64,000 nt of DNA from an uncultured Verrucomicrobiae bacterium (GTDB lineage Bacteria > Verrucomicrobiota > Verrucomicrobiia > Limisphaerales > UBA11358). Made by a program: the position numbers and the translations under genes. Below, piece after piece: positions 1 to 64,000 of the stretch (within the stretch, counting starts at the first letter, position 1; every line of letters starts with the position of its first letter). The notes under the pieces are model-generated. The model saw only the letters and a list, made by a program, of their open reading frames with translations, was not told the origin of the DNA and did not search any database. The stretch is taken from assembly GCA_963804345.1 (NCBI GenBank), contig CAWDPX010000017.1, forward strand, positions 30,673-94,672. Reading direction: 5' to 3'.

Positions 1-1
1 C

Positions 2-3000
2 AATACATCGTCCAACACAGCGCAGGCGATTGCCGTGACGGTGGTTGATCTGACGCATGGTGATTTGCAGACCATCACTCTGACCGAGACCGGCACGAAC
101 ACCGGCGTCTTTCGCAATATCACCGGCCTGCCGACCTCCGGTACGTCCGGGCTGGCCCAGCAGGATGGCATTTTAAATGTCACTCCCGGCGACATTCTAA
201 GCGTGAGCTACGCCGACCCGAATTTCGGCGACAGCGCCACCAACACCGCTGCGATTCTGATTCCCTCGCCGAACAAACAACTTTACCTGAGCGTCAATGG
301 CTCGACCAACGGCGTGCAGGATTTGAACCGCTATGATCCGGTCGCCTACGGCCACAATCCGACGCACACCAGTGCCGACATCGGCAACACCGGGGCCTGG
401 CCATACCGGCAGCTTATCAATATCAACCACACGAATGTTTTCACCACGGACCAGACCAATTTCCCGGTCATGATAAATCTGGCATCCAACACCGGCCTGA
501 AAAATCACGCCCTAGCCAACGGCAATGACATTTTTTTCACTGCGAACGATGGCATTACCGTTCTGCCTTACGAACGGGAAAAATACACGAGCAGCAGCGG
601 GGCGCTGGTCGCGTGGGTGAACGTTCCCATTGTCAGCCACACCGCCGACACTGTGATCTACATGTATTACGGCAATCCGGCCGCGCCGGACCAGCAGAGC
701 GATCACAACGTCTGGGATTCCAATTATAAAATCGTTTATCACCTGGGCGACGCCGGCCCGACGACCGCTGTTGACTCCACCGCCAACGGCAATAATGGGA
801 CCGCCACCGGAGCCACCTTTGGCGCCGCAGGAGAGATTGGCAGTGCGACCAGTTACAGCAATGGCAACACCACTCCGGTGAACTTTATCGGCGCGGCATC
901 GGCCCCGGGCATCGGCTCGAATCAGAGCTTCAGTTTCGAAATGTGGATCAAAGTGACGGGCACCTACGTGAATCAGGCCAGCACGGCTGCGTCCAGCGGT
1001 ACTTGGTTTCTGGATCGGACCGTCGTCGCGAACGCATTGGTATCACTGATGCCGGTAGGAACCGGTCAGTTTGGCTTTCAAACACGCTACGATGATGGCA
1101 CCGGGCTGGGAGGCCCGTCTGGTGGAACGGTGTCGGCGAATTGGACGCATGTCGTGATGGTTCGCAATTACAACGCCGCCTTCCTTCTTTATGTGAACGG
1201 AGCTCAAGTCGGAACCACGGCCGATACCGGCAACAAAGCTCTGACTCCCTCACCTCCGAAACTTGGTCGTCATCAGAGTTTCACCTCAAACACGCCGGGG
1301 TTGAATGGCTTGATTGACGAATTCCGCGTTTCAAGCATCGCCCGGAGCGCCGGCTGGATTCAGACCGAATACACCAACCAAGCCTCTCCCGCCACTTTCT
1401 ATTCCATCGGGACGGAAACGACCAATTTCACCGCCAGCGTGACAACATTCGCGCAAACCCCTTCGTTCTGCTCGGCGTTTACGATGCCATCCAACAGTCT
1501 GATCACCATTACCAATTACGTCACCGTCACCAATGGTGTCATGCCCGCCAGCCCGGCGGTCACCGCCACGTTGCAATACAACGGCACGAATATCATAACG
1601 CTCTCCAACCCAACCTACACCGCCGCCAACAGCAACCTAGTCTGGAACGGCGTCCTGAGCAGCAATTTCACCATTCCCGCCGGCCAGGCCATCAGCTATG
1701 TCATCACCAACAGCCAGTCGGGCGTGTCTTTTCATGTGGATTACGACAGCACCAACAAACCGTCGAAAATCACCCTGCCCACCACCACAGTCATTCAAGT
1801 CAACTCCTTCAGCATTTACGACGCGCCGTATCCCAACGGCAATCTGGTCACCACGCCGGTCGCCGGTTCCACGATTTATGTTCGCGCCAATGTGAGCGAT
1901 CCGTTCGGCAGCTATGACATCACCAGCCTCGGCCTCGCCGTCACCGGGCCGAATCCCGCCGCCAGCTTTAGCACCAACTTAAACGATGCGAATCTTGTCG
2001 CCAGCGACACTTGCTCCAAGACGTATGAGTTTCGATGGATCACCGGTCCGACGACGGGCAGTTACAGCCTTGCGGCCACTGCGAACGAAGGCACCGAAGG
2101 GGTCAGTGCCGTGGCGACCGCCGGCATTTTCACCTATTTCCTCGACCTCGGCACGCCGAGCACCACGATATTCATCAGTGGCACGACGGGGATGCCCACC
2201 AACAGCTACCCCGCGGGCAGCAATGCCTGTATCAGCGTAACGGCATTGGATAGCATCACCAACGCTCAAACGTTGCAAACCATCAATGTCACTGTCACCA
2301 GCAGCGCGGGTGATTCGGAAAACCTTACGCTCTACGAAACCAGCACCAACACCGGCATTTACACCGGCTGCATCGGCACCAGCACCAGCGGTCCGGGTGC
2401 GACCAACGACGGCACATTGTATGCCCCGATAGGTTCCATTCTCACCGCGAGTTACACCGACCCGAATAATTCGAGTTACAGTTCCAGCGCCACCGCCACG
2501 ATTCAGCCCGCGCCCGGCGTGCCCGGCGTCCTGATGAATAAAACCATTCAATCGCCGCCCGGCGGACAGGCGGTTGCCGGCCAAGCTGTTACTTTCAACT
2601 TGCAAGCCGTCAACATCGGCAGCACCACGTTGCCTGGCTTGAGCATCACCGACAGTTTTCCGTCCACCAAGTTGAGTTACTCCTCAGCCAGCCTCGCGCC
2701 CAACAACATTGCCACCGGGCTCCTGACCTGGACCAACCTTGGCGCGTTCGCCCCCGGCCAGAGCACGAACATCACCGTCACCTTTACCGCCTCCACTGCC
2801 GGTGTGGTGACAAATTCTGCCACGGCCAATGGGGTCTCGATCACCAATAGCTCGTCGGTCTCGCTGCTGGTCAATAATCCGGCGTTGAGCGTCACGAAAA
2901 TTTTGTTAAGCCCCACCAACACGCCAGTGGCCGTCGGCAGCAATGTGGTTTTCCGCATCACCGTCCAGAACGTCGGCAACACCGTCGTCAACTATCTGCC

Positions 3001-6000
3001 ACTCGAAGACACGTTCAGCGGCGCATACTATCAATTCATCTCCGCCACCATCGCGCCAAACGGTTCCGGCGCGGGCAGCTTGATTTGGACGAACCTCGCC
3101 AGCCCGACGGCGCTCGCGACGAACGCCATCATCACGAATGACATCACCATGCAGGTGGTGGGTCAGGGCAACCCGGCTAATAACACCGCCACGGTGGACT
3201 ATGCCGCGGACGTTTTCAGCAATGCGATACCGGCGGTTTCCAGCACCATCGGCGTGAACACCGCTTCCGCCTCCATCAATGGACTCGTCTATAACGACAT
3301 CAATCAAAGCGGCGTGTTCACCAACGGCGACACCGGCTTGAGTGGTGTGACTTTGCAATTGTTCACCGATCCCAATGGCGATGGCAATCCGGCTGACGGC
3401 GCGCTGGTGCAGGTCACCACCACGGATGACAACGGATATTACGAATTGTTGAACCTTAACACCGGCCATTACGTCGTGGTGGAAACGGATTTGCCCGGCT
3501 ATGCCAACAGCGTGCCCGCCAACGGCCGGCTGACGCTCAACATCACCAATCTTGTCGCGTTTACGAATGCGAATTTCTTCCAATACATTCCCGCCCCGGC
3601 GGTGTATTCCACCATCAACGGCATGGTGTGGTATGACGCCAATGGCAACGGCACCAATAATGTCGGCGAGACGAACCTCGCCAACATCGAAATTGACCTC
3701 GTGCAGGATGTGAACAGCAATGGTGTGGCGGATTCCGGCGAGCCGGTGACTGCCAGAGTCACGACCGATGCCAATGGAAATTATTCCTTCGCCGGCATCA
3801 CACCCGGTCATTACGTCATTCGCCAGACGCTTCCTTACGGTTATTACACCACCGGCGATTCGCAGGGCCGGACCGATAACCAACTCACCTTTGTCAGCAC
3901 CAACGGGATTGTCAGCACCAACAATAGCTTCTTTGATCGCCTGTCGCCCACGGCCGTCAACGACACCAACTCGGCGCTGTACTTTGTGCCAGTCACGATT
4001 TATCCGCTCACCAACGACATCAATCCCAACAGCGATACGTTGACCATCACCAGCACCACGAGTTCCAACGGAATCGTTGTCATCAATCCAGGCAGTACTA
4101 ACATTACCTTCACGCCCACCAATACCGGCACGGCTATCATCGCTTACACCATCAGCGATAACCACGGCGGCACGTCCAGCGCCATCATTTCCATCAACGT
4201 CACTCAATTGGCTGACGTGGCAATTGGTAAAACGGGTCCGGCTGGTGTGCTGGCCAGCAGCGATCTGGTTTACACAATATCAGTGACGAACTTCGGGCCG
4301 TCGCCCGCTAATTTTGTAGTGGTAACGGACACGTTGCCGGCCACGGTGACGTTTGTGAGCGCCAGCGGCAACGGCGTGAACACCAGCGGCGTGGTGAGCT
4401 GGAGTTTGGGGACACTGGCCAGCGGCCAAGTCAGCAATCTCACCGTGACGGTGACGGTGCCGGCGAGCGGCACGCTGACCAACGTGGCGACGGCAAGCTC
4501 GCCGACCGGAGATCCGAACTCGACGAATAATGTGACGGCGCCGGTCATCACGACGGTGACGCCGGTGGCGGACGTGGGCATTGGCAAGGTGGGTTCAGCC
4601 TCCGTGTTGGCCAGCAGCGATCTGGTTTACACGATCTCAGTGACGAACTTTGGGCCATCGAGTGCCAGTAGTGTGGTGGTGACCGACACGCTGCCGTTGG
4701 GCGTGACGTTTGTGAGCGCCAGCGGCAACGGCGTGAACACCAGCGGCGTGGTGAGCTGGAGTTTGGGCACCTTGGCGAATGGCCAGGTGAGCAACGTGAC
4801 GGTGACGGTGACGGTGCCGGCCAGCGGCACGCTGACCAACGTGGCGACAGTAAGCTCGCCGACCGGAGATCCGAACTCGACGAATAATGTGACAGCGCCG
4901 GTCATCACGACGGTGACGCCGGTGGCGGACGTGGGCATTGGCAAGGTGGGTTCAGCCAGCGTTCTGGCCAGCAGCGATCTGGTATACACGATCTCAGTGA
5001 CGAACTTTGGGCCATCGAGTGCCAGTAGTGTGGTGGTGACCGACACGCTGCCGTTGGGCGTGACGTTTGTGAGCGCCAGCGGCAACGGCGTGAACACCAG
5101 CGGCGTGGTGAGCTGGAGTTTGGGCACCTTGGCGAATGGCCAGGTGAGCAATCTCACCGTGACGGTGACGGTGCCGGCGAGCGGCACGCTGACCAACGTG
5201 GCGACAGTAAGCTCGCCGACGGGTGATCCGAACAGCACGAACAACGTGACGGTACCGGTCATCACAACGGTAACCCCGGTGGCGGACCTTGGCCTTGGCA
5301 AGACCGCGGCAGCCAGCGTTCTGGCCAGCAGCAATTTGGTATACACGATCTCGGTGACGAATTTTGGTCCGTCGAGCGCGAGCGGCGTGGTGGTGACCGA
5401 CGCGCTGCCGTTGGGCATGACGTTTGTGAGCGCCAGCGGCAACGGCGTGAACACCAGCGGCGTGGTGAGCTGGAGTTTGGGGACACTGGCCAGCGGCCAA
5501 GTCAGCAATCTCACCGTGACGGTGACGGTGCCGGCGAGCGGCACGCTGACCAACGTGGCGACGGCAAGCTCGCCGACCGCAGATCCGAACTCGACGAATA
5601 ATGTGACGGCGCCGGTCATCACGACGGTGACGCCGGTGGCGGACGTGGGCATTGGCAAGGTGGGTTCAGCCAGCGTGCTGGCCAGCAGCGATCTGGTATA
5701 CACGATCTCGGTGACGAACTTTGGGCCATCGAGTGCCAGCAGCGTGGTGGTGACGGACACGCTGCCGTTGGGCGTGACGTTTGTGAGCGCCAGCGGTGGC
5801 GGAGCCAATAATAGCGGTGTGGTGAACTGGAGTTTGGGCACGCTGACCAGCGGCCAGGTGAGCAACGTGACGGTGACGGTGACAACCCCGGCCAGCGGCA
5901 CATTGACCAACACGGCCAGTGTTAGTTCGCCGACGGGTGATCCCAACAGTACCAACAACGTGACCCCACCGGTCATCACGACGGTGACGCCGGTGGCGGA

Positions 6001-9000
6001 CGTGGGCATTGGCAAGGTGGGTTCAGCCAGCGTGCTGGCCAGCAGCGATCTGGTATACACGATCTCGGTGACGAATTTTGGTCCGTCGAGTGCCAGCAGC
6101 GTGGTGGTGACCGACGCGCTGCCGTTGGGCATGACGTTTGTGAGCGCCAGCGGCAACGGCGTGAACACCAGCGGCGTGGTGAGCTGGAGTTTGGGGACAC
6201 TGGCCAGCGGCCAAGTCAGCAATCTCACCGTGACGGTGACGGTGCCGGCGAGCGGCACGCTGACCAACACGGCCAGTGTTAGCTCGCCGACGGGTGATCC
6301 GAACTCGACGAACAATGTGACGGTACCGGTCATCACAACGGTAACCCCGGTGGCGGACCTTGGCCTTGGCAAGACCGCGGCAGCCAGCGTGCTGGCCAGC
6401 AGCAACTTGGTATACACGATCTCGGTGACGAACTTCGGGCCGTCGAGCGCGAGCAGCGTAACCGTGACGGACACGTTGCCTGCGGGAGTGAGCTTTGTGA
6501 GCGCCAGCGGCAACGGCGTGAACACCAGCGGCGTGGTGAGCTGGAGTTTGGGGACACTGGCCAGCGGCCAAGTCAGCAATCTCACCGTGACGGTGACGGC
6601 CCCAGCCTCTGGTACGCTGACCAACGTGGCGACAGTAAGCTCGCCGACGGGTGATCCGAACAGCACGAACAACGTGACGGTACCGGTCATTACGACGGTG
6701 ACGCCGGTGGCGGACGTGGGCATTGGCAAGGTGGGTTCAGCCAGCGTTCTGGCCAGCAGCAATTTGGTATACACGATCTCGGTGACGAATTTTGGTCCGT
6801 CGAGCGCGAGCAGCGTAACCGTGACGGACACGTTGCCTGCGGGAGTGAGCTTTGTGAGCGCCAGCGGCAACGGCGTGAACACCAGCGGCGTGGTGAGCTG
6901 GAGTTTGGGCACCTTGGCGAATGGCCAGGTGAGCAACGTGACGGTGACGGTGACGGTGCCGGCGAGCGGCACGCTGACCAACGTGGCGACAGTAAGCTCG
7001 CCGACGGGTGATCCGAACAGCACGAACAACGTGACGGTACCGGTCATCACAACGGTAACCCCGGTGGCGGACGTGGGCATTGGCAAGGTGGGTTCAGCCA
7101 GCGTGTTGGCCAGCAGCAATTTGGTATACACGATCTCGGTGACGAACTTTGGGCCATCGAGCGCGAGCGGCGTGGTGGTGACCGACGCGCTGCCGTTGGG
7201 CATGACGTTTGTGAGCGCCAGCGGCAACGGCGTGAACACCAGCGGCGTGGTGAGCTGGAGTTTGGGCACCTTGGCGAATGGCCAGGTGAGCAACGTGACG
7301 GTGACGGTGACGGTGCCGGCGAGCGGCACGCTGACCAACGTGGCGACGGCAAGCTCGCCGACCGGAGATCCGAACTCGACGAATAATGTGACGGCGCCGG
7401 TCATCACAACGGTAACCCCGGTGGCGGACCTTGGCCTTGGCAAGACCGCGGCAGCCTCCGTGTTGGCCAGCAGCGATCTGGTTTACACGATCTCAGTGAC
7501 GAACTTTGGGCCATCGAGTGCCAGTAGTGTGGTGGTGACCGACACGCTGCCGTTGGGCGTGACGTTTGTGAGCGCCAGCGGCAACGGCGTGAACACCAGC
7601 GGCGTGGTGAGCTGGAGTTTGGGGACGCTGGGCAGCGGCCAGGTGAGCAACGTGACGGTGACGGTGACAACCCCGGCGAGCGGCACGCTGACCAACACGG
7701 CCAGTGTTAGTTCGCCGACGGGTGATCCGAACAGCACGAACAACGTGACCCCGCCGGTCATCACGACCGTGACGCCGGTGGCCGATGTGGGTCTGGGCAA
7801 GACCGGTTCAGCCTCCGTGCTGGCCACCAGCGATCTGGTATACACGATCTCGGTGACGAACTTTGGGCCATCGAGTGCCAGCAGCGTGGTGGTGACGGAC
7901 ACGCTGCCTGCGGGAGTGAGCTTTGTGAGCGCCAGCGGTGGCGGAGCCAATAACAGCGGCGTGGTGAGCTGGAGTTTGGGCACCTTGGCGAATGGCCAGG
8001 TGAGCAACGTGACGGTGACGGTGACAACCCCGGCGAGCGGCACGCTGACCAACACGGCCAGTGTTAGTTCGCCGACGGGTGATCCGAACAGCACGAACAA
8101 CGTGACGGTACCGGTCATCACAACGGTAACCCCGGTGGCGGACGTGGGCATTGGCAAGGTGGGTTCAGCCAGCGTGCTGGCCAGCAGCAATTTGGTATAC
8201 ACGATCTCGGTGACGAACTTTGGGCCATCCAGCGCGAGCGGCGTGGTGGTGACGGACACGTTGCCGGCCACGATGACGTTTGTGAGCGCCAGCGGCAACG
8301 GCGTGAACACCAGCGGCGTGGTGAGCTGGAGTTTGGGCACCTTGGCGAATGGCCAGGTGAGCAACGTGACGGTGACGGTGACGGTGCCGGCCAGCGGCAC
8401 GCTGACCAACGTGGCGACAGTAAGCTCGCCGACGGGTGATCCCAACAGTACCAACAACGTGACCCCGCCGGTCATCACGACGGTGACGCCGGTGGCCGAT
8501 GTGGGTCTGGGCAAAACCGGTTCAGCCAGCGTGCTGGCCAGCAGCGATCTGGTATACACGATTTCGGTGACGAACTTCGGTCCGTCGAGCGCGAGCAGCG
8601 TAACCGTGACGGACACGTTGCCTGCGGGAGTGAGCTTTGTGAGCGCCAGCGGCAACGGCGTGAACACCAGCGGCGTGGTGAGCTGGAGTTTGGGCACCTT
8701 GGCGAATGGCCAGGTGAGCAATCTCACCGTGACGGTGACGGCCCCAGCCTCTGGTACGCTGACCAACGTGGCGACAGTAAGCTCGCCGACCGGAGATCCG
8801 AACAGCACGAACAACGTGACGGTACCGGTCATCACAACGGTAACCCCGGTGGCGGACGTGGGCATTGGCAAGGTGGGTTCAGCCAGCGTGCTGGCCAGCA
8901 GCAATCTGGTTTACACGATCTCGGTGACGAACTTTGGGCCATCCAGCGCGAGCGGCGTGGTGGTAACGGACACGTTGCCGGCCACGGTGACGTTTGTGAG

Positions 9001-12000
9001 CGCCAGCGGCAACGGCGTGAACACCAGCGGCGTGGTGAGCTGGAGTTTGGGCACCTTGGCGAATGGCCAGGTGAGCAACGTGACGGTGACGGTGACGGTG
9101 CCGGCCAGCGGCACGCTGACCAACGTGGCGACAGTAAGCTCGCCGACCGGAGATCCGAACTCGACGAATAATGTGACAGCGCCGGTCATCACGACGGTGA
9201 CGCCGGTGGCGGACGTGGGCATTGGCAAGGTGGGTTCAGCCAGCGTGCTGGCCAGCAGCAATTTGGTATACACGATCTCGGTGACGAACTTTGGGCCATC
9301 GAGCGCGAGCAGCGTAACCGTGACGGACACGTTGCCGGCCACGGTGACGTTTGTGAGCGCCAGCGGCAATGGCGTGAACACCAGCGGCGTGGTGAGCTGG
9401 AGTTTGGGGACGCTGGGCAGCGGCCAGGTGAGCAACGTGACGGTGACGGTGACAACCCCGGCGAGCGGCACGCTGACCAACACGGCCAGTGTTAGTTCGC
9501 CGACGGGTGATCCGAACAGCACGAACAACGTGACCCCGCCGGTCATCACGACCGTGACGCCGGTGGCCGATGTGGGTCTGGGCAAGACCGGTTCAGCCTC
9601 CGTGCTGGCCACCAGCGATCTGGTATACACGATCTCGGTGACGAACTTTGGGCCATCGAGTGCCAGCAGCGTGGTGGTGACGGACACGCTGCCTGCGGGA
9701 GTGAGCTTTGTGAGCGCCAGCGGTGGCGGAGCCAATAACAGCGGCGTGGTGAGCTGGAGTTTGGGCACCTTGGCGAATGGCCAGGTGAGCAACGTGACGG
9801 TGACGGTGACAACCCCGGCGAGCGGCACGCTGACCAACACGGCCAGTGTTAGTTCGCCGACGGGTGATCCGAACAGCACGAACAACGTGACGGTACCGGT
9901 CATCACAACGGTAACCCCGGTGGCGGACGTGGGCATTGGCAAGGTGGGTTCAGCCAGCGTGTTGGCCAGCAGCAATTTGGTATACACGATCTCGGTGACG
10001 AACTTTGGGCCATCCAGCGCGAGCGGCGTGGTGGTGACGGACACGTTGCCGGCCACGGTGACGTTTGTGAGCGCCAGCGGTGGCGGAGCCAATAACAGCG
10101 GCGTGGTGAGCTGGAGTTTGGGCACCTTGGCGAATGGCCAGGTGAGCAACGTGACGGTGACGGTGACAACCCCGGCGAGCGGCACGCTGACCAACACGGC
10201 CAGTGTTAGTTCGCCGACGGGTGATCCGAACAGCACGAACAACGTGACGGTACCGGTCATCACAACGGTAACCCCGGTGGCGGACGTGGGCATTGGCAAG
10301 GTGGGTTCAGCCAGCGTGTTGGCCAGCAGCAATTTGGTATACACGATCTCGGTGACGAACTTTGGGCCATCGAGCGCGAGCGGCGTGGTGGTGACGGACA
10401 CGTTGCCGGCCACGGTGACGTTTGTGAGCGCCAGCGGTGGCGGAGCCAATAACAGCGGCGTGGTGAGCTGGAGTTTGGGCACCTTGGCGAATGGCCAGGT
10501 GAGCAACGTGACGGTGACGGTGATGGTGCCGGCCAGCGGCACGCTGACCAACGTGGCGACAGTAAGCTCGCCGACGGGTGATCCGAACAGCACGAACAAC
10601 GTGACGGTACCGGTCATTACGACGGTGACGCCGGTGGCCGATGTCAGCGTGAGCAAGCATGGTCCAGTGGGCATAACCTTCGGGACGAATTTTAGTTACA
10701 GCATATCCGTGACGAACTTCGGTCCGTCAACTGCGAGCAGCGTAACCGTGACAGACAGTTTGCCGGTGGGGCTGGTGTTTGTGAGTTCGGTGCCTGTCAC
10801 AACGACGAACGCCAGCAATCAGGTCGTTTGGAGTCTCGGCAATCTGGCGGTGGGCGCGACCACGAATCTGACGTTGAATGTGATGTCCATTTTGCGCGGA
10901 ACGGTCACGAACTTGGCGACCGGCGCCAGTCCGGTATTTGACCCCGTGACCACCAATAATGTCAGCCAGCCGGTCATCACGGCCATCACTAATATCCCGC
11001 CGGCGGCGAATCCAGACAGTTATGCGATGGCGGAGAACATGACGAACACATTCAGTCCGCTGCTCAACGATTTGGTGCAGACGCCTGGCGGCAGCCTGAC
11101 CATCATCAGTGTCAATCCAACCAACGGCACCGCTTTCATTGTGGGCGGGACCAATGTCCTGTTCACGCCGCACATCAACTTCATCGGCACGGCCACCATC
11201 GGTTACACCATCAGTGATAACGTGGGCGGGACCAACGCGTCGCTGATCACGGTGACGGTGACGAACCGGCCGCCTATTGCCAATGGTCAGAGTGTGACAA
11301 CGACTGCGAACACGCCGTTGGCGATTTTGCTCACCGGCAACGACCCCAATGGCCTGCCGCTGACGTTTGTGATAGTGAGCGGACCGGTCAATGGCTCGTT
11401 GAGTCTTTTGAACACCAACACCGGGGCGGTAACATACACGCCAAACACGAATTACAGCGGGTCGGACAGTTTCACCTTCCGCGTGAACGACGGCCAGGCG
11501 AACAGCGCCACAGCCACGGTTTCGTTGACGATTTTACCGACGGCCGATGTCACCGTTTTCAAAACCGGTCCGGCTAGCGGAGTGGTCGGTTCCAACATGA
11601 CTTACACCATTACCGTGGCCAACAACGGTCCGGCAACGGCAGCAAACGTGGCGTTGTTTGACCAACTGCCAGCCGGATTCACCCTGGTAAGCGCGACGCC
11701 GGCAACGGTGGCGGTTTCCAACAATCTGGTGAGCTGGCCCGGATTCAACCTGATCAAAAACGCCACCAGCAACTTCACGGTGACGGTGGTTTCTGCTGAT
11801 GGAGGCAGTTACACCAACATCGCCTTCAGCACGGCAAACACGCTGGATCCAAATCCGACCAACAACAACGGCACAGCGACAAATTCACAGGCGATCACGG
11901 CGGTGACGGCGCTGGCGGATGTGGCAGTATTCAAGACCGGCAGCACGAACATCCAGCCGGGGGGCACGCTGACTTATACCATTACCGCGACCAACGCCGG

Positions 12001-13408
12001 GCCTTCGACGGCGACGAACGTCGTGGTGCAGGATACCTTGCCGGCGAATGTCACGTTCCAGACCGCGTCCGGCGGTTACAGTTTAAGCAACAATCTCGTG
12101 ACGTGGCCGCTGACGTCCCTGGCCAAAGGCGCCTCGACTACGTTCACCGTGACCGTGACCGCGCCGGCGAGCGGCTCGTTTGTCAATATCGCTTCGACCG
12201 TTTCCGGCACGCCGGACCCGAACCCGACGAACAACAACGGCACCGCGTCCGGATCACGGGTCAGCACGTCGGTGGTGCCGGTGGCGGACGTGCAGGTCTT
12301 TTTGTATGGACCGACCAACGTGACGCTGGGCGACGCATTCTTCTACACGGTGGTGGTGACCAACGCCGGGCCTTCGCCGGCGGTGAACACGCTGGCGCGG
12401 GATTTCCTGCCGACAAACCTGGTGTTTACCAGCGCGTCGGGCGGCGGCGTGTATTCCAATGGCATCGTGACCTGGCCGGTCCTCGCGTCGCTGGCCAGCG
12501 GCCAGGCAACCAATCTGATTGTGAATGTCGCGCCGTCGGTCGCCGGTTCGACGAACCTGCTGTCGTTCCCGACCAATCGTCCGTTCAATTTCATCGAGAC
12601 GAACATGACATTCTTTGCGGGCATCCTGACGAACATCGCGTCAGCCTACGCGACGACGTATGATCCGAATCTGTCAAACAACAACGGCACATTGCCAACG
12701 GAACAGGTGCAGACCGTCATCACGCCCGGCGTGTTCAGCGTCGTCGTTGCTACGAACACGTATCCGACCAACACTGTCCTCACCAACACCATCATCGCCA
12801 TCGGGCCGGACTTGTTTGTTGTCGGCACCAGCGCGTTCAACCCGCAGACCGGGCTCTACGAGGAAACCGTGACGGTGACGAACATCGGAACGACCGTGGT
12901 GCATGCGCTGCGGCTGTATGTCGGCGGGCTGCGCAGCGGAGTGACTCTGTACAACGCCACCGGCACCAACAATGGCGTGCCTTATGTGGAATATGATCCG
13001 CCCTATAGCACGCCGCTGTATCCGTTCCCGGCGTTCACGAACGACAACAGTGTCACTTTCGTGCTGGAATTCTTCGTGGCAGACCGGCGGCCCTTCACAA
13101 ACTCGTTGTGGGCTGTGGCGATTGTTCCGTCGCCGACCTCGGTGACCAACGGCACGCCGGTGTTCATCAGCCAGATATTCATCGATTGGCGTGACGCGGG
13201 CCAGAGTCGTTTCGTGATCGGATTTGACAGCATTCCGGGCCGGACGTACACGATCGAATACAGTTCCGACCTGGTGACGTGGAGTATTGCCGTGCCGTCC
13301 ATCGTTGCCAGCGCGAACGTGACTCAATGGTATGACGACGGCCCACCCAAGACCGTCAGCAAACCAATGTCCGTGGGCTACCGGTTTTACCGGGTCATCC
13401 AACAGTGA
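2..13408 (+). CDS. Giant surface/adhesin-like protein, 5'-truncated by the window edge: DUF2341-like + LamG, SdrD-B-like, Ig-like (Big_9) and many DUF11-like domains, plus a C-terminal sorting-like domain
   Basis: The 4457-aa ORF is open back to base 2 (NTSSNTAQAIAV) with no signal peptide, so the true start lies upstream. It has a LamG motif (WTHVVMV..LYVNG..GLIDEFRVS), DUF11-type units (YTISVTNFGPS..VVVTDTLP) and ends RFYRVIQQ. Confidence 0.9.
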   Translation, partial: NTSSNTAQAIAVTVVDLTHGDLQTITLTETGTNTGVFRNITGLPTSGTSGLAQQDGILNVTPGDILSVSYADPNFGDSATNTAAILIPSPNKQLYLSVNGSTNGVQDLNRYDPVAYGHNPTHTSADIGNTGAWPYRQLININHTNVFTTDQTNFPVMINLASNTGLKNHALANGNDIFFTANDGITVLPYEREKYTSSSGALVAWVNVPIVSHTADTVIYMYYGNPAAPDQQSDHNVWDSNYKIVYHLGDAGPTTAVDSTANGNNGTATGATFGAAGEIGSATSYSNGNTTPVNFIGAASAPGIGSNQSFSFEMWIKVTGTYVNQASTAASSGTWFLDRTVVANALVSLMPVGTGQFGFQTRYDDGTGLGGPSGGTVSANWTHVVMVRNYNAAFLLYVNGAQVGTTADTGNKALTPSPPKLGRHQSFTSNTPGLNGLIDEFRVSSIARSAGWIQTEYTNQASPATFYSIGTETTNFTASVTTFAQTPSFCSAFTMPSNSLITITNYVTVTNGVMPASPAVTATLQYNGTNIITLSNPTYTAANSNLVWNGVLSSNFTIPAGQAISYVITNSQSGVSFHVDYDSTNKPSKITLPTTTVIQVNSFSIYDAPYPNGNLVTTPVAGSTIYVRANVSDPFGSYDITSLGLAVTGPNPAASFSTNLNDANLVASDTCSKTYEFRWITGPTTGSYSLAATANEGTEGVSAVATAGIFTYFLDLGTPSTTIFISGTTGMPTNSYPAGSNACISVTALDSITNAQTLQTINVTVTSSAGDSENLTLYETSTNTGIYTGCIGTSTSGPGATNDGTLYAPIGSILTASYTDPNNSSYSSSATATIQPAPGVPGVLMNKTIQSPPGGQAVAGQAVTFNLQAVNIGSTTLPGLSITDSFPSTKLSYSSASLAPNNIATGLLTWTNLGAFAPGQSTNITVTFTASTAGVVTNSATANGVSITNSSSVSLLVNNPALSVTKILLSPTNTPVAVGSNVVFRITVQNVGNTVVNYLPLEDTFSGAYYQFISATIAPNGSGAGSLIWTNLASPTALATNAIITNDITMQVVGQGNPANNTATVDYAADVFSNAIPAVSSTIGVNTASASINGLVYNDINQSGVFTNGDTGLSGVTLQLFTDPNGDGNPADGALVQVTTTDDNGYYELLNLNTGHYVVVETDLPGYANSVPANGRLTLNITNLVAFTNANFFQYIPAPAVYSTINGMVWYDANGNGTNNVGETNLANIEIDLVQDVNSNGVADSGEPVTARVTTDANGNYSFAGITPGHYVIRQTLPYGYYTTGDSQGRTDNQLTFVSTNGIVSTNNSFFDRLSPTAVNDTNSALYFVPVTIYPLTNDINPNSDTLTITSTTSSNGIVVINPGSTNITFTPTNTGTAIIAYTISDNHGGTSSAIISINVTQLADVAIGKTGPAGVLASSDLVYTISVTNFGPSPANFVVVTDTLPATVTFVSASGNGVNTSGVVSWSLGTLASGQVSNLTVTVTVPASGTLTNVATASSPTGDPNSTNNVTAPVITTVTPVADVGIGKVGSASVLASSDLVYTISVTNFGPSSASSVVVTDTLPLGVTFVSASGNGVNTSGVVSWSLGTLANGQVSNVTVTVTVPASGTLTNVATVSSPTGDPNSTNNVTAPVITTVTPVADVGIGKVGSASVLASSDLVYTISVTNFGPSSASSVVVTDTLPLGVTFVSASGNGVNTSGVVSWSLGTLANGQVSNLTVTVTVPASGTLTNVATVSSPTGDPNSTNNVTVPVITTVTPVADLGLGKTAAASVLASSNLVYTISVTNFGPSSASGVVVTDALPLGMTFVSASGNGVNTSGVVSWSLGTLASGQVSNLTVTVTVPASGTLTNVATASSPTADPNSTNNVTAPVITTVTPVADVGIGKVGSASVLASSDLVYTISVTNFGPSSASSVVVTDTLPLGVTFVSASGGGANNSGVVNWSLGTLTSGQVSNVTVTVTTPASGTLTNTASVSSPTGDPNSTNNVTPPVITTVTPVADVGIGKVGSASVLASSDLVYTISVTNFGPSSASSVVVTDALPLGMTFVSASGNGVNTSGVVSWSLGTLASGQVSNLTVTVTVPASGTLTNTASVSSPTGDPNSTNNVTVPVITTVTPVADLGLGKTAAASVLASSNLVYTISVTNFGPSSASSVTVTDTLPAGVSFVSASGNGVNTSGVVSWSLGTLASGQVSNLTVTVTAPASGTLTNVATVSSPTGDPNSTNNVTVPVITTVTPVADVGIGKVGSASVLASSNLVYTISVTNFGPSSASSVTVTDTLPAGVSFVSASGNGVNTSGVVSWSLGTLANGQVSNVTVTVTVPASGTLTNVATVSSPTGDPNSTNNVTVPVITTVTPVADVGIGKVGSASVLASSNLVYTISVTNFGPSSASGVVVTDALPLGMTFVSASGNGVNTSGVVSWSLGTLANGQVSNVTVTVTVPASGTLTNVATASSPTGDPNSTNNVTAPVITTVTPVADLGLGKTAAASVLASSDLVYTISVTNFGPSSASSVVVTDTLPLGVTFVSASGNGVNTSGVVSWSLGTLGSGQVSNVTVTVTTPASGTLTNTASVSSPTGDPNSTNNVTPPVITTVTPVADVGLGKTGSASVLATSDLVYTISVTNFGPSSASSVVVTDTLPAGVSFVSASGGGANNSGVVSWSLGTLANGQVSNVTVTVTTPASGTLTNTASVSSPTGDPNSTNNVTVPVITTVTPVADVGIGKVGSASVLASSNLVYTISVTNFGPSSASGVVVTDTLPATMTFVSASGNGVNTSGVVSWSLGTLANGQVSNVTVTVTVPASGTLTNVATVSSPTGDPNSTNNVTPPVITTVTPVADVGLGKTGSASVLASSDLVYTISVTNFGPSSASSVTVTDTLPAGVSFVSASGNGVNTSGVVSWSLGTLANGQVSNLTVTVTAPASGTLTNVATVSSPTGDPNSTNNVTVPVITTVTPVADVGIGKVGSASVLASSNLVYTISVTNFGPSSASGVVVTDTLPATVTFVSASGNGVNTSGVVSWSLGTLANGQVSNVTVTVTVPASGTLTNVATVSSPTGDPNSTNNVTAPVITTVTPVADVGIGKVGSASVLASSNLVYTISVTNFGPSSASSVTVTDTLPATVTFVSASGNGVNTSGVVSWSLGTLGSGQVSNVTVTVTTPASGTLTNTASVSSPTGDPNSTNNVTPPVITTVTPVADVGLGKTGSASVLATSDLVYTISVTNFGPSSASSVVVTDTLPAGVSFVSASGGGANNSGVVSWSLGTLANGQVSNVTVTVTTPASGTLTNTASVSSPTGDPNSTNNVTVPVITTVTPVADVGIGKVGSASVLASSNLVYTISVTNFGPSSASGVVVTDTLPATVTFVSASGGGANNSGVVSWSLGTLANGQVSNVTVTVTTPASGTLTNTASVSSPTGDPNSTNNVTVPVITTVTPVADVGIGKVGSASVLASSNLVYTISVTNFGPSSASGVVVTDTLPATVTFVSASGGGANNSGVVSWSLGTLANGQVSNVTVTVMVPASGTLTNVATVSSPTGDPNSTNNVTVPVITTVTPVADVSVSKHGPVGITFGTNFSYSISVTNFGPSTASSVTVTDSLPVGLVFVSSVPVTTTNASNQVVWSLGNLAVGATTNLTLNVMSILRGTVTNLATGASPVFDPVTTNNVSQPVITAITNIPPAANPDSYAMAENMTNTFSPLLNDLVQTPGGSLTIISVNPTNGTAFIVGGTNVLFTPHINFIGTATIGYTISDNVGGTNASLITVTVTNRPPIANGQSVTTTANTPLAILLTGNDPNGLPLTFVIVSGPVNGSLSLLNTNTGAVTYTPNTNYSGSDSFTFRVNDGQANSATATVSLTILPTADVTVFKTGPASGVVGSNMTYTITVANNGPATAANVALFDQLPAGFTLVSATPATVAVSNNLVSWPGFNLIKNATSNFTVTVVSADGGSYTNIAFSTANTLDPNPTNNNGTATNSQAITAVTALADVAVFKTGSTNIQPGGTLTYTITATNAGPSTATNVVVQDTLPANVTFQTASGGYSLSNNLVTWPLTSLAKGASTTFTVTVTAPASGSFVNIASTVSGTPDPNPTNNNGTASGSRVSTSVVPVADVQVFLYGPTNVTLGDAFFYTVVVTNAGPSPAVNTLARDFLPTNLVFTSASGGGVYSNGIVTWPVLASLASGQATNLIVNVAPSVAGSTNLLSFPTNRPFNFIETNMTFFAGILTNIASAYATTYDPNLSNNNGTLPTEQVQTVITPGVFSVVVATNTYPTNTVLTNTIIAIGPDLFVVGTSAFNPQTGLYEETVTVTNIGTTVVHALRLYVGGLRSGVTLYNATGTNNGVPYVEYDPPYSTPLYPFPAFTNDNSVTFVLEFFVADRRPFTNSLWAVAIVPSPTSVTNGTPVFISQIFIDWRDAGQSRFVIGFDSIPGRTYTIEYSSDLVTWSIAVPSIVASANVTQWYDDGPPKTVSKPMSVGYRFYRVIQQ
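4211..10636 (+). repeat. Tandem array of 18 near-identical 357-bp (119-aa) coding repeats, plus a diverged 19th unit from 10637
   Basis: Unit starts (AD[V/L]..GK) recur every 357 bp at about 4211, 4568, 4925 ... 10280 and 10637. Confidence 0.95.
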
Positions 13409-13431
13409 ACTGATAAAACTGACATCGACCC

Positions 13432-14505
13432 ATGAACAACAATCGCAGAGCTTGGACGACGCCGGTGATCGGCTCGCTTGTGTTGGCCACGGCGGCGTCC
13501 GCTGAACAGGATTGGCAAACCAATTCCATTTCCACCAACCGCCTCTCGCTTTCGTTGCGGTTCGGGCTTAACATCTCCGGCAAATTCACAGGGGTCGGCA
13601 GATCATTCAGTTCCGGCGACCCCTTGTCCGCCGGCCGCCATACTCCGAACGGCGACGCCTACAATTACGACAACGGTTACGTGCTTACTGACAACAGCGG
13701 CAACTATGGCGGCCAGTCTTGGTATTGGGGCTACGACAACGCCAGTCAGGTCAATGCCGGCGCCAACACCATCGCTTTCAACCATACCCTGGCCACCGGT
13801 TTGCCCTCGGAAAATTCCGGTGACGATTCGCCCTACGTTGGGGCCGAGTTGACCTATGATTACGAACTCGGCGTGAAGGTGGATTGGCACCACCTGTGCT
13901 ACGGCCTCGAAGGCGCGGTCAACTTCCTGCCCGTTGAATTCAACAGCGGCGGTCGCTACAACGCCACGTTGTCGCAGCGCACCGACACCTACAGCTACAC
14001 GCCTGGCACCACGCCGCCGACCGCGCCGTATCAGGGCAGCTATGGCGGCCCCGGTTTTGTTATCAACGTCCCGCCGGTCAACTCCACTACCGCACTGGTT
14101 CCCGGCGCGACGTTTCTCGCGCAACAGCATTTCGATGCGAACCTCTGGGGTTTTCGTCTCGGACCTTACGTTGAGCTGCCGGTTTCCGAACGATTGGATT
14201 TATTCCTTACCGGCGGCCTTGCCGTGGGATTGCTCGACGGTGAAGCGTCCTGGAAGGAAACCCTTACGCTGCCCGGTGGTGCCGGTTCACTTACGGCCAG
14301 TGGTGGTGGCAGTGACACCTCTCTGCTCTGGGGCTATTATCTTGGGCTGAACGCCGCGTATCAATTCACCGAACGCTGGTGCGTGGAAGCTGGCGTGCAA
14401 TTCCAAAACCTCGGCACTTATAACCACAATTTCGGCGGCCGCGAGGCCGAATTGGATTTGAGCAAGTCCCTCTTCATCCACGCCGGCATCGGCTACAGCT
14501 TTTAA
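13432..14505 (+). CDS. Putative outer-membrane beta-barrel protein
   Basis: Signal peptide (ASA-EQ), alternating amphipathic strands and a terminal aromatic motif GIGYSF. Starts 23 bp after the giant gene. Confidence 0.75.
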   Translation: MNNNRRAWTTPVIGSLVLATAASAEQDWQTNSISTNRLSLSLRFGLNISGKFTGVGRSFSSGDPLSAGRHTPNGDAYNYDNGYVLTDNSGNYGGQSWYWGYDNASQVNAGANTIAFNHTLATGLPSENSGDDSPYVGAELTYDYELGVKVDWHHLCYGLEGAVNFLPVEFNSGGRYNATLSQRTDTYSYTPGTTPPTAPYQGSYGGPGFVINVPPVNSTTALVPGATFLAQQHFDANLWGFRLGPYVELPVSERLDLFLTGGLAVGLLDGEASWKETLTLPGGAGSLTASGGGSDTSLLWGYYLGLNAAYQFTERWCVEAGVQFQNLGTYNHNFGGREAELDLSKSLFIHAGIGYSF

Positions 14506-14743
14506 TGCTTATCGCGTGGTGATTGACCGTTTCTGGCATTGCTCGCGAGCGGCGGCGCCTTGCCCGCCGGTCACCCTGAAACTTCCAGGCGGGTGACGAA
14601 TACTTACATATCGTGATTGAGCTAATCCGGAATACACAAAAATTGAGTGATAACCGGGCAGGGTTCTGCCGGATGCGCCGGAATTTTTTGTCCGCACTCT
14701 GCGCTTGCTTCGTGCCAAAAAATCAGCGTCTATTGGACTCATA

Positions 14744-17575
14744 ATGAAACAGCCTGACAAGTTTGGTTGCGCGTGTGCGATTGGCCTGACGCTTCTTTTT
14801 TCGTCAATCATCTCCGTTCCCGCCGCCGATGACGCGCTCGCGTGGCCGCCCGTCACCGCCCAGACCAGGCCGTGGGCGTTCTGGTGGTGGATGGGCAGCG
14901 CGGTGGACAAAACGAACATCACGAAGGAACTCACCCGCTACTACGCCGCCGGTCTCGGCGGCGTCCACATCATCCCGATTTACGGCGCGAAGGGCTTTGA
15001 ATCGAACTACATCAGCTATCTCTCGCCAAAATGGATGGAGATGATGGGCTGGTCGGTCGCCGAGGCGAACCGGCTTGGCATGGGGGTGGACATGACGACC
15101 GGCACCGGCTGGTGTTTCGGCGGCCCGCAGGTTTCGGATCAGGATGCGAACGCCAGCGTCGTCGTGAAAACCTACGACCTTGGCGCGGGCGAAAGACTGA
15201 AAGAAAAATTCAACCGCAAATCCATCCAGGCGCTCGTCGCCTTCGGGCCGGACGGAAAATCCATTGACCTGACCGACTCCATTTCCACCAATGGCGAAGT
15301 GGATTTCTCGCCGCCGGGCGGCAAGTGGACAATCTACGCCATCTCGCAAAAACCCTCCGGACAGAAAGTAAAACGGCCCGCGCCCGGCGGCGAAGGCTGG
15401 ATGCTCAACCTGATTTATCCGCCGGCGATGGACGATTTTCTCAAGCCGTTCACCGCCGCGTTTGTCGGTTACACCGGCCCGAAACCGCGCGCCCAGTTCC
15501 AGGATTCCTACGAGTATCGTTCCGACTGGTCGCCCAATTTTTTTGCCGAGTTTGAAAAACGGCGCGGCTACAAATTGCAGACCGAACTGCCGGCACTGTT
15601 CGGCACGAACGCCGACGACCACGCCGCGCGCGTGAAATGCGACTACCGCCAGACCGTCTCCGAAATCATGGCCGAGGAATCGCTGCCCGCGTGGACGAAA
15701 TGGTCGCACGAACACGGCTTCATCACGCGCGACCAGGCGCACGGTTCGCCTGGCAACTGGCTCGACCTTTACGCCGCCGCCGACATCCCCGAAACGGAAA
15801 TGTTTCACACCGACCGCAACAAATTGATTTCCAAATTCGCGTCGTCCGCCGCGCACGTCACCGGCAAGCCGCTCGTCAGTTCCGAGACCGGCACCTGGCT
15901 GGCGGAACATTTCACCGAGAAGCTTTCCGACGTGAAATATCTCTTCGACGACATGTTTCTGTCCGGAATCAACCACATATTTTATCACGGCTGCTGCTAT
16001 TCGCCCGACGAGGCCGGCTGGCCCGGCTGGCATTTTTACGCCTCAACGGAAATGAACCCGCGCAACTCCATCTGGCGCGACGCCGACGCCGTCAACGCCT
16101 ACGCCGCGCGCTGCCAGTCCATTTTGCAATCCGGCCAGCCGGACAACGACATTTTGCTCTACTGGAACATTTCGGATTTCTGGATGCAGCCTGGCGACAA
16201 GCTGCTGCCGCACCTCACCGTCCACGCGCGCGACTGGTTCGAGGGCCAGCCCATCGGCAAAATGGCGCAACGACTTTGGAGTGAAGGGTTCGCTTTTGAC
16301 TACGTCTCCGATGCACAACTGAAAACAGCTAAAGTTGTTGACGGAAAAATCCAGATGCCCGGCGGAAATTACAAAGTTATTGTGGTGCCATGGTGTAAAT
16401 ACATGCCGTTTGAAACCTTCACAAATTTAGTAACCCTCGAAAAAATGGGAGCAACAATCATTGTTCAAAATCCAACATGCAATGCTTCGGGCTTAGATGA
16501 TTTCAAAGAGCGAACTGATGAAATGGTGAATCTTTGGACGGACGACCTCCGTTTGGATAATCTTCGATTTGGCGGCGGAAAATTAGGTGACACAAATGCC
16601 TTTGGTTTTGCATTCAACACAAACGGCGCTGGTAAGATTATTCTACCGGAAGGCACAGTTGCAGCGTATGGATATGCACTGAACTACGTTGGAGCAGTCC
16701 AGGAGGCGATGGTGGAAAGCGGTCTGTCCTTTGTCCGCCGTTCATTCGAAGGCGGCTGCAATTATTTCATCGCCAACCGCGCTGAAGCCAATTTCGACGG
16801 CTGGATTTCTCTCGCCCGTCCTGCCAAGTCCCTTGTCATTCTTGATCCAATGACCGGCAATTCCGGCGTAGCGGCGACTCGGCAGAGCGCCGCAAACTCA
16901 ACCGAAATTCATCTGCAACTTGCCGCTGGCGAGTCCGTGATTCTCCGCGCCTTTGCCGACAAAAAAGTAGAAGGCCCGGCTTGGAATTATTGGCAGCCCC
17001 AGACGCCAGACGCCAAACCCCAGACCCTGACCGGCCCGTGGAACGTGAAATTCATCCTCGGCGGCCCGACGCTGCCGGCGGATTTTCAAACCGCCAGGCT
17101 CGCCTCGTGGACGACGTTCCCCGACACGAACACGCAAGCCTTCGCCGGCACCGCGAAATACGAGACCACGTTTGATGCGCCTCGGAGGGACGAGTTACAC
17201 GAGTCCCCAAACCAAGAATCAAAGACAGGGACTCGCGGCGCTCGTCCCTCTGATAATTTTTATCTCGATCTCGGCGACGTGCGCCAGAGCGCGCGGGTGC
17301 GCGTGAACGGCAAGGATTACGGCACACTCATCACGCCGCCGTTCCGCGTGGTCGTTGACAATCTGAAGCCGGCCGGCAACCAGCTCGAAGTGGAAGTCAC
17401 CAGCGTCGCCGCCAACCGCATCCGCGACCTGGACCGGCGCGGCGTGCCGTGGAAAAATTTCCGCGACATCAACATTGTGGACATCAATTATAAACCCTTC
17501 GACGCCTCCAACTGGCCACTCACCGATTGCGGTTTGCTTGGGCCGGTGACATTGACGGCAGTAACGGCAAAATGA
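14744..17575 (+). CDS. Secreted glycoside hydrolase, GH106 (alpha-L-rhamnosidase-like)
   Basis: Motifs RPWAFWWWMG, AGLGGVHIIPIYG, GTGWCFGGP, DSYE, DIPETE and SSETGTW, with a C-terminal sugar-binding domain (LDLGDV..ARVRVNG..GLLGPV). Confidence 0.85.
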   Translation: MKQPDKFGCACAIGLTLLFSSIISVPAADDALAWPPVTAQTRPWAFWWWMGSAVDKTNITKELTRYYAAGLGGVHIIPIYGAKGFESNYISYLSPKWMEMMGWSVAEANRLGMGVDMTTGTGWCFGGPQVSDQDANASVVVKTYDLGAGERLKEKFNRKSIQALVAFGPDGKSIDLTDSISTNGEVDFSPPGGKWTIYAISQKPSGQKVKRPAPGGEGWMLNLIYPPAMDDFLKPFTAAFVGYTGPKPRAQFQDSYEYRSDWSPNFFAEFEKRRGYKLQTELPALFGTNADDHAARVKCDYRQTVSEIMAEESLPAWTKWSHEHGFITRDQAHGSPGNWLDLYAAADIPETEMFHTDRNKLISKFASSAAHVTGKPLVSSETGTWLAEHFTEKLSDVKYLFDDMFLSGINHIFYHGCCYSPDEAGWPGWHFYASTEMNPRNSIWRDADAVNAYAARCQSILQSGQPDNDILLYWNISDFWMQPGDKLLPHLTVHARDWFEGQPIGKMAQRLWSEGFAFDYVSDAQLKTAKVVDGKIQMPGGNYKVIVVPWCKYMPFETFTNLVTLEKMGATIIVQNPTCNASGLDDFKERTDEMVNLWTDDLRLDNLRFGGGKLGDTNAFGFAFNTNGAGKIILPEGTVAAYGYALNYVGAVQEAMVESGLSFVRRSFEGGCNYFIANRAEANFDGWISLARPAKSLVILDPMTGNSGVAATRQSAANSTEIHLQLAAGESVILRAFADKKVEGPAWNYWQPQTPDAKPQTLTGPWNVKFILGGPTLPADFQTARLASWTTFPDTNTQAFAGTAKYETTFDAPRRDELHESPNQESKTGTRGARPSDNFYLDLGDVRQSARVRVNGKDYGTLITPPFRVVVDNLKPAGNQLEVEVTSVAANRIRDLDRRGVPWKNFRDINIVDINYKPFDASNWPLTDCGLLGPVTLTAVTAK
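17183..17253. repeat. Palindromic element inserted in frame in the GH106 gene
   Basis: Inverted arms GAGGGACGAG..CGAGTCCC and GGGACTCG..CTCGTCCCTC, translated as RRDELHESPNQESKTGTRGARPS. Confidence 0.85.
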
Positions 17576-17576
17576 T

Positions 17577-17867
17577 GGAGATGTGCCCGTCCTCGGGCGC
17601 GGCAACCGGCTTCATTCAACCCGAATTTCGAAGCTGGCCTGAGCGTAGCGGCGACGCCTCGTCGCAGAAAGGTGCAGGCGACGCCCTCGTCGCCAGTTGC
17701 GGCGGCGATTATGCCGCTGCCGGGAAAAATGCGACGGGGGCGTCGCTATCACCCTGTGGCGACGAGGCGTCGCCGCTACTTTCGGCTGACCGCTTCGGAG
17801 TTCGGGTTCAACTGAACATTTTCCAATCGCCCGCCTCACTTGGCTGCGGCAGGGATGGCCGCACTCC
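17577..17867. repeat. Nested REP-like composite
   Basis: Inner perfect inverted repeat GTAGCGGCGACGCCTCGTCGC (17645) / GCGACGAGGCGTCGCCGCTAC (ends 17779), inside a degenerate outer GGAG..CTCC pair. Confidence 0.8.
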
Positions 17868-17953
17868 GCCAACGCAGAAATGCGAACGTTGGCTGACTGG
17901 GAGCCATAATCAGGCGCTTTTATTCGCAGCCAGCTTTGTCCGCCCCGAATTCG

Positions 17954-18352
17954 TCATTCGTAATCGGCGAGGATTTTCAACCCTTCGGGATCGGCGATGT
18001 CCTGGCCTTGAAGGAGGACAACGTGCCGATATCCGAGGTTCCGCAAGCTGACGAGCCAGTATGTGCCGCGGTCGCGAAACTGGTCACCAATCTGCGATTC
18101 CGTGTAATTCTCAAGAATGACCACGGCGGTTTCGCTTTTGGGCAGTGCCGCGGCCCTCGCCAAAAACTTGTCGTTGGCTTCGCTCGCAGAAGCGTCCGGT
18201 CGGAGCATCCGGCAGGTCTGGTTGTCCAGGGAGTCAATGACCAATGCCGTATTGTCGTAGCTGTGAAACGTCCGCGGCGGTGTCGCGCAGGAGGTCGAGA
18301 TGATGGCCAAAGCCACAAGGGCCAGGGTGGTGCTGATGTTCAATGATTTCAT
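17954..18352 (-). CDS. Small putative lipoprotein
   Basis: Hydrophobic leader ending in a lipobox-like STS-C. Confidence 0.7.
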   Translation of the reverse strand: MKSLNISTTLALVALAIISTSCATPPRTFHSYDNTALVIDSLDNQTCRMLRPDASASEANDKFLARAAALPKSETAVVILENYTESQIGDQFRDRGTYWLVSLRNLGYRHVVLLQGQDIADPEGLKILADYE

Positions 18353-18409
18353 ATGTTCCTGTCGGTAGATGCCTCAGTTTGATTTGCCTCTTTTTACCAC
18401 CGTCTCATG

Positions 18410-18425
18410 CGCAATTGCAATGCCA
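18410..18425 (-). promoter_or_regulatory. Candidate sigma54 (-24/-12) promoter
   Basis: Minus strand TGGCAT-TGCAA-TTGCG, about 60 bp upstream of the lipoprotein start. Confidence 0.55.
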
Positions 18426-18461
18426 TTGGTTTTGGGCCGATGCAATGCGGGCGCAACCAGA

Positions 18462-18778
18462 GGGCGTGTTGCCCAAATCATTTGGAACTGGCGGAGCGCG
18501 GCTGTCCCAGCCGCAGCACGTTCGACAACTACCATAACCCTGGAATTGGGTGCGCTCATCTGGCAATCCTGGCTGCTGCGGGTGGGATACCCGCGCTCCG
18601 TTCCATTTAAGCAACACGCCCCGGACACTCCCACGGTAGCGGCGGCCATCTCTGGCTGCCGTATCGCCCTGCTTCCAACCGGGTGGCCCCATGTAAGCTG
18701 GGCCATGGCGTAGTTTCGGTTTTATGGCCCGGGCGGCAGGGATGCCGCCGGATACGGCAGGCAGGATGCTGCCGCTAC
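18462..18778. repeat. Cluster of REP-like inverted repeats, nested and adjacent
   Basis: GGGCGTGTTG/CAACACGCCC encloses GGAGCGCGG..GCAGCA/TGCTGC..CCGCGCTCC, followed by GTAGCGGC..GCCGCTAC (18636-18778). Confidence 0.8.
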
Positions 18779-18812
18779 AGATCGGTGGCAATGTCCCGGT
18801 GGTTGGGCGTTG

Positions 18813-19679
18813 CTATTTTAACTTCGGGAAAAATTCCGCCGCCGTTTTGCACGTCGCCGCGCTCAACTCTTCGAGCGAACAAGCCTTCACTTGGGCGATG
18901 GTTTCGGAGATTTCCTTCACATAAGCCGGTTCGCAGCGCTTGCCGCGATACGGCACGGGCGCGAGATACGGACAGTCGGTTTCCAGCATGAATTTGTCCA
19001 GTGGCGTGGCGGCGACGATGTCGCGGACGTTTTGTCCGTTCTTGAACGTGACGATGCCGGTAAAACTGACGAGCGAGCCGATATCCAGGACGCGGCGCAT
19101 CCGGTCGGCGCTCTCGCCGAAGCAATGGAACACACCGCGCACGTTGCCGGCAAACGGCTTGAGCAGGGCGAAAGTGTCGTCAAAGGAGTCACGCTGGTGG
19201 ATCACGCAGTTCAGACCGGTTTCGCTGGCGACTTCCAACTGTTGCTGGAAAATTTCAGCCTGCTTCTGTTTGTAACGCGCGTCATCGGCAGCGGTGTCTG
19301 GAGCGCCGGTCTCCGACCCGGCGCGTTTCGCGGAGTCGCCTTTTCTCGCCGGTTCGGAGACCGATCCGCCGGGCAGGCGGTGATAATCCAGGCCGATTTC
19401 ACCGATGGCGACGACTTTTGGATGCTTCACCAGTTTGCGCAGCGGTTCGCGAATATCGTCCGGGGCTTCATGGGCGTTTGACGGATGCCAGCCGACGGCG
19501 GCAAAAACGCACTCGAAACGTTCGGCCAGCTTGATGGCGTGCATGCTGCTTTCGAGATCGGTGCCGATGGAAATGATTCGGGTGATGCCGGCGGCCTGGG
19601 CGCGGGTAATGACTTCTGTCATATCCTTGGCGTAGTCCGGGTAATCCAGATGCGCGTGGGTGTCGTAAAAACTGGCCAT
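18813..19679 (-). CDS. tatD: TatD family DNase with an internal in-frame insertion
   Basis: Motifs DTHAHLD, AVGWHP, AIGEIGLDY, IHQR, VFHCF and LETDCPYLAP. Confidence 0.93.
   Translation of the reverse strand: MASFYDTHAHLDYPDYAKDMTEVITRAQAAGITRIISIGTDLESSMHAIKLAERFECVFAAVGWHPSNAHEAPDDIREPLRKLVKHPKVVAIGEIGLDYHRLPGGSVSEPARKGDSAKRAGSETGAPDTAADDARYKQKQAEIFQQQLEVASETGLNCVIHQRDSFDDTFALLKPFAGNVRGVFHCFGESADRMRRVLDIGSLVSFTGIVTFKNGQNVRDIVAATPLDKFMLETDCPYLAPVPYRGKRCEPAYVKEISETIAQVKACSLEELSAATCKTAAEFFPKLK
19300..19368. repeat. Palindromic element in frame in tatD
   Basis: GGAGCGCCGGTCTCCGACCCGGC ... GCCGGTTCGGAGACCG, translated as GSVSEPARKGDSAKRAGSETGAP. Confidence 0.85.
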
Positions 19680-19709
19680 AATATTCAGGGGGCAGGGAAT
19701 CCTTTTAGA

Positions 19710-19801
19710 AACATCGAACATCCAACATCGAACGCTGAACATCGAATAACACGCCGCTGATCTTCATTCGGAGTTCGATGTTGAATGTTGGATGTTCGAG
19801 G
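19710..19801. repeat. Inverted heptamer tandem-repeat element
   Basis: (AACATCG/AACATCC)n facing (CGATGTT/GGATGTT)n. Confidence 0.85.
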
Positions 19802-19819
19802 TTCTGTCACGGGGAAAGG

Positions 19820-21448
19820 CTATGGCTTGGCCGGAGCATTGGTGCCGGTGAGTTTTTGTTCGAGCGCGGCCAGTCTGGCCTCGACGGATGCCTTGCCGGG
19901 GTAATCGGGTGATTCCTGGAGAAGCTGTTTGTATTTTTCCAGGGCGTCGGCTTCGCGGTTCTGCGCCAGAAGTTTTTCGCCCAGCGTTAGCCGGATGCGA
20001 ATGCGCTGTTCCGGCGACGGGTTGCGGGTCAGGGCGAGTTGATACGTTTCAATGGCTGAAGACGGTTTGCCCTGCATTTCGTAAAGGTCGGCGAGTTTTT
20101 CGGTGAGCACGGCGCTACTGGTGGTTGCGGGAATGGTTTCGAGGAATGCGGCGAGCTGGGCCGCGGGCGTGCCGTGAACCAGACCCAAATCCACGATGCG
20201 CAGATAAGACCATTCGATCAGCGGGTTGTGGGTGCGCGCGAATTCCGCGTGCAGCGCCGACGGTTCCCGGCCAAAGGGCCGGTAAAGCGGGTCGCCGACG
20301 ACGGTGGTTTGCCAGGATAAAACGGGTTGCGCGGCCCAGGCGGCCTCGCCAAACGTGAATCCGCCGGCAATCAGCCGCGCGAGAAAGGCGTAAACATTGG
20401 GTGTGCAGGAGAGATACGGCTCGTTGACGCAGCCCATGGTGCAGGTCGCTCCTTTGGCAAGCAGCGGCCCGGCCCAAAACTGGTTCGTGCTCCGCAACGT
20501 GGACGCGCTGTAGGAATGCAGATGATACGCGAACGCGCCGGGCATGAATTCAACTTTGGGCAGCGTAAACGGGCCGCTGACGTATTCATCATACCAGCCG
20601 CAATAAATGGCGATCTGGCTCATCGGAAAATCGGCGGGAAACGTGGCGGGATTTTTGTCCACGGTTGTTTCAAAACCCAGTTGGCGGCAGATTTCTGCCG
20701 CTCCCAGGATCCATTCGTCGCCCAAAATATAATTGGTGTCGGTTTGGGGCAGTCCGCGCGCGTCGAAGTAGGCGCGGCCCCACAAGCCGTCGCGTTCGGC
20801 GGCGAGCGCCTTGTCCACCAGACCGCGCGCAATCTCCACACTGGGGCCGTCGAGCCGGGCCACCAGCAAAATGCCGTTGGTGGGATGGAGCAGCGCCGGG
20901 TTGGTGACGCCATAAACCCAGTTGGGCAGCGGTCCGGAAAGCGGGACGTTCATTTTCACCAGCGGCAGCCAGGCCAGCTCGGAATCCACCGCCGCTTCAT
21001 TGCGCAACATTTCCGGACGGGCGTTTTCCCGGCCCGGTTCGTGCAAATTCGGGTCGGCGGCAATCTTCAGCGGAACGCCCCAGCACAGGACAGCGTAGCG
21101 GATTTTGGATTCAACGACCGGGTGGTCCACGCGTGGGGGCTGGCCGTTGGTCGCGGCGTTGGTCACGGAACCAAACCGCCAGAGCTTGTCCACCAAGAGC
21201 CGGCTGGCCAGCGGATATTGCAGCCCGTCGCGAAACTCGGCGCGCGTCATCTCCTCGGTGATGGGCAGATCAAACCCGTAAATTTGCGTCTCCGGCACCT
21301 GCCGCATTCGGGCGTAATGCTCCGCCACCACTTTCGACCCGGCCAGGCGGGTGTTGTAAATCACGACCACCTCGTCGCCGCCGGCATGGACCAGCCACGG
21401 CGCGAACGCAAGGAGAAGAACTGTAAATTTAATCCCCAATATTTTCAT
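19820..21448 (-). CDS. TIGR03790-like exported protein with a C-terminal TPR
   Basis: Signal peptide and motifs VVVIYN, GVPLKI, AAVDSEL, LVARLDG, FMPGAFAYHLHS, GCVNEPYL and VVGDPLYRPF. Confidence 0.85.
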   Translation of the reverse strand: MKILGIKFTVLLLAFAPWLVHAGGDEVVVIYNTRLAGSKVVAEHYARMRQVPETQIYGFDLPITEEMTRAEFRDGLQYPLASRLLVDKLWRFGSVTNAATNGQPPRVDHPVVESKIRYAVLCWGVPLKIAADPNLHEPGRENARPEMLRNEAAVDSELAWLPLVKMNVPLSGPLPNWVYGVTNPALLHPTNGILLVARLDGPSVEIARGLVDKALAAERDGLWGRAYFDARGLPQTDTNYILGDEWILGAAEICRQLGFETTVDKNPATFPADFPMSQIAIYCGWYDEYVSGPFTLPKVEFMPGAFAYHLHSYSASTLRSTNQFWAGPLLAKGATCTMGCVNEPYLSCTPNVYAFLARLIAGGFTFGEAAWAAQPVLSWQTTVVGDPLYRPFGREPSALHAEFARTHNPLIEWSYLRIVDLGLVHGTPAAQLAAFLETIPATTSSAVLTEKLADLYEMQGKPSSAIETYQLALTRNPSPEQRIRIRLTLGEKLLAQNREADALEKYKQLLQESPDYPGKASVEARLAALEQKLTGTNAPAKP

Positions 21449-21497
21449 GCATCCTTCATTTGACCTTCAACGGACCGGAACGTTGGAATTTTGTGTC

Positions 21498-22283
21498 CTA
21501 GGCACCGCATGTCACCTGGAGGCCATCATACGCGAGCATCACTCCGGATGGCAATTCCGCCTGCGCCCGGTCGTGGTCGTAATCGTGCGTGAGGTGTGTG
21601 AAATAGGTCCGCGCCGCGCCGATGCGCCGCGCCGCCGCCAGCGCTTCGTCGAGGCACATGTGGGTCGGATGCGGCTGGTAACGCAGCGCGTCGAGCACGG
21701 CGACTTCGACGTCCTGGACCTTTTCCAGCGCGTCGACGGGGATTTCCTTGCAGTCGCTGAGATACGCGAGCCGTTTTTTGCCGTTTTGCATGAAGAGATA
21801 GCCATTCGTCATCGTCGAGCCGTGCGGCAGGGGCAGGGGAATGATTTCCAAATCGCCCAGGGTGAATGTTCCGGCTATGACGTGGGGTTCGGGGCGGAAA
21901 TAGCCTTTCGGAATTGTCCGCCCGTCAAACGCATAGATGAAAATACGCCGAAGCGCCGCCATCGTTTCCGCGTTCGCATAAATCGGCAACGCACCTTTGC
22001 GCAAATCGCAAAACCGGCGGCAATCGTCCAGACCCATGATGTGATCGGCATGGGAATGGGTGAAAACAACCGCATCAAGCCAGCGGATGTTTTCGCGCAG
22101 GCACTGGATGCGAAATTCCGGCGTCGTATCCACGACGAACTTGACCTGGTCCGTGGCGATGTAAATGGAAGGCCGGGTGCGATGGTTTTTGGGATTGGCC
22201 AGGAATTCCGGTGGGTATTCCTGGCCGATGAGGGGCACGCCCTGCGACGTGCCGCTGCCGAGAAAAATGAATGAAAACGACAT
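21498..22283 (-). CDS. MBL-fold metallo-hydrolase (PhnP-like)
   Basis: [11 protein letters not shown] and [10 protein letters not shown] (HxHxDH). Confidence 0.9.
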
Positions 22284-22327
22284 GATTAAAATTTTCTTTC
22301 GTTGCTGGCTTCCAGCCTATTCAATTC

Positions 22328-22561
22328 AACCACGGATGCACACGGATAAACATAATGCGTTTTGCGTGGCGACTGCTGGTATGGACTGCGGCGGGAAGCG
22401 AAGCGCCACGCCGCTTTCGGAAACCATCACGCAAAAAGCGGTGCCGCCGCTGTCCACCCTCCGCAGTATTGCTACGGAGGACGGGCACTCCAGTCTTCGC
22501 TGCGCTTCGCCTCGGCAGGCTGCCACGGCAGTCCAAATTTTATCCGTGTCCATCCGTGGTT
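22328..22561. repeat. Multi-layer nested palindromic element between divergent genes
   Basis: Outer AACCACGGATGCACACGGAT / ATCCGTGTCCATCCGTGGTT, middle TGGACTGC..GCAGTCCA, inner CCTCCGCAGTATTGCTACGGAGG. Confidence 0.85.
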
Positions 22562-22589
22562 GTAAGATTTACCGGGACAAAATCTAACC

Positions 22590-24410
22590 ATGTTGACGAC
22601 GCTACGCATCAAAAACCTCGCGCTGGTGCCGGACTTGACGCTCGAACTCCAGCCCGGTTGCAATGTCATCACCGGCGAGACCGGCGCGGGCAAATCCATC
22701 ATCATCGGCGCGCTCAATCTCGTCCTGGGCGAACGCGCCGACCGTTCGCTCATCCGCACCGGGGAGGATAGTTGCTCGGTCGAGGCCGTGTTCGACGTCA
22801 CGGAATTGCACGTCAACCGACGCGGAGCGCCGGCCTCCGGCACGGCTCGACAGGGCGGCGATTTGAAACACGCCGTACCGGAGGCCGGCGCTCCCTCGCA
22901 ACTGGGAAAATATCTGGAGGAAAACGGCCTGGAGCCGTGCGAGGCGAATCAGCTCGTCCTCAAACGCACCTTCACCGCCGGTGGCACGAACCGCCAGTTC
23001 GTCAACGGCTCGGCCACCACCCTGAACGTCCTGGCGGCGATTGGCGAATGGCTCGTGGACATGCACGGCCCGCACGACCACCAGTCGCTTCTGCATCCCG
23101 CGAAGCAACTCGCCATTCTCGATGCGTTCGGCAATTTGGAAAGGGAGCGGGCGGTGTTTGGCGGATTGGTTCAACGCCGCGCCGCGCTCGAAGGCGAAAA
23201 ATCCGCGCTCGTTGTGGATGAGAAAACCTACGCGCAGCAACTGGACCTGCTGCGTTTTCAAGTGAACGAAATTTCCAGCGCCCGGCTTCAGCCCGGCGAA
23301 GATGAAGGGGTTGAGGAAAAATTCCAGCGCGCGAGCAACGCAGCGAAGCTGTTGCAATTAAGCCAGGCCGCGCTGGATGTGCTGGACGGGAACGACCCTT
23401 CATTGCTCACCCAGGCTGGCGCGGTGGGCCGCACGTTGCAGGAATTGCGGCGCGTGGACGCGGGCGCGGACACGCTGGTTGAATTGCACGGGCAGGCGGC
23501 ATCGGCGCTGCGCGAATTGCAGTCCGGGCTTTCGCGTTACGCGGAAAAAGTGGACGTTGACCCCGCGCAACTTCAACGGCTCGAGGAACGGCTTGATCGC
23601 CTCCACTCCCTCAAGCGCAAATACGGCGCGACACTCGCCGAGGTTATCGCGTTCGGCGACGATGCAAAACGCCGGCTCGCGAGCCTCGAACAGCGCGATG
23701 GCGAACTGGCCCGGCTCAATGGTGAATTGCAAAAATTGGATGCGGAACTGTTGCGTGCGGGCAAAGAACTTTCCGCCAAACGGCGCAAAATTATTCCGCA
23801 GCTCGCGAAGGCCGTGGGCAAACAACTCGATGATTTGGGATTCAAGCAAAGCAAATTTGACGTGGCCATCAACTCCGTAGCAGCGGACGTTAGTCCGCTC
23901 CATCTTGTCGAAAGCAATGTTAGAGCCGACTCACGTCGGCTGCTACAGTTCAGCGGTTCGTCACTTTCTTCCACCGGCTTCGATCAGATTGAATTTCAAT
24001 TTGCTCCCAATCCGGGCGAACCCGCCAAGCCGCTCCGCGCCATCGCGTCGTCCGGTGAAATGGCGCGCGTGATGCTGGCGCTCAAAACCGTGCTGGCGGT
24101 GGAAGACGAAATCCCGGTGCTGATTTTTGATGAAGTGGACGCGAACATTGGCGGCGAGACGGCTAATGTGGTCGGTGAAAAGATGAAGCAAATTGCCGTC
24201 CGGCGGCAGGTGTTGTGCATCACGCATCTGCCGCAGGTGGCCGCGGCCGCCGACGCGCATTACGTCGTGACCAAGCAGGTTGAGAATGGCCGGACGATTT
24301 CGGAAATCAGGTTGCTCGACAAAAAATCCCGCGTGACGGAACTGGCCCGAATGCTCGGCGGCCAGAGTGACGCCGCCCGGAAACACGCGGAGGCGTTGCT
24401 AAACGGATAA
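22590..24410 (+). CDS. recN: DNA repair protein RecN with two in-frame insertions
   Basis: Walker A ITGETGAGKS, signature IASSGEMARVMLA, Walker B LIFDEVD, and CITHLPQVAA. Confidence 0.95.
   Translation: MLTTLRIKNLALVPDLTLELQPGCNVITGETGAGKSIIIGALNLVLGERADRSLIRTGEDSCSVEAVFDVTELHVNRRGAPASGTARQGGDLKHAVPEAGAPSQLGKYLEENGLEPCEANQLVLKRTFTAGGTNRQFVNGSATTLNVLAAIGEWLVDMHGPHDHQSLLHPAKQLAILDAFGNLERERAVFGGLVQRRAALEGEKSALVVDEKTYAQQLDLLRFQVNEISSARLQPGEDEGVEEKFQRASNAAKLLQLSQAALDVLDGNDPSLLTQAGAVGRTLQELRRVDAGADTLVELHGQAASALRELQSGLSRYAEKVDVDPAQLQRLEERLDRLHSLKRKYGATLAEVIAFGDDAKRRLASLEQRDGELARLNGELQKLDAELLRAGKELSAKRRKIIPQLAKAVGKQLDDLGFKQSKFDVAINSVAADVSPLHLVESNVRADSRRLLQFSGSSLSSTGFDQIEFQFAPNPGEPAKPLRAIASSGEMARVMLALKTVLAVEDEIPVLIFDEVDANIGGETANVVGEKMKQIAVRRQVLCITHLPQVAAAADAHYVVTKQVENGRTISEIRLLDKKSRVTELARMLGGQSDAARKHAEALLNG
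22824..22894. repeat. Palindromic element in frame in recN (same family as the tatD insert)
   Basis: GGAGCGCCGGCCTCCGGCACGGC ... GCCGTACCGGAGGCCGGCGCTCC, translated as GAPASGTARQGGDLKHAVPEAGAP. Confidence 0.9.
23877..23946. repeat. GTAG-type REP-like doublet in frame in recN
   Basis: GTAGCAGCGGACGTTAGTCCGCTC ... GAGCCGACTCACGTCGGCTGCTAC, translated as VAADVSPLHLVESNVRADSRRLL. Confidence 0.9.
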
Positions 24411-24640
24411 TGCTTGGTAAACATTGAAACGCATCCAATTTCTCACGTCGCCGCCGTTTTTTACAGAAAACAAGCTGTCCTGCCGGTTTTCAGAAGTTAA
24501 AAACAGTAAAAATCCACGAAAATATGGATAATTGGATATGTGGCCCTTGTCACCAGAACTGGTGACTGGCAGGGGACCGGGCATGAGGTATGATTCCATT
24601 GTTGTTGCCGTTGTAATTTAGTTCTCAATTCTGTTTTAAG

Positions 24641-24674
24641 AGGCCGGACCTGTTGTCCGGCCTTTCTTTTTTTT
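24641..24674 (+). terminator. Rho-independent terminator
   Basis: AGGCCGGAC-CTGTT-GTCCGGCCT followed by a long T tract. Confidence 0.8.
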
Positions 24675-24958
24675 CAGCCGGCTCAATCTCCTGATTGGCA
24701 ATCACCCTGAGCCGGGAATCATATCATTTCCCAACCGGCAGGACCGCATGGGTGCGCGGTCATCATACCCGGCGACGCAGCCCTTGCACCTGTGCATCCT
24801 GTCGCCGCAACCGCGTGGCGCCTTGTCCATCGGCTTGTCGCGCAAAAGCGCAGCGCCGGCGGAAGTCCTGCATTCCGGGACAAAGTTGGAAGTTTTACGC
24901 GGCCGTGCGCATTCTCGCGATTGACCACTTGCCACCGCTCGGCTACGATGACTTGCCT

Positions 24959-25033
24959 GGCGTGTTCGTCTATCGGTTAGGACGCTGGATTCTCAATCCG
25001 GAAAGACGGGTTCGATTCCCGTACGCGCTACCA
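24959..25033 (+). tRNA. tRNA-Glu(CTC)
   Basis: 75 nt with acceptor stem GGCGTGT/ACGCGCT, anticodon loop TTCTCAA, T-arm GGTTCGATTCC and encoded CCA. Confidence 0.95.
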
Positions 25034-25081
25034 GTGTTTGGTTGAAGATGTAAAACCCAGCGGGGGCCAAGCCTCTTGACG

Positions 25082-25360
25082 GGGTTGAGGGCTGAGAGTT
25101 GGGAGATTCGGAAAGTTGAGTGTTGGGGCGCATTCAGGGGCACCGCCCCCGAATGCAACCGAATGGGAGCGCGGCTTGTCCCCAGCCGCAGCACTGGCAA
25201 ATGCAAGAGCCGGTTGGAAAGTTTTTTTATGAACCGGTCTCCGCGAATGGAGCTGCTGCGAGTTGGGACAACTCGCGCTCCGGCGAGCGTACCGATACGG
25301 TGTTCCTTTGCACCCGCGGCAACGCCGGCTTGACTTTCGGTCCGCAGCTTTCGACCCTCA
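25082..25360. repeat. Nested REP-like composite downstream of tRNA-Glu
   Basis: GGAGCGCGGCTTGTCCCCAGCCGCAGCA / TGCTGCGAGTTGGGACAACTCGCGCTCC (same family as 18493-18599), with degenerate flanking arms. Confidence 0.75.
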
Positions 25361-25374
25361 TCGCTCGAACAACT

Positions 25375-25743
25375 ATGAACACTTTCCAAATCATTTTTAC
25401 TCCAACCAGCGCCGCCGAGGTGGCGCGCATGCCCAAGGAACTGCAATTGCAAATCCTCGGCGAATTTCGCGGACTCCCCCAGCAGGCGCTCGGCACTGAA
25501 TTGGACGCCTTCGGCAAATTGGAGCTGGACGGGCGGACGTTGCACCGTTTTCGCGTGGGTGATTATCGCGTCTATTTTGAACGGCATGAATTGGGCGTGC
25601 TCGTCCACCGGATTCTCAGCCGCCACACGCTCAAGGATTTTCTGTTCCGTTCCGGCTTGAAGACCGGCGAGGACGAAGCGCTTCAGGAAAATCCCAAGTT
25701 TTGGGAATTGATCGAATCCGCCAAAACATCAGCCAAAACCTGA
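25375..25743 (+). CDS. RelE/ParE-fold protein
   Basis: FQIIFT..A..E at the N terminus and HRFRVGDYRVYF, plus a C-terminal extension. Confidence 0.7.
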   Translation: MNTFQIIFTPTSAAEVARMPKELQLQILGEFRGLPQQALGTELDAFGKLELDGRTLHRFRVGDYRVYFERHELGVLVHRILSRHTLKDFLFRSGLKTGEDEALQENPKFWELIESAKTSAKT

Positions 25744-25927
25744 ACGGTTTCAAAGCTTGTCAGGTTGGCAGAGGAAGTGCCTCCATCGATGGCGGCAGCG
25801 GCGGCAATTTCTTTTCAGCAATGCAAATGAGTCCGCCAATCCGTGAGGCCGCCCGGGTTCGCCGAAGAAATCTTTTGCCTGGTCTTCTCCGTGTGCATCC
25901 ACGGTAATTGAATGGATACGGCTTCAG

Positions 25928-26548
25928 CTATTCCACATCCTCGCCCAGCTCGACGTTCCAATAGGCCAGGTCAATGAAATGCTTCCAACTGTCGTGCCGG
26001 TGCAGGTTGAAATTGATCTGCACAAACGGACGCCATTTCGGGCGTTTGGGCTTGCGAACGAGGTGCATGCCGGCTTCCTGCGGCCGGCGGTTGGCTTTCT
26101 GCGTATTGCATTCGATGCAGGAACAAACAATATTTTCCCAGGTCGTCGGCCCGCCGCGATCGCGCGGAATGACGTGGTCCAGATTCAAATCCTTCCGGTC
26201 AAACACGCGCCCGCAATACTGGCAGGTGTTCTTGTCGCGCTCAAAAATGTTGTGGCGCGTGAACTTCACCTCCTTCTTGGGCATCCGCTCGTAAACGAAC
26301 AGCAGAATGATTCGCGGCACGCGAATGCGGAAGGAAATGGTGCGGACGGATTCCTCCTGCGGCGCGTTTGCGGAAATGTTGCGCCATTCCTGAAAATTGA
26401 AGGTGTGGAACGAGCCGTCCTCGGCGTTGACCACGACCTGGGCCTGGCCTTGAAACAACAGCGTGAGCGCGCGGCGGGCGGTGCAGACATTGACCGCCTG
26501 CCACAACCGGTTCAATACAAGCACATGCTGGTTTAGCGCGGTGTTCAT
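25928..26548 (-). CDS. HNH endonuclease (McrA-like)
   Basis: VLVLN, FTRHNIFERD..CQYCG, LDHVIPR..GG..WENIVCSC..CN..K. Confidence 0.9.
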   Translation of the reverse strand: MNTALNQHVLVLNRLWQAVNVCTARRALTLLFQGQAQVVVNAEDGSFHTFNFQEWRNISANAPQEESVRTISFRIRVPRIILLFVYERMPKKEVKFTRHNIFERDKNTCQYCGRVFDRKDLNLDHVIPRDRGGPTTWENIVCSCIECNTQKANRRPQEAGMHLVRKPKRPKWRPFVQINFNLHRHDSWKHFIDLAYWNVELGEDVE

Positions 26549-26804
26549 GGCGCTGATGGGGAAAATTAACAAAACCGCCGGGGCAGGTCAATGGCATCCA
26601 TGTGACCTGGCCCATTCCCAATTAAATGATTACGATTGAGGCCGGATTTTCCATCTCGCCGCGCGACCGGTTTGGTGGAGCGAGTCAGCGCCAGGGTGGG
26701 ATTTCCCCGAACAAATTCGCGCCTTGAACCCCGGAACCGGCGCTGCCGGGAAGTTCGTGGTGAAGAGAAACGGCTTTGGTTAATTCTGCGATGTTCAACG
26801 GAAC

Positions 26805-29363
26805 TCACCGCGCTGTTGGGGCTGGCTCATGATAGGTTTTGCCGGCCCGGTAGAGCTCAAGCAGTTGCCGGCTTTTCTCGGCCAGTTTTTTAGATCCGGC
26901 TGAGATTGCGAGCTGCTCCGCCTTTTCCGCCATCGTCACCGCGTCCGGAAAACGGCCCGCTTCGGCATAAGCGGCGGCCAGCGTCCTGATGAACAAGGGT
27001 TCGCCATAATGGGTCAGCTCGCACGCGCGTTCGGCCAAACGGACCGCCTCGGCCCCATTGCGAAGCTCGGCATCGGGATTGACGGCCAGCACCCACGCCA
27101 GGTTGTTCTGCGCCTCGGCGTAATTCGGACTGATCTGGATGGCCTTGCGAAAGTTCCCAATCGCTTCCTCAAACCGGCCCTTGTCGGCGAGGGCGGCCCC
27201 CAGGTTGTTCTGCGCCGCGACGAAATTCGGATTGATCTGGATGGCCTTGCGAAAGTTCCCGATCGCTTCCTCAAGCCGGTCCTCGGTGGCGAGGGCGGCC
27301 CCCAGGTTGTTCTGTGCCGCGGCGAAATTCGGATTGATCTGGATGGCCTTGCGATAGTTCTCAATTGCTTCCTCAAGCCGGCCTTGGGCGGCGAGGGCAT
27401 GGCCCAGGTTGTTCAGCGCTTCGGCGAAATTCGGATTGATCTGGACGGCCTTGCGAAAGTTCTCAATCGCTTCCTCCAACCGGCCCTTGTCGGCGAGGGC
27501 ATGGCCCAGGTTGTTCAGCGCCACGGCGAAATTCGGATTGACCTGGATGGCCTTGCGAAAGTTCCCAATCGCTTCCTCCAGCCGGCCCTTGTCGGCAAGG
27601 GCGATGCCCAGATTGTTCAGCGCCACGGCGAAATTCGGATTGATCTGGATGGCCTTGCGATAGTTCTCAATTGCTTCATCAAGCCGGCCTTGGGCGGCGA
27701 GGACATGGCCCAGGTTGTTTTGCGCTTCAGCGAAATTCGGATTGATCTGGATGGCCTGGTAATAATTCTCAATCGCTTCCTCCAACCGGCCCTTGGCGGC
27801 GAGGGCATGGCCCAGGTTGTTCAACGCTTCGGCGAAATTCGGATTGATCCGGATGGCCTTGCGAAAGTTCTCAATCGCTTCATCCATTTGGCCCTTGTCG
27901 GCGAGGGCGGCCCCCAGAGTGTCCATCACTTCGGGGGAATTCGGATTGCTCTGGAAGGCCCGATGGTAGTGTTCCATTGCCTCTTTAATGCGTCCCTGGT
28001 TCCGGAGCAAATTACCCAGATTGTTGTGGGCCAGCCAGCAATCCGGGTTCCCGGCCAGCGTCGCCCGCCAGAGGGTTTCCATGTCCGTGTACATTCCGGC
28101 CTGCCGCCAGGTCAGGAGGGCGAGCACCGGCAGCACAATGGCGGCAAATCCATAAACCACCGCCAGCCTGCGCCAGGATTCGGCCACCCGTACCACCAGC
28201 GCCGCCACCAGTGCGATGATCCCGAGCGCGGACAGATAAACCCAGTGATCCCACGCAAATGAATAACGCATGCCATACGCGTTCATGAATCCCAGCACCG
28301 GAAACAAGGTTCCCACATAAAAGAACAGCGCCGTCGCCGGCCCACGCCCAAGGCGCCCCCGGGCCAGCCAGAGCGTGAAAAGGGCGCCGATGGCGGTTAC
28401 CGGATAAAGCCATTGCCACCCCGAACCGGGTTCAGGCTGCCAGCGCGGGTAAACGAAGCAAAGCTTCGCCGGCCAAAACAGGTTGCCGAGGTAAAACCAG
28501 AACGCCCGCCCGGCAACCAGGCAGCGTTGCGGGAATGTCAGGTCAAAGTCCGGCCCTTCCGCACCGAGATGGTATTTCTCCAACCAGGCGGTTACGGCAC
28601 AAAGACCCAGGGCCAGGGCGAAGAAGGGCAGGGTTGGCAACACGTCCGCCCGCCACCGGATTTGTCCGCGTTGCCACCAACCGATCAACAGAATGGCCGC
28701 CGGCAACGAAAAGGTCGTCGTCTTGGCCAGCAACGCACAAAGAAACAAAACGAAAGCCAGTCCGTAAAAAAGTGACACTTGGCACGTGCCGCGTGACGGG
28801 TCAGGCACAGAAGTGACTTTTTGCGGTCCTGTCACCTGCCGCCTGCCACTTGCCACACCCTTCGCGTAGCGCAGGTAAGCCAGCCAGGCGCCGAGGTAAA
28901 AAACAAGCGAAAGAACATTTTTACGTTCGGTGATCCAGGCGACGGATTCAACCATGACCGGATGCAGCGCGAAGAGGGCACCGGCCAGCCAGGCGCCGGG
29001 CACCTGGAGCCGGAGCAACAACCGCCAGAAGAGCAGCGCGGCCAGCGCGTGCAGCAGGACGTTCTCCACGTGATAGGGGGTAGTCCAGAATTTCCAAAGT
29101 TGATAATCCAGCCAGAACGTCGTCCCCGAGAGCGGATAATACTGTTGCAGGGCGGTGGGCTGGAACCAGATCAAGCGCAGGCCGGAAGGGTCGCGTAACA
29201 AGCCGATTATATTCGTGGTCCACGAGTCGTCGTCCCAGACGAAACCGCCGCGCAGGGCGGGGAAATAGGCCAGGAAGACCAGGAGAACGATCAGGGCGCC
29301 CTGCCAAATCGGCAGCGTTCGTCCACGAATCAACATTCGCCCGGGGAAGGTCTTTTGTGGCAC
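26805..29363 (-). CDS. TMTC-like membrane glycosyltransferase (GT-C) with a TPR array
   Basis: GGFVWDD, YYPL, YH..NVLLH and HPVMVESVAWITERK, multiple TM segments, then near-identical 102-bp TPR repeats (about 27100-27900). Confidence 0.8.
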   Translation of the reverse strand: MPQKTFPGRMLIRGRTLPIWQGALIVLLVFLAYFPALRGGFVWDDDSWTTNIIGLLRDPSGLRLIWFQPTALQQYYPLSGTTFWLDYQLWKFWTTPYHVENVLLHALAALLFWRLLLRLQVPGAWLAGALFALHPVMVESVAWITERKNVLSLVFYLGAWLAYLRYAKGVASGRRQVTGPQKVTSVPDPSRGTCQVSLFYGLAFVLFLCALLAKTTTFSLPAAILLIGWWQRGQIRWRADVLPTLPFFALALGLCAVTAWLEKYHLGAEGPDFDLTFPQRCLVAGRAFWFYLGNLFWPAKLCFVYPRWQPEPGSGWQWLYPVTAIGALFTLWLARGRLGRGPATALFFYVGTLFPVLGFMNAYGMRYSFAWDHWVYLSALGIIALVAALVVRVAESWRRLAVVYGFAAIVLPVLALLTWRQAGMYTDMETLWRATLAGNPDCWLAHNNLGNLLRNQGRIKEAMEHYHRAFQSNPNSPEVMDTLGAALADKGQMDEAIENFRKAIRINPNFAEALNNLGHALAAKGRLEEAIENYYQAIQINPNFAEAQNNLGHVLAAQGRLDEAIENYRKAIQINPNFAVALNNLGIALADKGRLEEAIGNFRKAIQVNPNFAVALNNLGHALADKGRLEEAIENFRKAVQINPNFAEALNNLGHALAAQGRLEEAIENYRKAIQINPNFAAAQNNLGAALATEDRLEEAIGNFRKAIQINPNFVAAQNNLGAALADKGRFEEAIGNFRKAIQISPNYAEAQNNLAWVLAVNPDAELRNGAEAVRLAERACELTHYGEPLFIRTLAAAYAEAGRFPDAVTMAEKAEQLAISAGSKKLAEKSRQLLELYRAGKTYHEPAPTAR

Positions 29364-29450
29364 GCGTTTTTTTTACCCGCAAAGGCCGGCCGAGGCAAGT
29401 TCCGCTGTAATCATTTGCCAGGCCGGCTTCCGCTGGACTAGCATCCCGGC

Positions 29451-31286
29451 ATGAAACATCCGGCAGCCCTGCTGTTTTTGATACTGGCCGCGCTGTTGCC
29501 GACAGCGCGCGCGCAGCAGGGGCCTGACGACCAATACATCGTCATTTACAGCCTGATGCAGCAGGCGGATGCGTTGGACAGCTCCGGACAATCGCGCCAG
29601 GCGCTGGCCCAATACGTCCAAGTGCAGGGCGAACTGCAAAAATTTCGGAATATTTACCCGGATTGGAGCCCGAGAATTGTCAACTTCCGCTTGAATTATC
29701 TCGCGGAAAAAATCGCCGAAGTGACGGCGAAACTTCCCGTGACCCCGCAAAACGGGACGCCGCCCCAGTCGCCGCCGCCGGGCGCGGCGTCAACCTCCGC
29801 CGCCGATTTGGAGGCGCAGTTCGGCGCGCTGCATGAACAGGTGCAAAAACTACAGGTGGACAACACGACGCTTCAAGCCAAGCTCCAGGAGGCGCTGGCG
29901 GCGCAACCGGCGGCCATTGATGCGCGCGAACTGACCCAGGCACGGGCGCAAATCCGGTCGTTGATGAAGGAAAACGATTTGCTCAAGGTCAGCCTGTCGC
30001 AGGGAAAAGCCGGAACGGCGATGGGGCCGGCGGTCGCGGCATCGGACGCCTTGAAACTGGCGCAACTGGCCCTGGCCGAAGCGAATCAAAAATTAACCGC
30101 GCAAACGGCGCGCGCCGACACACTGGCCCGGGAAAATCAGGCGTTGCAATCGCGCGTCCAGGCGTTGCTGGCCAGTCCCGATACGATTCAGGCGCTGCGC
30201 GAGGAAAATGCGCTGCTCAAAAAACAGATTGCCGATTTCAAACCGGCGGCGCCGGATCCGGCGGAAGCCGCCCGGCTGAACGCGGAACTGGCCGGGCTGC
30301 GGAAACAGATTGCCGAGTTGCAGTCGGCTTCCGCAGTCGTTTTTTTGGAAAAATCAGCCCTGGAAAATCGCGTGCGGCAATTGCAGATCGCGGCGGTGAA
30401 TTCCGCGCCGGTCCCGGCGCCCAACCAGGCGGAAAACGAGGAGCGCATCCGGACGTTGACGCAGGAGCGCAACGATTTGCTCGCCAAACTGGGCGAGGCG
30501 AACCGGGAGCTTTACGGTCGCCGGAAACAGGACGCCGCGGCGCGTATCAACGTGTTGACCGATGAGGTGAACGCCCTGCGCGCGCGGCTGGCGGTGGATG
30601 AAGCGCCGGTCATCCCTTACACGCCGGAGGAACTGGCCTTGTTCAAGCAACCTGCGCCGCAACTGGCCAGTCGCAACGCGGAGAAAAAATCCATCAAGGA
30701 GCTGCCCGGCGGCGCGGCCGAACTGGTGGCCGAGGCGCAACATTATTTTTCCTCCGGGCAATACGACAAGGCGGAGGATGATTATCAGAAAATTTTGCAG
30801 CATGATGAAAACAACGGATTGGTGCTGGCCAACCTGGCGACGATTGAGATGGAGCAGGGCCGGCTCGACGATGCGGAAAAACACATCAAAGCCGCCGTAG
30901 CTCAAAGTCCGGACGACCCCTACAACCTGGCAACGCTGGGCCGCCTTGAATTTCTCCGCGAAAAATACGACGACGCGCTTGACGCCTTGGGCCGCGCGGC
31001 CAAGCTCGATCCCCGAAATCCGGAAATTGAAAATTATCTCGGCGTCACGCTCGGTCACAAGGGCCTGCGCGCGCAGGCGGAAACGGCGTTGCGCAAGGCG
31101 ATTCAACTCGACCCCAATTACGGCCCGGCGCACAACAATCTGGCGGTGATTTACATCAGCCAGGTGCCGCCCCAGGTGGAACTGGCGCGCTGGCATTATC
31201 AAAAGGCGCTCGACGCCGGCCAGCCGCGCAATCCGAACCTGGAGCAGATGCTGGACGCGAAAGGCGCGCCGGCGAACCCGCAATGA
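29451..31286 (+). CDS. Exported coiled-coil + TPR protein
   Basis: Signal peptide ARA-QQ, a long helical region and C-terminal TPRs. Confidence 0.85.
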   Translation: MKHPAALLFLILAALLPTARAQQGPDDQYIVIYSLMQQADALDSSGQSRQALAQYVQVQGELQKFRNIYPDWSPRIVNFRLNYLAEKIAEVTAKLPVTPQNGTPPQSPPPGAASTSAADLEAQFGALHEQVQKLQVDNTTLQAKLQEALAAQPAAIDARELTQARAQIRSLMKENDLLKVSLSQGKAGTAMGPAVAASDALKLAQLALAEANQKLTAQTARADTLARENQALQSRVQALLASPDTIQALREENALLKKQIADFKPAAPDPAEAARLNAELAGLRKQIAELQSASAVVFLEKSALENRVRQLQIAAVNSAPVPAPNQAENEERIRTLTQERNDLLAKLGEANRELYGRRKQDAAARINVLTDEVNALRARLAVDEAPVIPYTPEELALFKQPAPQLASRNAEKKSIKELPGGAAELVAEAQHYFSSGQYDKAEDDYQKILQHDENNGLVLANLATIEMEQGRLDDAEKHIKAAVAQSPDDPYNLATLGRLEFLREKYDDALDALGRAAKLDPRNPEIENYLGVTLGHKGLRAQAETALRKAIQLDPNYGPAHNNLAVIYISQVPPQVELARWHYQKALDAGQPRNPNLEQMLDAKGAPANPQ

Positions 31287-31310
31287 ACAAATTCTGCATC
31301 AGGCCAACCG

Positions 31311-31361
31311 GGTAGGGCCGCGCTGCCGCGCGGCCAGGCGGAGCGGCAGCTCCGCCCTACC
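31311..31361. repeat. GTAG REP-like doublet
   Basis: GGTAGGGCCGCGCTGCCGC ... GCGGCAGCTCCGCCCTACC. Confidence 0.8.
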
Positions 31362-31392
31362 GATCAAATTACAACGCAGACCAAATTTCAAA

Positions 31393-31815
31393 ATGCTCCG
31401 GCAAGGCTTCCATGAATTGACGGTCCCGACCCGCGGGCGCGGGCTTTGCGAGTTCACGCGCGAGGTTGAATGGTGGGTGGAGCAAAACCATTTCCAGGAT
31501 GGCTTGCTGACACTCCATTTGCAGCATACTTCGGCCTCGCTGCTGATTCAGGAAAACGCCGACCCGGATGTGCGGCGCGATTTGGAGGCGTTTTTCCAAC
31601 GGCTGGTTCCCGACGGCGATCCGCTTTATGTGCATGTGCTGGAGGGCGATGACGACATGCCCGCGCACATTCGCGCGGCGCTGACGGCGGTCAACTTGAA
31701 CATTCCCGTGCGCGGCGGGCGGCTCGCCCTCGGCACCTGGCAGGGGATTTATCTGTGGGAACACCGCGTTCGCGGACACGCGCGCCGCGTCACCCTGCAC
31801 TTCATCGGCGAATAG
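31393..31815 (+). CDS. yjbQ: YjbQ (UPF0047) family protein
   Basis: HTSASLLIQENADPDV, DDMPAHI and LGTWQGIYLWEHR. Confidence 0.92.
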   Translation: MLRQGFHELTVPTRGRGLCEFTREVEWWVEQNHFQDGLLTLHLQHTSASLLIQENADPDVRRDLEAFFQRLVPDGDPLYVHVLEGDDDMPAHIRAALTAVNLNIPVRGGRLALGTWQGIYLWEHRVRGHARRVTLHFIGE

Positions 31816-31824
31816 CCGGCCGGC

Positions 31825-31894
31825 GGTGGGGCGAGCGTCCTCGCGAGCCGTAACAAATTTCAACGATGCGGCTCGCCGGGAGTCTCGCCCCACC
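31825..31894. repeat. REP-like doublet
   Basis: GGTGGGGCGAG..CGAGCCG / CGGCTCG..CTCGCCCCACC. Confidence 0.8.
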
Positions 31895-31957
31895 ACGCCG
31901 AACCATTGTCGAATAAACTGGCCAAGCGCGCCGTCGAATGGCAGGTTGCGGATGTTT

Positions 31958-34285
31958 ATGCAAACCATGAAATGGTCTCGCTCCAGTGTTTTGTCGGCGT
32001 TGGTTTTTGTTTTTGCCTTCGCCGGGCACGGCGAAAATGTCACGAACAGTTTCGGTTTCACCGGCCCGGAAATTTTCCCGATTGACGTTCAAATCAACCT
32101 CCTGCACGCGGCGGATTTGGACGGCGACGGCCTGAACGACCTCATCGTCGCCAACAATCTGCGCTCCAAAATCAATTTGCTTTACAATCAAACGGGCAAA
32201 ACTAATCAAGTGGCCGCGGCCGGCCAGCCGCGCAAACTCGAAATCAATGAACTCCCGCCCGGCGCGCGTTTCCGCATTGATTCCATCCCCACCGACGAGC
32301 GCTTGGGCGCGATGGTGGTGGCCGACCTCAACGGCGACGGCCGACCCGACATCGCCTTTTACGGCGACGCGAAGGATCTCGAGGTGATTTACAACGAAGG
32401 CACGAATGGCTGGAGCGAGCCGAAACACTGGCACATCGTGGACGGACAGTTGAACCCGAATGCGCTGACGCCCGGCGATTTGAACGGGGATGGCCGGACC
32501 GACCTCGTTTTGCTCGGCGACAACGGCTCGCTGTATTTCCTGCCGCAATTGGCGGACCACACGCTCGGCGAGCCGCAAAAAATTCCGTGCTCGGGCACGC
32601 CCAAATCCGTGCAAATCGTGGACGTGGACGGCGATGGCCGGAACGATTTGCTGCTCGTGGACTGGGACAGCCCGACACCGCTGCGGTTCCGGCTGCAAAA
32701 CGCCGCTGGCCAGCTCGGGCCGGAAATCTATTTCAAGACCCCGCCCATCCGCTCGTTTTGCGCGGACACCCTCGAAGGTGGCGCCAAAAATTACATCGTG
32801 ACCATCGCGCGGGATTCCGGCCGCGCGTCGGTTTCGCAATTCACGCGCCAGCCCGCCGAAATCTTGTCCGGCGCGTTCCGGCGCGGACAATTTCAAATTC
32901 TGCCGCTGAACAAGACGGACGCGGCGCAACGCGGCCTGCTTTGGGCCGATGTCAACGGCGACGGCCGTCCCGATTTGCTCGTGGCCGAGCCGGCCAGCGG
33001 CCAGCTTTCGGTTTATTTCCAGCAGCCGGACGGTTCGCTTGCCCCGCCCAAGACCTTTCCCACCCTGGCGGGCGTGAGCCAGCTCGCGGCGGCGGACTGG
33101 AACGGCGACGGCCATCCGGACATTTTTCTCCTGAGCCGCGACGAAAACGCGGTCGGCGTGACGCAATTTGATAAAAACGGACGGCTGCCGTTTCCAACGC
33201 TCATACCGCTCGACGGCAAACCGCTCGTGATGGCCGTCGGTGCCTTGAAGCCCGGCGCCAAGCCGTCGCTGTGCGTGATAGTGGACAAGGACGGCCGGCG
33301 TTCGCTGGTCACGCGCCTGGCGGACGGCAAGATGCGGACGCAAACGCTCAGCGAGAATTTTAAATCCAATCCCACGGCACTTGCCATCCAGGACGTGAAC
33401 CAGGACGGACGGGCGGATTTGGTCGCGCTGATTCCGTATGAAAAAATCAAGGTGCTGCTGCAAAAATCCGGCGGGGATTTCGATGAGGTGGACGTGGACC
33501 CGCCCGGCGGCCCGATTGAGCAGCCGTGGCTGGCGTCGGCGGACGTGGACGGCGACGGCAAACCGGAGTTGTTGCTGCCGCAGAAAAATTTCGTGCGCGC
33601 CGTCGTGCTCGAACAGGAAGTCAAAACCCCGGGTTCCACCAACCAGCCGGACTGGGTTTTTCGCGTGAAGGACCAGATCAACGGCGCGGCGGGCGATTCG
33701 CGGATTGCCGGCGCCACGGTGGTGCGGAACGGCACGAACAACGTGCCGGCGATTTTCCTGCTCGATGCGGAGCACAAACAGTTGACGTTGTGCGAACGCG
33801 ATGCGGCGGGGGTGTGGCGGGTGTCCCGCAACGTGGAACTGCCGGTGTCGGATTTCACCGGTTTGCAGTCGGTTGCGCTCGGTGGCACGAATATCCAGAG
33901 CGTGGCGTTTCTCGGCCAGAACGCCGTCGCGTGGATGCCCCTGGCGGGCGAGGTTTGGGAATTGACCGCGCTCGATGGCTATGACACGCCGATCAAGGAC
34001 GGGTATTTGAATGACGTGGTGGCGGGCGATTTGAGCGGCACCGGGCGCAAGGATCTGGTGTTTTTGGAAACGGCAAAAAATTATCTCGACCTCGTCAGCT
34101 TTGATTCACATCACAAGCTCGTTCCTTCCAATCGCTGGCAGGTGTTCGAGCAGCACACCTTCCGCGGACGCACCGACGCCCTGCCCGAGCCGCGCGAGGC
34201 GCTCGTGACCGATGTCACCGGCGACAAAAAGAACGATCTGGTCGTCGTGGTGCATGACCGCATCCTGGTTTATCCGCAGGAATGA
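31958..34285 (+). CDS. Exported FG-GAP/VCBS repeat protein
   Basis: Many D[LV][DN]GDGR.D[LI] motifs. A signal peptide follows the corrected start, since the longer ORF start lies in a repeat. Confidence 0.88.
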   Translation: MQTMKWSRSSVLSALVFVFAFAGHGENVTNSFGFTGPEIFPIDVQINLLHAADLDGDGLNDLIVANNLRSKINLLYNQTGKTNQVAAAGQPRKLEINELPPGARFRIDSIPTDERLGAMVVADLNGDGRPDIAFYGDAKDLEVIYNEGTNGWSEPKHWHIVDGQLNPNALTPGDLNGDGRTDLVLLGDNGSLYFLPQLADHTLGEPQKIPCSGTPKSVQIVDVDGDGRNDLLLVDWDSPTPLRFRLQNAAGQLGPEIYFKTPPIRSFCADTLEGGAKNYIVTIARDSGRASVSQFTRQPAEILSGAFRRGQFQILPLNKTDAAQRGLLWADVNGDGRPDLLVAEPASGQLSVYFQQPDGSLAPPKTFPTLAGVSQLAAADWNGDGHPDIFLLSRDENAVGVTQFDKNGRLPFPTLIPLDGKPLVMAVGALKPGAKPSLCVIVDKDGRRSLVTRLADGKMRTQTLSENFKSNPTALAIQDVNQDGRADLVALIPYEKIKVLLQKSGGDFDEVDVDPPGGPIEQPWLASADVDGDGKPELLLPQKNFVRAVVLEQEVKTPGSTNQPDWVFRVKDQINGAAGDSRIAGATVVRNGTNNVPAIFLLDAEHKQLTLCERDAAGVWRVSRNVELPVSDFTGLQSVALGGTNIQSVAFLGQNAVAWMPLAGEVWELTALDGYDTPIKDGYLNDVVAGDLSGTGRKDLVFLETAKNYLDLVSFDSHHKLVPSNRWQVFEQHTFRGRTDALPEPREALVTDVTGDKKNDLVVVVHDRILVYPQE

Positions 34286-34292
34286 ATGGTAT

Positions 34293-34611
34293 TGTTCGTT
34301 GAATCGTTAGACCGTTAAACGGTGCTTCCTCGACGTTTTCACAGGAATGAGTGATTACGTCCGCCTTCACCTTTAATCCTCTCCCCCAGGAGAGGAAATC
34401 GTTTTCGTTTGTTTCTGGTTTTGCTGATGAGCGTCCGGCCAATCCCGTCGTATGAATTTTCAAAGGCACGGCGAACGATTCACCCTCTCCTGGGAGAGCC
34501 GGGGCGAGGGTGGATGTCACCTTCTGGAAATATCGAAGAATCTAAACGGTTGGATCGTCAACCCCGGGGGGTGAATCCGATTCAACAATTTAATGATTCA
34601 CGTTTCAACCG
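34293..34611. repeat. Composite short-repeat and palindrome element between convergent genes
   Basis: CGTTGAAT/CGTTAGAC/CGTTAAAC units on the left and TTCAACAA/TTTAATGA-like units on the right flank CCTCTCCCCCAGGAGAGG and CTCTCCTGGGAGAG hairpins. Confidence 0.65.
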
Positions 34612-36552
34612 TTATTTTTCCAACTGCGGCGGGCGCGGGGCAAAAACTTTGAAGGAAAAACCGTCCGCCGTGACATTGCCGCTGGTGACGGAATAATAGA
34701 AGTATTTGGAAACTTTGTCGTATTCCGGCAGCAGCGAAAAATCCAGCCAGCCGCCGAAGATTTTTTCCGGCGAGGCAAAAGGCAGGCCGCTGAACGCGTT
34801 GGCGCCGCCGGATGACGGGCTGTCCGTGGAACTGTTTTTCAAGGCGGTAAAAGCCATGCGCATGGTTTCGCGCTGGTTTTGGTAGGCAAACAGGCCATTG
34901 CCCGCGCCGCCAACGTGCTGTGCGGCGTCGGTAAAGCCGGCGGTTTCGCGCAACGGCTTGGCCTTGCTGTCGGCGCTTCGCAGAAAAGTCTCAATCATCG
35001 AAACGTCCGTCGTCAGGGCGACATAACCGCCACTGGACACGCAGTAAAGCGAACGCGGCGCGGCGGCGCGCGATGGCAGGGCAATCGTGTAAATGGTCCG
35101 GCCCGAAAATTGACGCGGGGCCGGCGAGTTATCCTGCGAGGAGGAGAGTGAGGCAACGTTTTTGATCGCCAGCACGGCCTGGTCGGGATTCAACGCGGCA
35201 AACAGGAAAAGCGAGGGGGCGGAATTCAAATCCGCCAGCGTTTTGCCCGCCGGCGCTTTTTGATAGTTGATCCAATCATCGCCGAGGTTGCCGATGAGAT
35301 TCTTGCGGACGTCGAAGTCCGGGTCTTTTTGCTGGGCGGTCGCGTTGGCGATGCTGATCGCGGTATTGAGGCTGCTGAGCCAGGTGGGCGAAATGTCCGA
35401 AAGCATTTTTTCCAGCGCCGCCCAGGATTTCTGGCCGTCCACGCGCCAGCGCAGGAATTTCACGGTGTCGGCGGGTACAAAGGCCGGCGGGTTCGCGTCC
35501 TTCGGCGCGGCGGCGATTATTTTGAAAATGCCCTGCCGGCCGGCTTCCGGCGCGGAGAGGTAAAAATCAACCCGCGCGCCATCGCGTGATTCGCGGTAAC
35601 TGAAGCTGGCGGACTTCAAACCGGTCAAACCCGATGCGCCGAGAATTTTGTCCCACGGAATCGGCGGCACCGGGCTGGGCGCTTCCGGGTTCGGCTCCGG
35701 CGGCGTAATGTGAACCAGCACGTCGAAGAGGGTTTTCGCATTGAACCAGCCATAATACAGCGGCCCGTCGCGAAATTGCGCGAGCCGGTCGGCGGCAAAG
35801 AGCGCGTTGTCGCCCAACGGCGGCAGCGCCCCGCCGGTCAACCGCGCGGCCACGGGTTCGACGGCTCTCAAGGAACTGCCGACAATCAGCAGCGATTCAA
35901 ACTGGCCGACAACAATTTCGCCGGGGGGCGGCGGTTTGTTCTCCTTGCCCAGTTCCTGGACGGGCTGGCGTCTGGGGAAAACACCGGCGAGCGTTGCCGG
36001 AATGTCATTGCTCGAAAGCGGCACGACGGAAAATGAGATGCCCCGGATGGTTTCGTCGTGCATCGGCCTGCCCGCGTCCGCCCATTTTTTGCGCAGGGCG
36101 GCCAGATTGGTTTTGAGCAAACCGCTTTTGCCCCTGGTGTCGAGCAGCAACAGCACGCCGGGCGCCGGGCCGTCGCCGCCGGTCCACCCGTTTTGCGTGA
36201 CGGCCAGGGTCAACTGGCCTTGCGGCAGATCGGTAAAGTCGCTGAACTTGACGCCGAGATCGCGTTCCAGCGGAGCGACAAGTTTTTCGTTCCAATTGGC
36301 CATGAACTTGTCGTGGAACGGCTTCATCGCCGCGTCATTCCATAAAAGGCACTGCGGCGATTGCTTGCTGGCGGTGCGCAGCGTTGAGAAGTCGGGCACG
36401 GTGATGAGCAACAGCGTGTCCGACGGCAACAGGTTCTCGGCCGGCGGAATCGCGGCGCGGACGGGCGTCGCCAGCGTCAGCACCGCGGCCAGCGTCGCGG
36501 AAAAAATTCCAGCCGTGCGTTTTGGGGTGAAACAAAAAATGCGTGTGGTCAT
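34612..36552 (-). CDS. Exported hypothetical protein (possibly DUF3352-like)
   Basis: 646 aa with signal peptide VRA-AI and a LLPSDT motif near the mature N terminus. Confidence 0.75.
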   Translation of the reverse strand: MTTRIFCFTPKRTAGIFSATLAAVLTLATPVRAAIPPAENLLPSDTLLLITVPDFSTLRTASKQSPQCLLWNDAAMKPFHDKFMANWNEKLVAPLERDLGVKFSDFTDLPQGQLTLAVTQNGWTGGDGPAPGVLLLLDTRGKSGLLKTNLAALRKKWADAGRPMHDETIRGISFSVVPLSSNDIPATLAGVFPRRQPVQELGKENKPPPPGEIVVGQFESLLIVGSSLRAVEPVAARLTGGALPPLGDNALFAADRLAQFRDGPLYYGWFNAKTLFDVLVHITPPEPNPEAPSPVPPIPWDKILGASGLTGLKSASFSYRESRDGARVDFYLSAPEAGRQGIFKIIAAAPKDANPPAFVPADTVKFLRWRVDGQKSWAALEKMLSDISPTWLSSLNTAISIANATAQQKDPDFDVRKNLIGNLGDDWINYQKAPAGKTLADLNSAPSLFLFAALNPDQAVLAIKNVASLSSSQDNSPAPRQFSGRTIYTIALPSRAAAPRSLYCVSSGGYVALTTDVSMIETFLRSADSKAKPLRETAGFTDAAQHVGGAGNGLFAYQNQRETMRMAFTALKNSSTDSPSSGGANAFSGLPFASPEKIFGGWLDFSLLPEYDKVSKYFYYSVTSGNVTADGFSFKVFAPRPPQLEK

Positions 36553-36636
36553 GGTAGATTAAACTCGGTGTTGGTAAAAAGTTGCGACATCAATTCGGCT
36601 TCCGTGATGTTTTTAAGGGACACGCCGCTCGTGGGG

Positions 36637-36796
36637 AATGACGAATGACGAAATCCGAATGACGAAGGAATGCCCGAATAACCAATGCCCAACCTGTGCG
36701 TCGCCGGCACATCCTTCGCCGGTGCGGATGACATCGCACTGCTTTTGTTTCGGGTTTCGTCATTCATTCGTCATTAGTCATTAGGGCTTCGTCATT
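36637..36796. repeat. Inverted heptamer tandem-repeat element (AATGACG family)
   Basis: (AATGACG)n ... (TCGTCAT/GTCATTA)n, with a related copy at 42141-42276. Confidence 0.85.
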
Positions 36797-36874
36797 GGGT
36801 CGTTCGAAGCCTGGCGGACAGCCATCACTTGGCTGAAATCTTTGAGGAATCCAGATTTGATGGAAGTTCCAAGT

Positions 36875-37852
36875 TCATTGCGCCGCCGGCTGGTTTTTGG
36901 TGCGGCCGGGCGGTTCGAGATAGTGATACGGATTGTTCGGATTGTCGGTGGAGTAGGCGAAGGCATCGCGGTGTTCCAGAAAGTTTTTCACCAGTTCGAC
37001 GGGAATCGCAAAACCCAGGCCCTCGCCAAAGGTGATTTTCATGTTCGTTACGCCGACGACTTCACCCCCGAGATTGAACAGGGGGCCGCCGCTGTTGCCG
37101 GGGTTGATCTGCGCGGTAGTTTGCAGGTAAAGCTCGCCCTCGAGCTGCCGGGTTTTGGTGCTGACAATCCCCGAGGTCACGGTGCGTTCCAATCCCATCG
37201 GACTGCCGATGGCAAACACGGTATCGCCGACGCTTAACACGTCCGAGTTGCCGAGGGTGACGTATTTGAACTTGGGCGCGTTCTTGTCCTCAATTTTCAG
37301 CAGCGCCAGGTCGTGAAATTTGTTGATGGCGATGATCTTCACCTGCTTGTAGGTCTCGCGGTCAAGCTGGCCGTTGTGCTGATGATACACTTCAACGGAA
37401 ATTTCCGTCTCGCCCTCGATGACGTGAAAATTCGTGATCAGATAACCGTCCGCGTTGATGAAAAATCCCGAACCCAGGCCGCCGGGCGTGCGGACCTGCA
37501 CGACCGCCTCGCCGATCTGCTTGACGAGGTCCTGCACATCGCGGGCGGCGGCGGGGCGGTTGTCCGAATAAAAAAATTGCGGAATGGCGTTGACGCTGAC
37601 GACCGGGTTGGATGCGGCTGGCGTTGGCGTTGGCGCGGCGTTGTCGGACTTGGAAATGCCGGCGATGACGTTACGCGGCACGACAAGCACGGTATAGCCA
37701 ACATCCACGACGATGGAATCAGGTCTTTCAGCAAGGATTTTGCCGGTAACGGCGGCCTGATCCTTCAATTGAATCACGTCGGCGCCCGCGGGGCGCAGAC
37801 CGCAGAAAAGCAGAACTGCCAATGTAATGGTAATATGTTTCTTCAACAACAT
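36875..37852 (-). CDS. S1C (HtrA-like) serine protease without PDZ
   Basis: GSGF, ITNFHVI, DLALLKI and INPGNSGGPL, plus a signal peptide. Confidence 0.9.
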   Translation of the reverse strand: MLLKKHITITLAVLLFCGLRPAGADVIQLKDQAAVTGKILAERPDSIVVDVGYTVLVVPRNVIAGISKSDNAAPTPTPAASNPVVSVNAIPQFFYSDNRPAAARDVQDLVKQIGEAVVQVRTPGGLGSGFFINADGYLITNFHVIEGETEISVEVYHQHNGQLDRETYKQVKIIAINKFHDLALLKIEDKNAPKFKYVTLGNSDVLSVGDTVFAIGSPMGLERTVTSGIVSTKTRQLEGELYLQTTAQINPGNSGGPLFNLGGEVVGVTNMKITFGEGLGFAIPVELVKNFLEHRDAFAYSTDNPNNPYHYLEPPGRTKNQPAAQ

Positions 37853-37938
37853 CGTCAGACGATAATGCAGCCAAGAACCTTTGACAAGCCGCCCGGCGCG
37901 GAATAACCGGCGTGGGGTGCGGCTTGAAGCACTGCCCC

Positions 37939-38014
37939 GGAGCGCGGCCTTCAGGCCGCTTCAACGCACGATTCCTCTGACGAACGACGATGAAGCGGCG
38001 TAAACGCCGCGCCC
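37939..38014. repeat. REP-like doublet
   Basis: GGAGCGCGGCCTTCAGGCCGCTTCA ... TGAAGCGGCGTAAACGCCGCGCCCC. Confidence 0.75.
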
Positions 38015-38069
38015 CAATTTCAAATTTCATGACGGTCAAGGCAGTGCCCAAATGTGTCCCCGGCGCGGG

Positions 38070-38624
38070 TCAGGCGCCAGGGTCGGTGGCTCCGGTGTAA
38101 CGCCAGATGGCCCAGACATGGGATTTCGTTTTGTCGCGGTTCGGATAGTGCCGGTGCAAGGCGTTACGAATCTTGAAGGCCCGCTCCCGCGACGCAATGA
38201 GACCGGACTCCGATGAAAGCTCCGAGACATCGAACGCTTCGGGGAAATTACAACCGTTGAGCAGCGCGCTGGCGATGAACTGGGCGTCCACAATATCGAA
38301 GCCGGCAATCTCGAAATCGGGATGCGGGAAATCGGCGACATCGGCGACCGAAGGATCACGGGCGACGGCAATTATCACCGAGGGGCGATGGCCTGAAACC
38401 CGCCGCAGGACAAAGTCGAGGCTGGTGTAGAAATCGAGCATGAACGCCTCCTGCGCAACGAACGGCCAGTCCTCGCTGGATTCCACATGGACGACCGGGG
38501 GACAGAGAATGCTGTCAAGCGTCACGACGCGGGTCAGGTCGGTGCGCCCGAGCCATCGGGTATAACCCAGCCACCGCTCCCCGTTGTTGGGGTCAAATTG
38601 CTCAATGGCCGTATAATAGTACAT
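38070..38624 (-). CDS. Hypothetical protein
   Basis: 184-aa ORF with protein-like composition, 9 bp from the upstream gene. Confidence 0.7.
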   Translation of the reverse strand: MYYYTAIEQFDPNNGERWLGYTRWLGRTDLTRVVTLDSILCPPVVHVESSEDWPFVAQEAFMLDFYTSLDFVLRRVSGHRPSVIIAVARDPSVADVADFPHPDFEIAGFDIVDAQFIASALLNGCNFPEAFDVSELSSESGLIASRERAFKIRNALHRHYPNRDKTKSHVWAIWRYTGATDPGA

Positions 38625-38633
38625 GGTTGAATT

Positions 38634-38933
38634 TCAAAGGACGGTAGGTGTTGGCCAAGTGTGAAAGACAAAGACCTCGCGATCAATCTCCGCCTGCTCG
38701 AAATACTGCATCCCTTTGGGATGCTCAGCCTGAATCTCTCTCGTGATGAGTGTCGCTTCCTTGACTCCCGTGATGCGCCAATCCTCATCACCAATCCAAC
38801 CTCGCGCCACCGCCTCCGCCTGACTCTGCGTGTCACGCAGAACCCAGCAATTGACCGTTGCGCCGCCATACTTGTCTCGCTTCGGATGTGTCTTCTTTGG
38901 ACGTACCTCAAACTGAAAAAAGAACATCGGCAT
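38634..38933 (-). CDS. Small hypothetical protein
   Basis: 99-aa ORF, globular composition, lower GC than its neighbours. Confidence 0.65.
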   Translation of the reverse strand: MPMFFFQFEVRPKKTHPKRDKYGGATVNCWVLRDTQSQAEAVARGWIGDEDWRITGVKEATLITREIQAEHPKGMQYFEQAEIDREVFVFHTWPTPTVL

Positions 38934-39056
38934 ATCAAAGCGCGTGATGTCGGCTAACAGCCATTGGCCGGCTTGTTTTGCCGCCGTCCATTTTCATATT
39001 TTTGACTTTGCGTATGGTGCACCGGTTTGTCCAGAGGAAATTACGCAATGAAACGC

Positions 39057-39248
39057 GGGCGCCCCTCATTAGCACCCGGCTTCAGCCGGGTGAAACCAGT
39101 TGTCACGAGGACAAAACCCGTTTCAACGGGTTATCCTGCGCCCGAAGCCGTTAAAACGGCTTTCCGACGTTTTTCGACCATCATCACCGGGCTGAAGCCC
39201 GGTGCTAATGAGAATTTTCCGCCGCTGTTCAGAAATTAGGATGCGCCT
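39057..39248. repeat. Multi-hairpin palindromic element (MITE/REP-like)
   Basis: CTCATTAGCACCCGGCTTCAGCCGGGTG / CACCGGGCTGAAGCCCGGTGCTAATGAG enclosing AACCCGTT..AACGGGTT and AAGCCGTT..AACGGCTT. Confidence 0.85.
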
Positions 39249-39504
39249 TTTTGCTAAAAAACTATTGCCACCGCGTGATTGTTTGATATTCTAAGAAGCC
39301 TTTTCGCCATGTTTGGCGAGGGGAAAACGGCCTTGATTTTCGCGTTCGAGTGAATGCGGCTTGCCGCGCCGGCTTGTCGCGTCGAAGTCCCGCAATGCGG
39401 GACGGAGACGGAAGCAGCGCGGAGGCGGGCCATAACAACATCAAACTCAATCCCGTGTTCCGCGGGATGGTTCGCTTCGGCGAATTTTTAACCAAAGGAA
39501 AATT

Positions 39505-40308
39505 GTGTTAAGCATTGGCATAAAAGAATTGTTGGAATCGGGCGTCCATTTCGGACATCAAACCAGGCGTTGGAATCCCAAGATGAAGCCGTTCATCTTC
39601 GATGCGCGCAATGGCATTCACATCATTGACCTCAGCAAGACGCTCGCGCAGCTCGAAGCCGCATGCGATTTTTTGTCGGAAACGGTTCGCAAAGGCGGCA
39701 AGGTGGTGTTCGTCGGCACCAAAAAGCAGGCGCAACAGTGCGTCAAGGACACCGCGAAGGAATGCGGCCAGTTTTTTGTCACCGAACGCTGGCTTGGCGG
39801 CACGTTGACGAATTACAACACGATCAAAACGTCCATCAAACGGCTGAAGGAAATTGAGAAAATGGACGCGGACGGCACGCTGGCCAATTACGGCAAGCAG
39901 GAGCAGGCGGTCATCCGCCGCGAAGCCGGGCGGCTCCAAAAATATTTCGACGGCATCCGCGCCATGGACAAGATTCCCGCCGCGATGTTCGTTGTGGACA
40001 TCAAACGCGAGCACAATGCCATCGCCGAGGCGCGCAAACTCAAGCTGCCGATCGTTGCCATCGTGGACACGAACTGCGATCCCGACCTGGTGGAATTTCC
40101 CATTGCCGCGAACGACGACGCCATCCGGTCCATCCGTACGATTCTGGCCACCGTTGGCCAGACCATCACGCTGGCGCAGGCGGAGTATGAATCCAAACGT
40201 TCGCGCCGGGCGGCAGCGGAAGCAGCCGCGCCGGCGGAAGCGCCACCCGCCGAACCCGCGCCGGTGGAGGCCGTTCCGGTTGCGACCGTTCCGCAGGCGC
40301 CGGTTTGA
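39505..40308 (+). CDS. rpsB: 30S ribosomal protein S2
   Basis: ELLESGVHFGHQTRRWNPKM and VDTNCDPD..IAANDDA. Confidence 0.98.
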   Translation: MLSIGIKELLESGVHFGHQTRRWNPKMKPFIFDARNGIHIIDLSKTLAQLEAACDFLSETVRKGGKVVFVGTKKQAQQCVKDTAKECGQFFVTERWLGGTLTNYNTIKTSIKRLKEIEKMDADGTLANYGKQEQAVIRREAGRLQKYFDGIRAMDKIPAAMFVVDIKREHNAIAEARKLKLPIVAIVDTNCDPDLVEFPIAANDDAIRSIRTILATVGQTITLAQAEYESKRSRRAAAEAAAPAEAPPAEPAPVEAVPVATVPQAPV

Positions 40309-40369
40309 TTTGCCGCGGCCCGGGAGTATTTCCGGCTGCCATTAACTTTCAACCAACAACTTATTTTAT

Positions 40370-41215
40370 ATGTCTCAATTTACTGCTGCTGATGTTGCCA
40401 AACTTCGTGAAATGACGAACGTGGGCATGATGGATTGCAAAAAGGCGCTTACGGAGGCGAAGGGCGACCTTAAGGCCGCCGTGGACATCCTGCGAAAAAA
40501 AGGCCAGGCCACCGCCGCCGTGAAATCCGTGCGCGAGGCCAGGGAGGGTGCCATCACCCAGTACATTGCGCCCGGGGGACAACTCGGCGTGCTGGTGGAG
40601 GTGAACAGCGAGACGGATTTTGTGGCGCGCAACGAACTGTTCCGCGCGTTTTGCGATGACGCGGCGAAACGTTACGCGACCGAAGCCAGTCCGAACCTCG
40701 AAGCGGAACGCGAGGCGCTCGTCACGAAAATCCGCGAAAACATCAAAATCGCCCGCCACGCGAAAATGGAGGTGGCCGGCAACGGTTTGATTGCCGGTTA
40801 CATCCACACCGGCGCCAAAATCGGCGTGTTGGTCGAAATCGGCGCGGGCAAGGCCGAAACCGCGGGCAAGGAGGAATTTAAGGAACTGGTCAAGGACATC
40901 ACGCTGCAGATCGCAGCGGGCCATCCGCACGCGGTTTCGCGCGAGCAGGTGTCGGCGGACATCATTGCCAAGGAACGCGAAATTGCCGCGCAATCCGACC
41001 GCCTCAAGGGCAAGCCGGCGCAGGCCATGGAAAAAATCCTGTCGGGCATATTGGAAAAATTTTACCAGACCTACTGTCTGGTGGACCAGGGCTTCGTAAA
41101 GCGCAACTCCGAAATCAGCGTGAAGGAACACGTGGCGCAAATCGCCAAGCAGCTCGGTGATGAAATCACCATTCGCCGGTTCGTGCGGTTCCAGGTCGGC
41201 GAAAGCGCGGCGTAA
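40370..41215 (+). CDS. tsf: Elongation factor Ts
   Basis: VAKLREMTNVGMMDCKKAL, EVNSETDFVA and RFVRFQVGE. Confidence 0.98.
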   Translation: MSQFTAADVAKLREMTNVGMMDCKKALTEAKGDLKAAVDILRKKGQATAAVKSVREAREGAITQYIAPGGQLGVLVEVNSETDFVARNELFRAFCDDAAKRYATEASPNLEAEREALVTKIRENIKIARHAKMEVAGNGLIAGYIHTGAKIGVLVEIGAGKAETAGKEEFKELVKDITLQIAAGHPHAVSREQVSADIIAKEREIAAQSDRLKGKPAQAMEKILSGILEKFYQTYCLVDQGFVKRNSEISVKEHVAQIAKQLGDEITIRRFVRFQVGESAA

Positions 41216-41235
41216 ATCTGCGAAACAAATCTTTC

Positions 41236-41270
41236 AAAAGGCGTCCATCCCGGACGCCTTTCTTGTTTTT
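41236..41270 (+). terminator. Rho-independent terminator after tsf
   Basis: AAAGGCGTCC-ATCCC-GGACGCCTTT plus a T-rich tail. Confidence 0.8.
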
Positions 41271-41311
41271 GGTCGCGACTTTGGTTTGACGGATGGCCCG
41301 GCGGCTGTTAG

Positions 41312-42070
<759 letters not shown>

Positions 42071-42140
42071 CGCGAAAAGCGAGAATATGGAATTTGGGTT
42101 CTTCAATGTTGCCAGCGGACTCAACGCCGCGGCCGGATAG

Positions 42141-42276
42141 CAATGACAAATGACTAAATCCGAATGACAAAAGAAATCCCAATGCCCCAATTACGAAACC
42201 AATCACCGTGCCTTCGCGCTGATTGGGTATTTGAGCTTCGTCATTCTTTAGTCATTAGGATTTCGTCATTCGTCAT
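42141..42276. repeat. Inverted heptamer tandem-repeat element (AATGAC family)
   Basis: AATGACAAATGACTAAATCCGAATGAC ... TTCGTCATT..GTCATT..TTCGTCATTCGTCATT. Confidence 0.85.
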
Positions 42277-42284
42277 TTCCCCGC

Positions 42285-43136
42285 ATGCCTGAACTTGCCG
42301 AAGTCGAAGTGCTTGCCCGCCATTTGCGCCCGCTGATTCGCGGCAAAACCATTCGTGGCGTGAACGTGCGGCGCGCAAAAGTGCTGGCGCCAACTTCGCT
42401 TCGCAAATTCCACCAAGCCCTGCTGGGCGCAAAATTCACCGGACTGTCGCGTCGCGGCAAATATCTGCTGTTTCAACTTCGCGCGAAAACCGGCGACGAA
42501 CCCGTGACACTGCTTGGACATCTGGGGATGACCGGCCGGATTTATTTCGCGCGGAAAAACGTGCGTCCGCCCCGGCACGCGGCGGTGGTGCTCGATTTGG
42601 GGGGAGAAAATCTGATATACGAGGACACGCGCTATTTTGGCCGGTTGACGCTGGACACTTCCGCCGTGAAACGGCTGGGACCGGAGCCGCTTGGCGGTGC
42701 CTTTGACAAATCGGCATTCGGGCGGTCGCTGAAACGGTCGCGGCAGGCCATCAAAATCAAATTGCTGGACCAAACACTGGTTGCCGGCATCGGCAATATT
42801 TATGCGAGTGAAGCGTTGTTTCGCGCGCGGATTTCGCCGCGATTGCCGGCGCGGAGACTGGCCGGGTCACAAGTCACGCGGCTTTGGCAGGCGATTCGCA
42901 AAGTGCTGGCCGAAGCCATCGAAGGTGGCAGCACCGTGCCGTTGAATTTTGACGGGAGCAGGTCGAATGGATTGTTTTATTTCGGCCGGGCGGCGGGCTC
43001 CCCGGATTATTACGAGGAACGATTGCGGGTTTATGACCGGGCGGGGCAGGCTTGTCCGAATTGCGGCGGCTTGATAAAGCGCATCCGTCAGGCCGGGCGG
43101 AGCACATTTTATTGCCCGTGCTGCCAGTCTGCGTGA
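42285..43136 (+). CDS. mutM: Formamidopyrimidine-DNA glycosylase
   Basis: MPELAEVE, RRGKYL, HLGMTG, GIGNIYASE and a zinc finger CPNC..RSTFYCPCCQ. Confidence 0.96.
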   Translation: MPELAEVEVLARHLRPLIRGKTIRGVNVRRAKVLAPTSLRKFHQALLGAKFTGLSRRGKYLLFQLRAKTGDEPVTLLGHLGMTGRIYFARKNVRPPRHAAVVLDLGGENLIYEDTRYFGRLTLDTSAVKRLGPEPLGGAFDKSAFGRSLKRSRQAIKIKLLDQTLVAGIGNIYASEALFRARISPRLPARRLAGSQVTRLWQAIRKVLAEAIEGGSTVPLNFDGSRSNGLFYFGRAAGSPDYYEERLRVYDRAGQACPNCGGLIKRIRQAGRSTFYCPCCQSA

Positions 43137-43190
43137 CGAATCGGTTTGACGCGCCGATTGCCGGTTTGTTAACATTCAATCTCTTTGGAA

Positions 43191-43265
43191 TCCAGAGTAG
43201 CTCAATGGTAGAGCGCGCGGCTGTTAACCGTGATGTTGTAGGTTCGAGCCCTACCTCTGGAGCCA
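43191..43265 (+). tRNA. tRNA-Asn(GTT)
   Basis: 75 nt with acceptor stem TCCAGAG/CTCTGGA, anticodon loop CTGTTAA, GGTTCGAGCC and encoded CCA. Confidence 0.96.
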
Positions 43266-43468
43266 TTTAATTAAGTCGTTGGCGGACAACGACAGCTTCC
43301 AGGAAAAGGGCTTCAAAATGTCCAAAATGGCCCAACTGTCAGTAAAAGTGTCAGAAGAAATTTGCCGGAGTGACGTGCCGGTCACGTTCCCGATGATTTC
43401 TTTCACGTGTCTGCCAGATGCCGTTAACCGGGCAATGTGCGTTTCTGTTATCCTCATGAAAGGCGCAC

Positions 43469-44555
43469 ATGAAAGAGCGGTTTTATTTGTTCAAACGCAA
43501 CGGCATCTACTATGTGGAGGATGGCGCGACGGGAAGGCAACAAAGCCTTAAAACCAAAGACGGCCCGGAGGCACGACGGATTTTGCACGCCAGGAACGAG
43601 GCGGTTCGATCTCCCACACTGAATGTCGCGCTGGCCAAGGTTTATTTATCGGCCCATGACCCAAAAATGCTCGAACGCACCTGGCAGGACGTGATGAATG
43701 AATTTTGCAGTCGTGGCAAACAACAGACACAAGAAGACCGTCGTCGTGTCGCCATGCGCAGGCCGCAAAATCTGCTGCGGAATTTGAAACTGGTTGAGAC
43801 GACGTCGGATGACGTGATGGGCGTGCTTAAAGCGGGTGGCGCGATGACCAACGCGTTCGTGCGCTGTCTGCATAATCTCGCATTGGGTTTGGGGTGGTTG
43901 CCGTGGCCGATTTTGCCATCCAAATTGTGGCCGGTCGTTGAGACCAAAAAGAAACGGGGCATCACCTGGAAAGAACACCAGCGAATCATTGCCGCCGAGA
44001 AAAATGTCGAGCGGCGACAGTATTACGAATTTCTCTGGGAGACGGGCGCAGCGCAAACCGATGCCGCGCAGATTTGCGCGGAGCAAATTGACTGGCAGCG
44101 GCACATCCTTTCCTATCAACGGCAAAAAAACCGGCGAGTGGGCGCACCTGCAAATTGGCAGGCCGCTTGAAGACCTGCTGCGCCAATTGCCTTCAAATGG
44201 CGTCCTGTTTGTGAAGATCGCTAAGACCAATAATTCCGCCCGCTCCGCTGAATTTCGCCGTCGCTGCCGGTTGCTGAAATTGAACGGTGTTTCGCTGCAC
44301 AGTTACCGCTATGCGTGGGCAGAGCGGGCACGTGCTTGCGGTTATCCCGAACGCTGGGCGCAAAATGCCTTGGGTCACAATTCTCGCGCGGTGCATCAGG
44401 CGTATGCGAAGGCAGGCGTTGCGATTTGCCCGCCGCTGGATGATTACGAGCGGATAGCCAAGAAAGTGCAAGGCGCGTTCACACCAGTGGAAGAAGCCGG
44501 AAGCCGGGCAAAGCCAAGTGAATCGTCGGGATTATTGTTGCACGCAACAAATTGA
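43469..44555 (+). pseudogene. Tyrosine recombinase/integrase, frameshifted at an A7 tract (44124-44130)
   Basis: ORF 43469-44170 (LWETGA) joins ORF 43938-44555 (SLHSYRY, ALGHNSRAVHQAY). Removing one A gives ..YQRQKTGEWA.. Confidence 0.82.
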
Positions 44556-44564
44556 ACAGCGAGG

Positions 44565-44852
44565 TCAGGCAACCGCTTGGCGTTCCTTTTCCCGCAGCTT
44601 TTTATCCTGCCGATATTTGATCAGGATGCGGGTGGCCTTGTCGAGCCAGGTGCGGTCGTGTGACAATTCCATGATCTCGTCAGTGCAGAAATACTTGTGG
44701 CCGTTGGGAGCAGGGCGGTCCAATGGTTTGAGCAGGCTTGAACTGATGAGCACCGGAATCTCATACGGCAAAAATCCCAAGACCTCCGCCGTCTGATTCA
44801 TGTCGAGGCGCGCCGGCAGACGTGGCAGCATAAGCATCGATTTTTCGTTCAT
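44565..44852 (-). CDS. Small HTH DNA-binding protein (excisionase-like)
   Basis: ARLDMNQTAEVLGF resembles a MerR/Xis-like HTH, and it converges on the integrase. Confidence 0.7.
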   Translation of the reverse strand: MNEKSMLMLPRLPARLDMNQTAEVLGFLPYEIPVLISSSLLKPLDRPAPNGHKYFCTDEIMELSHDRTWLDKATRILIKYRQDKKLREKERQAVA

Positions 44853-44896
44853 ACGTGAACCGCCGCTCCTTGCTCACAGTGGGTTGATTTCGTGAT

Positions 44897-45274
44897 TCAT
44901 ACGTTTTCCTTGGCAAAAGTGATGGCGACGGAGGCAACATGGGTTTTCAACATGGCTGCGAAACGCCGGTTCGCCCGCTGGACAAATTTCAGCTCATGTT
45001 TCTGGATGGCCCGGTCTATGGATTTGAGTCCGCTGCCCAGCACTGTGACCTCGGCCACGGCAAAATGGATCAACAACTGTTGTGGTGAAGTGTGGGGTTT
45101 TTTTTCCAGCGCAGGATTGGCGCACAGCTTGGAATACAGAAATTGTGCATAAGGCAGTTGAAAGCTTTCCTCATCGTCCGCAATCGCGTTCAACGTTGCC
45201 ACGGTGGCGTCGATGCCGTAACAGGGATTGTCACGCGAGCTAGACGGCGATTCGGTGAGTGGATTGGTGTTCAT
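44897..45274 (-). CDS. Hypothetical protein coupled to the relaxase
   Basis: 125-aa ORF overlapping the relaxase 3' end. Confidence 0.65.
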   Translation of the reverse strand: MNTNPLTESPSSSRDNPCYGIDATVATLNAIADDEESFQLPYAQFLYSKLCANPALEKKPHTSPQQLLIHFAVAEVTVLGSGLKSIDRAIQKHELKFVQRANRRFAAMLKTHVASVAITFAKENV

Positions 45275-47963
45275 AGTGCGGTTTATGGATTTGTTTGGGG
45301 CCTATGCGGGATGAAATGGATTGCGTGATGCGGTGGCGGAAATGTTTCAGGAAGCGATGGCCGCGCTGCAAAACACGCTGGATGAATTTTCGGCGGTGAA
45401 CGCGCGCGACAACTTCCACAGCCGCCAGTCGCGCACTGGACCGGGTGACGTGCGAGCGCAACAACTCGGCGTCATCGGTAAAAACGCGGCAGGTGTCGCG
45501 CCCGCGCGAGATGCTGACGTAAAATTGTTCCTGATGGATGGCGGGCAACGAACGCGATGAAGCCACGACCAATACTTCATCCACGGTCTTGCCTTGGGCG
45601 ACGTGTGAAGTGACGGCGTAACCGTGAGTGAAGGTGCGGTAAGTTTCAGGAATCATCCGACCATCGGTCAGCAAAACGGAATCACCTTGAATTGCTTTGA
45701 CCTCGACCAACTCACCGTTGATAAACTTTTTACGCCAGTTGGCCTGTAATAACAGTTTGTCACCGGCAGCAACTTTCAACCTCCGTTTCTCCCCCACATC
45801 AAAGCAGGCGCGGCCTGCACCCAATGGGAAAACATCTTCCGAACCATCGGCGCGTTGAACCTTGAGCGAATCATTGGCGATGGCGACTACCGCGACGGAT
45901 TCATTTTTGTCAAAACCATGCGCCGCCAGGTGAAACCGAAGCGCCATGCCGGGACGGTATTGCCGCGCATTCCGTTTCTGCGCTTCCGTCCATGACAGCG
46001 AATCGAAAACTTGGAATTCCTTTTCTTCACCGGCCAGCCGACCGGATGTTTTCAACGCGACACGAACTTTCTCCGTCACCCCCTCAATTTCATCCCATGT
46101 CGGCGCGACCAGCAGCACGGATTTGTTTTGCTCCAATGCTTTCAGATATGACTTCGCGGCCTCACCGTGCACACCGTGCAGATTGTCGCCCGAAAGCTCT
46201 GTTACTGCGCCCATGCGTTCCAGTTGTGCGAACGCTTCCACCGTCCGTTTCTGCGCGGCCAATTCGACGGCCTTGCGATATTCGGCGCGGCGTTGCCGGC
46301 GAATGCGGGTCAATTGACCGGATTGAAACTTGGAATGTTTTTCCAAAATCCGGAGCGCATCGCCACGGGCAACCGATGAGTGCTGGCCGGTGTCGCCGCA
46401 GAGCAGAACGCGGCAATCTTTCGCCAAATCAAAGAGCTGTTTCATGTCGTCAATCCCCACCGCCCCGGCCTCATCGAGAACGACCAACTGCCGTTTGGAC
46501 AGCCTGGGCTTTGACTGCAACAAATATTGCAACGTTTCCGCCTCGAAGCCTTCGTTGCGGAGAACATCCGTTGCCGCCGCCGTCGGTGTGCAGAATAGCG
46601 GTTCGACACGAGCCTCATTGCAGGCAGCGACCAGTTCATGCAAGGTCGTGGTTTTACCCGTGCCCGCCAGCCCACGGATACCGGTGATGCGGTCACCGGT
46701 GCGCAGCACATGCAGGATGGCGCGCTGTTGATCTTCACCGAGCCAGCCGGCGGGTTGGAAACTGGCGTGCAATGGAGTGACCGAATCGCATTCCGTGTTG
46801 ACCGTCTGAATCAAATCCAGTTCCGTGGCCAAAATTTCCCTGGTCGAAAATCCGTATTCTGTCCTGACCAAGTTCGGCGATTGCTTTACCGCAGCTTTCA
46901 ACGCCGGCAAATCCACTTCGCCCGGACGCTGCGATAGCGCCACTCCCAGCAATTCATGCTCCGGCACCACGGACTTGCGCTCAAATACATGGCTGACGGC
47001 GTGGGTCAGAACTTGGTTTTCATCCGCCGGTATCAACGCGGAAGGCCGGCCGGTTGCTGACGCGCAAATACTCTGTAACACTTGCCGTTCATCCGGCGAC
47101 AACTGAGCCAGTTGCTTTTCGCGCACTTCTGCCGTCGAGATGCCTTTGATCTTTTTCGCCCGGCTCTGATGCACGGCATGGGCAATTTCATTGTTGGTCA
47201 GTTTCCGCCCCAGCTTTTGTTCCATTTCCTGGACCACCTTGTCCCGTTGTTGCGACCGTTTTGAAAATCGTTGCAACACCTCATCGCTCACGCCTTCGAT
47301 TTCAAAGCCGTGCTTCGCCGGCCTGATTTGATAGCCGATTTCCTGAACCCGTCTCGCCAGTTCATTCCGATAAACCGCCGTGGCGTATCGAATCGCGTCA
47401 TACATCGGACGGGCTTGAAGCGCCTTCCAGCATTGTTCCTTTTCATCAAACGTGGCGTTGAACACTGTGCAATGCGTGTGCAAAAGCGGGTCGAGTTCAC
47501 GGGAACTGTCATGCAGAAACGCGGCGGCGACCAGGTTCCCGGTCATGCGGTCGCGTTGGTTGCCTGCCTTGCGCACCCGCGTTGCCGCGAAGGTTTCCAG
47601 TTCGCGGAACGCCATGCGCTCCGCTTCCTCATGTGCCGCCACCAGTCGTTCATCATTCAATGTCACTGCCAGCACCGAGACCGATTTTGGGGCCGAGCAG
47701 GTGAAATCATAAAAGACCCGCCGCTTGTCCTCCTTCTGTTGCCGTTGCGTCAGGCGTTCGCTGGTTTCAGGATTTAGGTTTTCACACAGCGCGTGAAATT
47801 GTTCGCACGTGACCTGCCCACTCAAAACCAATCGTTCCGCGCCCGTGCCAATCCACTGGCCGGGACGGATTTCGCCAGCGGCGTAGTAATCGTTCTGCGC
47901 CAGATGCTCGTCGAAATAGCTCTCGGCATCGGCTAGATTTTTATGCGCGACGGCTGTGAACAT
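45240..47963 (-). CDS. MobF (TrwC/TraI-like) relaxase-helicase
   Basis: N-terminal SYF..DYY, YDFTCSAPKSVS, the HUH motif HDSSRELDPLLHTH, Walker A GLAGTGKT, LDEAG, HGYAVTSHVAQGKTVD and YVSISRGR. Confidence 0.93.
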   Translation of the reverse strand: MFTAVAHKNLADAESYFDEHLAQNDYYAAGEIRPGQWIGTGAERLVLSGQVTCEQFHALCENLNPETSERLTQRQQKEDKRRVFYDFTCSAPKSVSVLAVTLNDERLVAAHEEAERMAFRELETFAATRVRKAGNQRDRMTGNLVAAAFLHDSSRELDPLLHTHCTVFNATFDEKEQCWKALQARPMYDAIRYATAVYRNELARRVQEIGYQIRPAKHGFEIEGVSDEVLQRFSKRSQQRDKVVQEMEQKLGRKLTNNEIAHAVHQSRAKKIKGISTAEVREKQLAQLSPDERQVLQSICASATGRPSALIPADENQVLTHAVSHVFERKSVVPEHELLGVALSQRPGEVDLPALKAAVKQSPNLVRTEYGFSTREILATELDLIQTVNTECDSVTPLHASFQPAGWLGEDQQRAILHVLRTGDRITGIRGLAGTGKTTTLHELVAACNEARVEPLFCTPTAAATDVLRNEGFEAETLQYLLQSKPRLSKRQLVVLDEAGAVGIDDMKQLFDLAKDCRVLLCGDTGQHSSVARGDALRILEKHSKFQSGQLTRIRRQRRAEYRKAVELAAQKRTVEAFAQLERMGAVTELSGDNLHGVHGEAAKSYLKALEQNKSVLLVAPTWDEIEGVTEKVRVALKTSGRLAGEEKEFQVFDSLSWTEAQKRNARQYRPGMALRFHLAAHGFDKNESVAVVAIANDSLKVQRADGSEDVFPLGAGRACFDVGEKRRLKVAAGDKLLLQANWRKKFINGELVEVKAIQGDSVLLTDGRMIPETYRTFTHGYAVTSHVAQGKTVDEVLVVASSRSLPAIHQEQFYVSISRGRDTCRVFTDDAELLRSHVTRSSARLAAVEVVARVHRRKFIQRVLQRGHRFLKHFRHRITQSISSRIGPKQIHKPHYEHQSTHRIAV

Positions 47964-48486
47964 AAACCGCAGTATTATTTGTTTCCCAAAAAGCTTTGTT
48001 CGCTTTCCGATCACCTTTTAATCCCATTTATTGCTGTCATTCTGACGGAAGCCGTGACAGCGGCGGTGTATCACCAGCACCGCTTGCATTGTTGCTCTAC
48101 AATGGCTCTCCTTTCTCATCTGCAATTGGAGAGTCTACCGGAAAAGGCCGTCGGTTTTGTGTCAATTAGACACAAAATGAAGTGTCCGTTTTGCGGATAA
48201 ACCCCTGGGAAACCCTGACTAATGGCAATTTTTAGGTGATGCATTCTTACCATAAAGGCAATGACCATGACCTTGACCGAGAAACATGAGACGGTTTTCC
48301 CGCTGGACTGGTGCCGCCGGGAAGGGTTGGAGCGCCACGATCCGTTGAATGTATTTCGACCTGGGCAAGGATGGCTTGTTGATCCGCCCGGTGAAAGCAC
48401 CCGGAAAACGGGCCGTGGCTGGAAAGTTTGCGAACTTCGGCCTTGTCGGTTGCTTCAAAGTCCTGATTGCGGTATGTTTTGCTTCA

Positions 48487-48678
48487 GTGAAACCGATGTC
48501 TTTCAATGAAGTGAAACAGCAGGAAGCGCAAAGCCGCATGACTGCGGCGCGCAAGGCCCGCCGCAGTCCGCAGGCGGCAGCCGTGCTTCAGCAACGGGCT
48601 TCACTGGTGGGCAATGGTGCGAAATGGCGAATCACCAATTTCAAGCAGGTCGCCCGCGCCATGTCCCAATGGGCGTAA
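48487..48678 (+). CDS. Small basic protein, candidate antitoxin
   Basis: About 63 aa, overlapping the downstream nucleotidyltransferase-like gene. Confidence 0.5.
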   Translation: MKPMSFNEVKQQEAQSRMTAARKARRSPQAAAVLQQRASLVGNGAKWRITNFKQVARAMSQWA

Positions 48679-49433
48679 CTGTGGGCTTTTCCCTCCACCA
48701 GTTTTCAGAAGTTTTCAAAATACGCGACGGGGCAGGACAGCCTTATCTTCTCATCGGCGGTCAGGCGGTCAATTATTGGGCTGAACGGTATCTGTCCACC
48801 GAACCACAACTTAAACCATTACAGCCATTCACCAGCGAAGACATTGACTTCAAAGGCAGCTCCGATGATGTCCAACGCATTGCCCGGCAATTGGAACTGG
48901 CTCCGGGTTATCCGTCCAAAGTGGAAATGACCGCGCTGGCGGGCACCATTCCCTTCCAAATCGGCGGTTTGAAATCCAACATTGAAGTGGTCCGGCGGAT
49001 TCCTGGAGTTTCAGGTTCCGTGGACGCCCTGGCAGTTCAGGCGGAGTGGAATGGGAAAATCATCCGCGTCCTTGATCCCATTTCACTGCTGGCGTGCAAA
49101 CTGGAACTGGTCGCCAGTGTGCCGCAGGAAAAAAGGCGCGACGTGGCACATTTGAAAATATTACTGCCTTGTGTCCGCGCGTTTCTGAATGAATTCCTGC
49201 AACAGGTCGAACGTGGCCAGATTCCGGCAAGGCACTGGCTGGGTGCGGCCAATCAGGTGCTGAAATTGACGACCAGCAACCGCGCACGGAAAATCGCCGG
49301 CAAACATCAAATCAACTGGCCGGAAATTCTCCCGTTGACCGCCATCGCCAAAAGCCAGCACGAGAAAATCAGACGGTTTCAGGAACAGCAGTTGGAACAG
49401 GGCTACAAAAAATCAAAGGGTATTTCCACCTGA
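48669..49433 (+). CDS. Pol-beta superfamily nucleotidyltransferase-like protein
   Basis: LLIGGQAV ... TSEDIDF (GG + DxD) and a later K..KRRDVAHL motif. Confidence 0.75.
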   Translation: MGVTVGFSLHQFSEVFKIRDGAGQPYLLIGGQAVNYWAERYLSTEPQLKPLQPFTSEDIDFKGSSDDVQRIARQLELAPGYPSKVEMTALAGTIPFQIGGLKSNIEVVRRIPGVSGSVDALAVQAEWNGKIIRVLDPISLLACKLELVASVPQEKRRDVAHLKILLPCVRAFLNEFLQQVERGQIPARHWLGAANQVLKLTTSNRARKIAGKHQINWPEILPLTAIAKSQHEKIRRFQEQQLEQGYKKSKGIST

Positions 49434-50356
49434 TGTAATGTCCGGCGCTTTGACTGACCGGATTTCCTCCAGGTATTCGGAAACCGGCCAGACAAGGCAC
49501 CTCTCAATTGAACCTACACGGCAACGCACTCAGCATCCGTTTCTAAAACCCCGCCACATTTCACAGCCGTTCCATTCCGCTCCGGTTTCAGAAACGGATG
49601 TTCAGTGCGTCCACTACAATCATTATCGAGTTCCATTTGAAACGCATTACGGAGGCATCCACCAATTCATTTTGGCGTCCGGTTGGCAGTCCGCGTAGCG
49701 TCTGGCGAATCATCCGGGCAGTTGTCGGGAAACATCTCACTGAACACCGATAAATGTCCGCGTAATTGCTGGCGCAACTGTCCGGAAGTGTCTGGGCAAC
49801 GTCTGGTCAATTGCCGTTGAAATCCGCGAAGTAGCTCGCGCAACATCCGCGTAACAAGTCGCGTGACAGCCAGACAACACAACTGAAATAGTCCATGCAA
49901 CAAACGCGTACTGCCCAAGAACAATCCATGTCTACGGACGAATACCGGTCGCAGGCATTAAACGGACGTTGACTCTCCAAATCCCCGGATAATCCAAAAC
50001 CGTGTTCAGTCCATATTCTCGTCCGCGAATTGTCCACGTCACAGACAGTCCGCATCAAATTTGCTACCGGTTTTGTCGCCTGTATCGGTCATCACTGGTA
50101 TTTTGATTCTTGCCCATGGCGCAGTTGCGCTGACAAGGGCGCGCGCGAATCCTGATTTGATGGTATGTCGCCGGTTGTCGCATCAAGGTCGAATTCCCCC
50201 GTTGCCCTTGAATTTCCACCTTGACCCGCCGCCCGGCTCCGGGGACTGGCTCTTAGGATTCGCGCGCTGGACAACTGTTCACAGGAAGAAGAATTAAATT
50301 ACCCATGGAAGAGGATTGCCATAATCGCCTTCCCACATGTCACGTCGAGCTGTGGC

Positions 50357-51445
50357 TCAACGTGGAATCAAATGGATGTGCGGAGCTTTGATCAAGGCAA
50401 CCACGGAAGCGCCCGCCTTCAATGCCAGTTCATCGCAAGCTTGACGGGTCAGCAACGCTTTCAATGGAAAACCGCAATCCAGTTCGATCCGCATCATCGG
50501 TCCTTCCGGTGAGAGCGCAAGCACCGTTGCGGACAGGCGGTTGCGCGCACTGGCTGGTGTGCCGCCGTTCTGAATCAAGATCACGTCCTCAGCGCGGATG
50601 CAGAGGTGTACGACATTCGCGCCGGAAGGCAAATCTTCGGCCAGCGCGGTAAATTCATGCCCGTTCACGTTCACGGTCGCCAGTCCATCTGACACACGGG
50701 TGAGGTGTCCGAGCAAAACGGTTTCGGTTCCGACAATCGCCGCCACCGCCAGATTGGCTGGATGATTTATCACATCCGCGACCGGTCCGGTCTGGAGCAC
50801 GTGTCCCTGGTCGAGCACCACGAGCTGGTCGCCCAAGGCCGCGGCTTCATACCGGTCATGCGTCACCAAAATTGCAGGAATTCCCAACTGCAAAAGCTGC
50901 GAACGCAACTCGCCACGCAATCGCTGGCGTGTAGGTGTGTCGAGCGCGGAAAGCGGCTCGTCGAGCAACAGCAAACGCGGACGGCGTACCACGGCGCGGG
51001 CAAGTCCGACGCGTTGCTGCTGGCCGCCGGAAAGTTCGTGCGGCAGGCGGGTTTCGAGTCCGTCCAGCCTGAGCCAGCGCACAATTTTACTGACGCGTGC
51101 CTTTTTTTCGGTGGCGCTTTGCCCGTGCAATCCGTAACCGATGTTGGCCGCAACAGTGAGATGCGGAAATAATGCGTAATCCTGCGGCACAAATCCTGTA
51201 TTCCGTTTTCGCGCCGGAACAATCTTTTTTGAGTCCGAGTCGAACCACACTTCACCGTCAAATTGGATATTCCCTGCTTCGGGCTGCTCCAATCCGGCGA
51301 GGCAGCGAAGCATGGTCGTTTTGCCCGAACCTGACGGGCCGAACAGCACGGTGACGCCGTTCGTGCTGGCGTGCAAGTTTTCCGCGCGAATCACCGGGCC
51401 GCTGGCGAAGCGTTTCGTGAAGCTGGCCTGGATGCCGGGCGTCAT
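50357..51445 (-). CDS. modC: Molybdate ABC transporter ATPase with TOBE domains
   Basis: GPSGSGKT, LSGGQQQRV, LLDEP and VTHD. The start is re-placed at MTPGIQ, overlapping the modB stop. Confidence 0.9.
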   Translation of the reverse strand: MTPGIQASFTKRFASGPVIRAENLHASTNGVTVLFGPSGSGKTTMLRCLAGLEQPEAGNIQFDGEVWFDSDSKKIVPARKRNTGFVPQDYALFPHLTVAANIGYGLHGQSATEKKARVSKIVRWLRLDGLETRLPHELSGGQQQRVGLARAVVRRPRLLLLDEPLSALDTPTRQRLRGELRSQLLQLGIPAILVTHDRYEAAALGDQLVVLDQGHVLQTGPVADVINHPANLAVAAIVGTETVLLGHLTRVSDGLATVNVNGHEFTALAEDLPSGANVVHLCIRAEDVILIQNGGTPASARNRLSATVLALSPEGPMMRIELDCGFPLKALLTRQACDELALKAGASVVALIKAPHIHLIPR

Positions 51446-52110
51446 ATTTTGCTCCTGCGTTGCAACCGCTCGCTGATCCACAGCGCGGCAAACGCCAGTG
51501 CCAGCGAAATGCCGGCCAGCGTCCAGGCATGGCTGTCTTCGCCCAGTTGCACGAGCTGGTAAATATCGGTGGACAACGTGGTGGTGACGCCGGGAATGTT
51601 CCCGGCCACCATGATGGTCGCGCCGAATTCGCCCAGTGCGCGCGCAAACGCCAGCAATGTTCCCGCCAGCAATCCGCGGCGTGCCAGCGGCAATGTAATG
51701 GTGAAGAACACGCGCCATTCGCCCGCGCCCAGCGTGCGGGCCATCTGCTCCAGCGCCGGATTCACCTCCTCAATCGCGGCACGCGCCGTCCGTACGAGCA
51801 GGGGAAATGACATCACCGCCAGCGCCAGGGCCACGGCGCGCCAGGTGAACACGATGTCGAGATGGAATTCCGAGTAAAGCCAGTGGCCGAGAGGGCCGCG
51901 CCGGCCAAACAGTTTCAGCAGAACCAGTCCGGTGACCACTGGCGGCAGAACGAGAGGCAGGGCGACCACCGTTTCCACCAGCGATTTGCCGCGCCAGCGG
52001 AGCCGCGCCAGACACCACGCCAGCGTGACGCCCGGCACGAGAATCAACGCCGTGCTCAACACGGCCATGCCCGCCGTGAACGCGACGAGCTGCCATTCGG
52101 CGGGTGTCAT
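51442..52110 (-). CDS. modB: Molybdate ABC permease
   Basis: LPLVLPPVVTG and FARALGEFGATIMVAGNIPG. Confidence 0.95.
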   Translation of the reverse strand: MTPAEWQLVAFTAGMAVLSTALILVPGVTLAWCLARLRWRGKSLVETVVALPLVLPPVVTGLVLLKLFGRRGPLGHWLYSEFHLDIVFTWRAVALALAVMSFPLLVRTARAAIEEVNPALEQMARTLGAGEWRVFFTITLPLARRGLLAGTLLAFARALGEFGATIMVAGNIPGVTTTLSTDIYQLVQLGEDSHAWTLAGISLALAFAALWISERLQRRSKI

Positions 52111-52137
52111 GACCTGCGGCGGTGGCTGCCAGCGGGG

Positions 52138-52350
52138 TTATTCATCCACGCCGACCATCACGCTGGAGGCTTTGATGACCGCGTAGGCCGTCCGTCCTTT
52201 TTTCAGTTTCAAGGCGGCGGCGCTTTCGGCGGTAATCGTTGAAACAATTTGAACTTTCGGGGCGATTTCCAGAACGACGAGGCTGCTGATGGGGCCGCGT
52301 TTGATGTTTTTTATTTTGCCTTTAAGAACATTGCGGGCGCTGAGTTTCAT
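52138..52350 (-). CDS. mop: Molbindin (Mop/TOBE) protein
   Basis: MKLSARNVLKG .. STIT..S...L.L..G..AYAVIKAS. Confidence 0.92.
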   Translation of the reverse strand: MKLSARNVLKGKIKNIKRGPISSLVVLEIAPKVQIVSTITAESAAALKLKKGRTAYAVIKASSVMVGVDE

Positions 52351-52373
52351 GATTTTCCTTTTGGTTTGACTGG

Positions 52374-53138
52374 TTATTTACCGGCGGTGGACAAAACAAT
52401 AAACCCGTGGCGGGCGAAGACTGCATCTGCCCCGCTGCCCGTCAGGTATCCCAGAAACTTTTTCGCGGCGTCCGGTTGCGGCGCGTTCGCCACCAGTGCC
52501 GCCGGATAGGAAATCTTCGGTCCATCGGCAGCCGGCACCTCAATAGCCACTTTTACCCTTTTGGAAATCGCGGCATCCGTCTTGTAAACCACACCGGCAT
52601 CCACGTTGCCGGATTCCACGGCGGCGAGAACGGCGCGAACATTTTCGCAGGGAACCACCTTGGGTTCGACTCCCGCCCACAGCCCGGATTTTTCGAGATA
52701 AGCTTTCGCGTAAGTTCCGGCGGGAACAATCCTGACATCGCCGAGCGCGACGCGCTTGACGGCGGCATTGGTCAAATCGGCGGGCGACTGGATCGCCGTG
52801 CTGTCCGGCGGGGTGACGATGACGAGCGAATTGCCCAGCAGACTTTTGCGCGTTTCCTTCACGAGCAATCCCTTCTTTTCCAACGCATCGGCCTTGGCCT
52901 CGTCGGCGGAAATAAATATGTCGGCGGGTGCGCCTTCCTCAATCTGCCGCGCCAGCGTGCCGGACGCGGCGAAGTTGAAGACAATTTTGTCGCCGGACTG
53001 TTTTTCATAGGCGGCGGCGATTTCCTGGAGCGACTCCGTCAGGCTCGCGGCGGCGAAAACCATCACCGTCGCGGCGCGCAATGGCACCGCGAAGAATAGC
53101 AAAGTTCCCACGATCAAGGCTGAAATTATTTTCTTCAT
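52374..53138 (-). CDS. modA: Molybdate ABC substrate-binding protein
   Basis: VFAAASL, FAASGTLARQIEEGAPADIFISA, VPAGTYA and GVVYKTDA. Confidence 0.95.
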   Translation of the reverse strand: MKKIISALIVGTLLFFAVPLRAATVMVFAAASLTESLQEIAAAYEKQSGDKIVFNFAASGTLARQIEEGAPADIFISADEAKADALEKKGLLVKETRKSLLGNSLVIVTPPDSTAIQSPADLTNAAVKRVALGDVRIVPAGTYAKAYLEKSGLWAGVEPKVVPCENVRAVLAAVESGNVDAGVVYKTDAAISKRVKVAIEVPAADGPKISYPAALVANAPQPDAAKKFLGYLTGSGADAVFARHGFIVLSTAGK

Positions 53139-53204
53139 CACAGCGAAAATCTTTCCACAAAAGCGTGGCTGGCGCAAATGCAATACCAGCCGTCCGCCTC
53201 GATC

Positions 53205-53687
53205 TTACCAGGGTGTTTTGCGTTCAAAGCGTGCGTCAGCGACGACCGGTTTATCCGGCACCGTATCCAGCCAGCCACAGCGTTGCACCGGATAATTGTC
53301 GTATTGCGGAACGTAAGGCTTGATGTCGAGCAGAGGTGTGCCGTCCAGAATGTCCACCTCGGCCAGACGAAGGATGCAGCCTTCAATGTTTAACAACCGC
53401 ACGCATGAAATTCCGAGCGCATTTGGGCGGGCTGGAGCGCGCGTGGCAAACAGGCCGTGTTCCACCGTGTCGCGGTAAGGCACCACGCTCATCTTGGCAA
53501 CCGCCGCCCGGTGAAACCAATAAATCAACCAAATGCGGTCGAAGTCGGCCAAGTCTTCCTATCCAGCGACAAATTCCGGAAGCAAGGTGACGTATCCGGG
53601 CGAATCACCGGCCCGACACGGTTGGATCGGTGTGCCGGTCGCCTGCTTGAACGCAGAGTGAACGACTCCGATTGGGATCAGGTTCAT
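53205..53687 (-). pseudogene. tsaA: TrmO/TsaA family SAM-binding protein interrupted by an in-frame TAG (53559-53561)
   Basis: MNLIPIGVVHS..GTPIQP..EFVAG*EDLADFDRIWLIYWFH..GLFATRAPARPN..LDGTPLLDIKPY, all in one frame. Confidence 0.85.
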
Positions 53688-53743
53688 GGATGGAGAAGGG
53701 TGAACTGTTTTTAACATAATTCTATTTCCAATCATTTTCGCAT

Positions 53744-55168
53744 TCATCCGACGCATCGGCAGAACGAGGCTGGCCGTAAATCCCCGGAGTCAGCCAAGCT
53801 CGTGGACTCAATCGGCGGCAACCGTCCGCGACGGTGCTGCACGCCTACATACAATGCCAACAAGCAGCCCGCCAGACCGCAGGCGAACAGATACAAATAG
53901 CCGCTCATGTAGTCGAATTTCAGAGGCGCACAGAAATAGCCGGAGTAGAGCTTGACCCACAACCCGACTCCGTTCATCAGCAGCACCGTGGCCAGACCGC
54001 GTGCGATCAAGAAACCGGAGTTGAACGTGCCCAGCAATTTCGGCGGCGTGAGGTCGAAGAGCAACGGTTCCAGTGAAAGCAGCGTTGCGGTTCGCGCCAG
54101 CGCCCCGACGGCGGTAAAACCGATCACCGCCGGGACCGGCGGAATCTGTTGTGGCGCGGCAAATTTCACATAGAGCCAGTAGGCCAGCGGCTGAAGCGCG
54201 GCCAGCCACAGCCCCGCCTGAAAAAGCCGGAAGCGATCCGTCCGATCCAGCAGCCACGCCATCAGCGGCAGCACCAGTCCGATTTCCAGCAGAATGATGA
54301 TGCCGTGCATATTGCCCATGGCGCGCTTAGTGTAGCCAAATTGCTCGGTGATGAGCAGCGGCTGAAGCTGGCCGAGTCCCACTTGGGCCGCAACCGACGC
54401 CAGCACCAGCAGGCAAAGCAGCCGCGCGCGAACCGTGCCGAAAACGCTCTGAAAAAACGCGCGGCCCGGCCAGAACGCCGATAGCGGCTTGGGTCGAACT
54501 GTTTCGTCTTCGTCCGGCGCCGGCGGCGTTTCGCGCACAAAGAGAATGACAAACAACACGCTCGCCAGCACCAGCGCGGCTGCGAGAAAATATATCAACT
54601 GTTCTCCCGTGAGGTTCAGCGCCTTCAGGCCGCCGAAACCGGGGGTCAGCTTGACGGCGTTGACCTCGTCGAACCGGCCGATGAGCAGAAAGTTGAAAAA
54701 CAGCCGGGCGATCACGCTCATCAAACGGTTGACCGCCACCGCCCGGCCCCGCTGCGGCGGCGGCACGATTTCATAATAAAGCGGACTCCACGGCCCGGTG
54801 AAACCGAAGTCCACCGCGAATTGGTAAAGCAGAATCGCTGGAATGAGCGTCCACAGATTTGGAGCGAGCGGCAAAACCACCAGTGACGGAATCAGCAAGA
54901 CCAGCCCGGCCACGATGAACGGCTTGCGCCGGCCCCAGCGGGTGCGCAGCCGGTCGCTCTTCCAGGCGACGAGCGGGGCGACCAGGAAATTGAAGGCGAT
55001 GTTGATACTGCCCAGCAGCGAGATGAGCGCCGGGTCGGCGATAAATTTGCGCATCGTGAAAATCAGCGCCGTGCCGCTGCATTTTTCGACAAAGGCAAAC
55101 ACGCCGACCGGCAGGCTCATCCAGAGAACCCAGGCCCAGGGAATTCGCGCGGTGCGGGTCAGAATCAT
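53744..55168 (-). CDS. MFS transporter (GPH-like)
   Basis: SDRLRTRWGRRKPF motif and about 12 hydrophobic segments. Confidence 0.88.
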   Translation of the reverse strand: MILTRTARIPWAWVLWMSLPVGVFAFVEKCSGTALIFTMRKFIADPALISLLGSINIAFNFLVAPLVAWKSDRLRTRWGRRKPFIVAGLVLLIPSLVVLPLAPNLWTLIPAILLYQFAVDFGFTGPWSPLYYEIVPPPQRGRAVAVNRLMSVIARLFFNFLLIGRFDEVNAVKLTPGFGGLKALNLTGEQLIYFLAAALVLASVLFVILFVRETPPAPDEDETVRPKPLSAFWPGRAFFQSVFGTVRARLLCLLVLASVAAQVGLGQLQPLLITEQFGYTKRAMGNMHGIIILLEIGLVLPLMAWLLDRTDRFRLFQAGLWLAALQPLAYWLYVKFAAPQQIPPVPAVIGFTAVGALARTATLLSLEPLLFDLTPPKLLGTFNSGFLIARGLATVLLMNGVGLWVKLYSGYFCAPLKFDYMSGYLYLFACGLAGCLLALYVGVQHRRGRLPPIESTSLADSGDLRPASFCRCVG

Positions 55169-55177
55169 GTCCAGCCT

Positions 55178-56056
55178 TTAAGCGCGCCGGTTCCGGCGCC
55201 GCACGCACAGCAACAGCAACCCACCGGCAATCATGGTCGCCGTCGCCGGTTCCGGCACCACGGCGATGTCAAAGGACAGGGTTGGCGAATACAGCGCCGG
55301 GTTGCTGCCGCTGCTGTAACTGTGCGAGGTGAAATTGAAGGCTACGTGATTGTCGGCAGGGGTGAGCAGCAACGAAATCGAATCGCCGGACATCAAGGCG
55401 GACAAAAAGTCGGCGTTGGCTGTGCTGACTGAATACGTTGCGGGCACCAGCGTTCCTTGCGCCACGTACGAACAGGTGTTGAGCAGCGTGGCGGGTGTGG
55501 CGCTCAACGTGGATTGGAGGCTGTTGTAAGTGATGCCGGTGTAGGAAGCAGGCGACTGGCTGCCCGTGCCTTGAATCCAGTCGCCATCGTTGAACAGCCA
55601 ACTGACGTTGAAGCTCCCGCTGGTGCCGGGACTGTTGAACATGGAATTGCCGACGGTGCTGGAGGTGTTCAAGGTCAAGGACAGGGATGAAATGCTCCAG
55701 TCGCCAACGCCGTATTCTGAGTTCAGCGTGGCCACCGTGGAGGAGAAATCAAACCGCAGGACCGAGTCGAATTCGCCTTTGGAGGGATTGGCGGGGTAGT
55801 TGCCAGGATGCGCCGAGGGCGAGGCGATGGAACGCGAGTTCATGCCGCCAAAATTTTGGCTGGCGGCGTTTGGATAACTGCTGTTGCCCGGGCCGGGATT
55901 CAGCACAAAGGAGTCGTCCGTGTCATAAACGGAAACGGAGGGTTGCGCCTGAACGGCAACATTCCAGAGCGCGGTGCAAACGGCCGCCAGGGCCAGTGCG
56001 GGTTTATAATGGTTGATGAGTTTCATTTTGAGGGTTTGTTTCATGTTGTTTTTCAT
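55178..56056 (-). CDS. PEP-CTERM exosortase-target protein
   Basis: Own signal peptide (VQA-QP) and ends VPEP + TM helix + RRRNRR. Its ATG overlaps the upstream TGA (ATGA). Confidence 0.88.
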   Translation of the reverse strand: MKNNMKQTLKMKLINHYKPALALAAVCTALWNVAVQAQPSVSVYDTDDSFVLNPGPGNSSYPNAASQNFGGMNSRSIASPSAHPGNYPANPSKGEFDSVLRFDFSSTVATLNSEYGVGDWSISSLSLTLNTSSTVGNSMFNSPGTSGSFNVSWLFNDGDWIQGTGSQSPASYTGITYNSLQSTLSATPATLLNTCSYVAQGTLVPATYSVSTANADFLSALMSGDSISLLLTPADNHVAFNFTSHSYSSGSNPALYSPTLSFDIAVVPEPATATMIAGGLLLLCVRRRNRRA

Positions 56057-57181
56057 TTGAGGATGCGTATTCGCAAAAAGCGGCTGGTGGCGGCGGGCAC
56101 TGGTACGAGGTCGCGCACGGTCACATTTTTGAGACCCTGCCGTGACCGAAACGGTTTCACTGACCAGTCCCGGTCCGCTCATAGGCATGCCGTTGGTGCC
56201 AGCGGCCACGAGTGTCCACTGGCTTTGGGTCAAAGCGGCGGCGGCCTCCACGAGGTAAGTCAGGTTGGTGACCCCGGCGAGGCGTTGAAAACTCAAGTTT
56301 AAATACTGGGTGCCGTTCAAAAGTCTGATTTGTGCCACCGGCGGCGGCAGCGGCGAGGCGGTGACAAAAATCGTCGCCGAATACTCATTCGTGCCCCGGT
56401 CGTCGCCGTATTGGTGCGAAGTGAAATTAAAGGCGACCTGATCATCCGCCGCGTTAAACAACAGCGTGGTGGGCTGCGTGTTGATGAGCGCCGCCAGGAA
56501 TGACAGGTTCGTTGTCGTCAGGGAATTGGTCACGGGAATGAGCGTTCCCTGCTTCACAAAATTCAGCGTGTTCAGCACCACCGCCGGATTGGTGCTCAAA
56601 ATGGATTGCAGGCCGTTGTAGGTCAGGTTGGTGAAATTATCCGGACTTGCGACCGGATCGTGCGAGCTGCTTCCCTGATTGATGTAACCGTTGCCTTGAA
56701 CCCAGCCGCCATCGTTGGGCATCCAGCAGACATTGAATTGGCCGGCAGTGCCTGGTGCATTGAACATTCCGGGACCGGCCACGTTGTCGGAGGTCGTTAG
56801 TTTCAGCGCCAGCCCGGTGATGCGCCAGCAACCCACGCCGTATTGCGCGTCGAGTTGCGCGACGGCGTTGGACGGATAAAACCGGGCCACCACGTCAAAC
56901 TCGCCCATGCTTGGATTGGCGGGATTGCCTCCCGGATGCGCTGTGGCCGCCGCAACGTGCCGCGAGCGCATATAACCGAAATTGCGTTCGGCTCCATCCC
57001 AGTAGCTGGCCATGTTGCCCGGCCCCGGTGACATTACAAAAGTGTCATCGGTCGCATAAATTGGCGCGGTGGTTTGTGCGACGACCGGCAGAGTCAGGAG
57101 CGTCAATAGCCCGCCCAAGACTGCCGCCAACCACTGCGGTTTTGACTTCGTTCGCACGTGCTGAGTTGATTTCGTAGTCAT
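56053..57181 (-). CDS. Exported paralog of the PEP-CTERM protein with a different C-terminal domain; a 1-bp frameshift near 56126-56137 fuses it to the next gene
   Basis: Removing one base gives ..NVTVRDLVPVPAATSRFLRIRILK* ending at 56053. The N-terminal domain is clearly homologous to the downstream protein. Confidence 0.8.
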
Positions 57182-57199
57182 GGATTGGATGGATTTGCT

Positions 57200-58204
57200 T
57201 TAGTCAGAGATGTCATTCCCAGGCTGGAGACTGTAAAATTCACTTCCCCACTGAAACGGTTGAAGCGTGTTAAAAATGGTGGTGTTGACCGCATGGCCGT
57301 CGGCAAAAATAAAATTGCTGGAGCGCGAACTAACGAGTCCTTTGTGCTGATGATTGCGTCCGACCCAGTCCAGCCAAGGCAGGCTGGCTCCGGGAAGCGA
57401 AGGCTCGGCAACTATGTCGGCGGGCGTAAACCGGCGCATCGCCGCCCAGCAGGGCCGTTTGCAACCAAACAGGCGCGTGTCGCACCGATTGTTGACTGCG
57501 GCCGGCCCCAGCCCGCTGAAACCATGGACCGGCAGATAACTACGACACACCAGATTTCCGGACGCACCTACTAACAGTCGCCAGTCCGTAGTCCATTCAG
57601 TAGCCATGACTGTGCCGGCAGGGTTGTCCACCGAGGAATCGCGCACGTAGCGGCATGGCCGGCAGGCTCCCTGAAAGCCGATGACAAAATGGTTGGCTGG
57701 AAAGAGCGCCTGATTGACGGTAAAGGCGCAGCGTTTGGCCTGCTCATCCACGACGCCGGGTGTCTCGTCGTGCTGGCCATTCTCCAGATTGTCCGCTTCG
57801 GTGTTGGCCGGAGGCAACCCGCCCCGATTGAAGGCGGGACAGTGCAACGATTGCTCGGTGGCCAGTCCCTGACTCATCAGCACTCCCGACCAATGCACAT
57901 ATCCCTGCGTTGGCTGGTTCGGCGTCTCAATTCCATGGCCGATACTCATGCCGCGATAAGAAAACGCGGCGGGATAAAAGCTCTCGTTGTCCGAGGAGTA
58001 GATGGCAAATGCCCTGCCCAGGGAGGACTGGTTGGCCAGACATTGAATTTGCAACGCCCTCGCTTTGGTCGAGCAAAGCGCCGGCAGAAGCAGCGAAGCC
58101 AGCACACCGATGATGGCGATGACAACGAGCAGTTCGAGCAGGGTAAACGCGCGCCGCCGGGTGCAAGCCAGTTTCATGGCATCCTGATTGTCGGATCGCT
58201 TCAT
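57200..58204 (-). CDS. Prepilin-type N-methylation protein with an H-X9-DG motif (DUF1559-like)
   Basis: AFTLLELLVVIAIIGVLASLLLPAL, C..N, and H..SNFIFADGH. Confidence 0.9.
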   Translation of the reverse strand: MKRSDNQDAMKLACTRRRAFTLLELLVVIAIIGVLASLLLPALCSTKARALQIQCLANQSSLGRAFAIYSSDNESFYPAAFSYRGMSIGHGIETPNQPTQGYVHWSGVLMSQGLATEQSLHCPAFNRGGLPPANTEADNLENGQHDETPGVVDEQAKRCAFTVNQALFPANHFVIGFQGACRPCRYVRDSSVDNPAGTVMATEWTTDWRLLVGASGNLVCRSYLPVHGFSGLGPAAVNNRCDTRLFGCKRPCWAAMRRFTPADIVAEPSLPGASLPWLDWVGRNHQHKGLVSSRSSNFIFADGHAVNTTIFNTLQPFQWGSEFYSLQPGNDISD

Positions 58205-58205
58205 G

Positions 58206-59267
58206 TCAGATGTTCATCATTGCTCCAGTTTGGCGGGCGTCATATCCCGGCAATTCGCTGATCAGGCGGCGGTGGTTGCGGCTGCGCAATAATCGGACGA
58301 GAGCCTGGATGCGCGGGTCGTGTTGGAACGCGGTGGAAAAACACAAATCCAAAGCTTCCTTCCGCACCGGCAGAAAATTTAATCCGGCTTCGTCGGCACT
58401 GAAGCGCACGCAAACGCCCGCCTCCGCCCAGCCCGCGCGCACGGCCTCGGCCACCGCCGCGTGACCTTTCACCTCGCGCCCGGCGAAATGCCGTTTGCCG
58501 AGCAGTTCATCCAAGCATTCGCGCGCCGCCGAACCGGATTCGCGCGCCGCCCAGCGCAACGGACGCCGAGCCACGGATTCCGCTGAACGCGAACGATCGT
58601 CCGCCGCCAGTGCGATACCGGATTCCCATTTTGCAACGCGGAGCAGTCGGCAATCGCCGCCGAACTGCTCCCGCACGGTCTCAGCATTGCGTTCCGGCGA
58701 TTCATCTGTGGAATAATGCAGTCCCGCGACATGAACCAGCCGTTGCCGCAACAATTCCAACGCGCTGCGTCCACCACGAGGAAACACAAGCAATCGGAAA
58801 CCGGACGCCCGCGCGTATTCCGCTGCCAGCAAACCCGCCGCCGGATCACAGCACGCCATCACCAGCGTTGTTTCCGCCACCGCCGGACCACTCTCGCGCA
58901 ACACGCCGTTTTGCCAGACGCCGTCATGCGGCGTAGGATTCAAGGTCACCGCCTCGACCGGATACAGCCGCCGCCGTGAATTCACGCTGGCTTCCCAATA
59001 GCGGCACGTTTCGGCGCGCGGCAGCCACGCCCAGTCAGGCCCGGTCAAAACGGGTGTTGCCGGACGGCCAAACAATTCTTCGACCGAACACTCGAACACC
59101 GCCGCCAGCGCCAAGGCCGTCGCAACCGACGGTGATAGACGTTCGCCCTCGATGGCGCTGACCGCCGCGCGCGAGATGCCGGCGCGTTCAGCCAGTTCCG
59201 CTTGCGACCATTCGCGCGCCAACCGCCGTGCCAGCACCGGGTTGGACGATATGATTCTGTCGTTCAT
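58206..59267 (-). CDS. XRE-HTH + PBP-like (molybdate-binding type) regulator
   Basis: WSQAELAERAGISRAAVSAIE, CCDPA, HVAGLH, RESGSAAR, HAAVAEAV..G.AEAGV and LPGYD. Confidence 0.85.
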   Translation of the reverse strand: MNDRIISSNPVLARRLAREWSQAELAERAGISRAAVSAIEGERLSPSVATALALAAVFECSVEELFGRPATPVLTGPDWAWLPRAETCRYWEASVNSRRRLYPVEAVTLNPTPHDGVWQNGVLRESGPAVAETTLVMACCDPAAGLLAAEYARASGFRLLVFPRGGRSALELLRQRLVHVAGLHYSTDESPERNAETVREQFGGDCRLLRVAKWESGIALAADDRSRSAESVARRPLRWAARESGSAARECLDELLGKRHFAGREVKGHAAVAEAVRAGWAEAGVCVRFSADEAGLNFLPVRKEALDLCFSTAFQHDPRIQALVRLLRSRNHRRLISELPGYDARQTGAMMNI

Positions 59268-59323
59268 GGTTATTATCGTGTCACTCCGGGGCAAATAAAA
59301 ATGCCGCCGGACTAAAGTGCTTT

Positions 59324-59340
59324 TGCAACTGCGATGCCAA
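59324..59340 (-). promoter_or_regulatory. Sigma54 (-24/-12) promoter
   Basis: Minus strand TTGGCAT-CGCAG-TTGCA matches TGGCAY-N5-TTGCW, about 55 bp upstream of the regulator ATG. Confidence 0.75.
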
Positions 59341-59507
59341 GCAGTTGAACTTTCTAACGAAGCGGACAAACCCCTTGTGAAACAAAGTGTTTATCGTGAT
59401 TGGAATGTTTCCGGCGAAAAAATCCCGCCGGAAAAATCCTACCTGAATGAAGTTTTTAACCCGAAAGCTACGCCGATGTGACTTTGTTGGCGGCGCGCAA
59501 ATCTGCT

Positions 59508-60302
59508 TCACCTCACCGCAAACGCATGCCACACGGCCAGGCCGGCGAGCAGCAATGCGGGCGCGGCGACAAGGCAGATGCGCCAGAGCCGTTGCTGCGC
59601 GCCGGGGGTGGTGGTGAATCCCAAAACTTCCGCACCGGTGGCGATGCCGTTGGCGAGGTGATACACCGCCGCAATCATGCCGAGCAGGTAAAATTCCGCG
59701 AAGAGCAGGTTGCCCGGATGACCGGCGGGCAATCCGTGCCAGAACTGCCAGATGGCCTGCGACGCCGAGTTGAAGGCGTTGCGCGGATCGAACCGCCCGC
59801 CGAACCAGCGGTGCAGTGTGCCGATGTGGAAAGCGATGAACACCAGTAGAATCAAGGCGCTGACGCGTTGCAACCACTGGCGCAGGTCGCTGCCATGATG
59901 ATGCTTCTCCACGCCGAATTTTAATTTTTCGCGCCCCAGCGTCCGCAGGCCAAGCGCGACATGAATCGTCAAGGGAATGAAAATCAAACCAATTTCCAGT
60001 ACTGGCAACGCCGCGCCCAGGCCGTGAATGCGGTTCACCGCCGATTGAAACCGCGCCGGCCACAGACCGAGCAGGTTGACGGCGAGGTGCAACACCAGAA
60101 ATCCGCCAAGCACAAAGCCGCTCCAAGCGAGGTAATGGCGCGGGCAGGTGCGACCGCTGCAACCGCATTCCTGCACGGCCTCCTCACCGAATTTCAAGTC
60201 AAGGATGGCACGCGCGTCAGGCAGCGCGGCACGGCGACCATGACCGCCGCAGCCACAGGAACTTTTTCGGCAGCCGGATTTGGGAGCAGTTTCAACGCAC
60301 AT
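59508..60302 (-). CDS. SdhC-like cytochrome b558 subunit with a Cys-rich N terminus (orphan)
   Basis: FLVLHLAVN, PLTIHVALG, LQRVSA..FIAFHI and YHLANG give four heme-ligand-like His in five TM segments. Confidence 0.75.
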   Translation of the reverse strand: MCVETAPKSGCRKSSCGCGGHGRRAALPDARAILDLKFGEEAVQECGCSGRTCPRHYLAWSGFVLGGFLVLHLAVNLLGLWPARFQSAVNRIHGLGAALPVLEIGLIFIPLTIHVALGLRTLGREKLKFGVEKHHHGSDLRQWLQRVSALILLVFIAFHIGTLHRWFGGRFDPRNAFNSASQAIWQFWHGLPAGHPGNLLFAEFYLLGMIAAVYHLANGIATGAEVLGFTTTPGAQQRLWRICLVAAPALLLAGLAVWHAFAVR

Positions 60303-60324
60303 GGGAAATCAGCCGGCAGTCATT

Positions 60325-60849
60325 TCATTGACGCGTGGTCGCCTTGCCGTGCTGCGCTTGAACGACCGTCGCGCCGAGTTGCAGCGAGGTCGCGTCCCAC
60401 TTCCAGTCGCCACCACCAGGGCCGCCGGTGAGCGCAAGCATTTCGCCGAGCAATTTGGGCTGGGCCGGCGGTGTAATTTCAAATTTCCCGGCGAATTCCG
60501 CCGCGTTGCCGCCAATTTCCCGGTCTATCACCACGGAAAAATCCAGCGCCAGTTGCGTGGAGGTGTCGCAGCAACTGCCGTGAATCCGCGCGAGTTCGTA
60601 CAGGCAGACGCTTGTGGCGTCGCGGCCTGTGACATCAAACAAAACCGCAAATGCGTCGCTGGCCGGCGCAATTCCGGCGAGCTTCGGCAACGCGGCTGCG
60701 TCGAGTTTCCAGCTCTGCGTTTCGGAATCGCTCAACGTCTTAACGTGCCGCGCGATGAGGCCGTCGCGCCCGCTGAGCTTGAGCGGCTGGATTTTTTCGT
60801 AGCGGACGGTTTTGCCGTCGGCGGTTTTTTTATAGATCAGGAAGGCCAT
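60325..60849 (-). CDS. Hypothetical protein coupled to nifV
   Basis: 174-aa ORF overlapping the nifV 3' end. Confidence 0.7.
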
Positions 60850-61969
60850 GGTTTTTCTTTAAATTGGCAACCAAGGTTTTGAGTTCGTCGTCGGTGACGG
60901 GAACTTTGCGGCTGATGGCGATGAGCCGGATTTCTTCCAGCAACTCCAGTTGTAATTCCGCCGGCAGGTCCAGGTTCAACTTTTGCAGTTTGTGACGGAG
61001 CAGACCGCCGCCCGAGTGGCGGCCCAGTTGCATGGCGGTGGGAGTATGGCCGACTTCCCCGGCGGCAAACGGCTCGTAGGTTTCGTGGTCAGCCAGCAGC
61101 CCGCTGCAATGAATGCCCGATTCGTGTCGAAACACCGATTCGCCCACCACCGGCTTGTCCGGATCGAGCGGCCGGCCGGAGGCGCGCGCCACCAATTCAC
61201 TCAACCCGACGAGCTGGCGCGTATCCACGCCGCAATCCTGCTTCAAGGTCAGCCGCGTCGCCATCACCACTTCTTCGAGCGAGGCGTTGCCGGCGCGTTC
61301 GCCCAGGCCGTTGACCGTGACACTCGCAGCATTCGCGCCGGCAGCGAGCGCGGCAATGGTGTTCGCCGTCGCCATGCCCAGGTCGTTGTGCCCGTGAAAT
61401 TCCAGGGTCAACTCCGGCACGGCGGCGCGCAAGGTGCCGATGAGATCGCAGGTCTGCAACGGGTTCAAAATGCCAACTGTGTCCGCGATGCGCAGGCGCG
61501 CCAGCCCGGCCTCCCGTGCGGCAAGCGCGAATTCGATCAAAAAGACGCGGTCGGCGCGCGAGGCATCCTGCGCGCCGACGGAAAGGAAGCGGAATGCGTC
61601 GCGAAACTCGGCGGCCAGTTCCGTCATCGTCCGGAAGACCCAATCGTGATCCTTCTTCCAGGCGCGCAGATGAATTTGCGACACCGGCAGTGAAAAATGC
61701 GCTCCATGGACACGGCAACGGGCGGCGGCCAGCAGGTCCAGGCGTTTCGCCCGGCACCAGGTGGTCAGACGCAAGGTCAAGCCCAGGTCGGATACGGTAT
61801 TGATGTCATCCACCTCGCTTCGCCCCATCGCCGGGATGCCGATTTCGATTTCCGGCACACCGGCGCGAGCGAGCGCGATGGCGATGTTTTTTTTCTCCGT
61901 CCGCGAGAAGGCCACTCCGGCGGCCTGTTCGCCGTCGCGCAGCGTGGTGTCAATAAGATGCGGCGTCAT
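60830..61969 (-). CDS. nifV: Homocitrate synthase
   Basis: [43 protein letters not shown] and FRHESGIH, in nif context. Confidence 0.93.
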
Positions 61970-61981
61970 GGTCGTTTTTTA

Positions 61982-62131
61982 ACCGCGGATGGACACGAAT
62001 AAACCGGTAGGGCGCGTCACTCCGTGCGCGCCGCTGCACGACATTCCACAAACGGCGCGCACGGAGTAACGCGCCCTACCAACAGAATTCAGCCTGGTTT
62101 TCATCCGTGTGAATCCGTGTCTATCCATGGT
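61982..62131. repeat. Nested palindromic element inside the nif cluster
   Basis: Inner GGTAGGGCGCGTCACTCCGTGCGCGCCG / CGGCGCGCACGGAGTAACGCGCCCTACC (62006-62080) within the outer CGGATGGACACG / ATCCGTGT family also seen at 22328. Confidence 0.88.
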
Positions 62132-62140
62132 TTCTTTCGT

Positions 62141-62446
62141 TCAGGCAAACAACGTGGCTGATGGCAATTCGCGTTTTTCCTCCAGGCTGTCAAGGATCGC
62201 CTCGGCGGTTTCGATGGTCGCCTGTTTATACCAGATATTTTCGGGATAAACGACCATCACCGGCCCGCTGTCGCAGATGTTCATGCAGCCGGTGCTGGAA
62301 ATCATTACGTCATCCAGACCGCGATCCTGCACTTCGGTGGTGAGGTGCTGGAGTAGATGTGAGGATTCCTTTTTGTGGCAGACGCCTTGCGCCCCGGTGG
62401 GACGAAAGCTGCCGCAGACAAATATGTGATGATTGGGTTTGCTCAT
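62141..62446 (-). CDS. Thioredoxin-like [2Fe-2S] ferredoxin
   Basis: HHIFVC..C..TGCMNICDSGPVMVVYPENIWY. Confidence 0.9.
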   Translation of the reverse strand: MSKPNHHIFVCGSFRPTGAQGVCHKKESSHLLQHLTTEVQDRGLDDVMISSTGCMNICDSGPVMVVYPENIWYKQATIETAEAILDSLEEKRELPSATLFA

Positions 62447-62479
62447 GTTTTGGTTGTGAGTTGAGGATTGAGGGGAAAA

Positions 62480-63775
62480 TCAGCCGCAGCCGGTTCCGTT
62501 TCCTTTGCACGAAATGCCCGCGCCGCAGCCGGTGAAACGGCGTTTCATCGAGGCCGGAATCGGCTGATTGGCGAACAAGGCTTTCAGCCCATCCTCAATC
62601 AAGCCTTCCATCTCGATGATTTTTAGTCCGTGCGCGGTGAGCGTCTTTTGCGGCGTTGGGCCGGCGGCGTTGACGAGAATCGCGCGGCAGTCTTTCAACG
62701 AATCCGCCAGCATTGCCCAGCGCGCTTCGCCGCCGCCTTCCTCCGGCGTACGGCGGATTTCGACCAATCGGAACGTGCCGGGCAGAGCGGCGTTCGCCTC
62801 GTAAATCGCCAGACGATCGGCCTCGCCCAAATGCTGGTTGACCAGCGCGCCTTCGAGCGTGGCCACGGCAACGTAAGGTCGCGCGGCGTCTTCGGCGGGG
62901 TTCAGGCTCAGGTTGGCGTAGTGTTGCAGCGTGGCGATTTGTTCGGTGGTCACGCTCTCGCCGACGTAGCCCACAGCATCGGCCCGGCAACGGGCGCAAT
63001 GCGTCATCTGCGGCAAAAGCTGTCCGCATTGCAGGCGCAGCCGCGCGACGGCCATGGTGTCCGGTGGCGGCACATCCTCGAACACCGCGCCCTTCACGGG
63101 TACGAGCGGCATGAGATTCATGATGTCCGCGCCGAGGGCGGAAACTTTCTTGGCAATGTCCGGAATATGATCGTCGTTGATGCCCGGCATGATGATGGTG
63201 TTGACCTTGACGACGATGCCGCGCGCCTTGAGCCGGACGAGCGCCTCGATTTGTTTCGCTCCCAGCACCGCCGCGGCTTCCTCGCCGCGCAACGGACGTT
63301 TGCCGTCGCGCACCCAGGCGTAAATCTTGCCGCCAATCACCGGATCCACCGCATTGATGGTGATTGTAATGTGGCTCACCTTCAAATCGGCAATCTCGTT
63401 AACATAAGGCACGACGCCGAGGCCATTGGTGGCCACGCACAAAATCATTTTAGGGAATTTCCGCCGGACCAGCCGCAACGTTTCCATCGTTTCCTGGGGA
63501 CTGGCAAACGGGTCGCCCGGCCCGGCTATGCCCATGACGGCAATTTCGGGCCGCTTCGCCATTACGTCGCCCAGGTAGGCCAGGGCCTGTTGCGGCGTCA
63601 GCACGGTGCTGGTGACGCCGGGGCGGCTTTCATTCAGGCAATCGTATTTGCGATTGCAAAAATTGCACTGGATGTTGCAACGCGGCGCGACCGGCAGATG
63701 GATGCGGCCATATTTCTTGTGCGCATCCTTGCTGAAACAGGGATGGTTGCTGAAATCAATCCTGGTCGCGTTCAT
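62480..63775 (-). CDS. nifB: Nitrogenase cofactor biosynthesis radical SAM protein with a NifX-like C domain
   Basis: HPCF, RIHLPVAPRCNIQCNFCNRKYDC.NESRPG, AGPGDP, C.RCRADA and VNQHLGEA. Confidence 0.97.
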   Translation of the reverse strand: MNATRIDFSNHPCFSKDAHKKYGRIHLPVAPRCNIQCNFCNRKYDCLNESRPGVTSTVLTPQQALAYLGDVMAKRPEIAVMGIAGPGDPFASPQETMETLRLVRRKFPKMILCVATNGLGVVPYVNEIADLKVSHITITINAVDPVIGGKIYAWVRDGKRPLRGEEAAAVLGAKQIEALVRLKARGIVVKVNTIIMPGINDDHIPDIAKKVSALGADIMNLMPLVPVKGAVFEDVPPPDTMAVARLRLQCGQLLPQMTHCARCRADAVGYVGESVTTEQIATLQHYANLSLNPAEDAARPYVAVATLEGALVNQHLGEADRLAIYEANAALPGTFRLVEIRRTPEEGGGEARWAMLADSLKDCRAILVNAAGPTPQKTLTAHGLKIIEMEGLIEDGLKALFANQPIPASMKRRFTGCGAGISCKGNGTGCG

Positions 63776-64000
63776 AGGTAGGCATAACCGACCGTTGAGG
63801 TTTCCTGTTTCACTTCAAGCAGCGCATTGACGATGCGGTCGTAAAGCTCCTGCGCGCCGCGATAGCCCAGGTGCAGCACCCGCTGGCCGCCAATGCGGTC
63901 ATGGATCGGAAAGCCCACGCGGATCAAAGGCACGTTCAACGAACGCGCGATTTGATAGCCTTTGCTGCTGCCAATCATAAAATCGGGTTTGAGCGACGGC
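63772..64000 (-). CDS. nifN: Nitrogenase component-1-type protein C terminus, most like NifN (partial)
   Basis: PDFMIGSSKG..RVGFPIHDRIGGQR..GYRGA, directly upstream of and overlapping nifB. Confidence 0.75.
   Translation of the reverse strand, partial: PSLKPDFMIGSSKGYQIARSLNVPLIRVGFPIHDRIGGQRVLHLGYRGAQELYDRIVNALLEVKQETSTVGYAYL

Follow-up and report, generated by a model that had tools for sequence, protein, structure and literature searches.

The window, a 64,000-nt stretch of a contig from an uncultured Verrucomicrobiae bacterium, contains ten genes that, on balance, are best read as a sigma-54-dependent molybdenum-acquisition operon, probably nitrogen-regulated, which ends the nif cluster and includes an envelope accessory block specific to PVC bacteria. 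Its core would consist of a regulator, with a PBP_like sensor resembling that of molybdenum-related proteins, together with ModA, ModB, ModC and the Mop molbindin, and the envelope block (PIL334, ParA, ParB and an MFS permease) would be an insertion between the regulator and modA. The genes and the sites that precede them are the following.

59418..59432, minus strand: upstream copy of the motif TCCGGCGGN(A/G)TTTTT, candidate regulator site
59324..59339, minus strand: sigma-54 type -24/-12 promoter, TGGCAT-N5-TTGCA, with GG-N10-GC spacing
59297..59311, minus strand: downstream copy of the motif, directly past the -12 element
58206..59267, minus strand: XRE-type HTH + PBP_like regulator, 353 aa (PF01381, 47.5 bits; PF12727, 137.4 bits)
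57200..58204, minus strand: PIL334, DUF1559 (H-X9-DG) superfamily member of prepilin type whose C-terminal motif diverges (PF07963, 31.3 bits)
56053..57181, minus strand: ParA, exported CBM96-like protein of the long form, its C-terminal domain terminating in RFLRIRILK; frameshifted near 56135-56137
55178..56056, minus strand: ParB, exported CBM96-like protein with a PEP-CTERM tail (sequence matches and AF2/Foldseek)
53744..55168, minus strand: 474-aa MFS permease whose signature is weakly GPH-like (PF07690, 64.1 bits; PF13347, 52.9 bits)
53205..53687, minus strand: TrmO/TsaA-like gene (PF01980, 106 bits on the downstream part)
52374..53183, minus strand: modA, molybdate-binding protein (TIGR01256, 201.9 bits, cut-off 62.5)
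52138..52350, minus strand: mop, 70-aa molbindin (TIGR00638, 76.1 bits, cut-off 55)
51442..52110, minus strand: modB, permease (TIGR02141, 230.2 bits, cut-off 182.6)
50357..51445, minus strand: modC, ATPase with a TOBE domain (TIGR02142, 276.5 bits, slightly below the cut-off of 285.05)

The earlier note had described a sigma-54 site followed by a tightly packed, co-oriented run, and this is borne out by a perfect site and by ten minus-strand genes with intergenic gaps of at most 56 nt (from regulator to modC: 1, 18, -4, 9, 56, 21, 23, 27 and -4 nt, the gap before modA becoming 63 nt with ATG as its start), two of the junctions being ATGA overlaps. Domain matches for the ten genes agree with the order then proposed, i.e., regulator, PIL334, ParA, ParB, MFS, TrmO-like, modA, mop, modB and modC. 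The run does follow nifB-fdx-nifV, but two further genes, for a 174-aa protein and an Sdh_cyt-like protein, intervene before the promoter. Terminator-like sites numbered 21 in the search against 15.1 expected, with none seen in the intergenic gaps and none that stands out. The reported absence of a TonB receptor agrees with the 13 + 29 ORFs scanned, among which none was seen; the 4457-aa ORF at 35-13408 lay outside the scan. The sensor domain of the regulator also aligns with the MoeA-type model NF011068, over the C-terminal domain of that model (96 bits), and the TOBE domain of ModC (PF03459) spans residues 299-359.

The -12 GC of the promoter lies 58 nt upstream of the regulator ATG. The site is the single perfect match to TGGCAY-N5-TTGCW in the whole window; however, shuffled windows often give a match (mean 0.32; at least one in 30 of 100 shuffles), so that the window site alone is weak evidence. 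In the locus L030 the same site is kept at 8329-8344 in the orthologous intergenic region, which is 78% identical to that of the window, and in the Lentisphaerota locus L001 a similar site lies 79 nt upstream of the PIL334 orthologue. The 611,699 nt of window and loci hold five perfect sites, every one belonging to a nif or molybdenum cluster and followed within at most 102 nt by a co-oriented gene; three of them (window, L030 and L001) head the module or its regulator, and of the remaining two, one lies ahead of nifH in L001 and one ahead of nifN in L030. Neither an enhancer-binding protein gene nor a TGT-N10-ACA site was found near the window promoter; in L001, NifA is encoded adjoining the block (TIGR01817, 543 bits). 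The motif TCCGGCGGN(A/G)TTTTT occurs in exactly two copies in the window, and L030 has two copies at the corresponding places with the identical 121-nt spacing.

L030 has nif genes, regulator, TrmO-like gene and modABC in common with the window (61-87% identity; 84% for the regulator), and carries variant 1 of the module at the site where the window carries variant 2. Variant 1 comprises an H-X9-DG prepilin (~231 aa), a TupA-like lipoprotein and two PAR proteins (relatives of ParA and ParB), followed either by modABC or by a TauE-type permease and Moco genes, and variant 2 comprises PIL334, one or more PAR proteins and the MFS permease. The recurring module thus defined exists in two interchangeable forms, and the accessory block of the window is one of them. 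The TupA-like lipoprotein, whose gene is absent from the window, has the tungstate-binding protein 3lr1 as its best solved-structure match (E 1.3e-24) and matches NF041772 at E 1e-13. In L001, PIL334-PAR-MFS is repeated between modBCA/nifHDK and nifA, with 58%, 45% and 65% identity, respectively, to the window proteins. There the block has its own sigma-54 site after modA and is predicted to form a unit separate from modBCA, so that it can be transcribed apart from modABC. The co-transcription with modABC proposed earlier is likely in the window, where all genes lie in one tight run behind one site, but need not extend to L001.

The wider context was assessed in a survey of 34 loci encoding ParA/ParB relatives, with a molybdenum gene (modABC, mop, a ModE-N-like regulator, Moco biosynthesis genes or MOT1) counted within ~5 kb. 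The synteny of prepilin and PAR genes with mod that the earlier note anticipated recurs: 21 of the 34 loci have a molybdenum gene, a number that overstates independent events since many loci come from closely related MAGs, and 25 have a prepilin-like gene in the same cluster. A TupA-like lipoprotein is present in 25 of the 34 loci and is the sole link in 7 of the 13 that have no molybdenum gene, leaving 6 without a molybdenum link (13 with the TupA-like gene left uncounted). The supposed tie to nif did not hold, with nif genes in only 3/34 loci; the association is with molybdenum or tungsten genes generally, Moco biosynthesis genes and the ModE-N-like regulator being the neighbours in most loci. 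The individual counts are 14 loci for the ModE-N-like regulator, 9, 7 and 7 for modA, modB and modC, 9 each for MoaD and MoaC, 8 for MoaE-MoeA and 1 for MOT1. The loci cover at least three phyla, and in Verrucomicrobiota, Planctomycetota and Lentisphaerota alike the module is repeatedly found next to molybdenum or tungsten genes. This gene context suggests that the accessory block is tied to molybdenum, and it provides a first functional clue to the pilin-like proteins, a very large family of unknown proteins.

The H-X9-DG label first given to PIL334 does not fit the protein itself, which ends in NFIFADGH with the motif H-X14-DG and gives no match to PF07596 at E up to 1; many of its more than 5000 relatives do have PF07596. 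The AF2 model (pLDDT 91.5) predicts a helix at residues 22-72 and a head of ~260 aa, and type IV pilins are its sole, weak, matches in the PDB (Foldseek). In this model the head has no known fold, and, contrary to the Pfam name SBP_bac_10, not that of a periplasmic-binding protein either, with 0 Foldseek matches at E 0.001 or better. For the MFS permease, profile searches gave no MOT1 or MOT2 signature; it matches MFS_2 and, weakly, sucrose/GPH models. Six protein clusters of 762-798 aa consist of this MFS family fused to N_methyl and DUF1559 (H-X9-DG pilin-like) domains, with 46-49% identity to the window permease in the MFS part, and because they share 59-89% mutual identity while their linkers vary, the fusion is real and conserved.

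ParA and ParB are paralogues (47% identity, E 1e-78). The PEP-CTERM tail attributed to the pair is found in ParB (19.5-19.8 bits, below the cut-off of 20.7) but not in ParA; among 71 family members, 36 have such tails and 35 have CBM96 sequence matches. The AF2 model of ParB (pLDDT 88.9) has a predicted CBM96-type fold, for which Foldseek gives carbohydrate-binding modules that recognize chondroitin sulfate and alginate (8wab, E 4e-10; 7vbo, E 2.4e-7). Structure prediction, which had been put forward as a check, points away from metal capture, as the solved relatives bind anionic glycans and not metal oxyanions. PIL334-ParA-ParB-MFS could then be a unit for capture and import of acidic glycans or uronides, with CBM96-like binders outside and a GPH-like symporter in the inner membrane, that is co-regulated with nif/mod or hitch-hikes there and has no direct role in molybdenum uptake. 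The fold, the CBM96 matches across the family, the annotation of MFS relatives as 'Na+/melibiose symporter-like' and the six loci devoid of a molybdenum link agree with such a unit. We nevertheless consider it unlikely, since it leaves unexplained the 21 loci beside molybdenum genes and the oxyanion-binding-type TupA-like lipoprotein in 25, the modules showed neither glycoside hydrolase nor lyase genes, and variant 1 is without a sugar-type transporter.

It is quite improbable that the pilin-like protein serves a type II secretion or type IV filament system as a cargo-specific pseudopilin, exporting or displaying ParA and ParB, and that the module, rather than forming an uptake path, builds a surface or matrix structure, e.g., PEP-CTERM-dependent flocs that shield nitrogenase from oxygen. 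The first 60-70 residues of PIL334 do match pilins and GspG, a PilT-family ATPase follows PAR-PAR in 2/34 loci, half of the family carries PEP-CTERM tails, and the model of the flocculation protein PepA gives a weak match to ParB (NF033554; E 9.7e-6, 25.6 bits, cut-off 80). However, transport at the inner membrane is suggested by the MFS permeases that carry a fused pilin-like domain, a permease (ModABC, TauE or MFS) follows the module in 17/34 loci by our own count, and oxygen protection of nitrogenase is not a general role because most loci adjoin Moco genes rather than nif.

Two of the window genes contain lesions. The listed 667-aa ORF is ParA and ParB run together: ParA changes frame near a GGG run at 56135-56137, and its true end lies in another frame, with a stop at 56053 and an ATGA overlap with the ParB start; its orthologue P0012 has an intact C-terminus. 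The TrmO-like gene has an in-frame TAG at 53559-53561, where the alignment places Leu in the L030 orthologue. Two lesions within 3 kb, amid otherwise intact genes, might mark the accessory block as a decaying remnant, with function left only to the regulator, modABC and mop, but this is very doubtful, given that the ParA frameshift in a GGG run and the frameshifted appearance of the end of the second L030 PAR would fit the homopolymer-error pattern of long-read assemblies, that PIL334, ParB and MFS are intact with orthologues 92-97% identical, and that the ATGA overlap is still kept.

In the molybdenum-acquisition operon that we favor, the CBM96-like PAR proteins would be exported into the envelope or onto its surface, where PEP-CTERM would hold one and a C-terminal beta domain the other, and would bind an anionic ligand; together with the pilin-like protein they may capture molybdenum at the cell surface. 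The pilin-like protein would be anchored in the inner membrane by its N-terminal helix, or be part of a short pseudopilus, and probably works jointly with the permease, since fused forms exist. ModABC and Mop would take over subsequent high-affinity import and buffering.

Diazotrophs such as Rhodobacter capsulatus and Azotobacter vinelandii have nif-linked ModABC/Mop operons for molybdate uptake, which resemble the window operon in placing ModABC with TOBE and Mop beside nif and, probably, in regulation tied to nitrogen and molybdenum. The window operon differs in its XRE + PBP_like regulator in place of ModE, in the sigma-54 promoter at its head, and in the four extra envelope genes and the TrmO-like gene that it includes. 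The tungstate-binding protein TupA (PDB 3lr1, 5my5; PMC5517513) is characterized by a TTTS motif, His59 and Arg118; the variant 1 lipoprotein belongs to the same PBP fold family and keeps the His59 equivalent, but has VIGG for TTTS, is without Arg118 and has no adjoining TupBC. The archaeal bindosome, in which the Bas system assembles solute-binding proteins whose signal peptides resemble those of type IV pilins (PMC3047682), likewise combines a pilin-type N-terminus and a large extracytoplasmic domain with a genetic tie to a transporter, here the MFS fusion. In the present case, however, the host is a bacterium, the head lacks a PBP fold, a secondary carrier of the MFS takes the place of the ABC importer, and an assembly ATPase adjoins only 2/34 PAR loci. 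With the CBM96/DNRLRE carbohydrate-binding modules (PMC9971899; PDB 7vbo, 8wab) the ParB model shares a predicted beta-sandwich fold (Foldseek TM 0.65-0.75 relative to target); unlike those modules, PAR proteins are stand-alone, each having a signal peptide plus either a PEP-CTERM tail or a C-terminal beta domain, and occur in molybdenum gene clusters instead of being enzyme-attached. Finally, modular type IV pilins such as Streptococcus sanguinis PilB (PMC8179133) also join a pilin module to a large head, which is functional in PilB; the PIL334 head is without a recognized fold or function, and its family comprises thousands of paralogues in PVC bacteria.

It is secure that the ten genes ending with modC make up an operon for molybdenum uptake at the nif cluster, headed by a conserved sigma-54 promoter. 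In the order regulator to modC, they are:

58206-59267, minus strand, XRE-HTH/PBP_like regulator (PF12727, 137 bits)
57200-58204, minus strand, PIL334, prepilin-type protein (PF07963)
56053-57181, minus strand, ParA, paralogue of ParB
55178-56056, minus strand, ParB, 47% identical to ParA (E 1e-78)
53744-55168, minus strand, MFS permease (PF07690, PF13347)
53205-53687, minus strand, TrmO-like gene (PF01980)
52374-53183, minus strand, modA (TIGR01256)
52138-52350, minus strand, mop (TIGR00638)
51442-52110, minus strand, modB (TIGR02141)
50357-51445, minus strand, modC (TIGR02142)

The successive gaps measure 1, 18, -4, 9, 56, 21, 23, 27 and -4 nt, with a maximum of 56 nt, in agreement with the tightly packed, co-oriented run of ten genes described in the earlier note. 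Terminator-like sites (21 observed, 15.1 expected) include none that stands out and none was seen in an intergenic gap. ModA and ModB score above the cut-offs of their models (201.9 bits for a cut-off of 62.5, and 230.2 for 182.6, respectively), and ModC, with 276.5 bits, falls slightly below its cut-off of 285.05 and has a TOBE domain. The operon is preceded by nifB, a ferredoxin gene, nifV and genes for a 174-aa protein and an Sdh_cyt-like membrane protein. An Rfam search of the whole window returned two tRNAs only, with neither a Moco riboswitch nor any other riboswitch, and nothing usable on PF12727 or TunR was found in the literature. Nif-linked mod operons occur in Rhodobacter and Azotobacter.

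The promoter, TGGCATCGCAGTTGCA at 59324-59339 on the minus strand, is a perfect TGGCAT-N5-TTGCA with GG and GC elements 10 nt apart, its -12 GC lying 58 nt ahead of the first of the ten co-oriented genes. The criterion was this 10-nt spacing together with TGGCAC-N5-TTGCW, and the window was scanned with TGGCAY-N5-TTGCW. The site is the only perfect match in 64 kb, but shuffled sequences contain 0.32 matches on average and at least one in 30 of 100 shuffles, so the site by itself proves little. It is conserved at 8329-8344 of L030, a locus from another genome that encodes ParA/ParB-family (PAR) relatives, within an intergenic region 78% identical to that of the window; the -24/-12 promoter of the earlier note is upheld. 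A further site precedes PIL334 at 8692-8707 of the Lentisphaerota locus L001. In the window and the loci together (611,699 nt) there are five perfect sites, each of them upstream of a co-oriented gene in a nif or Mo cluster and no more than 102 nt from it. The window ORFs scanned yielded no Sigma54_activat domain, the mark of an enhancer-binding protein, and a NifA-type site (TGT-N10-ACA) is absent from 59300-59560; a nifA gene adjoins the block in L001.

The promoter is flanked by a repeated 15-nt motif, TCCGGCGGN(A/G)TTTTT, present in exactly two copies in the window (59418-59432 and 59297-59311, minus strand), 121 nt apart. L030 has two copies as well, at 8237-8251 and 8358-8372, again spaced 121 nt and flanking the promoter. 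We propose the pair as candidate operators for the XRE/PBP_like regulator. An inverted repeat at 59409-59433 had been considered as a conserved hairpin; this was rejected because the second arm in L030 is a direct repeat, and the stretch is one copy of the 15-nt motif.

Two of the operon genes carry lesions in this sequence, which may be real or may be assembly errors. ParA and ParB are two genes within an apparent 667-aa ORF: ParA leaves its frame near the GGG run at 56135-56137, and in the other frame it continues to the C-terminus ...LKNVTVRDLVPVPAATSRFLRIRILK and a stop at 56053, with an ATGA overlap with the start of ParB. The ParA-type C-terminus is intact in the orthologue P0012. The TrmO-like gene is interrupted by a TAG (53559-53561) at a position for which its orthologue in L030 encodes Leu. 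The second PAR gene of L030 (10816-11586) has an end that looks out of frame, as in the window ParA, which suggests homopolymer errors in these assemblies.

Several features of the surroundings may be recorded here. The 174-aa protein, which belongs to no known family, and the Sdh_cyt-like b-type cytochrome are found together, with nifV on one side and the Mo cluster on the other, in the window (59508-60849), L030 (6485-7855) and L012 (7925-9345). A short TrmO/TsaA-like gene accompanies the cluster in three genomes (window, 53205-53687; L030, 9458-9982; L025, 17100-17438). Downstream of modC the window has a TrwC relaxase/helicase gene (45240-48014) and tRNA-Asn (43191-43265), and L030 has a tyrosine recombinase gene directly after modC (16117-17469); the nif-mod island is bordered by mobile-element genes in both, and no att-like repeat of the tRNA-Asn end was found in the window. 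The first 13 kb of the window are occupied by a single 4457-aa ORF (35-13408, plus strand).

A synteny search, proposed in the earlier note as a check on the association with molybdenum, bore it out. Scanning one genome per species gave 34 loci with PAR genes; the best match reached 44% identity, which means that the species of the window is not represented. Genes were called with a codon log-likelihood model, greedy longest-ORF and GC3 callers having been dropped because of shadow ORFs, and 336 proteins encoded within about 5 kb to the left and right of PAR were grouped into 142 clusters, whose representatives were searched with Pfam or NCBIfam.

Neighbours of PAR genes, by number of loci
H-X9-(D/A)G prepilin, about 231 aa: 24/34
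TupA-related lipoprotein, about 282 aa (3lr1 at E 1.3e-24; NF041772): 25/34
ModE N-domain-only regulator (TIGR00637, E 1.5e-25): 14/34
ModA: 9/34
ModB: 7/34
ModC: 7/34
TauE/SafE permease: 8/34
MoaD: 9/34
MoaC: 9/34
MoaE-MoeA fusion: 8/34
MoCF domain protein: 6/34
MoaA: 5/34
Mop: 3/34
PBP_like regulator: 3/34

Neighbours seen at single loci include MOT1, MobA, MOSC, xanthine-dehydrogenase-type enzymes and a molybdopterin oxidoreductase. A Mo gene lies within about 5 kb of PAR in 21 of the 34 loci, which are not independent, many coming from related Verrucomicrobiia MAGs; seven more have only the TupA-like gene, and the remaining six (L019, L020, L022, L023, L027 and L032, several on short contigs) show no Mo link. 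By our own estimate, which is not a computed control, about 1% of random 10-kb stretches would contain a Mo gene. The link is present in Lentisphaerota, Methylacidiphilales, Verrucomicrobiia, Chthoniobacterales and Pirellulales. This context gives good support to the conclusion that the accessory block (PIL334, ParA, ParB and MFS) is a member of a family of modules linked with Mo or W homeostasis.

At eight loci (L002, L003, L005, L006, L008, L009, L021 and L025) a TauE/SafE-type permease gene takes the place of modABC right after the PAR genes, in most of them followed by Moco biosynthesis genes, and this permease may be an unrecognised molybdate carrier. Outer-membrane porin genes (Porin_5, Alginate_exp) occur inside the Mo/PAR cluster in L012 (13427-14797, minus strand) and L013 (13022-14791, plus strand), placed between mop and the regulator or modA.

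The module exists in two forms. Variant 1 has the order ModE-N-like regulator, 231-aa pilin, TupA-like lipoprotein, short PAR (PEP-CTERM) and long PAR (ending in RFYRL), followed by modABC or by TauE-moaD-moaE/moeA-moaC-mog-moaA. Variant 2 has the order PIL334, PAR protein(s), MFS, its gene context being represented by two clusters, those of the window and L001. Further PIL334, PAR and MFS orthologues have longest contigs of matching length (34202, 7265, 7276, 6826, 6405 and 3560) and may likewise lie together. In the PAR tree, variant 2 forms one clade (16 rows, SH-aLRT 97), and variant 1 splits into a short-PAR and a long-PAR clade, both of 17 rows. L030 and the window are 61-87% identical in the genes they share (nifB, fdx, nifV, the 174-aa and Sdh_cyt-like genes, the regulator, the TrmO-like gene and modABC), and between regulator and modA L030 carries variant 1 whereas the window carries variant 2, with no variant 1 parts found in the window. 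We take this in-place swap as evidence that the variants are equivalent in function. In L001, nifK, nifD, two PII genes and nifH lie on one strand, followed by mop-modB-modC-modA; a 295-nt gap after modA holds TGGCATTGCCTTTGCT, 79 nt before PIL334, and PIL334-PAR-MFS and a convergent nifA (TIGR01817, 543 bits) complete the arrangement. The block is therefore found with nif and mod again, independently, in another phylum, where it is preceded by a sigma-54 promoter of its own.

PIL334 has a prepilin cleavage/methylation motif (PF07963, 31.3 bits versus 21.2; TIGR02532, 29.5 versus 16.3). The label H-X9-DG, given to it previously, does not hold: the C-terminal motif reads H-X14-DG, and PF07596 (DUF1559) gives no match at E up to 1. 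Many of the more than 5000 relatives of PIL334 carry PF07596, including ones at 40-46% identity, and hhalign groups it with variant 1's true H-X9-DG pilins at 99.6% probability, which makes it a divergent relative of the H-X9-DG/DUF1559 family. Its structural model (pLDDT 91.5, pTM 0.86) combines a helix (residues 22-72) with a head of roughly 260 aa. A Foldseek search of the PDB with this model gave no match at E ≤0.001; the best matches are type IV pilins, e.g., 6xxd at probability 0.90, and the family profile matched pilin helices and nothing else among PDB sequences. The model has no binding-protein fold, so the Pfam name SBP_bac_10 is unsupported here. A PilT/PilU-family ATPase gene directly follows PAR-PAR in 2 of the 34 loci (L007, 10960-12291; L017, 8120-9343).

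The window MFS permease has 134 relatives. Six clusters of 762-798 aa, with 59-89% mutual identity and variable linkers, fuse an MFS, a linker, a prepilin motif and a DUF1559 domain with true H-X9-DG, in that order. The topology fits, with a cytoplasmic MFS end followed by the pilin helix, and the head would be periplasmic. Of all the observations, these fusions argue most strongly that the carrier family and the pilin-like proteins of this superfamily act together.

The two exported proteins are paralogues, as had been proposed. PEP-CTERM tails had also been ascribed to them: ParB, whose C-terminus reads VPEP...LLLLCVRRRNRRA, has a candidate tail with a borderline score just below the cut-off (19.5-19.8 bits, cut-off 20.7), and ParA has none. 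The ParB model (pLDDT 88.9, pTM 0.83) matches a chondroitin-sulfate-binding module (8wab; E 4e-10, TM to target 0.70-0.75) and 7vbo, the alginate-binding founder of CBM96 (E 2.4e-7). In agreement with this fold, 35 of 71 PAR family members match CBM96 (PF24517) by sequence, the best at E 7.8e-9. ParB's own sequence gave no CBM96 match at E ≤0.1, and the PAR profile none among PDB sequences. A word-indexed search yielded 21 ParB relatives, and a profile search of 1.84 billion representatives yielded 972 clusters at E ≤1e-3 and 330 at E ≤1e-30; a plasmid collection held no ParB relative. Two apparent fusions, P0274 (PAR and pilin) and P0342 (PAR and TupA-like), were discarded as read-through artefacts: in both the second portion retains a signal or leader of its own, P0342 also has out-of-frame-looking stretches, and they show adjacency only. 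Other long PAR-containing proteins have Ig, Calx-beta or dockerin domains and are uninformative on Mo.

For the mechanism we infer binding of an anionic ligand by the PAR proteins in the envelope, and joint action of the pilin-like protein and the permease. Uptake of a glycan stays a live reading, given the CBM96 fold and the GPH-like flavour of the MFS; these two features also leave room for a bolder idea, uptake of Mo bound to acidic organic ligands. We put forward as a tentative and rather doubtful proposal that H-X9-DG/DUF1559 proteins might be pilin-anchored receptor subunits of nutrient uptake paired with inner-membrane carriers, and that the module (pilin-like protein, CBM96-like PEP-CTERM proteins, and MFS or TupA-like lipoprotein) might be an undescribed envelope path that captures Mo or W, perhaps complexed by acidic organic ligands, and feeds ModABC, TauE or MFS. 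Few orphan paralogue families in Planctomycetota, Verrucomicrobiota and Lentisphaerota are as large as that of the H-X9-DG/DUF1559 proteins, and little is known of how molybdate passes the outer layers in bacteria lacking TonB-dependent molybdophore receptors. Nitrogen fixation by peat and soil Verrucomicrobiota is often Mo-limited. The Mo context, the in-place variant swap and the MFS-pilin fusion together provide a testable handle on two groups without assigned roles, the DUF1559/H-X9-DG pilin-like proteins and the stand-alone CBM96-like PEP-CTERM proteins; in the accessible portions of the literature, subscription journals being outside the scope, nothing was found that ties either family to molybdenum.

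Among known systems, tungstate-binding TupA is defined by a TTTS motif and Arg118, according to PMC5517513. The TupA-like partner of variant 1 keeps the equivalent of His59 but lacks these defining residues, the alignment showing VIGG in the position of TTTS and a gap at the SRGD segment. The window MFS (Pfam matches MFS_1, MFS_2 and Sugar_tr only) differs from the known molybdate carriers MOT1 and MOT2, whose signatures PF16983 and PF05631 were not found in it; a true MOT1 gene adjoins a PAR gene in L029. The bindosome, as described in PMC3047682, combines a pilin signal with a PBP fold, whereas the PIL334 model has no PBP match, and the likeness between the two would be one of function only.
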